From Euprymna scolopes (lineage: Eukaryota): a stretch of 64,000 nucleotides of DNA. The stretch lies in NCBI GenBank assembly GCA_053919585.1, contig CM132794.1. One strand, written 5' to 3'. Of the stretch, positions 1-64,000 are shown piece after piece (position 1 is the first letter of the stretch; the number at the start of each line of letters is the position of its first letter). The notes under the pieces are model-generated. The model was given only the letters and a program-made list of their open reading frames with translations. It ran no database searches and was not told the DNA's origin. Position numbers and translations under genes: made by a program.

Positions 1-210
1 ATTTCCCATTCTTGGCGGTCGCAAAGTAGGATCTCCACTAACTTTTGCAAGTATTTTTTCCTTTATGCCGTCACAAATCTATTTCCAAAACACCATTTCT
101 TCTTATCTCCGATTAGGAAAGTAATATTTCCCCTTCTTGGCGGTCGCAAAGCAGGATGTCCACTAACTTTTGCAAGTATTTTTTCCTTTATGACGTCACA
201 AATCTATATC

Positions 211-3200
211 CAAAATACCATTTCTAATTGACAAATTCTCTCCGATTAGGAAAGTAATATTTCCCCTTCTTGGCGGTCGCAAAGCAGGATCTCCACTAAC
301 TTTTGCAAGTATTTTTTCGTTTATGACGTCACTAATCTATTTCCAAAACACCATTTCCACTTGATAAATTTTCTCCGTTTAGGAAAGTAGTATTCCCATT
401 CTAGCCAGTTGCAAAGCAGGATCCTAATTAACTTTTGCAAGTATTTTTTCCTCTTTGATGTCACAAATCTATTTCAATAACACCATTTCTACTTGATACA
501 TTCTCTCCGATTAGGAAAGTAATATTTCCACTTCTTGGCGGTCGCAAAGCAGGACCTCCACTCATTTTGCAAGTATTTAATCCGTTTTGACGTCACAAAT
601 CTGTTTCCAAAACATCATTTCTACTTCTCTCACATTACGAAAGTAATATTTTCCCTTTTTGGCGGTCGCAAAGCATGATCTCCACTAACTTTTGCAAGTA
701 TTTTTTCCTTTGTGACGTCACAAATCTATTTCCAAAACACCATTTCTACTTCTCTCCGATTAGGCAAGTAATATTTCCCTTCTTGACGGTCGCAAAGCAG
801 GATCTGCACTAACTTTTTCGAGTATTTTTCCAGTATGACGTCACAAATCTACTTCCAAACACCATTTCTCTCCGATTAGGAAAGTAATATTTCCCCTTCT
901 TGGCGGTCGCAAAGCAGCATCTCCACTAACTTTTGCAAGTATTTTCCTTTAGGACGTCACAAATCTATTTCCAAAACACCATTTCTACTTCTCTCCGATT
1001 AAGTAAGTAATATTTCCCCTTCTTAGCGGTCGCAAAGCAGGATCTCCACTAACTTTTGCAAGTATTTGTTCGTTTATGACGTCACAAATCTATTTCCAAA
1101 ACACCATTTCTAATTGATAAATTCTCTCCGATTAGGAAAGTAATATTTCCCCTTCTTGGCGGTCGCAAAGCAGGATCTCCACTAACTTGGTCAAGTATTT
1201 TTCGTTTATGACGTCACAAATCTATTTCCAAAACACCATTTCCACTTGATAAATTCTCTCCGTTTAGGAAAGTAGTATTCCCCGTCTAGCCAGTTAAAAA
1301 GCAGGATCTTAATTAACTTTTGCAAGTATTTTTTCCTTTATGATGTACCAAATCTATTTCAATAACACCATTTCTAATTGATAAATTCTCTCCGATTAGG
1401 AAAGTAATATTTCCCCTTCTTAGCGGTTGCAAAGCAGGACCTCCACTCACTTTTGCAAGTATTTAATCTTTTATGACGTCACAAATCTGTTTCCAAAACA
1501 TCATTTCTACTTCTCTCACATTACGAAAGTAATATTTTCCCTTTTTGGCGGTCGCAAAGCAGGATCTGCACTAACTTTTTCAAGTATTTTTTCCTTTATG
1601 ACGTCACAAATCTATTTCCAAAACACAATTTCTACTTCTCTCCGATTAGGAAAGTAATATTTTCCCTTCTTGGCGGTCGTAAAGCGGGATCTGCACTAAC
1701 TTGTTCGAGTATTTTTCCTTTATGACGTCACAAATCTATTTCCAACCACCATTTCTCTCCGATTAGGACAGTAATATTTCCCCTTCTTGGCGGTCGCAAA
1801 GCAGCCTCTCCACTTACTTTTGCAAGTATTTTCCTTTAGGACGTCACAAATCTATTTCCAAAACACCATTTCTACTTGATAAATTCTCTCCGATTAGGAA
1901 AGTAATATTTCCCCATCTTGGCGGTCGCAAAGCAGGATCTCCACTAACTTTTGCAAGTATTTTTCCTTTATGACATCACAAATCTATTTCCAAAACACTA
2001 TTTCTACTTCTCTCCGATTAGGAAAGTAATATTTCCCCTTCTTGGCGGTCGAAAAGCAGGATCTCCACTAACTTTTGCAAGTATTTTTCCTTTATGACGT
2101 CACAAATCTAGTTCCAAAACACCATTTCTACTTCTCTCCGATAAGGAAAGTAATATTTCCCCTCCTTGGTGGTCGCAAAGCAGGATCTCCACTAACTTTT
2201 GCAAGTATTTTTTTCCTTTATAACGCCACAAATCTATTTCCAAAACACCATTTCTACTTCACAAATTCTCTCGTATTAGGAAAGTAATATTTCCCCTTCT
2301 TGGCGGTCGCAAAGCAGGATCTCCACTAACTTTTGCAAGTATTTTTTCCTTTATGACGTCACAAATCTATTTCCAAAATACCATTTCTAATTGACAAATT
2401 CTCTCCGATTAGGAAAGTAATATTTCCCCTTCTTGGCGGTCGCAAAGCAGGATCTCCACTAACTTTTGCAAGTATTTTTTCGTTTATGACGTCACTAATC
2501 TATTTCCAAAACACCATTTCCACTTGATAAATTTTCTCCGTTTAGGAAAGTAGTATTCCCATTCTAGCCAGTTGCAAAGCAGGATCCTAATTAACTTTTG
2601 CAAGTATTTTTTCCTCTTTGATGTCACAAATCTATTTCAATAACACCATTTCTACTTGATACATTCTCTCCGATTAGGAAAGTAATATTTCCACTTCTTG
2701 GCGGTCGCAAAGCAGGACCTCCACTCATTTTGCAAGTATTTAATCCGTTTTGACGTCACAAATCTGTTTCCAAAACATCATTTCTACTTCTCTCACATTA
2801 CGAAAGTAATATTTTCCCTTTTTGGCGGTCGCAAAGCATGATCTCCACTAACTTTTGCAAGTATTTTTTCCTTTGTGACGTCACAAATCTATTTCCAAAA
2901 CACCATTTCTACTTCTCTCCGATTAGGCAAGTAATATTTCCCTTCTTGACGGTCGCAAAGCAGGATCTGCACTAACTTTTTCGAGTATTTTTCCAGTATG
3001 ACGTCACAAATCTACTTCCAAACACCATTTCTCTCCGATTAGGAAAGTAATATTTCCCCTTCTTGGCGGTCGCAAAGCAGCATCTCCACTAACTTTTGCA
3101 AGTATTTTCCTTTAGGACGTCACAAATCTATTTCCAAAACACCATTTCTACTTCTCTCCGATTAAGTAAGTAATATTTCCCCTTCTTAGCGGTCGCAAAG

Positions 3201-5280
3201 CAGGATCTCCACTAACTTTTGCAAGTATTTGTTCGTTTATGACGTCACAAATCTATTTCCAAAACACCATTTCTAATTGATAAATTCTCTCCGATTAGGA
3301 AAGTAATATTTCCCCTTCTTGGCGGTCGCAAAGCAGGATCTCCACTAACTTGGTCAAGTATTTTTCGTTTATGACGTCACAAATCTATTTCCAAAACACC
3401 ATTTCCACTTGATAAATTCTCTCCGTTTAGGAAAGTAGTATTCCCCGTCTAGCCAGTTAAAAAGCAGGATCTTAATTAACTTTTGCAAGTATTTTTTCCT
3501 TTATGATGTACCAAATCTATTTCAATAACACCATTTCTAATTGATAAATTCTCTCCGATTAGGAAAGTAATATTTCCCCTTCTTAGCGGTTGCAAAGCAG
3601 GACCTCCACTCACTTTTGCAAGTATTTAATCTTTTATGACGTCACAAATCTGTTTCCAAAACATCATTTCTACTTCTCTCACATTACGAAAGTAATATTT
3701 TCCCTTTTTGGCGGTCGCAAAGCAGGATCTGCACTAACTTTTTCAAGTATTTTTTCCTTTATGACGTCACAAATCTATTTCCAAAACACAATTTCTACTT
3801 CTCTCCGATTAGGAAAGTAATATTTTCCCTTCTTGGCGGTCGTAAAGCGGGATCTGCACTAACTTGTTCGAGTATTTTTCCTTTATGACGTCACAAATCT
3901 ATTTCCAACCACCATTTCTCTCCGATTAGGACAGTAATATTTCCCCTTCTTGGCGGTCGCAAAGCAGCCTCTCCACTTACTTTTGCAAGTATTTTCCTTT
4001 AGGACGTCACAAATCTATTTCCAAAACACCATTTCTACTTGATAAATTCTCTCCGATTAGGAAAGTAATATTTCCCCATCTTGGCGGTCGCAAAGCAGGA
4101 TCTCCACTAACTTTTGCAAGTATTTTTCCTTTATGACATCACAAATCTATTTCCAAAACACTATTTCTACTTCTCTCCGATTAGGAAAGTAATATTTCCC
4201 CTTCTTGGCGGTCGAAAAGCAGGATCTCCACTAACTTTTGCAAGTATTTTTCCTTTATGACGTCACAAATCTAGTTCCAAAACACCATTTCTACTTCTCT
4301 CCGATAAGGAAAGTAATATTTCCCCTCCTTGGTGGTCGCAAAGCAGGATCTCCACTAACTTTTGCAAGTATTTTTTTCCTTTATAACGCCACAAATCTAT
4401 TTCCAAAACACCATTTCTACTTCACAAATTCTCTCGTATTAGGAAAGTAATATTTCCCCTTCTTGGCGGTCGCAAAGCAGGATCTCCACTAACTTTTGCA
4501 AGTATTTTTTCCTTTATGACGTCACAAATCTATTTCCAAAATACCATTTCTAATTGACAAATTCTCTCCGATTAGGAAAGTAATATTTCCCCTTCTTGGC
4601 GGTCGCAAAGCAGGATCTCCACTAACTTTTGCAAGTATTTTTTCGTTTATGACGTCACTAATCTATTTCCAAAACACCATTTCCACTTGATAAATTTTCT
4701 CCGTTTAGGAAAGTAGTATTCCCATTCTAGCCAGTTGCAAAGCAGGATCCTAATTAACTTTTGCAAGTATTTTTTCCTCTTTGATGTCACAAATCTATTT
4801 CAATAACACCATTTCTACTTGATACATTCTCTCCGATTAGGAAAGTAATATTTCCACTTCTTGGCGGTCGCAAAGCAGGACCTCCACTCATTTTGCAAGT
4901 ATTTAATCCGTTTTGACGTCACAAATCTGTTTCCAAAACATCATTTCTACTTCTCTCACATTACGAAAGTAATATTTTCCCTTTTTGGCGGTCGCAAAGC
5001 ATGATCTCCACTAACTTTTGCAAGTATTTTTTCCTTTGTGACGTCACAAATCTATTTCCAAAACACCATTTCTACTTCTCTCCGATTAGGCAAGTAATAT
5101 TTCCCTTCTTGACGGTCGCAAAGCAGGATCTGCACTAACTTTTTCGAGTATTTTTCCAGTATGACGTCACAAATCTACTTCCAAACACCATTTCTCTCCG
5201 ATTAGGAAAGTAATATTTCCCCTTCTTGGCGGTCGCAAAGCAGCATCTCCACTAACTTTTGCAAGTATTTTCCTTTAGGA
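211..5280 (+). repeat. Higher-order repeat, 17 monomers, 2163-bp period (~2.3 copies)
   Basis: Identical ORF-track peptides at 1427/3590 and 2075/4238 (offset 2163). I counted 17 monomer starts between 271 and 2435. Confidence 0.9.
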
Positions 5281-6829
5281 CGGCACAAATCTATTTCCAA
5301 AACACCATTTCTACTTGATAAAGTCTCTCCGATTAGGAAAGAAATATTTCCCCTTCTTGGCGGGCGCAAAGCAGGATCTCCACTAACTTTTGCAAGTATT
5401 TTTCCTTTATGACGTCACCAAATCTAGTTCCAAAACACCATTTCTACTTCTCTCCGATAAGGAAAGTAATATTTCCCCTCCTTGGCGGTCGCAAAGCAGG
5501 ATCTCCACTAACTTTTGCAAGTATTTTTTCGTTTATGACGTCACAAATCTAGTTCCAAAACACCATTTCTACTTCTCTCCGATAAGGAAAGTAATATTTC
5601 CCCTCCTTGGTGGTCGCAAAGCAGGATCTCCACTAACTTTTGCAAGTATTTTTTTCCTTTATAACGCCACAAATCTATTTCCAAAACACCATTTCTACTT
5701 CACAAATTCTCTCGTATTAGGAAAGTAATATTTCCCCTTCTTGGCGGTCGCAAAGCAGGATCTCCACTAACTTTTGCAAGTATTTTTTCCTTTATGACGT
5801 CACAAATCTATTTCCAAAATACCATTTCTAATTGACAAATTCTCTCCGATTAGGAAAGTAATATTTCCCCTTCTTGGCGGTCGCAAAGCAGGATCTCCAC
5901 TAACTTTTGCAAGTATTTTTTCGTTTATGACGTCACTAATCTATTTCCAAAACACCATTTCCACTTGATAAATTTTCTCCGTTTAGGAAAGTAGTATTCC
6001 CATTCTAGCCAGTTGCAAAGCAGGATCCTAATTAACTTTTGCAAGTATTTTTTCCTCTTTGATGTCACAAATCTATTTCAATAACACCATTTCTACTTGA
6101 TACATTCTCTCCGATTAGGAAAGTAATATTTCCACTTCTTGGCGGTCGCAAAGCAGGACCTCCACTCATTTTGCAAGTATTTAATCCGTTTTGACGTCAC
6201 AAATCTGTTTCCAAAACATCATTTCTACTTCTCTCACATTACGAAAGTAATATTTTCCCTTTTTGGCGGTCGCAAAGCATGATCTCCACTAACTTTTGCA
6301 AGTATTTTTTCCTTTGTGACGTCACAAATCTATTTCCAAAACACCATTTCTACTTCTCTCCGATTAGGCAAGTAATATTTCCCTTCTTGACGGTCGCAAA
6401 GCAGGATCTGCACTAACTTTTTCGAGTATTTTTCCAGTATGACGTCACAAATCTACTTCCAAACACCATTTCTCTCCGATTAGGAAAGTAATATTTCCCC
6501 TTCTTGGCGGTCGCAAAGCAGCATCTCCACTAACTTTTGCAAGTATTTTCCTTTAGGACGGCACAAATCTATTTCCAAAACACCATTTCTACTTGATAAA
6601 GTCTCTCCGATTAGGAAAGAAATATTTCCCCTTCTTGGCGGGCGCAAAGCAGGATCTCCACTAACTTTTGCAAGTATTTTTCCTTTATGACGTCACCAAA
6701 TCTAGTTCCAAAACACCATTTCTACTTCTCTCCGATAAGGAAAGTAATATTTCCCCTCCTTGGCGGTCGCAAAGCAGGATCTCCACTAACTTTTGCAAGT
6801 ATTTTTTCGTTTATGACGTCACAAATCTA
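4254..6829 (+). repeat. Higher-order repeat, 10 monomers, 1278-bp period (2 copies)
   Basis: ORFs 5390/6668 and ORF ends 4450/5728 are offset by 1278. Private variants (AGGACGGCAC, GATAAAGTCT, GGCGGGCGC, GTCACCAAATCTAG) recur at this spacing. Confidence 0.88.
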
Positions 6830-9800
6830 TTTCCAAAACACCATTTCTAATTGATAAATTCTCTCCGATTAGGAAAGTAATATTTCCCCTTCTTGGCGGT
6901 CGCAAAGCAGGATCTCCACTAACTTGGTCAAGTATTTTTTCGTTTATGACGTCACAAATCTATTTCCAAAAACCCATTTCAAATTGATAATTTCTCTCCG
7001 TTTAGGAAATTAGTATTCCCCTTCTTGGCGGTTGCAAAGCAGGATCTCAATTAACATTTGCAAGTATTTTTTCTTTATGATGTAACAAATCTTTTTCACG
7101 ACCACCATTTCTACATGATAAATTCTCTCCGATTAGGAAAGTAATATTTCCGCTTCTTGGCGGTCGCAAAGCAGGATCTTCACTAACATTCTCGGGTATT
7201 TTTAATTTAGGACGTCACAAATCTATTTCCTTAACACCACTTCTCTCCGATAAGGAAAGTAATATTTCCCCTTCTTGGCGGTCGCAAATAAGGATCTCGA
7301 CTAACTTTGCAAGGATTTTTTCCTTAATGACGTCACAAATCTATTTCCAAAATACCATTTCTACTTCTCTCCGATTAGGAAAGTAATATTTCACCTTCTT
7401 AGCAGTCGCAAACAGGATCTTTTGCAAGTATTTTTCCTTTATGACGTCACAAATCTATTTCCAAAACACCATTTCTACTTCTCTCCGATTAGGAAAGTAA
7501 TATTTCCCCTTCTTGGCGGTCGCAAAGCAGGATCTCCACTAACTTTGCAAGTATTTTTCCTTTATGACGTCATGAATCTATTTCCTTAACACCATTTCTC
7601 TCCGATAAGGAAAGTAATATTTCCCCTTCTTGGCGGTCGCAAAGCAGGATCTCAACTAACTTTTGCAAGTATTTTTCCTTTATGACGTCACAAATCTATT
7701 TCCAAAACACCATTTCTACTTCTCTCCGATTAGGAAAGTAATATTTCCTCTTCTTGGCGGTCGCAAAGCAGGATCTCAACATACTTTTGCAATTATTTTT
7801 CCTTTATGACGTCACAAATCTATTTCCAAAACACAATTTCTACTTCTCTCCGATAAGGAAATTAATATTTCCCCTCCTTGGCGGTCGCAAAGCAGGATCT
7901 CCACTAACTTTTGCAAGTATTTTTTCCTTTATCTCCGATTAGGAATTTAATATTTCCCCTTCTTAGCGGTCGCAACCAGGATCTCAACAATCTTTGCAAG
8001 TATTTTTCCTTTATGACGTCACAAATCTATTTCTTAAACACCATTACTCTCCGAAAAGGAAAGTAATATTTCCCCTTCTTGGCGGTCGCAAAGCAGGATC
8101 TCCACTAACATTTACAAGTATTTTTCCATTATGACGTCAAAAATCTATTTCAAAAACACCATTTCTCCTTGATAAATTCTCTCCGATTAGGAAAGTAATA
8201 TTTCCCCTTCTTGGCGGTCGCAAAGCAGGATCTCAACTAACTGTTGCAAGTATTTTTCCTTTATGACGTCACAAATCTATTTCCAAAGCACCATTTCTAT
8301 TTGATATATTCTCTCCGATTAGGAAAGTAATATTTCCCCTTTTGGCGGTCGCAAAGCAGGATCTTCACTAACGTTTGCAAGTATTTTCCTTTATGACGTC
8401 ACACATCTATTTCCAACACACCATTTCTACTTCTCTCCGATTAGGAAAGTCATTTTTCCCCTACTTGGCGGTCGCAAAGCAGGATCTCCACTAACTTTTG
8501 CAAGTATTTTTCCTTTATGACGCCACAAATCTAGTTCCAAAACACCATTTCTACTTCTCTCCGATAAGGAAAGTAATATTTCCCCTACTTGGCGGTCGCA
8601 AAGCAGGATCTCCACTAACTTTTGCAAGTATTTTTTTCCTTTATGACGTCACAAATCTAGTTCCAAAACACCATTTCTACTTCTCTCCGATTAGGAAAGT
8701 AATATTTCCCCTTCTTGGCGGTCGCAAACAGGATCTCCACTAATTTTTGCAAGTATTTGTTCCTTTATCACGTCACAAATCTATTTCAAAAACACCATTT
8801 CTACTTGATAAATTCTCTCCGATTAGGAAAGTAAAATTTCCCCTTCTTGGCGGTCGCAAAGCAGGATCTCCACTAACTTTTGCAAGTATTTGTTCGTTTA
8901 TGACGTCACAAATCTATTTCCAAAACACCATTTCTAATTTACAAATTCTCTCCGATTAGGAAAGTAATATTTCCCCTTCTTGGCGGTCGCAAAGCAGGAT
9001 CTCCACTAACTTGGTCAAGTATTTTTTCGTTTATGACGTCACAAATCTATTTCAAAAACACCATTTCCACTTGATGAATTCTCTCCGTTTATGAAAGTAG
9101 TATTCCCCTTCTTGGAAGTTGCAAAGCAGGATCTCAATAAACATTTGCAAGTATTTTTTCCTTTATGATGTCACAAATCTTTTTCAATAACACCATTTCT
9201 ACATGATAAATTCTCTCCGATTAGGAAAGTAATATTTCCCCTTCTTGGCGGTCGCAAAGCAGGATCTCCACTCACTTTTGCAAGTATTTGTTCCTTTATG
9301 ACGTCACAAATCTGTTTCCAAAACATCATTTCTACGTCTCTCACATTACGAAAGTAATATTTTCCCTTTTTTTCGGTCGAAAAGAAGGATCTGCACTAAC
9401 TTTTGCAAGTATTTTTTCCTTTATGATGTCACAAATCTATTTCCAAAACACCATTTCTCTCCGATTAGGAAAGTAATATTTGCCCTTCTTGGCGGTCGCA
9501 AAGCAGGATCTCCACTAACTTTTGCAACTATTTTTCCTTTATGACGTCACAAATCTATTTCCAAAACACCATTTCAATTAGATAAATACTCTCCGATTAG
9601 GAAAGTAATATTTCCCCTTCTCGGCGGTCGCAAAGCAGGATCTCCACTAACTTTTGCAAGTATTTTTCCTTTATGAGGTGATGAATCTATTTCCTAAACA
9701 CCATTTCTCTCCTATAAGGAAAGTAATATTTCCCCTTCTTGGTGGTCGCAAAGCAGGATCTCCACTAACTTTTGCAAGTATTTTTCCATTATGACGTCAC

Positions 9801-10899
9801 AAATCTATTTCCAAAGCACCATTTCTACTTGATAAATTCTCTCCGATTAGGAAAGTAATATTTCCCCTTCTTGGCGATCGCAAAGCAGGATCTCAACTAA
9901 CTTTTGCAAGTATTTTTCCTTTATGACGTCACAAATCTATTTCCAAAACACCATTTCTACTTCTCTCCGATTAGGAAGGTTTCCTCTTCTTGGCGGTCGC
10001 AAAGCAGGATCTCCACTAACTTTCTCGAGTATTTTTCATTTATGACGTCACAAATCTATTTTTTAAACACCATTTCTCTCCGATTAGGAAAGTAATATTT
10101 CCTCTTCGTGGCGGTCGCAAAGCAGGATCTCCAGTAACTTTTGCAAGTTTTTTTTTTCTTTATGACGTCACAAATCTATTTCCAAAACACCATTTCTACT
10201 TCTCTCTGATTAGGAAAGTAATATTTCCCCTTCTTTGCGGTCGCAAATCAGGATCTCCACTAACTTTGCAAGTATTTTTTCCTTTATGACGTCACAAATC
10301 TATTTCAAAAACACCATTTCTACTTCTCTCCGATTAGGAATTTAATATTTCCCCTTCTTAGCGGTCGCAAACAGGATCTCAACTAACTTTTGCAAGTATT
10401 TTTTCCTTTATGACGTCACAAATCTATTTCCAAAACACCATTTCTACTTCTCTCCGATTAGGAAAGTAATATTTCCCCTTCTTGGCGGTCGCAAAGCAGG
10501 ATCTCCACTAACTTTGCAAGTATTTTTCCTTTATGACGTCACAAATCTATTTCTTAAACACCATTACTCTCCGAAAAGGAAAGTAATATTTCCCCTTTCT
10601 TGGCGGTCGCAAAGCAGGATCTCCACTAACTTTTGCAAGTAGTTTTCCATTATGACGTCAAAAATCTATTTCTAAAACACCATTTCTCCTTGATAAATTC
10701 TCTCCGATTAGGAAAAAAATATTTCCCCTTCTTGGCGGTCGCAAAGCAGGATCTCAACTAACTGTTGCAAGTATTTTTCCTTTATGACGTCACAAATCTA
10801 TTTCCAAAGCACCATTTCTACTTAACAAATTCTCTCCGATTAGGAAAGTAATATGTCCCCTTCTTGGCGGTCGCAAAGCAGGATCTCCACTAAAGTTTG

Positions 10900-13800
10900 C
10901 AAGTATTTTTCCTTTATGACGTCACACATCTATTTCCAACACACCATTTCTACTTCTCTCCGATTAGGAAAGTAATATTTCCCCTTCTTGGCGGTCGCAA
11001 AGCAGGATCTCCACTAACTTTTGCAAGTATTTTTTCCTTTATGATGTCACAAATCTATTTCCAAAACACCATTTCTACTTTTCTCCGATTAGGAAAGTAA
11101 TATTTCCTTTTCCTGGCGGTCTCAAACCAGGATATCCACTAACTTTTGCAAGTATTTTTTCCTTTATGACGTCACAAATATATTTCCAAAACACCATTTC
11201 TACTTGACAAATTCTCTCCGATTAGGAAAGTAATATTTCCCCTTCTTGGCGGTCGCAAAGCAGGATCTCCACTAACTTTTGCAAGTATTTTTTTTATGAC
11301 GTCACAAATCTATTTCCAAAACACCATTTCGACTTGATAAATTCTCTCCGTTTAGGAAAGTAGTATTCCCCTTCTTGGCGGTTGCAAAGCAGGATCTCAA
11401 TAAACTTTTGCAAGTATTTTTTCCTTTATGATGTCACAAATCTATTTCAAAAAAACATTACTACTTGATAAATTCTCTCCAATTAGGAAAGTAATATTTC
11501 CCCTTCTTGGCGTTCGCAAAGCAGGATCTTCGCTAACTTTTGCAAGTATTTTTTCTTCATGGCGTCACAAATCTATTTCCAAAACACCATTTCTACTTCT
11601 CTCCCACTAGGAAAGTAATATTTCCCCTCCTTGGCTGTCGCAAAGCAAGATCTCCCCTAACATTTGCAAGTATTTTTTCCTTTATGACGTCACAAATCTA
11701 TTTCTAAAACACCATTTCTACTTCTCTCCGATTAGGAAAGTAATATTTCCCCTTCTTTGCGGTCGCAAAGCAGGATATCCACTAACTTTTGCAAATATTT
11801 TTTCCTTTATGACGTCACAAATCTGTTTACAAAACATCATTTCTACTTCTCTCACATTACGAAAGTAATATTTTCCCTTTTTGGCGGTCGCAAAGCAGGA
11901 TCTGCACTAACTTTTGCAAGTATTTTTTCCTTTATGACGTCACAAATCTATTTCCAAAACACCATTTCTACTTGACAAATTCTCTCCGATTAGGAAAGTA
12001 ATATTTCCCCTTCTTGGCTCGCCAACCCGGATCTCAATAAACTTTTGCAAGTATTTCTTTGTTTATGACGTCACAAATCTATTTCCAAAACACCATTTCT
12101 ACTTGACAAATTCTCTCCGATTAGGAAAGTAATATTTCCTCTTCTTGGCGGTCGCAAAGCAGGATCTCCACTAACTTTTGCAAGTATTTTTTTCTTTATT
12201 ACGTCACAAATCTATTTCCAAAACACCATTTCTACTTGACAAATTCTCTCCGATTAGGAAAGTAATATGTCCCCTTCTTGGCGGTCGCAAAGCAGGATAT
12301 CCATTAAGTTTTGCAAGTATTTTTTCGTTTATGACGTCACAAATCTATTTCCAAAACACCAGTTCCACTTGACACATTCTCACCGTTTAGGAAAGTAGAA
12401 TTTCCCCTGCTTGGCGGTTGCAAAGCAGGATCTCAATAAACTTTTAAAAGTATTTTTCCTTTATGATGTCACGAATCTATTTCCAAAACACCATTTCTAC
12501 TTGATAAATTCTCTCCGATTAGGAAAGTAATATTTCCCCTTCTTGGCGGTCGCAAAGCAGGATCTGCACTAACTTTTGCAAGTATTTTTTCCTTTATGAC
12601 GTCACAAATCTATTTCCAAAACACCATTTGTACTTCTCTCCGATTAGGAAAGTAATATTTCCCATTCTTCGCGGTCGCAAAGCAGGATCTCCAATCACTT
12701 TTGCAAGTATTTGTTCCATTATGACGTCACAAATCTGTTTCCAAAACATCATTTCTACTTCTCTCATATTACGAAAGAAATATATCCCCTTTTTTGCGGT
12801 TGCAAAGCAGGATCTGCACTAACTTTTGCAATTTTTTTATATGACGTCACAAATCTATTTCCAAAACACCATTTCTAATTGACAAATTCTCTCCGATTAG
12901 GAAAGTAATATTTCCCCTTCTTGGCGGTCGCAAAGCAGGATCTCCACTAACTTTTGCAAGTATTTTGTCGTTTATGACGTAACAAATCTATTTCCAAAAC
13001 ACCATTTCCACTTGATAAATTCTCTCCGTTTAGGAAAGTAGTATTCCCCGTCTAGCCAGTTTCAAAGCCGGATCTTAATTAACTTTTGCAAGTATTTTTT
13101 CCTTTATGATGTCACAAATCTATTTCAATAACACCATTTCTACTTGATAAATTCTCTCCGGTTAGGAAAGTAATATTTCCCCTTCTTGGCGGTCGCAAAG
13201 CAGGACCTCCACTTACTTTTGCAAGTATTTAATCCTTTATGACGTCACACATCTGTTTCCAAAACATCATTTCTACTCTCACATTACGAAAGTAATATTT
13301 TCCCTTTTTGGCGGTCGCAAAGCAGGATCTGCACTAACTTTTGCAAGTATTTTTTCCTTTATGACGTCACAAATCTATTTCCAAAACACCATTTCTACTC
13401 TCACATTACGAAAGTAATATTTTCCCTTTTTGGCGGTCGCAAAGCAGGATCTCCACTAACTTTTTTCCTTTATGCCGTCACAAATCTATTTTTTCCTTTA
13501 TGCCGTCACAAATCTATTTCCAAAACACCATTTCTTCTTATCTCCGATTAGGAAAGTAATATTTCCCCTTCTTGGCGGTCGCAAAGCAGGATCTGCACTA
13601 ACTTTTTCAAGTATTTTTTCCTTTATGACGTCACAAATCTATTTCCAAAACACCATTTCTACTTCTCTTCGATTAGGAAAGTAATATTTCCCATTCTTGG
13701 CGGTCGCAAAGTAGGATCTCCACTAACTTTTGCAAGTATTTTTTCCTTTATGCCGTCACAAATCTATTTCCAAAACACCATTTCTTCTTATCTCCGATTA

Positions 13801-16800
13801 GGAAAGTAATATTTCCCCTTCTTGGCGGTCGCAAAGCAGGATCTGCACTAACTTTTTCAAGTATTTTTTCCTTTATGACGTCACAAATCTATTTCCAAAA
13901 CACCATTTCTACTTCTCTTCGATTAGGAAAGTAATATTTTCCTTTCTTGGCGGTCGCAAAGCAGGATCTGCACTAACTTTTTCGAGTATTTTCCCTTTAT
14001 GACGTCACAAATCTATTTCCAAACACCATTTCTCTCCGATTAGGACAGTAATATTTCCCCTTCTTGGCGGTCGCAAAGCAGAATCTCCACTTACTTTTGC
14101 AAGTATTTTCCTTTAGGACGTCACAAATCTATTTCCAAAACACCATTTCTACTTGATAAATTCTCTCCGATTAGGAAAGTAATATTTCCCCATCTTGGCG
14201 GTAACAAAGCAGGATCTCCACTAACTTTTGCAAGTCTTTGTTCCTTTATCCCGTCACAAATCTATTTCCAAAACACCATTTCTACTTCTCTCCGATTAGG
14301 AAAGTAATATTTCCCCTTCTTAGCGGTCGCAAAGCAGGATCTCCACTAACTTTTGCAAGTATTTTTTCGTTTATGACGTCACAAATCTAGTTCCAAAACA
14401 CCATTTCTACTTCTCTCCGATTAGGAAAGTAAAATTTCCCCTTCTTGGCGGTCGCAAAGCAGGATCTCCACTAACTATTGCAAGTATTTTCCTTTATGAC
14501 GTAACAAATCTCTTTCCAAAACACCATTTCTACTTCTCTCCGATTAGGAAAGTAATATTTCCCCTTCTTAGCGGTCGCAAAGCAGGATCTCAACTAACTT
14601 TTGCAAGTATTTTTTCGTTTATGACGTCACAAATCTATTTCCAAAACACCATTTCTAATTGATAAATTCTCTCCGATTAGGAAAGTAATATTTCCCCTTC
14701 GTGGCGGTCGCAAAGCAGGATCTCCACTAACTTGGTCAAGTATTTTTTCGTTTATGACGTCACAAATCTATTTCCAAAACCCCATTTCCACTTGATAAAT
14801 TCTCTCCGTTTAGGAAAGTAGTATTCCCCTTCTTGGCGGTTGCAAAGCAGGATCTCAATTAACATTTGCAAGTATTTTGTCCTTTATGATGTCACAATTC
14901 TTTTTCAATAACACCATTTCTACATGATAAATTCTCTCCGATTAGGAAAGTAATATTTCCCCTTCTTGGCGGTCGCAAAGCAGGATCTCCACTAACTTTT
15001 GCAAGTATTTTTTCCTTTATGACGTCACAAATCTGTTTCCAAAACACCATTTCTACTTCTCTCCGATTAGGAAAGTAATATTTCCCCTTCTTGGCGGTCG
15101 CAAACAGGATCTCCACTAACTTTTGCAAGTATTTTTTCCTTTATGACGTCACAAATCTATTTCCAAAACACCATTTCTACTTGATAAATTCTCTCCGATT
15201 AGGAAAGTAATATTTCTCCTTCTTGGCGGTCGCAAAGCAGGATCTCCACTAACTATTGCAAGTATTTTCCTTTATGACGTCACAAATCTATTTCCAAAAC
15301 ACCATTTCTACTTCTCTCCGATTAGGAAAGTAATATTTCCCCTTCTTAGCGGTCGCAAAGCAGGATCTCCACTTACTTTTGCAAGTATTTGTTCGTTTAT
15401 GACGTCACAAATCTATTTCCAAAACACCATTTCTAATTGATAAATTCTCTCCGATTAGGAAAGTAATATTTCCCCTTCTTGGCGGTCGCAAAGCAGGATC
15501 TCCACTAACTTGGTCAAGTATTTTTTCGTTTATGACGTCACAAATCTATTTCCAAAACACCATTTCCACTTGATAAATTCTCTCCGTTTAGGAAAGTAGT
15601 ATTCCCCGTCTAGCCAGTTGCAAAGCAGGATCTTAATTTTTGCAAGTATTTTTTCCTTTATGATGTCACAAATCTATTTCAATAACACCATTTCTACTTG
15701 ATAAATTCTCTCCGATTAGGAAAGTAATATTTCCCCATCTTGGCGGTCGCAAAGCAGGACCTCCACTCACTTTTGCAAGTATTTAATCCTTTTTGACGTC
15801 ACAAATCTCTTTCCAAAACATCATTTCTACTTCTCTCACATTACGAAAGTAATATTTTCCCTTTTTGGCGGTCGCAAAGCAGGATCTGCACTAACTTTTG
15901 TAAGTATTTTTTCCTTTATGACGTCACAAATCTATTTCCAAAACACCATTTCTACTTCTCTCCGATTAGGAAAGTAATATTTTCCCTTCTTGGCGGTCAT
16001 AAAGCGGGATCTGCACTAACTTGTTCGAGTATTTTTCCTTTATTACGTCACAAATCTATTTCCAACCACAATTTCTCTCCGATTAGGACAGTAATATTTC
16101 CCCTTCTTGGCGGTCGCAAAGCAGCATCTCCACTTACTTTTGCAAGTATTATTCTTTAGGACGTCACAAATCTAGTTCCAAAACACCATTTCTACTTGAT
16201 AAATTCTCTCCGATTAGGAAAGTAATATTTCCCCATCTTGGCGGTCGCAAAGAAGGATCTCCACTAACTTTTGCAAGTATTTTTCCTTTATGACATCACA
16301 AATCTTTTTCCAAAACACTATTTCTACTTCTCTCCGATTAGGAAAGTAATATTTCCCCTTCTTGGCGGTCGCAAAGCAGGATCTCCACTAACTTTTGCAA
16401 GTATTTTTTCTTTATGACGTCACAAATCTAGTTCCAAAACACCATTTCTACTTCTCTCCGATAAGGAAAGTAATATTTCCCCTCCTTGGCGGTCGCAAAG
16501 CAGGATCTCCACTAACTTTTGCAAGTATTTTTTTCCTTTATAATGTCACAAATCTAGTTCCAAAACACCATTTCTACTTCACAAATTCTCTCGTATTAGG
16601 AAAGTAATATTTCCCCTTCTTGGCGGTCGCAAAGCAGGATCTCCACTAACTTTTGCAAGTATTTTTTCCTTTATGACGTCACAAATCTATTTCCAAAATA
16701 CCATTTCTAATTGACAAATTCTCTCCGATTAGGAAAGTAATATTTCCCCTTCTTGGCGGTCGCAAAGCAGGATCTCCACTAACTTTTGCAAGTATTTTTT

Positions 16801-19800
16801 CGTTTATGACGTCACTAATCTATTTCCAAAACACCATTTCCACTTGATAAATTTTCTCCGTTTAGGAAAGTAGTATTCCCATTCTAGCCAGTTGCAAAGC
16901 AGGATCCTAATTAACTTTTGCAAGTATTTTTTCCTCTTTGATGTCACAAATCTATTTCAATAACACCATTTCTTCTTCTCTCCGATTAGGAAAGTAATAT
17001 TTCCCCTTCTTGGTTGTCGCAAACAGGACCTCCACTAATTTTTGCAAGTATTTGTTCCTTTATAACGTCACAAATCTATTTCCAAAACACCATTTCTACT
17101 TGACAAATTCTCTCCGATTAGGAAAGTAAAATTTCCCCTTCTTGGCGGTCGCAAAGCAGGATCTCCACTAACTATTGCAAGTATTTTCCATTATGACGTC
17201 ACAAATCTATTTACAAAACACCATTTCTACTTCTCTCCGATTAGGAAAGTAATTTTTCCCCTTCTTAGCTGTCGCAAAGCAGGATCTCCACTAACTTTTG
17301 CAAGTATTTTTTCGTTTATGACGTCACACATCTATTTCCAAAACACCATTTCTAATTGATAAATTCTCTCCGATTAGGAAAGTAATATTTCCCCTTCTTG
17401 GCGGTCGCAAAGCAGGATCTCCACTAACTTGGTCAAGTATTTTTTCGTTTATCACGTCACAAATCTATTTCCAAAAACCCATTTCAAATTGATAATTTCT
17501 CTCCGTTTAGGAAAGTAGTATTCCCCTTCTTGGCGGTTGCAAAGCAGGATCTCAATCAACATTTGCAAGTATTTTTTCCTTTATGATGTAACAAATCTTT
17601 TTCAATAACACTATTTCTACATAATTCTCTCCGATTAGGAAAGTAATATTTCCCCTTCTTGGCGGTCGCAAAGCAGGATCTTCACTACCTTTCTCGAGTA
17701 TTTTTAATTTAGGACGTCACAAATCTATTTCCTAAAAACAACTTCTCTCCGATAAGGAAAGTAATATTTCCCCTTCTTGGCGGTCGCAAAGCAGGATCTC
17801 CACTAACTTTGCAAGTATTTTTCCTTTATGACGTCATGAATCTATTTCCTTAACACCATTTCTCTCCGATAAGGAAAGTAATATTTCCCCTTCTTGGCGG
17901 TCGCAAAGCAGGATCTCAACTAACTTTTGCAAGTATTTTTCCTTTATGACGTCACAAATTTATTTCCAAAACACCATTTCTACTTCTCTCCGATTAGGAA
18001 AGTAATATTTCCTCTTCTTGGCGGTCGCAAAGCAGGATCTCCACATACTTTTGCAATTATTTTTCCTTTATGACGTCACAAATCTATTTCCAAAACACCA
18101 TTTCTACTTCTCTCCGATTAGGAAAGTAATATTTCCCCTCCTTGGCGTTCGCAAAGCAGGATCTCCACTCACTTTTGCAAGTATTTTTTCCTTTATGACG
18201 TCACAAATCTATTTCCAAAACACCATTTCTACTTGACAAATTCTCTCCGATTAGGAAAGTAATATTTCCCCTTCTTGGCGGTCGCAAAACAGGATCTCCA
18301 CTAAATTTTGCAAGTATTTTTTCGTTTATGACGTCACAAATCTATTTCCAAAACACCATTTCTACTTCTCTCCGATTAGGAAAGTTTCCTCTTCTTGGCG
18401 GTCGCAAAGCAGGATCTCCACTAACTTTCTCGAGTATTTTTCATTTATGACGTCACAATCTTTTCTCTCCGATTAGGAAAGTAATATTTCCTCTTCTTGG
18501 CGGTCGCAAAGCAGGATCTCCGCTAACTTTTGCTAGTATGTTTTTCTTTATGACGTCACAAATCTATTTCCAAAACACCATTTCTACTTCTCTCTGATTA
18601 GGAAAGTAATATTTCCCCTTCTTGGCGGTCGCAAATCAGGATCTCCACTAACTTTGCAAGTATATTTTCCTTAATGACGTCACAAATCTATTTCAAAAAC
18701 ACCATTTCTACTTCTCTCCGATTAGGAATTTAATATTTCCCCTTCTTTGCGGTCGCAAACAGGATCTTTGCAACAATACTTTGCAAGTATTTTTCCTTTA
18801 TGACGTCACAAATCTATTTCTTAAACACCATTACTCTCCGGAAAGGAAAGTAATATTTCCCCTTCTTGGCGGTCGCAAAGCAGGATCTCCACTAACTTTT
18901 GCAAGTAGTTTTCCATTATGACGTAAAAATCTATTTCTAAAACAGCATTTCTCCTTGATAAATTCTCTCCGATTAGGACGGTAATATTTCCCCCTCTTGG
19001 CGGTCGCAAAGCAGGATCTCAACTAACTTTTGCAAGTATTTTTCCTTTATGACGTCACAAATCTATTTCCAAAGCACCATTTCTACTTGATAAATTCTCT
19101 CCAATTAGGAAAGTAATATTTCCCCTTCTTGGCGGTCGCAAAGCAGGATCTCCACTAACTTTTGCAAGTATTTTTTCCTTTATGACGTCACAAATCTATT
19201 TCCAAAACACCATTTCTACTTCTCTCCGATTAGGAAAGTAATATTTCCCCTTCTTGGCGGTCGCAAAGCAGGATCTCCACTAATTTTTGCAAGTATTTTT
19301 TCCTTTATGATGTCACAAATCTATTTCCAAAACACCATTTATACTTGACAAATTCTCTCACATTACAAAAGTAATATTTCCCTTTTTTTGCGGTCGCAAA
19401 GCAGGATCTCCACTAATTTTTACAAGTATTTTTCCTTTATGACGTCACAAATCTATTTCCAAAACACCATTTCTACTTCTCTCCGATTAGGAAAGTAATA
19501 TTTCCCCTTCTTGGCGGTCGCAAAGCAGGATCTCCACTAATTTTTGCAAGTATTTTTTCCTTTATGATGTCACAAATGTATTTCCAAAACACCATTTCTA
19601 CTTGACAAATTCTCTCCGATTAGGAAAGTAATATTTCCCCTTCTTGGCGGTCGCAAAGCAGGATCTCCACTAACTTTTGCAAGTATTTTTCCTTTATGAC
19701 GTCACAAATCTATTTCGAAAACACCATTTTTACTTGATAAATTCTCTCCGATAAGGACAGTAATATTTCTCCTTCTTGGCGGTCGCAAAGCAGGATCTGC

Positions 19801-22800
19801 ACTAACTTTTGCAAGTATTTGTTCCTTTATGACGTCACAAATCAATTTTCAAAACACCATTTCTACTTGACAAATTCTCTCCGATTAGGAAAGTAATATT
19901 TCCACTTTATGGCGGTCGCAAAGCAGGATCTCCCTAACTTTTGCAAGTATTTTTTCGTTTATGACGTCACAAATCTATTTCCAAAACATCATTTCTACTT
20001 CTCTCACATTACGAAAGTAATATTTCCCTTTTTTTGCGGTCGAAAAGCGTGATCTCCACTAACTTTTGCAACTATTTTTCCTTTATGACGTCACAAATCT
20101 ATTTCCAAAACACCATTTCTACTTGTCTCCGATTAGGAAAGTAATATTTCCCCTCCTTGGCGGTCGCAAAGCAGGATCTCCACTAACTTTTGCAAGTATT
20201 TGTTCCTTTATGACGTCACAAATCTATTTCCAAAACACCATTTCTACTTCTCTCCGATTAGGAAATAAATATTTCCCCTTCTTTGGCGGTCGCAAAGCAG
20301 GATCTCCACTAATTTTTGCAAGTATTTTTTCCTTTATGATGTCACAAATCTATTTCAAAAAAACCATTTCTACTTGACAAATTCTCTCACATTACGAAAG
20401 TAATATTTCCCTTTTTTTGCGGTCGCAAAGCAGGATCTCCACTAACTTTTGCAAGTATTTTTCCTTTATGACGTCACAAATCTATTTCCAAAACACCATT
20501 TTTACTTGTCTCCGATTAGGAAAGTAATATTTCCCCTCCTTGGCGGTCGCAAAGCAAGATCTCCACTAACTTTTGCAAGTATTTTTTCCTTTATGACGTC
20601 ACAAATCTATTTCCAAAACACCATTTCTACTTCTCTCCGATTAGGAAAGTAATATTTACCCTTCTTGGCGGTCGCAAAGCAGGATCTCCACTAATTTTTG
20701 CAAGTATTTTTTCCTTTATGATGTCACAAATGTATTTCCAAAACACCATTTCTACTTGACAAATTCTCTCCGATTAGGAAAGTAATATTTCCCCTTCTTG
20801 GCGGTCGCAAAGCAGGATCTCCACTAACTTTTGCAAGTATTTGTTCCTTTATGACGTCACAAATATATTTCCAAAACACCATTTCTACTTCTCTCCGATT
20901 AGGAAATAAATATTTCCCCTTCTTTGGCGGTCGCAAAGCAGGATCTCCACTAATTTTTGCAAGTATTTTTTCCTTTATGATGTCACAAATCTATTTCAAA
21001 AACACCATTTCTACTTGACAAATTCTCTCACATTACGAAAGTAATATTTCCCTTTTTTTGCGGTCGCAAAGCAGGATCTCCACTAACTTTTGCAAGTATT
21101 TTTCCTTTATGACGTCACAAATCTATTTCCAAAACACCATTTTTACTTGTCTCCGATTAGGAAAGTAATATTTCCCCTCCTTGGCGGTCGCAAAGCAAGA
21201 TCTCAACTAACTTTTGCAAGTATTTTTTCCTTTATGACGTCACAAATCTATTTCCAAAACACCATTTCTACTTCTCTCCGATTAGGAAAGTAATATTTCC
21301 CCTTCTTGGCGGTCGCAAAGCAGGATCTCCACTAATTTTTGCAAGTATTTTTTCCTTTATGATGTCACAAATGTATTTCCAAAACACCATTTCTACTTGA
21401 CAAATTCTCTCCGTTTAGGAAAGTAATATTTCCCCTTCTTGGCGGTCGCAAAGCAGGATCTCCACTAACTTTTGCAAGTATTTTTCCTTTATTACGTCAC
21501 AAATCTATTTCCAAAAGACCATTTCTCTCCGAGAAGGAAAGTAATATTTCCCCTTCTTGGCGGTCGCAAAGCAGGATCTCCACTAACTTTTGCAAGTATT
21601 TTTCCATTATGACGTCAAACATCTATTTCCAAAACACCATTTCTACTTGATATATTATCTCCGATTAGGAAAGTAATATTTCCCCTTCTTGGCGGTCGCA
21701 AAGCAGGATCTCCACTAACTGTTTCAAGTATTTTTCCTTTATGACGTCACAAATCTATCTCCAAAACACCATTTCTACTTCTCTCCGATGAGGAAAGTAA
21801 TATTTACCCTTCTTGGCGGTCGCAAAGCAGGATCTCCACTAACGTTTGCAAGTATTTTTCCTTTATGACGTCACACATCTATTGCCAAAACACCATTTCT
21901 ACTTCTCTCCGATTAGGAAAGTAATATTTCCCCTTCTTGGCGGTCGCAAAGCAGGATCACTAACTTTTTCAAGTATTTTTCCTTTATGACGTCACAAATC
22001 TATTTCCAAAACACCATTCCTACTTCTCTCCGATTAGGAAAGTAATATTTCCTCTTCTTGGCGGTCGCACAGCAGGATCTCCACTAAATTTGCAAGTATT
22101 TTTTCCTTTATGACGTCACAAATCTATTTCCAAAACACCATTTCTACTTGACAAATTCTCTCCGATTAGGAAAGTAATATTTCCCATTTTTGGCGGTCGC
22201 AAAGCAGGATCTCCACTAACTTTTGCAAGTATTTTTTCGTTTATGACGTCACAAATCTATTTCCAAAACACCATTTCCACTTGATAAATTTTCTCCGTTT
22301 AGGAAAGTAGTATTTCCCCTTCTTGGCGGTTGCAAAGCAGGATCTCCACTAACTTTTGCGAGTATTTTTTCCTTTATGACGTCACAAATCTATTTCAAAA
22401 ACACCATTTCTACTTCTCTCCGATTAGGAAAGTAATATTTCCTCTTCTTGGCGGTCGTAACGCAGGATCTCCACTCACTTTTGCAAGTATTTTTTACTTT
22501 ATGACGTCACAAATCTATTTCCAAAACACCATTTCTACTTTACTAATTCTCTCCGATTAGGTAAGTAATATTTCCCATTTTTGGCGGTCGCAAAGCAGGA
22601 TCTCCACTAACTTTTTCAAGTATTTTTTCGTTTATGACGTCACAAATCTATTTTTAACACTCCATTTCCACTTGATAAACTTTCTCCGTTTAGGAAAGTT
22701 GTATTTCCCCTTCTTGGCGGTTGCAAAGCAGGATCTCCACTAACTTTTGCAAGTATTTTTCCTTTATGACGTCACAAATCTATTTCCAAAACACCATTTC

Positions 22801-25800
22801 TACTTGATAAATTCTCTCCGATTAGAAAAGTAATATTTCCCCATCTTGGCGGTCGCAAAGCAGGATCTCCACTAACTTTTGCAAGTATTTTTCCTTTATG
22901 ACATCACAAATCTTTTTCCAAAACACTATTTTTACTTCTCTCCGATTAGGAAAGTAATATTTCCCCTTCTTGGCGGTCGCAAAGCAGGATCTCCACTAAC
23001 TTTTGCAAGTATTTTTTCCTTTATGACGTCACAAATCTATTTCCAAAACACCATTTCTACTTTTCTCCGATTAGGAAAGTAATATTTCCTCTTCCTGGCG
23101 GTCGCAAAGCAGGATATCCACTAACTTTTGCAAGTATTTTTTCCTTTATGACGTCACAAATATATTTCCAAAACACCATTTCTACTTGACAAATTCTCTC
23201 CGATTAGGAAAGTAATATTTCCCCTTCTTGGCGGTCGCAAAGCAGGATCTCCACTAACTTTTGCAAGTATTTTTTTTATGACGTCACAAATCTATTTCCA
23301 AAACACCATTTCGACTTGATAAATTCTCTCCGTTTAGGAAAGTAGTATTCCCCTTCTTGGCGGTTGCAAAGCAGGATCTCAATAAACTTTTGCAAGTATT
23401 TTTTCCTTTATGATGTCACAAATCTATTTCAAAAACACCATTTCTACTTGATAAATTCTCTCCAATTAGGAAAGTAATATTTCCCCTTCTTGGCGTTCGC
23501 AAAGCAGGATCTTCGCTAACTTTTGCAAGTATTTTTTTCTTTATGGCGTCACAAATCTATTTCCAAAACACCATTTCTACTTCTCTCCCATTAGGAAAGT
23601 AATATTTCCCCTCCTTGGCTGTCGCAAAGCAAGATCTCCCCTAACTTTCGCAAGTATTTTTTCCTTTATGACGTCACAAATCTATTTCTAAAACACCATT
23701 TCTACTTCTCTCCGATTAGGAAAGTAATATTTCCCCTTCTTGGCGGTCGCAAAGCAGGATATCCACTAACTTTTGCAAATATTTTTTCCTTTATGACGTC
23801 ACAAATCTGTTTACAAAACATCATTTCTACTTCTCTCACATTACGAAAGTAATATTTTCCCTTTTTGGCGGGCGCAAAGCAGGATCTGCACTAACTTTTG
23901 CAAGTATTTTTTCCTTTATGACGTCACAAATCTATTTCCAAAACACCATTTCTACTTGACAAATTCTCCCCGATTAGGAAAGTAATATTTCCCCTTCTTG
24001 GCTACCCAACCCGGATCTCCACTAACTTTTGCAAGTATTTCTTTGCTTATGACGTCACAAATCTATTTCCAAAACACCATTTCTACTTGACAAATTCTCT
24101 CCGATTAGGAAAGTAATATTTCCTCTTCTTGGCGGTCGCAAAGCAGGATCTCCACTAACTTTTGCAAGTATTTTTTTCTTTATTACGTCACAAATCTATT
24201 TCCAAAACACCATTTCTACTTGACAAATTCTCTCCGATTAGGAAAGTAATATGTCCCCTTCTTTGCGGTCGCAAAGCAGGATATCCATTAGGTTTTGCAA
24301 GTATTTTTTCGTTTATGACGTCACAAATCTATTTCCAAAACACCAGTTCCACTTGACACATTCTCTCCGTTTAGGAAAGTTGAATTTCCCCTGCTTGGCG
24401 GTTGCAAAGCAGGATCTCAATAAACTTTTGCAAGTATTTTTCCTTTATGATGTCACGAATCTATTTCCAAAACACCATTTCTACTTGATAAATTCTCTCC
24501 GATTAGGAAAGTAATATTTCCCCTTCTTGGCGGTCGCAAAGCAGGATCTGCACTAACTTTTGCAAGTATTTTTTCCTTTATGACGTCACAAATCTATTTC
24601 CAAAACACCATTTGTACTTCTCTCCGATTAGGAAAGTAATATTTCCCCTTCTTCGCGGTCGCAAAGCAGGATCTCCAATCACTTTTGCAAGTATTTGTTC
24701 CATTATGACGTCACAAATCTGTTTCCAAAACATCATTTCTACTTCTCTCACATTACGAAAGAAATATATCCCCTTTTTTGCGGTTGCAAAGCAGGATCTG
24801 CACTAACTTTTGCAAGTATTTTTTCCTTTATGACGTCACAAATCTATTTCCAAAACACCATTTCTAATTGACAAATTCTCTCCGATTAGGAAAGTAATAT
24901 TTCCCCTTCTTGGCGGTCGCAAAGCAGGATCTCCACTAACTTTTGCAAGTATTTTTTCGTTTATGACGTAACAAATCTATTTCCAAAACACCATTTCTAC
25001 TTCTCTCCGATTAGGAAAGTAATATTTTCCTTTCTTGGCGGTCGCAAAGCAGGATCTGCACTAACTTTTTCGATTATTTTCCCTTTATGACGTCACAAAT
25101 CTATTTCCAAACACAATTTCTCTCCGATAAGGACAGTAATATTTCCCCTTCTTGGCGGTCGCAAAGCAGCATATCCACTTACTTTTGCAAGTATTTTCCT
25201 TTAGGACGTCACAAATCTATTTCCAAAACACCATTTCTACTTGATAAATTCTCTCCGATTAGGAAAGTAATATTTCCCCATCTTGGCGGTAACAAAGCAG
25301 GATCTCCACTAACTTTTGCAAGTATTTTTCCTTTATGACGTCACAAATCTAGTTCCAAAACACCATTTCTACTTCTCTCCGATAAGGAAAGTAATATTTC
25401 CCCTCCTTGGCGGTCGCAAAGCAGGATCTCCACTAACTTTTGCAAGTATTTTTTTTCCTTTATGACGTCAAAAATCTTTTTCCAAAACACCATTTCTACT
25501 TCTCTCCGATAAGGAAAGTAATATATCCCCTTCTTGGCGGTCGCAAACAGGATCTCCACTAATTTTTGCAATTCTTTGTTCCTTTATCCCGTCACAAATC
25601 TATTTCCAAAGCACCATTTCTACTTCTCTCCGATTAGGAAAGTAAAATTTCCCCTTCTTAGCGGTCGCAAAGCAGGATCTCCACTAACTTTTGCAAGTAT
25701 TTTTTCGTTTATGACGTCACAAATCTAGTTCCAAAACACCATTTCTACTTCTCTCCGATTAGGAAAGTAAAATTTCCCCTTCTGAGCGGTCGCAAAGCAG

Positions 25801-28800
25801 GATCTCCACTAACTATTGCAAGTATTTTCCTTTATGACGTCACAAATCTATTTCCAAAACACCATTTCTACTTCTCTCCGATTAGGAAAGTAATATTTCC
25901 CCTTCTTAGCGGTCGCAAAGCAGGATCTCCACTAACTTTTGCAAGTATTTTTTCGTTTATGACGTCACAAATCTATTTCCAAAACACCATTTCTACATGA
26001 TAAATTCTCTCCGATTAGGAAAGTAATATTTCCCCTTCTTGGCGGTCGCAAAGCAGGATCTCCACTAACTTTTGCAAGTATTTTTTCCTTTATGACGTCA
26101 CAAATCTGTTTCCAAAACACCATTTCTACTTCTCTCCGATTAGGAAAGTAATATTTCCCCTTCTTGGCGGTCGCTAACAGGATCTCCACTAATTTTTACA
26201 AGTATTTGTTCACGTCACAAATCTATTTCCAAAACACCATTTCTACTTGATAAATTCTCTCCAATTGGAAAGTAATATTTCCCCTTCTTGGCGGTCGCAA
26301 AGCAGTATCTCCACTAACTATTGCAAGTATTTTCCTTTATGACGTCACAAATCTATTTCCAAAACACCATTTCTACTTCTCTCCAATTAGGAAAGTAATA
26401 TTTCCCCTTCTTAGCGGTCGCAAAGCAGGATCTCCACTAACTTTTGCAAGTATTTGTTCGTTTATGACGTCACAAATCTATTTCCAAAACACCATTTCTA
26501 ATTGATAAATTCTCTCCGATTAGGAAAGTAATATTTCCCCTTCTTGGCGGTCGCAAAGCAGGATCTCCACTAACTTGGTCAAGTATTTTTTCGTTTATGA
26601 CGTCACAAATCTATTTCCAAAACACCATTTCCACTTGATAAATTCTCTCCGTTTAGGAAAGTAGTATTCCCCGTCTAGCCAGTTGCAAAGCAGGATCTTA
26701 ATTAACTTTTGCAAGTATTTTTTCCTTTATGATGTCACAAATCTATTTCAATAACACCATTTCTACTTGATAAATTCTCTCCGATTAGGAAAGTAATATT
26801 TCCCCTTCTTGGCGGTCGCAAAGCAGGTCCTCCACTCACTTTTGCCAGTATTTAATCCTTTATTACGTCACAAATCTGTTTCCAAAACATCATTTCTACT
26901 TCTCTCACATTACGAAAGTAATATTTTCCCTTTTTGGCGGTCGCAAAGCAGGATCTCCACTAACTTTTGTAAGTATTTTTTCCTTTATGACGTCACAAAT
27001 CTATTTCCAAAACACCATTTCTACTTCTCTCCGATTAGGAAAGTAATATTTTCCCTTCTTGGCGGTCGCAAAGCGGGATCTGCACTAACTTGTTCGAGTA
27101 TTTTTCCTTTATGACGTCACAAATCAATTTCCAACCACCATTTCTCTCCGATTAGGACAGTAATATTTCCCCTTCTTGGCGGTCGCAAAGCAGCATCTCC
27201 ACTTACTTTTGCAAGTATTTTCCTTTAGGACGTCACAAATCTATTTCCAAAACACCATTTCTACTTGATAAATTCTCTCCGATTAGGAAAGTAATATTTC
27301 CCCATCTTGGCGGTCGCAAAGCAGGATCTCAACTAACTTTTGCAAGTATTTTTCCTTTATGAAATCACAAATCTTTTTCCAAAACACTATTTCTACTTCT
27401 CTCCGATTAGGAAAGTAATATTTCCCCTTCTTGGCGGTCGCAAAGCAGGATCTCCACTAACTTTTGCAAGTATTTTTCCTTTATGACGTCACAAATCTAG
27501 TTCCAAAACACCATTTCTACTTCTCTCCGATAAGGAAAGTAATATTTCCCCTCCTTGGCGGTCGCAAAGCAGGATCTCCACTAACTTTTGCAAGTACTTT
27601 TTTCCTTTATAACGTCACAAATCTAGTTCCAAAACACCATTTCTACTTCACAAATTCTCTCGTATTAGGAAAGTAATATTTCCCCTTCTTGGCGGTCGCA
27701 AAGCAGGATCTCCACTAACTTTTGCAAGTATTTTTTCCTTTATGACGTCACAAATCTATTTCCAAAATACCATTTCTAATTGACAAATTCTCTCCGATTA
27801 GGAAAGTAATATTTCCCCTTCTTGGCGGTCGCAAAGCAGGATCTCCACTAACTTTTGCAAGTATTTTTTCGTTTATGACGTCACTAATCTATTTCCAAAA
27901 CACCAGTTCCACTTGATAAATTTTCTCCGTTTAGGAAAGTAGTATTCCCATTCTAGCCAGTTGCAAAGCAGGATCCTAATTAACTTTTGCAAGTATTTTT
28001 TCCTCTTTGATGTCACAAATCTATTTCAATAACACCATTTCTACTTCTCTCCGATTAGGAAAGTAATATTTCCCCTTCTTGGCGGTCGCAAACAGGACCT
28101 CCACTAATTTTTGCAAGTATTTGTTCTTTTATCACGTCACAAATCTATTTCCAAAACACCATTTCTACTTGACAAATTCTCTCCGATTAGGAAAGTAAAA
28201 TTTCCCCTTCTTGGCGGTCGCAAAGCAGGATCTCCACTAACTATTGCAAGTATTTTCCATTATGACGTCACAAATCTATTTACAAAACACCATTTCTACT
28301 TCTCTCCGATTAGGAAAGTAATATTTCCCCTTCTTAGCGGTCGCAAAGCAGGATCTCCACTAACTTTTGCAAGTATTTTTTCGTTTATGACGTCACACAT
28401 CTATTTCCAAAACACCATTTCTAATTGATAAATTCTCTCCGATTAGGAAAGTAATATTTCCCCTTCTTGGCGGTCGCAAAGCAGGATCTGCACTAACTTT
28501 TGCAAGTATTTTTTCGTTTATGACGTCACAAATCTATTTCCAAAAACCCATTTCAAATTGATAATTTCTCTCCGTTTAGGAAAGTAATATTTCCCCTTGT
28601 TGGCGGTCGCAAAGCAGGATCTTCACTACCTTTCTCGAGTATTTTTAATTTAGGACGTCACAAATCTATTTCCTAAACACCACTTCTCTCCGATAAGGAA
28701 AGTAATATTTCCCCTTCTTGGCGGTCGCAAAGCAGGATCTCCACTAACTTTGCAAGTGTTTTCCTTTATGACGTCATTAATCTATTTCCTTAACACCATT

Positions 28801-31800
28801 TCTCTCCGATAAGGAAAGTAATATTTCCCCTTCTTGGCGGTCGCAAAGCAGGATCTCAACTAACTTTTGCAAGTATTTTTCCTTTATGACGTCACAAATC
28901 TATTTCCAAAACACCATTTCTACTTCTCTCCGATTAGGAAAGTAATATTTCCTCTTCTTGGCGGTCGCAAAGCAGGATCTCCACATACTTTTGCAATTAT
29001 TTTTCCTTTATGACGTCACAAATCTATTTCCAAAACACCATTTCTACTTCTCTCCGATTAGGAAAGTAATATTTCCCCTCCTTGGCGGTCGCAAAGCAGG
29101 ATCTCCACTCACTTTGGCAAGTATTTTTTCCTTTATGACGTCACAAATCTATTTCCAAAACACCATTTCTACTTGAAAAATTCTCTCCGATTAGGAAAGT
29201 AATATTTCCCCTTCTTGGCGGTCGCAAAACAGGATCTCCACTAAATTTTGCAAGTATTTTTTCGTTTATGACGTCACAAATCTATTTCAAAAACACAATA
29301 TCTACTTCTCTCCGATTAGGAAAGTTTCCTCTTCTTGGCGGTCGCAAAGCAGGATCTCCACTAACTTTCTCGAGTATTTTTCATTTATGACGTCACAATC
29401 TATTCTCTCCGATTAGGAAAGTAATATTTTTAATGTTTTTCTTTATGACGTCACAAATCTATTTCCAAAACACCATTTCTACTTCTCTCTGATTAGGAAA
29501 GTAATATTTCCCCTTCTTGGCGGTCGCAAATCAGGATCTCCACTAACTTTGCAAGTATATTTTCCTTAATGACGTCACAAATCTATTTCAAAAACACAAT
29601 TTCTACTTCTCTCCGATTAGGAATTTAATATTTCCCCTTCTTAGCGGTCGCAAACAGGATCTTTGCAACAATACTTTGCAAGTATTTTTCCTTTATGACG
29701 TCACAAATCTATTTCTTAAACACCATTACTCTCCGGAAAGGAAAGTAATATTTCCCCTTCTTGGCGGTCGCAAAGCAGGATCTCCACTAACTTTTGCAAG
29801 TATTTTTCCATTATGACGTCAAAAATCTATTTCTAAAACAGCATTTCTCCTTGATAAATTCTCTCCGATTAGGACAGTAATATTTCCCCCTCTTGGCGGT
29901 CGCAAAGCAGGATCTCAACTAACTTTTGCAAGTATTTTTCCTTTATGACGTCACAAATCTATTTCCAAAGCACCATTTCTACTTGATAAATTCTCTCCGA
30001 TTAGGAAAGTAATATTTCCCCTTCTTGGCGGTCGCAAAGCAGGATCTCCACTAACTTTTGCAAGTATTTTTTCCTTTATGACGTCACAAATCTATTTCCA
30101 AAACACCATTTCTACTTCTCTCCGATTAGGAAAGTAATATTTCCCCTTCTTGGCGGTCGCAAAGCAGGATCTCCACTAATTTTTGCAAGTATTTTTTCCT
30201 TTATGATGTCACAAATCTATTTCCAAAACACCATTTATACTTGACAAATTCTCTCACATTACAAAAGTAATATTTCCCTTTTTTTGCGGTCGCAAAGCAG
30301 GATCTCCACTAATTTTTACAAGTATTTTTCCTTTATGACGTCACAAATCTATTTCCAAAACACCATTCCTACTTCTCTCCGATAAGGAAAGTAATATTTC
30401 CCCTTCTTGGCGGTCGCAAAGCAGGATCTCGACTAATTTTTGCAAGTATTTTTTCCTTTATGATGTCACAAATGTATTTCCAAAACACCATTTCTACTTG
30501 ACAAATTCTCTCCGATTAGGACAGTAATATTTCCCCTTCTTGGCGGTCGCAAAGCAGGATCTCCACTAACTTTTGCAAGTATTTTTCCTTTATGACGTCA
30601 CAAATCTATTTCGAAAACACCATTTCTACTTGATAAATTCTCTCCGATAAGGACAGTAATATTTCCCCTTCTTGGCGGTCGCAAAGCAGGATCTGCACTT
30701 ACTTTTGCAAGTATTTTTTCGTTTATGACGTCACAAATCTATTTCCAAAACACCATTTCTACTTGACAAATTCTCTCCGATCAGGAAAGTAATATTTCCA
30801 CTTTTTGGCGGTCGCAAAGCAGGATCTCCACTAACTTTTGCAAGTATTTTTTCGTTTATGACGTCACAAATCTATTTCCAAAACACCATTTCCACTTGAT
30901 TAATTCTCTCCGTTTAGGTAAAATAGTATTTCCCCGTCTTGGCGGTTGCAAAGCAGGATCTCAATTCACTTTTGCAAGTATTTTTTCCTTTATGATGTCA
31001 CAAATCTATTTCGAAAACACCATATCTACTTGATAAATTCTCTCCGATTAGGAAAGTATTATTTCCCCTTCTTGGCGGTCGCAAAGCAGGATCTCCACTC
31101 ACTTTTGCAAGTATTTTTCCTTTATGACGTCAAAAATCTGTTTCCAAAACATCATTTCTACTTCTCTCACATTACGAAAGTAATATTTCCCTTTTTTTGC
31201 GGTCGAAAAGCAGGATCTCCACTAACTTTTGCAACTATTTTTCCTTTATGACGTCACAAATCTATTTCAAAAACACCATTTCTACTTGTCTCCGATTAGG
31301 AAAGTAATATTTCCCCTCCTTGGCGGTCGCAAAGCAGGATCTCCACTAACTTTTGCAAGTATTTGTTCCTTTATGACGTCACAAATCTATTTCCAAAACA
31401 CCATTTCTACTTCTCTCCGATTAGGAAAGTAATATTTCCCCTTCTTTGGCGGTCGCAAAGCAGGATCTCCACTAATTTTTGCAAGTATTTTTTCCTTTAT
31501 GATGTCACAAATCTATTTCAAAAACACCATTTCTACTTGACAAATTCTCTCACATTACGAAAGTAATATTTCCCTTTTTTTGCGGTCGCAAAGCAGGATC
31601 TCCACTAACTTTTGCAAGTATTTTTCCTTTATGACGTCACAAATCTATTTCCAAAACACCATTTTTACTTGTCTCCGATTAGGAAAGTAATATTTCCCCT
31701 CCTTGGCGGTCGCAAAGCAAGATCTCCACTAACTTTTGCAAGTATTTTTTCCTTTGTGACGTCACAAATCTATTTCCAAAAAACCATTTCTACTTCTCTC

Positions 31801-34800
31801 CGATTAGGAAAGTAATATTTCCCCTTCTTGGCGGTCGCAAAGCAGGATCTCCACTAATTTTTGCAAGTATTTTTTCCTTTATGATGTCACAAATGTATTT
31901 CAAAAACACCATTTCTACTTGACAAATTCTCTCCGATTAGGAAAGTAATATTTCCCCTTCTTGGCGGTCGCAAAGCAGGATCTCCACTAACTTTTGCAAG
32001 TATTTTTCCTTTATTACGTCACAAATCTATTTCCAAAAGACCATTTCTCTCCGAGAAGGAAAGTAATATTTCCCCTTCTTGGCGGTCGCAAAGCAGGATC
32101 TCCACTAACTTTTGCAAGTATTTTTCCATTATGACGTTAAACATCTATTTCCAAAACACCATTTCTACTTCTCTCCGATTAGGAAAGTAATATTTCCCCT
32201 TCTTTGGCGGTCGCAAAGCAGGATCTCCACTAACTGTTGCAAGTATTTTTCCTTTATGACGTCACAAATCTATCTCCAAAACACCATTTCTACTTCTCTC
32301 CGATGAGGAAAGTAATATTTACCCTTCTTGGAGGTTACAAAGCAGGATCTCCACTAACGTTTGCAAGTATTTTTCCTTTATGACGTCACACATCTATTTC
32401 CAAAACACCATTTCTACTTCTCTCCGATTAGGAAAGTAATATTTCCCCTTCTTGGCGGTCGCAAAGCAGGATCACTAACTTTTTCAAGTATTTTTCCTTT
32501 ATGACGTCACAAATCTATTTCCAAAACACCATTCCTACTTCTCTCCGATTAGGAAAGTAATATTTCCTCTTCTTGGCGGTCGCACAGCAGGATCTCCACT
32601 AACTTTTGCAAGTATTTTTTCCTTTATGACGTCACAAATCTATTTCCAAAACACCATTTCTACTTGACAAATTCTCTCCGATTAGGAAAGTAATATTTCC
32701 CATTTTTGGCGGTCGCAAAGCAGGATCTCCACTAACTTTTGCAAGTATTTTTTCGTTTATGACGTCACAAATCTATTTCCAAAACACCATTTCCACTTGA
32801 TAAATTTTCTCCGTTTAGGAAAGTAGTATTTCCTCTTCTTGGCGGTTGCAAAGCAGGATCTCCACTAACTTTTGCAAGTATTTTTTCCTTTATGACGTCA
32901 CAAATCTATTTCCAAAACACCATTTCTACTTCTCTCCGATTAGGAAAGTAATATTTCCTCTTCTTGGCGGTCGCAACGCAGGATCTCCACTCACTTTTGC
33001 AAGTATTTTTTACTTTATGACGTCACAAATCTATTTCCAAAACACCATTTCTACTTGACTAATTCTCTCCGATTAGGTAAGTAATATTTCCCATTTTTGG
33101 CGGTCGCAAAGCAGGATCTCCACTAACTTTTTCAAGTATTTTTTCGTTTATGACGTCACAAATCTATTTTTAACACTCCATTTCCACTTGATAAATTTTC
33201 TCCGTTTAGGAAAGTTGTATTTCCCCTTCTTGGCGGTTGCAAAGCAGGATCTCAATTAACTTTTGCAAGTATTTTTTCCTTTATGATGTCACAAATCTAT
33301 CTCCAAAACACCATTTCTACTTGACAAATTCTCTCCGATTAGGAAAGTAATATTTCCCCTTCTTGGCGGTCGCAAAGCAGGATCTCCACTAACTTTTGCA
33401 AGTATTTTGTCCTGTATGACGTCACAAATCTATTTCCAAAACACCATTTCTACTTGACACATTCTCTCCGATTAGGAAAGTAATATTTCCCCTTCTTGGC
33501 GGTCGCAAAGCAGGATCTCCACTAACTTTTGCAAGTATTTTTTCCTTTATTCTGTCACAAATCTATTTCCAAAAGACCATTTCTCTCCGAGAAGGAAAGT
33601 AATATTTCCCCTTCTTGGCGGTCGCAAAGCAGGATCTCCACTAACTTTTGTTAGTATTTTTTCCTTTATGACGTCACAAATCTATTTCCAAAACACCATT
33701 TCTACTTTTCTCCGATTAGGAAAGTAATATTTCCTCTTCCTGGCGGTCGCAAAGCAGGATATCCACTAACTTTTGCAAGTATTTTTTCCTTTATGACGTC
33801 ACAAATATATTTCCAAAACACCATTTCTACTTGATAAATTCTCTCCGATTAGGAAAGTAATATTTCCCCTTCTTGGCGGTCGCAAAGCAGGATCTCCACT
33901 AACTTTTGCAAGTATTTTTTTATGACGTCACAAATCTATTTCCAAAACACCATTTCAACTTGATAAATTCTCGTCGTTTAGGAAAGTAGTATTCCCCTTC
34001 TTGGCGGTTGCAAAGCAGGATCTCAATAAACTTTTGCAAGTATTTTTTCCTTTATGATGTCACAAATCTATTTCAAAAAAACCCATTTCTACTTGATAAA
34101 TTCTCTCCAATTAGGAAAGTAATATTTCCCCTTCTTGGCGTTCGCAAAGCAGGATCTTCGCTAACTTTTGCAAGTATTTTTTTCTTTATGGCGTCACAAA
34201 TCTATTTCCAAAACACTATTTCTACCCCTCCTTGGCTGTCGCAAAGCAAGATCTCCCCTAACTTTTGCAAGTATTTTTTCCTTTATGACGTCACAAATCT
34301 ATTTCTAAAACACCATTTCTACTTCTCTCCGATTAGGAAAGTAATATTTCCCCTTCTTGGCGGTCGCAAAGCAGGATATGCACTAAATTTGCAAATATTT
34401 TTTCCTTTATGACGTCACAAATCTGTTTACAAAACATCATTTCTACTTCTCTCACATTACGAAAGTAATATTTTCCCTTTTTGGCGGTCGCAAAGCAGGA
34501 TCTGCACTAACTTTTGCAAGTATTTTTTCCTTTATGACGTCACAAATCTATTTCCAAAACACCATTTCTACTTGACAAATTCTCTCCGATTAGGAAAGTA
34601 ATATTTCCCCTTCTTGGCTCGCCAACCCGGATCTCCACTAACTTTTGCAAGTATTTCTTTGCTTATGACGTAACAAATCTATTTCCAAAACACCATTGCT
34701 ACTTGACAAATTCTCTCCGATTAGGAAAGTAATATGTCCCCTTCTTGGCGGTCGCAAAGCAGGATATCCATTAAGTTTTGCAAGTATTTTTTCGTTTATG

Positions 34801-36300
34801 ACGTCACAAATCTATTTCCAAAACACCAGTTCCACTTGACACATTCTCTCCGTTTAGGAAAGTAGAATTTCCCCTGCTTGGCGGTTGCAAAGCAGGATCT
34901 CAATAAACTTTTGCAAGTATTTTTCCTTTATGATGTCACGAATCTATTTCCAAAACACCATTTCTACTTGATAAATTCTCTCCGATTAGGAAAGTAATAT
35001 TTCCCCTTCTTGGCGGTCGCAAAGCAGGATCTGCACTAACTTTTGCAAGTATTTTTTCCTTTATGACGTCACAAATCTATTTCGAAAACACCATTTGTAC
35101 TTCTCTCCGATTAGGAAAGTAATATTTCCCCTTCTTCGCGGTCGCAAAGCAGGATCTCCAATCACTTTTGCAAGTATTTGTTCCATTATGACGTCACAAA
35201 TCTGTTTCCAAAACATCATTTCTACTTCTCTAACATTACGAAATAAATATATCCCCTTTTTTGCAGTTGCAAAGCAGGATCTGCACTAACTTTTGCAAGT
35301 ATTTTTTCCTTTATGACGTCACAAATCTATTTCCAAAACACCATTTCTAATTGACAAATTCTCTCCGATTAGGAAAGTAATATTTCCCCTTCTTGGCGGT
35401 CGCAAAGCAGGATCTCCACTAACTTTTGCAAGTATTTTGTCGTTTATGACGTAACAAATCTATTTCCAAAACACCATTTCCACTTGATAAATTCTCTCCG
35501 TTTAGGAAAGTAGTATTCCCCGTCTAGCTAGTTTCAAAGCCGGATCTTAATAAACTTTTGCAAGTATTTTTTCCTTTATGATGTCACAAATCTATTTCAA
35601 TAACACCATTTCTACTTGATAAATTCTCTCCGATTAGGAAAGTAATATTTCCCCTTCTTGGCGGTCGCAAAGCAGGACCTCCACTTACTTTTGCAAGTAT
35701 TTAATCCTTTATGACGTCACACATCTGTTTCCAAAACATCATTTCTACTCTCACATTACGAAAGTAATATTTTCCCTTTTTGGCGGTCGCAAAGCAGGAT
35801 CTGCACTAACTTTTGCAAGTATTTTTTCCTTTATGACGTCACAAATCTATTTCCAAAACACCATTTCTACTTCTCTTCGATTAGGAAAGTAATATTTTCC
35901 TTTCTTGGCGGTCGCAAAGCAGGATTTGCACTAACTTTTTCGAGTATTTTCCCTTTATGACGTCACAAATCTATTTCCAAACACCATTTCTCTCCGATTA
36001 GGACAGTAATATTTCCCCTTCTTGGCGGTCGCAAAGCAGCATCTCCACTTACTTTTGCAAGTATTTTCCTTTAGGACGTCACAAATCTATTTCCAAAACA
36101 CCATTTCTACTTGATAAATTCTCTCCGATTAGGAAAGTAATATTTCCCCATCTTGGCGGTAACAAAGCAGGATCTCCACTAACTTTTGCAAGTATTTTTC
36201 CTTTATGACGTCACAAATCTAGTTCCAAAACACCATTTCTACTTCTCTCCGATAAGGAAAGTAGTATTTCCCCTCCTTGGCGGTCGCAAAGCAGGATCTC
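10900..36300 (+). repeat. Large block duplications inside the array, ~10.5-12 kb period (2 copies plus a partial third)
   Basis: Rare variants recur in the same order: CCAACCCGGATC at ~12020/24005/34620 and GGTAACAAAGC at ~14200/25289/36159. Matching ORFs lie at 12628/24612/35095, 16395/27464, 18018/28958 and 20066/31229. Boundaries are approximate. Confidence 0.85.
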
Positions 36301-39300
36301 CACTAACTTTTGCAAGTATTTTTTCCTTTATGACGTCACAAATCTATTTCCAAAACACTGTCTATTTCTCTCCGATTAGGAAAGTAATATTTCCCCTTCT
36401 TAGCGGTCGCAAAGCAGGATCTCCACTAACTTTTGCAAGTACTTTTTCGTTTATGACGTCACAAATCTATTTCCAAAACACCATTTCTAATTGACAAATT
36501 CTCTCCGATTAGGAAAGTAATATTTCCCCTTCTTGGCGGTCGCAAAGCAGGATCTCCACTAACTTGATACAGTATTTTTTAGTTTATGACGTCACAAATC
36601 TATTTCCAAAACACCATTTCCACTTGATAAATTCTCTCCGTTTAGGAAAGTAGTATTCCCCTTCTTGGCGGTTGCAAAGCAGGATCTCAATTAACTTTTG
36701 CAAGTATTTTTTTCCTTTATGACGTCACAAATCTATTTCCAAAACACCATTTCTACTTCTCTCCGATGAGGAAAGTAATATATCCCCTTCTTGGCGGTCG
36801 CAAACAGGATCTCCACTAATTTTTGCAAGTCTTTGTTCCTTTATCTCGTCACAAATCTATTTCCAAAACACCATTTCTACTTCTCTCCGATTAGGAAAGT
36901 AAAATTTCCCCTTCTTAGCGGTCGTAAAGCAGGATCTCCACTAACTTTTGCAAGTATTTTTTCGTTTATGACGTCACAAATCTAGTTCCAAAACACCATT
37001 TCTACTTCTCTCCGATTAGGAAAGTAATATTTCCTCTTCTTGGCGGTCGCAAAGCAGGATCTCCACTAATTTTTGCAAGTATTTTTTCCTTTATGATGTC
37101 ACAAATGTATTTCCAAAACACCATTTCTACTTGACAAATTCTCTCCGATTAGGAAAGTAATATTTCTCCTTCTTGGCGGTCGCAAAGCAGGATCTCCACT
37201 AACTTTTGCAAGTATTTTTCCTTTATTACGTCACAAATCTATTTCCAAAAGACCATTTCTCTCCGAGAAGGAAAGTAATATTTCCCCTTCTTGGCGGTCG
37301 CAAAGCAGGATCTCCACTAACTTTTGCAAGTATTTTTCCATTATGACGTCAAACATCTATTTCCAAAACACCATTTCTACTTGATATATTATCTCCGATT
37401 AGGAAAGTAATATTTCCCCTTCTTGGCGGTCGCAAAGCAGGATCTCCACTAACTGTTGCAAGTATTTTTCCTTTATGACGTCACAAATCTATCTCCAAAA
37501 CACCATTTCTACTTCTCTCCGATGAGGAAAGTAATATTTACCCTTCTTGGCGGTCGCAAAGCAGGATCTCCACTAACGTTTGCAAGTATTTTTCCTTTAT
37601 TACGTCACACATCTATTTCCAAAACACCATTTCTACTTCTCTCCGATTAGGAAAGTAATATTTCCCCTTCTTGGCGGTCGCAAAGCAGGATCACTAACTT
37701 TTTCAAGTATTTTTCCTTTATGACGTCACAAATCTATTTCCAAAACACCATTCCTACTTCTCTCCGATTAGGAAAGTAATATTTCCTCTTCTTGGCGGTC
37801 GCACAGCAGGATCTCCACTAACTTTGTCAAGTATTTTTTCCTTTATGACGTCACAAATCTATTTCCAAAACACCATTTCTACTTGACAAATTCTCTCCGA
37901 TTAGGAAAGTAATATTTCCCATTTTTGGCGGTCGCAAAGCAGGATCTCCACTAACTTTTTCAAGTATTTTCTCGTTTATGACGTCACAAATCTATTTCCA
38001 AAACACCATTTCCACATTTTCTACGTTTAGGAAAGTAGTATTTCCCCTTCTTGGCGGTCGCAAAGCAGGATCTCCACTAACTTTTGCAAGTATTTTTTCC
38101 TTTATTACGTCACAAATCTATTTCAAAAAGACCATTTCTCTCCGAGAAGGAAAGTAATATTTCCCCTTCTTGGCGGTCGCAAAGCAGGATCTCCTCTAAC
38201 ATTTGCAAGTATTTTTCCTTTATGACGTCAAACATCTATTTCCACAACACAATTTCTACTTGATAAATTCTCTCCAATTAGGAAAGTAATATTTCTCCTT
38301 CTGGATGGTCGCAAAGCAGGATCTCCAATAACTGTTGCAAGGATTTTTCCTTTATGACGTCACAAATCTATTTCCAAAACACCATTTCTACTTGACAAAT
38401 TCTCTCCGATTAGGAAAGTAATATTTTCTCTTCTTGGCGGTCGCAAAGCAGGATCTCCACTAACTATTGCAAGTATTTTTTCGTTTATGACGTCACAAAT
38501 CTATTTCCAAAACAACACTTCCACTTGATAAATTCTCTCCGTTAAGGAAAGTAGTATTCCCCTTCTTGGCGGTTGCAAAGCGGGATCTCAATTAACTTTT
38601 ACAAGTATTTTTCCTTTATGATGTCACAAATCTATTTCAATAACACCATTTCTACTTGATAAATTCTCTCCGATTAGGAAAGTAATATTTCTCCTTCTTG
38701 GCGGTCGCAAAGCAGGATCTCCGCTAACTTTGTCAAGTATTTTTTTCTTTATGACGTCACAAATCAATTTCCAAAACACCATTTCTACTTCTCTCCGATT
38801 AGGAAAGGAATATTTCCCCTTCTCGGCGGTCGCAAAGCAGGATCTCCACTAACTTTTGCAAGTTATTTCCTTTATTACGTCACAAATCTATTTCCAAAAC
38901 ACCATTTCTACTTCTCTCCGATTAGGAAAGTAATATTTTCCCTTCTAAGCGGTAACAAAGCAGGATCTCCACTAACTTTTGCAAGTACTTTTTCCATTAT
39001 GACGTCACAAATCTATATCCAAAACACCATTTCTACTTGATAAATTCTCTCCGATTAGGAAAGTAATATTTCCCCTTCTTGGCGGTCGCAAAGCAGGAAC
39101 TCCACTCACTTTTGCAAGTATTTTTTCCTTTATGACGTCACAAATCTATTTCCAAAACATCATTTCTACTTTTTACTCACATTAGGAAAGTAATATTTCC
39201 CCTTCTGTGCGGTCGCAAAGCAGGATCTTTTGCAAGTATTTTTCGTTTATGACGTCACAAATCTATTTCCAAAACACCATTTCTTTCCGATTAGGAAAGT

Positions 39301-42300
39301 AATATTTCCCCTTCTTGGCGGTCGCAATGCAGGATCTCCACAACTTTTGCAAGTAATTTGTCCTTTATGACGTCACAAATCTATTTCCAAAACCTCATTT
39401 CTACTTTTTACTCACATTAGGAAAGTAATATTTCCCCTTTTCGGTGGTCGCAAAGCAGGATCTGCACTAACTTTTGCAAGTATTTTTTCCTTTGTGACGT
39501 CACAAATCTTTTTCCAAAACACCATTTCTACTTCTCTCCGATTAGGAAAGTAATATTTCCCTTTCTTGGCGGTCGGAAAGCAGGATCTCCACTAACTTTA
39601 GCGAGTATTTTTCCTTTATGACGTCACAAATCTATTTCTAAAACACCATTTCTACTTGATAAATTCTCTCCGATTAGGAAAGTAATATTTCCCCTTCTTG
39701 GCGGTCGCAAAGCAGAATCTCCACTAACTTTTGCAAGTATTTTTTCCTTTATGACGTCACAAATCTATTTCCAAAACACCATTTCTCTCCGATTTGGAAA
39801 GTAAGATTTCCCCTTCTTGGCGGTCGCAAAGCAGGATCTCCACTAACTTTTGCAAGTATTTTTCCATTATGACGTCATAAATCTATTTCCAACACCATTT
39901 CTACTTGATAAACTCTCTCCGATTAGGAAAGTAATATTTCCCCTTCTTGGCGGTCGCAAAGCAGGATCTCCACAAACTTTTGCAAGTATTTTCCTCTATG
40001 ACGTAACAAATCTATTTCCAAAACACCATTTCTACTTCTGTCCGATTAGGAAAGTAAAATTTACCATTCTTGGTTGTCGCAAAGCAGGATCTCCACTAAC
40101 TTTTGCAAGTATTTTTCCTTTATGACGTCACAAATCTATTTCCAAAACACCATTTCTACTTGATAAATTTTCTCCGATTAGGAAAGTAATATTTCCCCTT
40201 CTTGGCGGTCGCAAAGCAGGATCTCAACTAACTTTTGCAAGTATTTTTCCTTTATGACGTCACAAATCTATTTCTAAAACACCATTTCTACTTCTCTCCG
40301 ATTAGGAAAGTAATATTTCCCCTTCTTGGCGGTCGCAAAGCAGGATCTCCACTAACTTTGTCAAGTATTTTTCCTTTCTGACGTCACAAATCTATTTCCA
40401 AAACACCATTTCTACTTCTCTCCGATTAGGAAAGTAATATTTCCACTTCTTGGCGGTCGCAAAGCAGGATCTCCACTAACTTTGCAAGTATTTCTTCGTT
40501 TATGACGTCACAAATCTATTTCCAAAACACCATTTCTACTTCTCTCCGATTAGGAAGGTAATATTTCCCCTTCTTGGCGGTCGCAAAGCAGGATCTCCAC
40601 TAACTTTTGCAAGTATTTTTTCATTTATGACGTCACAAATCTATTTCCTAAACACCATTTCTCTCCGATAAGGCAGTAATATTTCCCCTTCTTGGCGGTC
40701 GCAAAGCAGGATCTCCACTAACTTCTGCAAGTATTTTTCCATTATGACGTCAAAAATCTATTTCCAAAACTCCATTTCTACTTGATAAATTCTCTCCGAT
40801 TAGGAAAGTAGTAGTTCCCCTTCTTGGCGGTCGCAAAGCAGGATCTCCACTAACTGTTGCAAGTATGGTTCCTTTATGACGTCACAAATCTATTTCCAAA
40901 ACACAATTTCTACTTGATAAATTCTCCCCGATTAGGAAAGTAATATTTCCCCTTCTTGGCGGTCGCAAAGCAGGATCTCCACTAACTTTTGCAAGTATTT
41001 TTCCTTTATGACGTAACAAATCTATTTCTAAAACACTATTTCTACTTCTCTCCGATTAGAAAAGTAATATTTCCCCTTCTTGGCGGTCGCAAAGCAGGAT
41101 CTCCACTAACTTTGCAAGTATTTTTTCCTTTATGACGTCACAAATCTATTTCCAAAACAGCATTTCTACTTCTCTCCGATTAGGAAAGTAATATTTCCCT
41201 TTTCCTGGCGGTCGCAAAGCAGGATCTCCACTAACTTTTTCGAGTATTGTTCATTTATGACGTCACAAATCTATTTCCTAAACACCATTTCTCTCCGACA
41301 GGAAAGTAATATTTCCCCTTCTTGGCGGTCGCAAAGCAGGATCTCCACTAACTTTTGCAAGTATTTTTCCTTTATGACGTCACAAATCTATTTCCAAAAC
41401 ACCATTTATTTCCGATTAGGAAAGTAATATTTCCCCTTCTTAGCGGTCGCAATGCAGGATCTCCACAAATTTTGCCAGTATTTTTTCCTTTATGACGTCA
41501 CAAATCAATTTCCAAAACATCATTTCTACTTCTTACTCACATTAGGAAAGTAATATTTCCCCTTTTCGGCGGTCGCAAAGCAGGATCTGCACTAACTTTT
41601 TCAAGTATTTTTTCCTTTGTGACGTCACAAATCTTTTTCCAAAACACCATTTCTACTTCTCTCCGATTAGGAAAGTAATATTTCGCCTTCTGGGCGGTCG
41701 CAAAGCAGGATCTCCACGAACTTTTGCAACTAGTTTTTCCTTTATGACGTCACAAATCTATTTCCAAAACACCATTTCTACTTCTCTCCGATTAGGAAAG
41801 TAATATTTCCCCTTCTTGTCGGTCGCAAAGCAGGATCTCCACTAACTTTTGCAAGTATTTTTTCCTTTATGACGTCACAAATCTATTTCCAAAACACCAT
41901 TTCTCTCCGATTAGGAAAGTAATATTTCCCCTTCTTGGCGGTCGCAAAGCAGGATCTCCACTAACTTCTGCAAGTATTGTTCCATTATGACGTCAAAAGT
42001 CTATTTCCAAAACTCCATTTCTACTTGATAAATTCTCTCCGATTAGGAAAGTAATATTTCCCCTTCTTGGCGGTCGCAAAGCAGGATCTCCACAAACTGT
42101 TGACAGTATTTTTCCTTTATGACGTCACAAATCTATTTCCAAAACACCATTTCTACTTGATAAATTCTCCCCGAGTAGGAAAGTAATATTTCCCCTTCTT
42201 GGCGGTCGCAAAGCAGAATCTCCACTAACTTTTGCAAGTATTTTTTCCTTTATGACGTCACAAATCTATTTCCAAAACACCATTTCTCTCCGATTAGGAA

Positions 42301-45049
42301 AGTAATATTTCCCCTTCTTGGCGGTCGCAAAGCAGGATCTCCACTAACTTTTGCAAGTATTTTTCAATTATGACGTCATAAATCTATTTCCAACACACCA
42401 TTTCTACTTGATAAACTCGCTCCGATTAGGAAAGTAATATTTCCCCTTCTTGGCGGTCGCAAAGCAGGATCTCCACAAACTTTTGCAAGTATTTTCCTCT
42501 ATGACGTAACAAATCTATTTCCAAAACACCATTTCTACTTCTGTCCGATTAGGAAAGTAATATTTACCATTCTTGGGTGTCGCAAAGCAGGATCTCCACT
42601 AACTTTTGCAAGTATTTTTCCTTTATGACGTCACAAATCTATTTCCAAAACACCATTTCTACTTGATAAATTCTCTCCGATTAGAAAAGTAATATTTCCC
42701 CATCTTGGCGTTCGCAAAGCAGGATCTCCACTAACTTTTGCAAGTATTTTTCCTTTATGACATCACAAATCTTTTTCCAAAACACTATTTCTACTTCTCT
42801 CCTATTAGGAAAGTAATATTTCCCCTTCTTGGCGGTCGCAAAGCAGGATCTCCACTAACTTTTTCAAGTATTTTTCCTTTATGACGTCACAAATCTAGTT
42901 CCAAAACACCATTTCTACTTCTCTCCGATAAGGAAAGTAATATTTCCCCTTCTTGGCGGTCGCAAAGCAGGATCTCCACTAACTTTGCAAGTATTTCTTC
43001 GTTTATGACGTCACAAATCTATTTCCAAAACACCATTTCTACTTCTCTCCGATTAGGAAGGTAATATTTCCCCTTCTTTGCGGTCGCAAAGCAGGATCTC
43101 CACTAACTTTTGCAAGTATTTTTTCATTTATGACGTCACAAATCTATTTCCTAAACACCATTTCTCTCCGATAAGGAAGTAATATTTACCCTTCTTGGCG
43201 GTCGCAAAGCAGGATCTCCACTAACTTCTGCAAGTATTTTTCCATTATGACGTCAAAAATCTATTTCCAAAACTCCATTTCTACTTGATAAATTCTCTCC
43301 GATTAGGAAAGTAATAGTTCCCCTTCTTGGCGGTCGCAAAGCAGGATCTCCACTAACTGTTGCAAGTATGGTTCCTTTATGACGTCACAAATCTATTTCC
43401 AAAACACAATTTCTACTTGTATAAATTCTCCCCGATTAGGAAAGTAATATTTCCCCTTCTTGGCGGTCGCAAAGCAGGATCTCCACTAACTTTTGCAAGT
43501 ATTTTTCCTTTATGACGTAACAAATCTATTTCTAAAACACCCATTTCTAATGCTCTCCGATTAGAAAAGTAATATTTCACCTTCTTGGCGGTCGCAAAGC
43601 AGGATCTCCACAAACTGTTGACAGTATTTTTCCTTTATGACGTCCCAAATCTATTTCCAAAACACCATTTCTACTTGATAAATTCTCCCCGAGTAGGAAA
43701 GTAATATTTCCCCTTCTTGGCGGTCGCAAAGCAGAATCTCCACTAACTTTTGCAAGTATTTTTCCTTTATGACATCACAAATCTTTTTCCAAAACACTAT
43801 TTTTACTTCTCTCCGATTAGGAAAGTAATATTTCCCCTTCTTGGCGGTCGCAAAGCAGGATCTCCACTAACTTTTGCAAGTATTTTTCCTTTATGACCTC
43901 ACAAATCTAGTTCCAAAACACCATTTCTACTTCTCTCCGATAAGGAAAGTAATATTTCCCCTTCTTGGCGGTCGCAAAGCAGGATCTCCACTAACTTTGC
44001 AAGTATTTCTTCGTTTATTACGTCACAAATCTATTTCCAAAACACCATTTCTACTTCTCTCCGATTAGGAAGGTAATATTTCCCCTTCTTGGCGGTCGCA
44101 AAGCAGGATCTCCACTAACTTTTGCAAGTATTTTTTCATTTATGACGTCACAAATCTATTTCCTAAACACCATTTCTCTCCGATAAGGAAGTAATATTTA
44201 CCCTTCTTGACGGTCGCAAAGCAGGATCTCCACTAACTTCTGCAAGTATTTTTCCATTATGACGTCAAAAATCTATTTCCAAAACTCCATTTCTACTTGA
44301 TAAATTCTCTCCGATTAGGAAAGTAATAGTTCCCCTTCTTGGCGGTCGCAAAGCAGGATCTCCACTAACTGTTGCAAGTATTGTTCCTTTATGACGTCAC
44401 AAATCTATTTCCAAAACACAATTTCTACTTGTATAAATTCTCCCCGATTAGGAAAGTAATATTTCCCCTTCTTGGCGGTCGCAAAGCAGGATCTCCACTA
44501 ACTTTTGCAAGTATTTTTCCTTTATGACGTAACAAATCTATTTCTAAAACACCCATTTCTAATGCTCTCCGATTAGAAAAGTAATATTTCACCTTCTTGG
44601 CGGTCGCAAAGCAGGATCTCCACTAACTTTGCTAGTATTTTTTCCTTTATGACGTCACAAATCTATTTCCAAAACAGCATTTCTACTTCTCTCCGATTAG
44701 GAAAGTAATATTTCCCTTTTCTTGGCGGTCGCAAAGCAGGATCTCCACTAACTTTTTCGAGTATTGTTCATTTATGACGTCACAAATCTATTTCCTAAAC
44801 ACCATTTCTCTCCGACAGGAAAGTAATATTTCCCCTTCTTGGCGGTCGCAAAGCAGGATCTCCACTAACTTTTGCAAGTATTTTTCCTTTATGACGTCAC
44901 AAATCTATTTCCAAAACACCATTTCTTCTTCTATCGAATCATCCAATATCAAATATTTCCCCCTCTTGGCGGTCGCAAAGCAGGATCTCCACTAACTTTT
45001 GCAAGTATTTTTTCCTTTATGACGTCACAAATCTATTTCCAAAATACCA

Positions 45050-48000
45050 TTTCTAATTCTCTCCGATTAGAAAAGTAATATTTCCCCTTCTTGGCGGTCG
45101 CAAAGCAGGATCTCCACTAACTTTGCAAGTATTTTTTCCTTTATGACGTCACAAATCTATTTCCAAAACAGCATTTCTACTTCTCTCCGATTAGGAAAGT
45201 AATATTTCCCTTTTCTTGGCGGTCGCAAAGCAGGATCTCCACTAACTTTTTCGAGTATTGTTCATTTATGACGTCACAAATCTATTTCCTAAACACCATT
45301 TCTCTCCGACAGGAAAGTAATATTTCCCCTTCTTGGCGGTCGCAAAGCAGGATCTCCACTAACTTTTGCAAGTATTTTTCCTTTATGACGTCACAAATCT
45401 ATTTCCAAAACACCATTTCTTCTTCTATCCAATAATCCAATATCCAATATTTCCCCCTCTTGGCGGTCGCAAAGCAGGATCTCCACTAACTTTTGCAAGT
45501 ATTTTTTCCTTTATGACGTCACAAATCTATTTCCAAAATACCATTTCTACTTGATGAATTCTCTCCGAGTAGGAAAGTAATATTTCCCCTTCTTGGCGGT
45601 CGCAAAGCAGGATCTCCACTAACTTTTGCAAGTATTTTTCCTTTATGACGTAACAAATCTATTTCTAAAACACCATTTCTAATTCTCTCCGATAAGAAAA
45701 GTAATATTTCCCCTTCTTGGCGGTCGCAAAGCAGGATCTCCACTAACTTTGCAAGTATTTTTTCCTTTATGACGTCACAAATCTATTTCCAAAACAGCAT
45801 TTCTACTTCTCTCCGATTAGGAAAGTAATATTTCCCTTTTCTTGGCGGTCGCAAAGCAGGATCTCCACTAACTTTTTCGAGTATTGTTCATTTATGACGT
45901 CACAAATCTATTTCCTAAACACCATTTCTCTCCGACAGGAAAGTAATATTTCCCCTTCTTGGCGGTCGCAAATCAGGATCTCCACTAACTTTTGCAAGTA
46001 TTTTTCCTTTATGACGTCACAAATCTATTTCCAAAACACCATTTCTTCTTCTATCCAATAATCCAATATCCAATATTTCCCCCTCTTGGCGGTCGCAAAG
46101 CAGGATCTCCACTAACTTTTGCAAGTATTTTTTCCTTTATGACGTCACAAATCTATTTCCAAAATACCATTTCTACTTGATGAATTCTCTCCGAGTAGGA
46201 AAGTAATATTTCCCCTTCTTGGCGGTCGCAAAGCAGGATCTCCACTAACTTTTGCAAGTATTTTTCGTTTATGACGTAACAAATCTATTTCTAAAACACC
46301 ATTGCTAATTCTCTCCGATTAGAAAAGTAATATTTCCCCTTCTTGGCGGTCGCAAAGCAGGATCTCCACTAACTTTGCAAGTATTTTTCCTTTATGACGT
46401 CACAAATCTATTTCCAAAACACCATTTCTTCTTCTATCCAATAATCCAATATCCAATATTTCCCCCTCTTGGCGGTCGCAAAGCAGGATCTCCACTAACT
46501 TTCGCAAGTATTTTTTCCTTTATAACGTCACAAATCTATTTCCAAAATACCATTTCTACTTGATGAATTCTCTCCGAGTAGGAAAGTAATATTTCCCCTT
46601 CTTGGCGGTCGCAAAGCAGGATCTCCACTAAATTATAGTATTTTTTCCTTTATGACGTCACAAATCTGTTTCCAAAACACCATTTCTACTTCTCTCCGAT
46701 TAGGAAAGTAATATTTCCCCTTCTTGGCGGTCGCAAAGCAGGATCTCCACTAACTGTTGCGAGTATTTTTCGTTTATGACGTCACAAATCTATTTCCAAA
46801 ACACCATTTCTACTTTATAAACTCTCTCCGATTAGGAAAGTAATATTTCCCCTTCTTGGCGGTCGCAAAGCAGGATCTCCACTAACTTTTGCAAGTATTT
46901 TTTCCTTTATGACGTCACAAATCTATTTCCAAAATACCATTTCTACTTGATGAATTCTCTCCGAGTAGGAAAGTAATATTTCCCCTTCTTGGCGGTCGCA
47001 AAGCAGGATCTCCACTAACTTTTGCAAGTATTTTTTCCTTTATGACGTCACAAATCTGTTTCCAAAACACCATTTCTACTTCTCTCCGATGTGGAAAGTA
47101 TTATTTCCCCTTCTTGGCGGTCGCAAAGCAGGATCTCCACTAACTTTTGCGAGTATTTTTCGTTTATGACGTCACAAATCTATTTCCAAAACACCATTTC
47201 TACTTGATAAACTCTCTCCGATTAGGAAAGTAATATTTCCCCTTCTTGGCGGTCGCAAAGCAGGATCTCCATTAACTTTTTCAAGTATTTTTCCTTTATT
47301 ACGTCACAAATCTATTTCCAAAACTCCGATTGGGAAAGTAATATTTCCTCTTCTTGGCGGTCGCAAAGCAGGATGTCCACTAACTTTTTCGAGTATTGTT
47401 CATTTATGACGTCACAAATCTATTTCCTAAACACCATTTCTCTCCGACAGGAAAGTAATATTTCCCCTTCTTGGCGGTCGCAAAGCAGGATCTCCACTAA
47501 CTTTTGCAAGTATTTTTCCTTTATGACGTCACAAATCTATTTCCAAAACACCATTTCTTCTTCTATCGAATAATCCAATATCAAATATTTCCCCCTCTTG
47601 GCGGTCGCAAAGCAGGATCTCCACTAACTTTTGCAAGTATTTTTTCCTTTATGACGTCACAAATCTATTTCCAAAATACCATTTCTACTTGATTAATTCT
47701 CTCCGAGTAGAGAAAGTAATATTTCCCCTTCTTGGCGGTCGCAAAGCAGGATCTCCACTAACTTTTGCAAGTATTTTTCCTGTATGACGTAACAAATCTA
47801 TTTCTAAAACACCATTTCTAATTCTCTCCGATTAGAAAAGTAATATTTCCCCTTCTTGGCGGTCGCAAAGCAGGATCTCCACTAACTTTGCAAGTATTTT
47901 TTCCTTTATGACGTCACAAATCTATTTCCAAAACAGCATTTCTACTTCTCTCCGATTAGGAAAGTAATATTTCCCTTTTCTTGGCGGTCGCAAAGCAGGA

Positions 48001-50135
48001 TCTCCACTAACTTTTTCGAGTATTGTTCATTTATGACGTCACAAATCTATTTCCTAAACACCATTTCTTTCCGACAGGAAAGTAATATTTCCCCTTCTTG
48101 GCGGTCGCAAAGCAGGATCTCCACTAACTTTTGCAAGTATTTTTCCTTTATGACGTCACAAATCTATTTCCAAAACACCATTTCTTCTTCTATCCAATAA
48201 TCCAATATCCAATATTTCCCCCTCTTGGCGGTCGCAAAGCAGGATCTCCACTAACTTTTGCAAGTATTTTTTCCTTTATGACGTCACAAATCTATTTCCA
48301 AAATACCATTTCTACTTGATGAATTCTCTCCGAGTAGGAAAGTAATATTTCCCCTTCTTGGCGGTCGCAAAGCAGGATCTCCACTAACTTTTGCAAGTAT
48401 TTTTCCTTTATGACGTAACAAATCTATTTCTAAAACACCATTTCTAATTCTCTCCGATAAGAAAAGTAATATTTCCCCTTCTTGGCGGTCGCAAAGCAGG
48501 ATCTCCACTAACTTTGCAAGTATTTTTTCCTTTATGACGTCACAAATCTATTTCCAAAACAGCATTTCTACTTCTCTCCGATTAGGAAAGTAATATTTCC
48601 CTTTTCTTGGCGGTCGCAAAGCAGGATCTCCACTAACTTTTTCGAGTATTGTTCATTTATGACGTCACAAATCTATTTCCTAAACACCATTTCTCTCCGA
48701 CAGGAAAGTAATATTTCCCCTTCTTGGCGGTCGCAAATCAGGATCTCCACTAACTTTTGCAAGTATTTTTCCTTTATGACGTCACAAATCTATTTCCAAA
48801 ACACCATTTCTTCTTCTATCCAATAATCCAATATCCAATATTTCCCCCTCTTGGCGGTCGCAAAGCAGGATCTCCACTAACTTTTGCAAGTATTTTTTCC
48901 TTTATGACGTCACAAATCTATTTCCAAAATACCATTTCTACTTGATGAATTCTCTCCGAGTAGGAAAGTAATATTTCCCCTTCTTGGCGGTCGCAAAGCA
49001 GGATCTCCACTAACTTTTGCAAGTATTTTTCCTTTATGACGTAACAAATCTATTTCTAAAACACCATTGCTAATTCTCTCCGATTAGAAAAGTAATATTT
49101 CCCCTTCTTGGCGGTCGCAAAGCAGGATCTCCACTAACTTTGCAAGTATTTTTCCTTTATGACGTCACAAATCTATTTCCAAAACACCATTTCTTCTTCT
49201 ATCCAATAATCCAATATCCAATATTTCCCCCTCTTGGCGGTCGCAAAGCAGGATCTCCACTAACTTTCGCAAGTATTTTTTCCTTTATAACGTCACAAAT
49301 CTATTTCCAAAATACCATTTCTACTTGATGAATTCTCTCCGAGTAGGAAAGTAATATTTCCCCTTCTTGGCGGTCGCAAAGCAGGATCTCCACTAAATTA
49401 TAGTATTTTTTCCTTTATGACGTCACAAATCTGTTTCCAAAACACCATTTCTACTTCTCTCCGATTAGGAAAGTAATATTTCCCCTTCTTGGCGGTCGCA
49501 AAGCAGGATCTCCACTAACTGTTGCGAGTATTTTTCGTTTATGACGTCACAAATCTATTTCCAAAACACCATTTCTACTTGATAAACTCTCTCCGATTAG
49601 GAAAGTAATATTTCCCCTTCTTGGCGGTCGCAAAGCAGGATCTCCACTAACTTTTGCAAGTATTTTTTCCTTTATGACGTCACAAATCTATTTCCAAAAT
49701 ACCATTTCTACTTGATGAATTCTCTCCGAGTAGGAAAGTAATATTTCCCCTTCTTGGCGGTCGCAAAGCAGGATCTCCACTAACTTTTGCAAGTATTTTT
49801 TCCTTTATGACGTCACAAATCTGTTTCCAAAACACCATTTCTACTTCTCTCCGATGTGGAAAGTAATATTTCCCCTTCTTGGCGGTCGCAAAGCAGGATC
49901 TCCACTAACTTTTGCGAGTATTTTTCGTTTATGACGTCACAAATCTATTTCCAAAACACCATTTCTACTTGATAAACTCTCTCCGATTAGGAAAGTAATA
50001 TTTCCCCTTCTTGGCGGTCGCAAAGCAGGATCTCCATTAACTTTTTCAAGTATTTTTCCTTTATTACGTCACAAATCTATTTCCAAAACTCCGATTGGGA
50101 AAGTAATATTTCCTCTTCTTGGCGGTCGCAAAGCA
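45050..50135 (+). repeat. Higher-order repeat, 2765-bp period (~22 monomers, ~2 copies) with internal 626/383-bp sub-repeats
   Basis: ORFs 45366/48131, 45992/48757 and 46375/49140 are all offset by 2765. The deletion variant CAAAACTCCGATTGGG occurs at ~47320 and ~50085. Confidence 0.88.
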
Positions 50136-52344
50136 GGATCTCCACTAACTTTTTCGAGTATTTTTCATTTATGACGTCACAAATCTATTTCCTAAACACC
50201 ATTTCTCTCCGATAAGGAAAGTAATATTTCCCCTTCTTGGCGGTCGCAAAGCAGAATCTCCACTAACTTTTGCAAGTATTTTTTCCTTTATGACGTCACA
50301 CATCTGCTTCCAAAACACCATTTCTACTTCTCTCCGATTAGGAAAGTAATATTTCCCCGTCTTTGCGGTCGCAAAGCAGGATCTCCACTAACTTTTGTAA
50401 GTAGTTTTCCTTTATGACGTCACAAATCTATTTCCAAAACACCATTTCTACTTCTCTCCGATTAGTAAAGTAATATTTCCCCTTCTTTGCGGTCGCAAAG
50501 CAGGATCTTCACTAACTTTTGCAAGTATTTTTTCCTTTATGGCGTCACAAATCTATTTCCAAAACACCATTTCTACTTGATAAATTTTCTCCGATTAGGA
50601 AAGTAATATTTACCCTTCTTGGCGGTCGCAAAGCAGGATCTCCACTAACTTTTTCAAGTATTTTTCCTTTATGACGTCACAAATCTATTTCCAAAACACC
50701 ATTTCTACTTCTCTTCGATTAGGAAAGTAATATTTCCCCTTCTTGGCGGTCGCAAAGCAGGATCTCCACTAACTTTTGCACGTATTTTTCCTTTATGACG
50801 TCACAAATCTATTTCCAAAACACCATTTCTACTTCTCTCCGATTAGGAAAGTAATATTTCCCCTTCTGGGATGTCGCAAAGCAGGATCTCCACTAACTGT
50901 GTCAAGTATTTGTCCTTTCTGACGTCACAAATCTATTTCCAAAACACCATTTCTACTGCTCTCCGATTAGGAAAGTAATATTTCCCCTTCTTGGCGGTCG
51001 CAAAGCAGGATCTCCATTAACTTTTGCAAGTATTTTTTCCTTTATGACGTCACAAATCTATTTCCAAAACACCATATCTACTTCTCTCCGATTAGGAAAG
51101 TAATATTTCCCCTTTCTTGGCGGTCGCAAGCATTTTTTGTTATAAAGTTTATACTTGCGGGATCATCACCAATGTTTCTGTAGTTAAAACAATCAAGTGT
51201 TAATTGTCCTACACTAGCAAGTAACAATTAACGAGATTAAATTCGAGACGCTGTTGTCAAAATTCACTAATCAAAATCCGATATTGCTTCCAAAAATGCG
51301 AGTTTTTTACTCCAAAATACGATGTGCTATTTAGAATACTTGCTGTCCCCACGTTTAAATCCCAAATCAATGCAGTGTCTGAAAAGGCAGGCTTTTTTTT
51401 CAAACCGGAAGCATGTGATTTGCATATTAGGTGACACATCACAAGTGTATAAAGAGAAACGACGGCCATTTTATTTTTGTTTGTCTTCGTTCTTTTTTAT
51501 TTACTGCACGGGACACTACAGGCTGCACAAAGCAGGTGTACCGATTTTTAGAGCGTTTAATCACAGAAGAGTGACGTATATTGCTTTGGATAGCATTTCA
51601 GACCATATTTCCTTTGTGATATTTTTATTTGTGATGGCAGAAAGCTATTTGCCAAACAAAATCAACTCTATGAATTCGCTCTGTTTTGGCAAATAATACT
51701 TTCTTTTATGACGCCACGAAGCATTTGTATTTGTTTGGTTTGTTTGTTTTGTTTTTTTGGGGGGGGTGTTTTTTGTTTTCAAAAAATGTTAATACTTGTA
51801 ATATCCTCCTCAATTTTCTGGTGACGCTGCAAATTTTGTAAAAACAACATTCATACGTAATGAATTTGCTCCGCTTTTGTCAGAAACTTATTTTATTATT
51901 TCGTCATAAATGTGTTTTTTATTTTTGTTTTTTGTTTTGTTTTTTACAAATAATGTTTCTTCTTGTGAGATCGTCACCAATTCTTCTACGTAAATCTATC
52001 CGTTTTGACGCCACAGCCTTTGTATGAAATAACATCTATACTTGATGAATTAACTCCGATATATCCAGGTGTATTGTTCCTTTATGTCACAACAATGCAT
52101 ATTTAAATAAAGTTTATTCTTGCAGAATACTCACTAATTTTCAAAAGTATTTTTTATTATTTTATGACGCTAGAGAAGTATTTCCCAAACAACGTCTATA
52201 CTTGATAAATTCAATCTGCTTTAACCGAGTAATATTTTTCTTTTATGATTCCACATAATGTTTTATACTTACGGAATCGCTACTTATTTTCCGAATAAAT
52301 TTTATTCTTTTTAACGCTACAAAGTTTTGCACCAAACAACTATA

Positions 52345-52743
52345 TTTTTTATATACGCATTTTTAGTAATATTTTTATATACGCATTTTTAGTAATATTT
52401 TTTAAATACGCATTTTTAGTAATATTATTTTATATATGCATTTTAGTAATATTTTTTATATACGCATTTTTAGTAATATTTTTTATATACGCATTTTAGT
52501 AATATTTTTTATATATGCATTTTTAGTAATATTTTTATATACGCATTTTTAGTAATATTTTTATATACGCATTTTAGTAATATTTTTTATATACGCATTT
52601 TTAGTAATATTTTTATATACGCAGTTTTAGTAATATTTTTATGTACGCATTTTTAGTAATATTTTTATCTACGCATTTTAGTAATATTTTTTATATGCGC
52701 ATTTTAGTAATATTTTTATATACGCATTTTCAGTAATATTTTT
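52345..52743 (+). repeat. Minisatellite, 15 copies of ~26-bp ATATACGCATTTTTAGTAATATTTTT
   Basis: Units counted directly. Variation is mostly in T-run length. Confidence 0.95.
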
Positions 52744-52858
52744 ATTTTGTGACGGTATAAAACGTTGTGCCAAATAAAGTTTTTACTTGCGGATCCTCAA
52801 CATTTGTCCGAAATAATTATTTATTTTATGGCGCTATAAAGCTTTGTATCAAACAACA

Positions 52859-53011
52859 TTTAACCCTTCCAAACCTGCACAGTTGATAGCTAAAAAGACG
52901 GCACGGTCGATAGATCAGCCTTTTAATAATACGTTAACAAATGATTGTGCTAATCACTTATCGTCTTTTGTGCTAATTATTGCATAAATGGGTCACTGTT
53001 CCAAGGTTTAA
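52859..53011. mobile_element. Possible piggyBac-type MITE (~145 bp) with TTAA target duplication
   Basis: Starts TTAA-CCCTT and ends AAGGT-TTAA (one mismatch to AAGGG-TTAA). It splits a relic satellite subunit. The inverted repeat is very short. Confidence 0.4.
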
Positions 53012-53156
53012 TGAATTCGCTCTGATTTGGCCAAATATATTTTTATATTGTGACGAGCCAAGGTCTTTTTTTCCGAAATAAAGTGCATACTTGCGTAATC
53101 CTTACTTATTTTGACAAAGAAATTTTATCCTTTATGACGTCATAAAGATTTGTACC

Positions 53157-53159
<3 letters not shown>

Positions 53160-53222
<63 letters not shown>
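53160..53222. repeat. (TA)n microsatellite
   Basis: About 31 TA units. Confidence 0.97.
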
Positions 53223-53229
<7 letters not shown>

Positions 53230-53554
53230 ATATGATGAATAGCCTTCGCTTTAGCAAAGTAATATTTTTGCATGTGACGCCTCATATGTTTGTATAAATA
53301 AAGTCCTAACCAATTTTTCTAATAAATGTTAACCTTTTATGACGTCAGAAACCAATTTCCCAAATAGCATCAACATTTGGTGAATTAACTCCGTTTTAAC
53401 CACGTAATATTTTCCCCTTATATCGCCACAAAGCAGCTCTTAAAATAAACTTAATACTTGCAATAACCTACGTGACGAATACGCTCGGATTTAGCTCAGT
53501 AATTTTTATACTTTATGACGCCACAAAATCTCTATTTCAAACAACGTCTGTATT

Positions 53555-54345
53555 TAGTTAGGGTTGTAGATTCCGTGATTGATTAAATATTAAAATGAAT
53601 ACGTATGCATTAGATACGTTTGAAAGCCAAATCACAACGCAATATTATGAATGATAAAAATATTTATTTGTTTTTCTTTCTTGCCACGGTGTTGAGTTGA
53701 AGAAGAAAATCAGTTATTAAAAGAAAGTCCAAATGTTGTTCCTCTTTAGTGTTTTTTTTTGTTGTTAATGCAGGAAGGGCGTTTGCTACGCGATATTCAG
53801 TTAAGGTTGTAGGTTTCGTAACAGAAGCGTTGATTAAATTTTAAAAGGAATACTATGTATACGTTTGAAAGCCAAATCACAACGCAAGGTTATGACGCCA
53901 CAAATCTCTATTTCAAACAACGTCTGTATTTAGTTAGGGTTGTAGATTCCGTGATAGAAACGTTGATTAAATATTAAAATGAATGCGTATGCATTAGATA
54001 CTTTTGAAAGCCAAATCACAACGCAATATTATGAATGATAAAAATATTTATTTGTTTAAAATTAATATATTTCGAAGTAAAATTCATCTTCAGAATGTTG
54101 TCCATTTTAATTCTTTTTGTTTTCTTTCTTGCCACGGTGTTGAGTTGAAGAAGAAAATCAGTTATTAATGTATACGTTTGAAAGCCAAATCACAACGCAA
54201 GGTTATGAAGGATAAACAATATTTATTTCTTTAAAATTGATATATTTCTGCAAACTATATTAATTTTAAACAAATAAATATTGTTTATCCTTCATAATAT
54301 TTCGTCGTGATTTGGCTTTAAAACGTATCTCATACATACGTATTA
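53555..54345. repeat. Second repeat family (~250-310-bp unit), rearranged tandem copies ending in an inverted copy
   Basis: GTTAGGGTTGTAGATTCC and ATACGTTTGAAAGCCAAATCACAACGCAA recur several times. 54172-54244 and 54256-54328 form an imperfect inverted pair. Confidence 0.8.
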
Positions 54346-54638
54346 ATCTCAACATCTACATTTGAATCAATTTTTTCCGCATTTGTAAAGTAGCATTTTC
54401 CCTTTATGATACCACCAAGTATTTTTTTCATAAAGTATATACTTGTGGAATCTGTACATATTTTTTCTTAGGGTTTTTATCCTTCAAAAGACAACAAATT
54501 ATTTTACATTTTATGTTTTGTTTTGCTTTTATTTCAATAATAAAGTTTATATTTGCGGCATCCTCAGCAATTTTTTAAAATACGTTTCCTCTTTTATAAC
54601 TTAAAACTGTTTGATGAACTCACCACGTTTTTTGAAAG

Positions 54639-54640
<2 letters not shown>

Positions 54641-54711
<71 letters not shown>
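54641..54711. repeat. (TA)n microsatellite
   Basis: About 35 AT units. Confidence 0.97.
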
Positions 54712-54714
<3 letters not shown>

Positions 54715-54956
54715 CTTGTTTATTGTTATATAAACATGCTCACATCCCGCTGCTACAAATAGCCACTTGTTTGAATCAAACAACAGATATCATCAGGCAG
54801 CGACTTGACTATTCAAAAGTTCAATGAATAATCGTTATTCATTGAACTTTTGAATAGTCAAGTCGCTGCCTGATGATATCTGTTGTTTGATTCAAACAAG
54901 TGGCTATTTGTAGCAGCGGGATGTGAGCATGTTTATACAACAATAAACAAGTATTA
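54710..54956. repeat. Near-perfect palindrome, 122-bp arms, 3-nt loop; probable inverted pseudo-LTR remnant of a Penelope-like element
   Basis: 54710-54831 is the reverse complement of 54835-54956 with one mismatch (loop TCG). It lies between two (TA)n tracts and contains a hammerhead-like motif. The palindrome is seen directly; the Penelope-like origin is inferred. Confidence 0.85.
54864..54918 (+). ncRNA. Type I hammerhead ribozyme-like motif with mutated core (CAAA instead of GAAA); mirror copy on the minus strand at 54748-54802
   Basis: Stem I CGCTGC/GCAGCG; core CTGATGA (54870-54876); weak stem II ATC/GAT; CAAA; stem III ACAAGT-ggct-ATTTGT; cleavage triplet GTA. Confidence 0.65.
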
Positions 54957-55035
54957 TCAGCTCTTTTTATTGAGCACTATCTAACAACCTCGTTGAATTC
55001 ATTAGTCCATTACTTTTGAATATAAAAAAACCCGA

Positions 55036-55036
<1 letters not shown>

Positions 55037-55105
<69 letters not shown>
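55037..55105. repeat. (TA)n microsatellite, two interruptions
   Basis: Read directly. Confidence 0.95.
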
Positions 55106-55198
55106 TAAGTAATGTGATTGATACTTTAAAATTTAAAAATCAAATTTTAATTAAATTAAAAATCCCTTTCATAAGAAGGAACAACAACAAAATCAATT

Positions 55199-55308
55199 AT
55201 CTGTACGATCGTTTCGGAAAACAATGCTTTTTTATTGTGGTATACATCAAGTTATGTACAATAATTATATATAGTTTTTTGATAAGCAAGGTCTCCTCAT
55301 CAGCAAAT
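55199..55308 (-). ncRNA. Type I hammerhead ribozyme motif in the PLE 3' region
   Basis: Minus strand reads ATTTG-CTGATGA-GGAGAC..(~68 nt)..GTTTTCC-GAAA-CGATCG-TA-CAGAT. The catalytic core is intact; stem I has 5 bp (one G-U), stem II is GGAGA/TTTCC, stem III is the palindromic minimal ACGATCGT, and the cleavage triplet is GUA (cut between 55204 and 55203). Confidence 0.8.
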
Positions 55309-55877
55309 TTTGAAGGGTTTTCATTGAATTTAAAAGACACCATAAATAAACCTAGCATTAAAAGTAAGGCAGATGAATCTGAAAAATTGAAATAAAAGAT
55401 CTGGATTTAAAATTTATAAGAAAATTAATATGGGTTAGAGATAGAAATAAGTAGAGAAAAATATATATTTTTGAATTTACATAATAAATTTGCTTTAAAA
55501 ATATATAGAGATATTTACCTTTTAATTTTTCGTTTTTTGAAATCAGGATATGTGGTTAAAATAGTCATTTAGATGTTTGCTATAGCTTTTTATCTTATTG
55601 AATGATGAATTTTAAAAGGGGGGGACGCTCGTGCAATAAATTGTTTCCGTTAGCGTATTTTTGATTTAAAGACGCTACGGTTTATATATATAGAGAATAT
55701 TACTATTACATATTTTAAGGGGAGATAATTGTCATGTTTTCTTTATTTTATTTATTTGAAGGGTGTAAGGGAGATAATTAGTCTAACTTAATTTATTAAG
55801 AAAAAAAAATAATAATAATAATAATAAAAGTAATAATAATTGTAATCTATTTTTACTAATAAGTAATTTTTAATGAT

Positions 55878-56829
55878 TTAAGGTGGTTTATATTTATTAA
55901 ATTTAAACCAACGTTTATGACTACATGTCATAAGCTCCTGTCTTGAATTTAATTGTTTGGTTGTATTTTTTATATCTTCATATTTTAAAATTTTTAGGGT
56001 CTCTTTTGTACATAGTGCACAAAATTTATCTCCTGGTTTATATGATTTGCAAGTCTCAATTATTTGCTATTTTAAGTTGAAAGAAATATTGCTGTTTTTT
56101 AGTTGCCAAATATAGTTGGATAGAGTAGTTTGGTTTGACAGAGAGTTATTTTTAAAAGAATGTTTGTGCGTTGAAATTCTATGTTTTATTAGGCCAGATG
56201 TGGAACCAAAATATATTACCTCTTGCTTGTTGTGATTATTTTCCGTTAGGTCTGTTGTTGGATTATTATATGGTGGGTTGATTAGTAATTGATCGGTAGA
56301 TTGGTTTAAGTTGGTGTTATTATTTAATCTGGTAGTTGAGTTATGGCTGTTAATAGGTTCATGTAGATTTGGAGTTTTTGATACTGTGCTGCTATAGATA
56401 ATATTTTTAATTTTACATGAGCCTTGTAGGGGACATTTATTTTTTCTTCTACAGTTACAGTCCGATGTATTTTGTATAGTTGTATTTTGTTGTTTATTAA
56501 TTTTCTTATTATTAGAGCTAATTATTTTCTGATGAAGGTTAGGCATAGTAGAGTAAGAGACTTTAATTGTGTTCTTATTGAAAATGTTATTATATCTATG
56601 GGGGGCTTTAAAGTTCTTATCTAATATTTTAAAAAATTCTCTGGCTATGTTTGTTTCTAGGTTTTTTGGAATATGGGGGGTTGAACCATAGGATCTCCTT
56701 GTGTCTATTCTTACGTTTACGGGTTTTGGTTTGCTGTTTATTTGTATTATTTAATATTTGTGGTTTGGTTTTATCTTTTTTTGTCTCTTGGTTATTTTTC
56801 TTAACTCGTATACGGGAAGACATTGCCAT
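55878..56829 (-). pseudogene. PLE polyprotein C-terminus (linker + GIY-YIG endonuclease), with a frameshift and a premature stop
   Basis: Reconstruction: RKRKNRHKEILWFNPPYSK /fs ~56665/ LETNIAREFFKILDKNF..IFNKNTIKVSYSTMPN..CNCRRKNKCPLQGSC..NIIY..YFGST..KHRISTHKHSF..TLSNYIWQLK..LK*(TAG at the expected Trp, 56067)QIIETCKSYKPGDKFCALCTKE..LNSRQELMTCSHKRWF..PP*. The WFNPP, CxCx5C, CxxC and LN.R.EL..C.H motifs are typical of PLE endonucleases. The CxCx5C linker suggests the Naiad group (from recollection; needs phylogeny). Confidence 0.9.
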
Positions 56830-56861
56830 ATTATATGTTATTATATTATATATATATATAT

Positions 56862-57580
56862 TACTCGTGTTCCCCCCTTACGAAGCATATGCATATCGAC
56901 ACTTGGACGTAAGGGGCTACTATTTGGGGCCATGTCTAGGAAAGATTAAACAAGATATTTGCTTGTGTTACATTTAAACTTCTGCATATCAGTACAGCCA
57001 GGGAAGGAGGCAGCAGAAAGGGAATTCCAAGGTCTAGCTGTTCGAGGGAAGAAACTATAAGAATAGAAAGCTTTCTGGCATTTAGGGACAACAACAATGA
57101 AGGGGTGAGATCTTATTGCTAAGCGCGTTTGTCGGGGATATGTACGTCGAGGGGGTACAAGTGAAACGAATTCACCGGATCACATTCCATTAAAATACTT
57201 GTAAAACAGGCGCAGTGATGCAACATTGCGGCTATGAGACAGGGGCTAGAGCTTAGTTGATAAAGAGAGGCCGATTAGATTGGCAACTTATTTTTGGACT
57301 TTATCTAAGAGGGAGAAACTAATTGCAGATGCAGCAGCCCAGATGTGGCAACAATACCCCATCCATGGGCGAATGGTGGCCTTGTAAAAGTACAGGATAC
57401 TGTCAGGCGTGAGTAGTCTTCTAATTCGATAGAGGGAGCCCATCTTCTTTGCAGCAGCCTTTGCAATATCCTCTATGTATTTGTTCCAGTTCATATTGCC
57501 CGCAAATGTTAGGCTGAGGAGTTTGAAGGTAGAATTCTCAGGTAGGGTGCTATTTGTTATGGATATAGGCGGTTGGAGAG
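56862..57580 (-). mobile_element. CR1/L2-group LINE 3' fragment (post-RT region of ORF2 plus 3' UTR), decayed
   Basis: MNWNKYIEDIAKAAAKKMGSLYR..YKATIRPWMGYCCHIWA..LLDKVQK, continuing after a frameshift as PLSHSRNVASLRLFYKYFNG..SHPF..SFFPRTARPWNSL..FKCN, with the stop near 56946. Confidence 0.85.
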
Positions 57581-57730
57581 TTTAACTTTATTACGCCACA
57601 ATCATTTTTTTCTCTAAATATATATATATCCTTGCACGATCCTTACAAATTGTCCTGGGGCATTTCATACTTTATGACGCCAGAAAGCTATTTCGCAAAC
57701 AATATTAATACTTGATATGTTTACTCCTTT
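57581..57730 (+). repeat. Degenerate ancestral satellite, two subunits
   Basis: TTATTACGCCACAA..CTTGCACGATCCTTAC..TTTATGACGCCAGAAAGCTATTTCGCAAACAA..ATACTTGAT. Confidence 0.7.
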
Positions 57731-57840
57731 GCTTCTATCACAGAGCCTACATCCTTAACTGAAAATCGCGTAGTCAACGCTCTTCCGGAATTTCAAAAAA
57801 AAAACACTACAGAGGAACAACATGTGGAATTTCTTTTAAT

Positions 57841-57912
57841 AACCTCAAGCGCTGCAATATCCCTTCAATTTTTTGAGACTTTGGCAGCGGACAGAGATGC
57901 TTGGCGCAGTGA
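57841..57912 (+). mobile_element. Short fragment resembling the C-terminus of an RTE-clade LINE ORF
   Basis: NLKRCNIP../fs/ETLAADRDAWRS matches the LK...I....WE.LA.DR..WR pattern. It is very short. Confidence 0.45.
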
Positions 57913-58834
57913 TAGCTGAATGGCCTTCTTCAACAACGTGTGTGAGAAATTCCATATACGGCAGCCATCTTTTCTTGTTTGTCCGCCCACGCATTAGTGG
58001 TCGGCTGTCATTGGTTTAAATTTGAATGTGTCAGGTGATTGACTTGTCGCGCTTTTGTGTCATGCTTTCTTTTTCAGTCTAGACAAAACTCGGCATCGGA
58101 ATAGACTCAAAACCCAGTAGCTGCCACTGGAGGGAGCTAACACAATTCCTTCGTGAACACCAAACTGTTGGTGAACGAAGGACCACATCTCTACAAGCAG
58201 AGACTACTTATACTGCTGAATTTATCCTGATTGAGGATGGCATTCAAGAACTGTTCTGCATGTTTATTACCAAATATTGGATCTTATCTCAATTCATCTT
58301 GAGTCCCAAGAGGATCACATTCTGCCTAATTATAGGCATCATCACTCCCGCCGAGTTTACTATGAACATCCATGAATCCTTACGAGGAAGAACGAACTAA
58401 CATTCCAACAATAGGAATTCGAACTAAAGGCTCTATGCGTATGGGGACAAATCGGGCCACCGTTTTGCAAACGGACAATACCAGAACCAATAAACTTTCA
58501 TTGCTGTTACATTTGAATAAATTTTGAGTTTGAAAGGTATGGCTTTTGTAGTTGTGGATTCTTTCCTCTGCAGGGAGGAAACTGAGACGTGGGAAATAAA
58601 TTTCTCACATCTTCAACAACGAGCATGAGCGAGCAGCTATGAAGCGTCGCACACTGGTACACTGACGAACGGCAAGTACTCACCATCAAATCCCAAATCC
58701 TGTCTTCCTGAACTATATCTGCGCAAAGCAGTGCAGATCACGCCTCGGGCTTGACAGTCATCAAAGAAGTCACAGAGTCAATTAAAAAAAATGAACACAT
58801 CGTCATCCACATGGAGGGACTATCATAACTATAT

Positions 58835-59250
58835 TAAGTGATTAAAATAATATGCGTATTAGATACGCTTGAAGTAAAAGCCCATTATTACAAAATAGAC
58901 AGATATTTATTTTTGTTTGAAATTTCTAAATATATTTCGGAGCTACACGTCATCCTCAGTATTTCTCCCCCCCCCCCACATGTTGTTTTTGGAGCATAGA
59001 ATCAGGTAGTAGAAGTCCGTTTGTTGTTTTTCACGGTGGTGTTTTCAAATGTCGGAACAGTGCGTTGGTCACGCGGTATTCACGTTAGGGGTGTGTGTTC
59101 CTTGATAGAAGTGTTGATTGAGTTTGAATAAAATAAAACACGTATTAGATACGTTTGAAGCTAAAACAACGCATTATTACAAAATAAACAGACATTTATA
59201 TTGAAATTTATAAATATATTTCGAAGTTACACTTCATCTTCAGTATGTCT
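58835..59250 (+). repeat. Diverged tandem copies (~286-bp spacing) of the second repeat family
   Basis: ATTAGATACG(T/C)TTGAAG at ~58858 and ~59144, each followed by ATATATTTCG..CATC(C/T)TCAG as at 53994-54093. Confidence 0.7.
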
Positions 59251-59724
59251 TTCTTTTATCTTTTTAGTTAAGTGATATTTTTCTATATGACGTCACAAAG
59301 TATTTTTTCAAATAAAGCTTAAACTTGCAATGTCTTCACCAATTTTCTGAATGAATTTTATCTTTTATGACGTCACAAAGCTCTGTGTCAAGCAAACTCT
59401 ATACTTATAGAATTCGCTATGATTTTCTTAAGTTAGATTTTTCGTTTATAGCACCAAAAATCATTTATTCGAAATAAACTTCATATTTGTGGGATCCTCA
59501 TTTATTTGTACAAGTAAATTTTATCATTTATGGGACCACAAGTTCCTGTAAGAAATTACATATATGCATGAGAAATTCAATCTGTTTTGGCCAAGCAAAA
59601 TGTTGCTTTATGACGTCAGAAAGGATTATTCTGTAAAAAAAGTATCCCTGCAATATTTTCACCGATTTTTAAATAAATTTTATCATTTATGACGCCAAAA
59701 ACTTTCTTCTGTACAAACACTATA

Positions 59725-59919
59725 TAGTATAACCCGGATATAATAAAACCGAATATAAGAAAAACGGATATAAGAGAGATTTTATCTGCTTCCAAATTAG
59801 AACCTGTTTTAATGTACAGTGTAACCCGGATATAAAAAAAGGATATAAGTGGAACCCGGATATAAGAGATATTAAGGTCCCTCTGCCCATACGAAGTCTC
59901 TTATATACGGGTTATACTG
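59725..59919. mobile_element. Tc1/mariner-pogo(Tigger)-type MITE with TA target duplication
   Basis: TA-[TAGTATAACCCGGATATAA ... TTATATACGGGTTATACTG]-TA, i.e. ~19-bp TIRs with 2 mismatches, plus internal CGGATATAA repeats. Confidence 0.85.
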
Positions 59920-60350
59920 TATTTAATTAATTTGCGCTGATTTAACAAATTAATAGTTTTCGTTTATGATTCCAAAAAGCATTTTATTTTTCAAATAAAG
60001 TTTTTCCTTATCAATTTTGACAAGAAATTTTTATTTTTTATTACGCCACAATTTTTTGTACTAAACGATATATATAGATGGTGAATTCACTCCGCTTTAG
60101 CAAGGTTATATTTTCCTGTATAAGGCCAAAGAGCATGTTTGTATGAATTTGATTTATACTTGCGGAATCCCCCCACCACCCAATTTTCTCAATGATTTTT
60201 CCTTTATACCGCCAGAAAACTATTTCCCAAACAACTTCAACATTTGATAAATTCACTCAGATTTAACCAAGTAACGTTTTCGTTTATTGCGCCATAAAGC
60301 ATTTTATATGAGTAAATTAATGCCTGCAATATTCTCAACAATTTTTGAAT

Positions 60351-60487
60351 GGGTTAAATAGAATACGACTTAAAAAAAACAAATATACTATATTAAAAAA
60401 TCCTTCTTCAAAATCACCAGATTCGGCATTAAATAACCTGAAAAGGGTTGATATGCCGTAAAACAAAACAACCAAACCAAACCAAAC
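60351..60487 (+). mobile_element. 3' end of a non-LTR retroposon (SINE/LINE) with terminal stem-loop and (CAAAC)n tail
   Basis: The hairpin GGCAT..TAACC..GGTTG..ATGCC is followed by AAAACAAAACAACCAAACCAAACCAAAC. The segment is flanked by GAAT/GAAT and splits a relic satellite subunit. Confidence 0.65.
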
Positions 60488-60561
60488 GAATAAATGTCAC
60501 ACCTTTTGACGCTACAAAAAAATTGTACAAAACTCCATATATAAGCTATTTATCTGTATAG

Positions 60562-61053
60562 TACAATGGAAAATGCGAGCATGAAAAGTAATATGGTTAA
60601 GTTTAAACATGGAAAAGTACAAGATTAATTGTTAAAACTGGAAAAGAAAACGACAAGATATTCTACTAAAAAATATAATAAATTATTTATAACTATTATT
60701 AATATATATATATAACTATTATTAATATATATTTATATATATATGTTATACATATTATTAATATATATACATATATTATTAATATATATTTATATATATT
60801 ATATATAACTATTATATATTTTTATAACTATTATTAATATATAATATATTAATATTGTAGCATTATTTTTTTTAATTCAATTTAACATTATATAATCAAT
60901 TCTTAATGCCGCAATATTTTTAGTTATAAATTTATTATATTGTTTACTAGAATATCTTGTCCTTTTCTTTTCCAGTTTTAACAACTAGTCGTTTACTTTT
61001 CCATGTTTAAGCTTAACCATATTACTTTTCATGATTTCATTTTTCTATTGTAA
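60562..61053. mobile_element. Foldback/MITE-like element, ~130-bp imperfect inverted repeats around an AT-rich low-complexity spacer
   Basis: CATGAAAAGTAATATGGTTAAG..AAACATGGAAAAGTA..GTTAAAACTGGAAAAGAAAA.GACAAGATATTCTA (60581-60665) is mirrored at ~60948-61034. Confidence 0.75.
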
Positions 61054-61289
61054 TCCATAATTTTTCCAGGCTTCCAATAAATCCACTTGTTCGTTGTTTA
61101 ATTTCAGTCTTATTTTTTGCCCCCATAAACATAGTATACACACATCTAATACCAATATAAGGCACTCGTCTGCTTCAATAAAAAAACTAATTATCACCAT
61201 TTCATTCTTTCATTCTGTCTGTTTTACTTTTACTTCGTTTTTCGCGACACAAGTGAATTAGTAGCAACATTAGTCGGTTAAGCAACGTG

Positions 61290-61303
61290 GTTGCTATGGA
61301 AAC
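61290..61303. promoter_or_regulatory. RFX X-box consensus motif
   Basis: GTTGCTATGGAAAC. There is no gene nearby, and the motif is probably carried by a repeat. Confidence 0.35.
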
Positions 61304-62514
61304 CAGTCATAAAAAACGTCGCTTACCGCCTTATGTCTTTTTTTACGATTTTGAACACCAGCAAATTCATATTAGCTGCTGTTTTACTGAACGAAAATTG
61401 AAAATTTTTTCACAATATAGCTAAGAATGTGATATCTATAAACTGTAATAATTGTTTGAAATTTAGGCGAAAAATGAGTGAGCGGTGTGAAGCTTTAAAG
61501 CAATTCTAACTAACTAAAACTGTCGCTTAACCATATATTCAAACACGGTAGACTACCTTTCTAGATTTTCACCAAACTCTACAGAAGCCTGTTTTACAAA
61601 GTGCCTTCCTCTTTCGCTCGTGTGAACTCCTAAAGTCAACACGTTTTCGTCTGTTCTCTCCCTCATCTAAACACTAGAACACGTGCGAGGTTTTCGTATA
61701 GCAAATGCAGCACTGAACTGAAGGCCCTGTTTCTACAACCCAGCCAAAAAGACTCAGGAAATGTAAAACTGTGCAACGGACGTATCTTTCACATAAGTTT
61801 CCCGGAAACTGACTGTTTACAAAAACCTTTCTTTACTTTCCACTTTTTCTCTGCAAAAACAGGTTCTTTTAAGATCTACAACTATGTTGTGTTCTTTTCT
61901 TCTTGTCGACATCTCTAGATTTTGTTACCGAATATAATTTGGAACATCTCAACACATAAACACGCATTGGTCTTTATTATAGAGTAGAGGGGAGTAGAAG
62001 AAAACCAAGAGAGAGAAAAAAAAAGAAAAGTATTATCATTATTATTATTATTAGGGATTTACCGATGATCAAATTGACCGATTGCCGATTAATCGGCATT
62101 TGATAATCGGTCTAGGACCGATTAATCAGCCGATTAATAGGTTTTCTAATGCCGAGTTATCAGCAAATGTTGTTGTCATAAATGATACTAATATTAATTA
62201 TATTGTAAACAAAGACAAGTTTTGCTTGCCAGTGAAAATTTATCGAAGATACGTGCATCGTCTACACCATATTATCAAATTACAGGTATGACGCATTGTT
62301 AGTATGTAGGCTTTTACAACTGCGCTGCATTTGAGAAAAAATGGATGTAAGCACATAGACAATTCTAGTCCTTTTTCTTTCTATCAGATTAACATAATAT
62401 TTTTTACTTTAAATCACTGTCAGATAAAAAAAATTATTACTCCTACTTTCAGTTTGTATGTTGAGGAATTGTCCAGTAAATTGCGATGATGTGCGAATCG
62501 AAAATAAAGCATTC

Positions 62515-62888
62515 TTTTTTTTTTTTTTTAATTACAGTTTCACCCCAAACAAGGCACATTGCCACTTTGGTGTAGGGGGCTACTATCAGGGTCAGCAACT
62601 ACTGGGGCTCTATGCAGGGATTTGGGCAGCAAGATGTCGGTTCACATTGCACTTGAACTTCTGCATGTCAGTACAGTTAGGGAAGCAGGATCCTGGAATG
62701 GAATTCCAGAGTCTAGCGGTTCTGGGGAAGAAACTACTGGAGTAGAAAGATCTTTTACATCTAGGGATCTCTACTATGTGGGGGTGGGATTTAGCTGCCT
62801 GTCGGGTTTGTCGAGAGTGTCTACGTCGTGGGGGCACAAGTGTCTGCAGTTCGTCAGACCATTCACCATTAAAATACTTGTAGAACAT
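62515..62888 (-). mobile_element. CR1/L2-group LINE 3' fragment with poly(A) tail, nested in the hAT element
   Basis: FYKYFNGEWSDELQTLVPP..SHPH..SSFFPRTARLWNSIP..FKCNVN, then a short 3' UTR and a T-run at 62515-62529. It is related to the 56862-57580 copy. Confidence 0.88.
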
Positions 62889-63061
62889 CCTTCATCAGTC
62901 ACACTCTTGTTCCTCATCTTTGAACTCTCGCTACCATTACATATATTTTTTTTATTTTTCTGGTTTAGATGATGTATATTTTATTGGGATGAATTTGATA
63001 TCAGACATAAATAATTTCAATATGTAAAAAATTAACTAAATGTTAACAACGACCTTCAACC

Positions 63062-64000
63062 ATGATGGTAACCAGTTTCTGCTGGGAGTATTTAAATGTC
63101 AATCCCAAGAATAAGAATACAGCTTATTGCCAGTTTTGTCATTCTATTACATCAAAGGGTGGCAAATCAGTAAAAAAAAAAGTCACAATGATTAAAATAT
63201 TAAACCATCTTAGTAATGTTGATTCAAAAGAAGTAAAAGTTGCAGATAAAAAATAGAAATACAAGGAATATTCATGGAGAGCCATTCCAGGAACAAGTGG
63301 ATGCAATTATGAGCCTCCAGCGAAACACCAAACTACTATAGAATCAATATCGTCCAAAAAGAAAGCTTTTTTTTTTACATGGTAACCACCACTTATCAAG
63401 GCCCGGAAGCCACTCGGGGATAAGGGTTATTGCGTGTACAGTAACCAATGGGATAATATCGTAGTAATCGTTAGTAATGGAGATTTGATAAAGTGTCTTA
63501 CTTAAGGGGGCGGTTTATTAGGAATTTGTTTATCTTGGACTTGAAGACATCCAGGTTGTAGTCAGGTCAGATACAAGAAAACGGAAGAGAGTACCACAGG
63601 GGTGCACTTCTTAGAAAGAAGCTTTGTTCATGGAATCTACGTTTAGATTTAGGCACAGATAAAGAGTGGGGAAAATTATTGACAGTGGTTTCAGCTAGAC
63701 GGGTGTTTTTCATGAAAGATTGGAATACTAATAATCACAGATCACAAGAGATTTATTATCTGAGAAAAGAAATGAGTACTGTTGATATTCAACCATATTC
63801 TGTACCATCTGACATTGGATTTAATAGGCTTATTTCAAAACTTTGTTCAAATTATAGCATTCAATCAAAACAGTACTTCACTGCAAAATAATTTTCAATA
63901 TATTTACAAAAGTAAAACTAAAGTTAAACTGTCTCTTGCTGAAATAAGCAGCATTTTATAAACTACAGACAATTTGGACAGCTACAACAGATAATGTTCC
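63062..64000 (+). pseudogene. hAT transposase relic (BED zinc finger + following domain), interrupted by a LINE
   Basis: CWEYL..TAYCQFCHSITSKGG..ILNHL (BED finger), an in-frame stop, ..QTTIESISSKKK[insert]DWNTNNHRSQEI..EM..DIQPYSVPSDIGFNRLISKL..Y...SKQYF, and a TTD motif near 63962. Confidence 0.8.
63366..63713 (-). mobile_element. Third CR1/L2-group LINE 3' fragment with poly(A) tail and GAAAG target duplication
   Basis: Minus strand reads TRLAETTVNNFPHSLSVPKSKRRFHEQSFFLRSAPLWYSLP..DYNLDVFKSKINKFL. There is a T-run from ~63367, and GAAAG at 63361-63365 and 63714-63718. Confidence 0.8.

What the first reader, a model, noticed from the sequence alone, without database searches (positions are those of the whole stretch)
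51060..51180. Birth of a satellite frozen at the array edge: the terminal unit retains the 27 bp whose deletion created the modern monomer
Seen: array units read CAAAGCA|GGATCTCCAC, but the last unit reads CAAGCA-[TTTTTTGTTATAAAGTTTATACTTGCG, 51133-51159, 27 bp]-GGATCATCACC. This extra segment matches the AAATAAAGTTTATACTTGCGGAATCC motif of the decayed repeats downstream. The modern monomer is 53 bp (A half) + 80 bp (B half), and 53+27=80. Inference: an old 80+80 bp dimeric satellite lost 27 bp in one copy, and that 133-bp variant amplified to >51 kb in place and in register with its ancestor.
Basis: partly seen in the sequence, partly recalled or inferred. Interest (0 to 1): 0.78.

Follow-up and report, generated by a model that had tools for sequence, protein, structure and literature searches.

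The report
Single-locus satellite with founding edges
An 86-kb tandem repeat found at only one place in a large mollusc (probably squid) genome still shows, at both ends, the older decayed 80-base repeat it grew from, including the 27 bases missing from every modern unit; this is a clear example of a known way that satellite DNA arises.

Summary
The array ends at window 51132. The next 27 bases (51133-51159) are absent from every unit junction inside the array and are followed by diverged repeat sequence. They are ancestral. They are 72% identical to the matching segment of 14 "A-type" relic subunits (z=6.3), and a profile built only from other chromosomes places them correctly (0 of 1000 shuffles).

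- **Flanks:** both hold same-strand ~80-bp relics. On the right, 12 of 13 adjacent pairs alternate A/B.
- **Array:** 86.2 kb, about 670 monomers, in length classes of 133, 125 and 118 bp.
- **Single locus:** all 583 genome-wide matches to the unit junction lie in this array.
- **Left edge** (outside the window): it also keeps a 27-bp segment, so the array is exactly n x [a2-B-a1] lying between two copies of that segment.

The deletion route is not excluded.

A short-read contig spans the right junction without a difference. A contig from a second species label overlaps it by only 13 array-side bases.

This is a new member of a known kind. Earlier notes of this scan list other single-array satellites in the same genome.

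The parts
1..51132 (+). Window part of the satellite array. The whole array is 86,207 bp (G000:C12:43736926-43823132), with about 670 monomers built as a2 (31 bp) - B (78 bp) - a1 (24 bp).
   Evidence: TRF; anchor spacing and consensus sequences; nhmmer segmentation gives 657 + and 13 - hits; 95% identity to consensus and 91% pairwise.
51108..51132 (+). Last a1 of the array (CCCCTTTCTTGGCGGTCGCAAGCA), still array-grade.
   Evidence: 22 of 23 aligned bases match the a1 consensus.
51133..51159 (+). x: the 27-bp ancestral middle segment of an A-type subunit. It is absent from every unit junction inside the array.
   Evidence: No x-like stretch (up to 7 mismatches) inside the array and no monomer longer than 149 bp.
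51160..51178 (+). a2': relic-grade start of the next A subunit (GGATCATCACCAATGTTTC), cut short by an inserted element.
   Evidence: Read depth here is single-copy: 17 against about 11,700 on the array.
51179..51605 (.). Dispersed ~430-bp non-coding element inserted into the relic.
   Evidence: 195 candidate copies genome-wide at 66-84% identity. Eight fetched copies align over about 51179-51605.
51606..60344 (+). Zone of decayed ~80-bp subunits, all on the + strand and mostly alternating A and B types. Clear runs lie at 51923-52240, 52747-52905, 59285-59690 and 60204-60344. The zone is interrupted by other repeats and by a retroelement region at about 54.6-57.6 kb.
   Evidence: nhmmer; column alignment; 12 of 13 adjacent pairs on the right alternate A/B.

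Best explanation
An old tandem repeat of ~80-bp subunits sits decayed at a few loci in this genome. At the C12 locus it had differentiated into alternating A and B subunits, giving a period of about 160 bp. The copies were already well diverged: today the nearest relics are about 72-80% identical to the array consensus.

A single out-of-register duplication then copied a 133-bp stretch running from the last third of one A (a2), through a whole B, to the first third of the next A (a1). The new joint a1|a2 (..AAAGCA|GGATCT..) formed where both partners end in GCA. The 27-bp middle of A (x) stayed outside the duplicated stretch on both sides.

Once two identical 133-bp copies lay side by side, unequal exchange or replication restart multiplied them to about 670 copies (86 kb). 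Later changes were 8-bp and ~15-bp deletions inside B (the 125- and 118-bp variants), block duplications of roughly 1.8-2.3 kb, small inversions and one LINE insertion.

Shown: the anatomy, the ancestry of x, the restriction to one locus, the register, and the junction in reads. Inferred: the one-step duplication and the GCA-mediated joining. No function is indicated; the array is most likely neutral satellite DNA.
For: - **Left edge** (L004)...GGGGTCACAAAAAC-[TTGTGTCAAATGTAGATGATATTTGCA]-GGATCTCCACTAAC.... It has a relic-grade a1', a 27-bp x' (16/27 identical to x in the column alignment), then array-grade a2 from its first base (28/28).
- **Right edge:** array-grade a1 (22/23), then x, then relic-grade a2'. 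Array-like sequence is therefore a whole number of a2-B-a1 units bounded by x on each side.
- **Sharp step in identity:** edge monomers are 97-99% identical to the consensus, while the neighbouring relic B subunits are 72% on both sides. There is no gradient of divergence along the array.
- **Joint is fixed:** no monomer carries x and none exceeds 149 bp. The array's own deletion variants, by contrast, stay at 45/35/8% and are intermixed throughout. A deletion that swept to 670 of 670 would be unlike them.
- **Joint is unique to this locus:** all 258+3 exact matches, and all 574+9 matches with up to 3 mismatches, lie in this array.
- **A with x restored aligns almost gap-free with B** (z=4.5, against 2.7 and many gaps without x).
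- **Same-strand relics on both flanks**, up to 17.8 kb to the left and 9.2 kb to the right. The 80-bp family is also present on C3, C14 and C44.
- **Reads:** an 845-nt short-read contig (run X1, 2019) covers 51100-51910 with no difference. Array depth over single-copy depth is about 680, which fits the roughly 670 assembled units.
Against: - The microhomology is only 3 bp (GCA), which chance gives about 1 time in 64. It would serve a 27-bp deletion between the GCA ending a1 and the GCG/GCA ending x equally well.
- A deletion-first path gives the same present-day anatomy, because the last x cannot be removed by exchange among units. That path would be: in-register amplification of young 160-bp units, loss of x in one of them, then a complete sweep.
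- Gene conversion stopping at the 27-bp heterology could also sharpen both edges.
- No outgroup with the pre-duplication state was available.
- The left edge was read only from the assembly and was not checked with reads.
- Run X1 may come from the same animal as the assembly.
Confidence: 0.55

Rival explanations
1. Deletion first. The 160-bp A/B unit, or a young homogeneous run of such units, lost the 27 bp in one copy by slippage between GCA and GCG/GCA. The 133-bp variant then replaced all others by unequal exchange. Only the terminal x survived, because it has no array partner on its right.
For: It explains the right edge exactly. Short direct repeats flank x (GCA ... GCG). Small deletions clearly arise and spread in this array, as the 125- and 118-bp variants show. 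x is ancestral.
Against: It needs several steps and a complete sweep: 0 of about 670 units keep x, whereas the array's known deletion variants remain polymorphic. In its simplest form it predicts relic a2'-B' between the left x' and the array, and a relic-grade a1 before the right x. Neither is seen. Homologous exchange between neighbours that today match the array at only about 72-80% would have been inefficient (inference).
Confidence: 0.35
2. The 27 bp are not ancestral. They would be an insertion into the last unit, a chance resemblance, or a product of misassembly at the array edge.
For: The segment is short and AT-rich. By itself it scores only -1.1 bits against the independent profile.
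Against: 72% identity to 14 A-type relics, z=6.3. Correct placement by a profile built from other chromosomes, with 0-1 of 1000 shuffles reaching the score. A matching 27-bp segment sits at the left edge. A short-read contig spans the junction with no difference.
Confidence: 0.03
3. The satellite arose elsewhere, for example inside a mobile element, and was brought to this locus.
For: The 80-bp parent family occurs on several chromosomes. Many mollusc satellites are linked to mobile elements (general knowledge; review PMC9659126).
Against: The joint is found nowhere else in the assembly. Both flanks continue the repeat in phase and on the same strand. The A/B relic queries found only local matches.
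Confidence: 0.04

Closest known systems
Smith (1976) unequal-exchange model of satellite origin, as summarised in PMC8997354
   Same: A first tandem duplication that needs no extensive homology, followed by out-of-register exchange between the copies, which expands and homogenises the array.
   Different: Here the founding duplication can be read directly. Both flanks keep the sequence that lay outside the duplicated 133 bp.
Layered expansion of centromeric satellites, in which young uniform repeats are flanked by older diverged ones (primate alpha satellite; PMC8997354)
   Same: A homogeneous core (91% pairwise identity) lies between same-family, much more diverged relics on both sides.
   Different: There are only two layers, the array is 86 kb, and the new unit has a different length (133 bp against 160). 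Nothing here shows centromere function.
Birth of mini- and macrosatellites by slippage between short direct repeats: Haber & Louis 1998 and Taylor & Breden 2000, as described in PMC3389668
   Same: The unit is bounded by a short direct repeat (GCA before a2 and at the end of a1). The array is a whole number of units plus that repeat.
   Different: The repeat is 3 bp, not the 5-10 bp of the Haber-Louis cases. The unit is 133 bp, and the substrate was itself an old tandem repeat.
Composite satellite monomers built from diverged subrepeats, such as the mouse major satellite made of ~58-bp subrepeats (from my own knowledge, not checked here)
   Same: The monomer is made of recognisably related shorter subunits (A with x restored against B, z=4.5).
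   Different: In this case the missing piece of one subunit and the parent repeats are still present next to the array.

Membership tests
Satellite DNA (long homogenised tandem array) | Hundreds of head-to-tail copies of one unit | tested here: met
   About 670 monomer hits over 86,207 bp, 657 of them on the + strand.
Satellite DNA (long homogenised tandem array) | Copies much more alike than their relatives outside the array | tested here: met
   91% pairwise and 95% to consensus inside the array; 72-80% for the nearest relics.
Layered satellite locus (young core, old flanks) | Older members of the same family on both sides, in the same orientation | tested here: met
   All relic subunits are on the + strand, on the left and on the right.
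Layered satellite locus (young core, old flanks) | Association with the centromere | not testable with these tools
   No CENP-A or cytological data. The array lies at 43.8 Mb of a 155.8-Mb sequence.
Origin by slippage between short direct repeats (Haber-Louis) | Unit flanked by direct repeats of 5-10 bp | tested here: not met
   Only GCA (3 bp) is shared between ..TTTGCA|GGATC (left) and ..AAAGCA|TTTTTT (right).
Origin by slippage at noncontiguous repeats (Taylor-Breden) | Terminal unit incomplete | tested here: inconclusive
   Array-like sequence is a whole number of units. The only 'extra' is the 3-bp GCA before the first unit.
Satellite derived from a mobile element | Monomer homologous to an internal part of a dispersed element with defined ends | tested here: inconclusive
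   The parent 80-bp family was found only as short tandem clusters at a few loci on C3, C14, C44 and C12. No element ends were looked for.

The most novel reading that the evidence does not exclude
The 80-bp parent family, whose best-kept part is TTATGACGTCAC (it contains the palindrome TGACGTCA), could be an old chromosome-specific functional repeat, for example centromere-linked or bound by a bZIP-type factor. The C12 array, with 485 perfect palindromes, would then be its renewed version. Depth ratios hint at about 680 copies in one species label and about 60 in another, which would mean a tenfold change in size since their split.
Probability: 0.08. Interest if true: 0.6.

Novelty: new member of a known kind. 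Interest (0 to 1): 0.4.

Why it matters
The first duplication that founds a satellite is rarely visible, because later turnover erases the edges. Here both edges survive, the parent repeat lies alongside, and the joint is unique in the genome. The pre-duplication sequence can therefore be written down and looked for in related species. That makes it possible to test directly whether a satellite began as a one-step out-of-register duplication or as a deletion followed by a sweep, and to date its growth. The result would add a well-documented example; it would not change current views of satellite evolution.

Tried and rejected
- **Whole-genome DNA search with a monomer dimer:** it could not be scored because there were too many candidates. 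I replaced it with pattern searches across the joint.
- **Iterated profile seeded with a dimer that contained x**: this is circular for the question of x. I replaced it with a profile built only from C3 and C14 loci and with a comparison to relics excluding x.
- **A/B alternation over all flanks:** not significant (15 of 22 pairs, p=0.07), because the distal left flank is the undifferentiated 80-bp form. The claim holds for the right flank (12 of 13) and the proximal left flank.
- **Ungapped lag analysis for higher-order repeats:** it gave only local block periods of about 1.8-2.3 kb and no array-wide higher-order unit.
- **Raw reads of run X5:** too thinly sampled (about 2% of the run) to cover the single-copy junction.
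- **Literature:** paper searches found no description of this satellite or of cephalopod satellites of this kind.
- **My first reading of GTAGTT (51180-51185) as relic:** dropped, because the inserted element begins at about 51179.

Full report
**What is at the coordinates.** The window opens inside a tandem array that ends at 51132. The last bases of the array read ...CCCCTTTCTTGGCGGTCGCAAGCA. They are followed by TTTTTTGTTATAAAGTTTATACTTGCG (51133-51159, 27 bp) and then GGATCATCACC.... Inside the array the same place reads ...GTCGCAAAGCA|GGATCTCCAC.... The letters and coordinates of the finding are therefore correct.

**The array.** Fetching upstream sequence shows the array begins at L004:4926 (G000:C12:43736926). 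It is 86,207 bp long, not 51 kb.
- nhmmer segments it into 670 monomer hits, 657 on the + strand and 13 in small inverted blocks. A single 1.84-kb interruption encodes a reverse-transcriptase fragment (RVT_1, E=2.5e-34), so it is a truncated LINE.
- Monomers fall into three intermixed length classes. About 45% are 131-134 bp, 35% are 123-126 bp and 8% are 116-119 bp.
- The shorter classes are the 133-bp form minus 8 bp (TTGATAAA) or about 15 bp inside B. The relics carry TACTTGATGAAT at that place, so 133 bp is the older form.
- Monomers are 95% identical to the consensus and 91% identical pairwise. There is no gradient toward the edges, and the first and last units are 98-99% identical to the consensus.

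**The relics.**
- A profile of the 133-bp monomer finds same-strand matches from 51622 to 60289, with E-values down to 1e-10.
- Iterated searches resolve these into subunits spaced 76-85 bp apart. All are on the + strand. They extend to 60344 on the right and up to 17.8 kb upstream of the array on the left. None lie in the 20 kb beyond the window.
- In a column alignment two types stand out. A-type reads ..AAATAAAGTTTATACTTGCGGGATCCTCACCAATTTT... B-type reads ..CAAACAACATCTATACTTGATGAATTCACTCCGATTT...
- I classed each subunit only by the columns where the array's A (with the 27 bp restored) and B differ. On that basis 12 of 13 adjacent pairs in the right flank alternate, as does the proximal left flank.
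- The distal left flank (13-18 kb away) is an undifferentiated 80-bp form.
- So the ancestor next to the array was an A/B dimer of about 160 bp. This agrees with another first-reader note on this window (s1-280031).

**Are the 27 bp ancestral?** Yes, on three counts.
1. With the 27 bp restored, the array's A half is 82 bp and aligns almost gap-free with the 78-bp B half (z=4.5 against shuffles). Without them the alignment is gappy and z=2.7.
2. The 27 bp are 72% identical on average to the same columns of 14 A-type relics, and 52% identical to B-type. Shuffled versions give 34 +/- 6% and none of 5000 reaches 72%.
3. A profile built only from loci on two other chromosomes (C3 and C14) places x+a2' at the correct profile positions. 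None of 1000 shuffles reaches its score, and 1 of 1000 does for x alone.

**One locus only.** The 26-mer across the unit junction occurs 258 times forward and 3 times reverse in the 5.9-Gb assembly. With up to 3 mismatches the counts are 574 and 9. Every one of these lies in this array.

The A/B relic stretches used as queries match only this region. The generic 80-bp family does occur elsewhere as short, decayed, monomeric clusters, at C3:145.86 Mb, C3:124.1 Mb, C14:31.83-31.87 Mb and C44:26.65 Mb. The parent family is therefore old and present at a few loci, while the 133-bp satellite is a local product.

**The left edge changes the reading.** L004 reads ...TATTTTATGGGGTCACAAAAAC-TTGTGTCAAATGTAGATGATATTTGCA-GGATCTCCACTAAC.... 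That is a relic-grade a1', a 27-bp x' (16/27 identical to x in the column alignment), and then array-grade a2 from its very first base (28/28).

At the right edge the order is array-grade a1 (22/23), then x, then relic-grade a2'. The neighbouring relic B subunits on both sides are 72% identical to the array's B. Array-like sequence is thus a whole number of a2-B-a1 units set between two x copies. Identity drops from at least 96% to 72-80% exactly at the x borders.

A single duplication of the 133-bp stretch a2-B-a1 predicts exactly this. The joint a1|a2 would be new, and x would simply lie outside the duplicated piece. Both partners of the joint end in GCA (..TTTGCA|GGATC on the left, ..AAAGCA|TTTTTT on the right). 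That is a 3-bp microhomology. It is suggestive, but it is weak evidence.

A deletion-first history can produce the same anatomy. It needs in-register amplification of young 160-bp units, loss of x in one of them, and then complete replacement of the rest. The last x would survive because it has no partner to its right.

Against it:
- Not one of about 670 units keeps x, and none exceeds 149 bp.
- The array's own deletion variants remain at intermediate frequencies everywhere.
- The simplest deletion model predicts relic a2'-B' between the left x' and the array, which is not there.
- I infer that exchange between neighbours that are now only about 72-80% alike would have been inefficient.

I put the one-step duplication at about 0.55 and deletion first at about 0.35. 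Both share the core that is well supported: the 27 bp are ancestral, and the array was born in place from 1 2/3 subunits of an A/B repeat.

**What follows the 27 bp.**
- Bases 51160-51178 are relic a2'.
- From about 51179 to 51605 lies a dispersed ~430-bp non-coding element. It has 195 candidate copies at 66-84% identity, and eight fetched copies align over that span.
- The relic resumes at 51606, roughly in phase (within about 8 bp), with a B-type subunit at 51629.

**Reads.**
- An 845-nt contig from a 2019 short-read run of the same species label (X1) covers 51100-51910 with no difference, so the junction is not an assembly artefact. That run may, however, come from the sample that was assembled.
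- Its depth is 17 on the single-copy flank and about 11,700 on the array. This gives about 680 copies, in line with the roughly 670 assembled.
- A 245-nt contig from a run under a different species label (X3) covers 51120-51348 with 8 differences and two indels, one of them a TT inserted after 51132. This suggests the edge and the inserted element predate the split of the two. It has only 13 bases on the array side, so it does not count as a bridge.
- In X3 the ratio of array depth to single-copy depth is about 60. That is a lead for a large difference in copy number, not a measurement.

**Organism.** Earlier notes of this scan call the genome a squid or mollusc. I did not test this. Its size (5.9 Gb) and at least 44 large sequences fit a decapodiform cephalopod (my own knowledge). 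Those notes also list other large single arrays with unrelated monomers elsewhere in this genome, so satellites of this general sort are common there.

**Comparison with what is known.**
- The picture matches the classical view of satellite origin. A first tandem duplication that needs little homology is followed by out-of-register exchange (Smith 1976, as summarised in PMC8997354).
- It also matches the layered pattern of young uniform repeats flanked by older diverged ones (same review).
- Models of repeat birth by slippage between short direct repeats (Haber & Louis 1998; Taylor & Breden 2000; described in PMC3389668) are the closest mechanistic relatives.
- I found no paper describing this satellite.

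**Verdict.** This is a new, clear member of a known kind, of moderate interest. No function is indicated and the array is most likely neutral.

Noticed in passing
L002:7874-9715 (G000:C12:43759874-43761715), inside the array: A 1.84-kb interruption of the array encodes a reverse-transcriptase fragment (RVT_1, E=2.5e-34) on the + strand. It is a truncated LINE inserted into the satellite.
   Followed up: partly
G000:C12:43742158-43742724, 43754663-43754910, 43756961-43757217: There are three to four small inverted blocks of 2-4 monomers inside an otherwise head-to-tail array (13 reverse hits out of 670).
   Followed up: no
array, whole length: Local block duplications have periods of about 1817, 2057, 2163 and 2288 bp (14-17 monomers). 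They point to recent growth by multi-unit steps. No single higher-order unit spans the whole array.
   Followed up: partly
window 1-51132 and relic subunits: Each B half carries the perfect palindrome TGACGTCA, 485 times in the 86-kb array. TTATGACG is also the best-kept part of the decayed 80-bp subunits at all loci, but the subunits were found with a profile that rewards that motif.
   Followed up: partly
L021:2680-2865 and 5050-5670 (C3:145.86 Mb); L022:4400-5710 and 9549-9601 (C14:31.83 Mb); also C44:26.65 Mb and C3:124.14 Mb: Other loci hold the parent ~80-bp repeat as short, decayed clusters of a single subunit type, with a consensus near TTATGACGTCACAAAGCTTTTTCCCAAATAAAATTTATACTTGATGAATCCACACCGCTTTACCCAAGTAAAATGTATCC.
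   Followed up: partly
window 51179-51605: A ~430-bp non-coding dispersed element has at least 195 candidate copies genome-wide at 66-84% identity. Parts of it show very high short-read depth. Its class was not determined.
   Followed up: partly
window 52346-52745: A 26-bp tandem repeat (15 copies, 92% matches) sits inside the relic zone. Long (TA)n runs at 53161, 54641 and 55037 lie around the palindrome and hammerhead region that other first-reader notes describe.
   Followed up: no
window 51120-51348, run X3: A contig from a run filed under a different species label carries the array edge, x and the inserted element at about 96% identity. The ratio of array depth to single-copy depth there is about 60, against about 680 in the main species.
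   Followed up: partly
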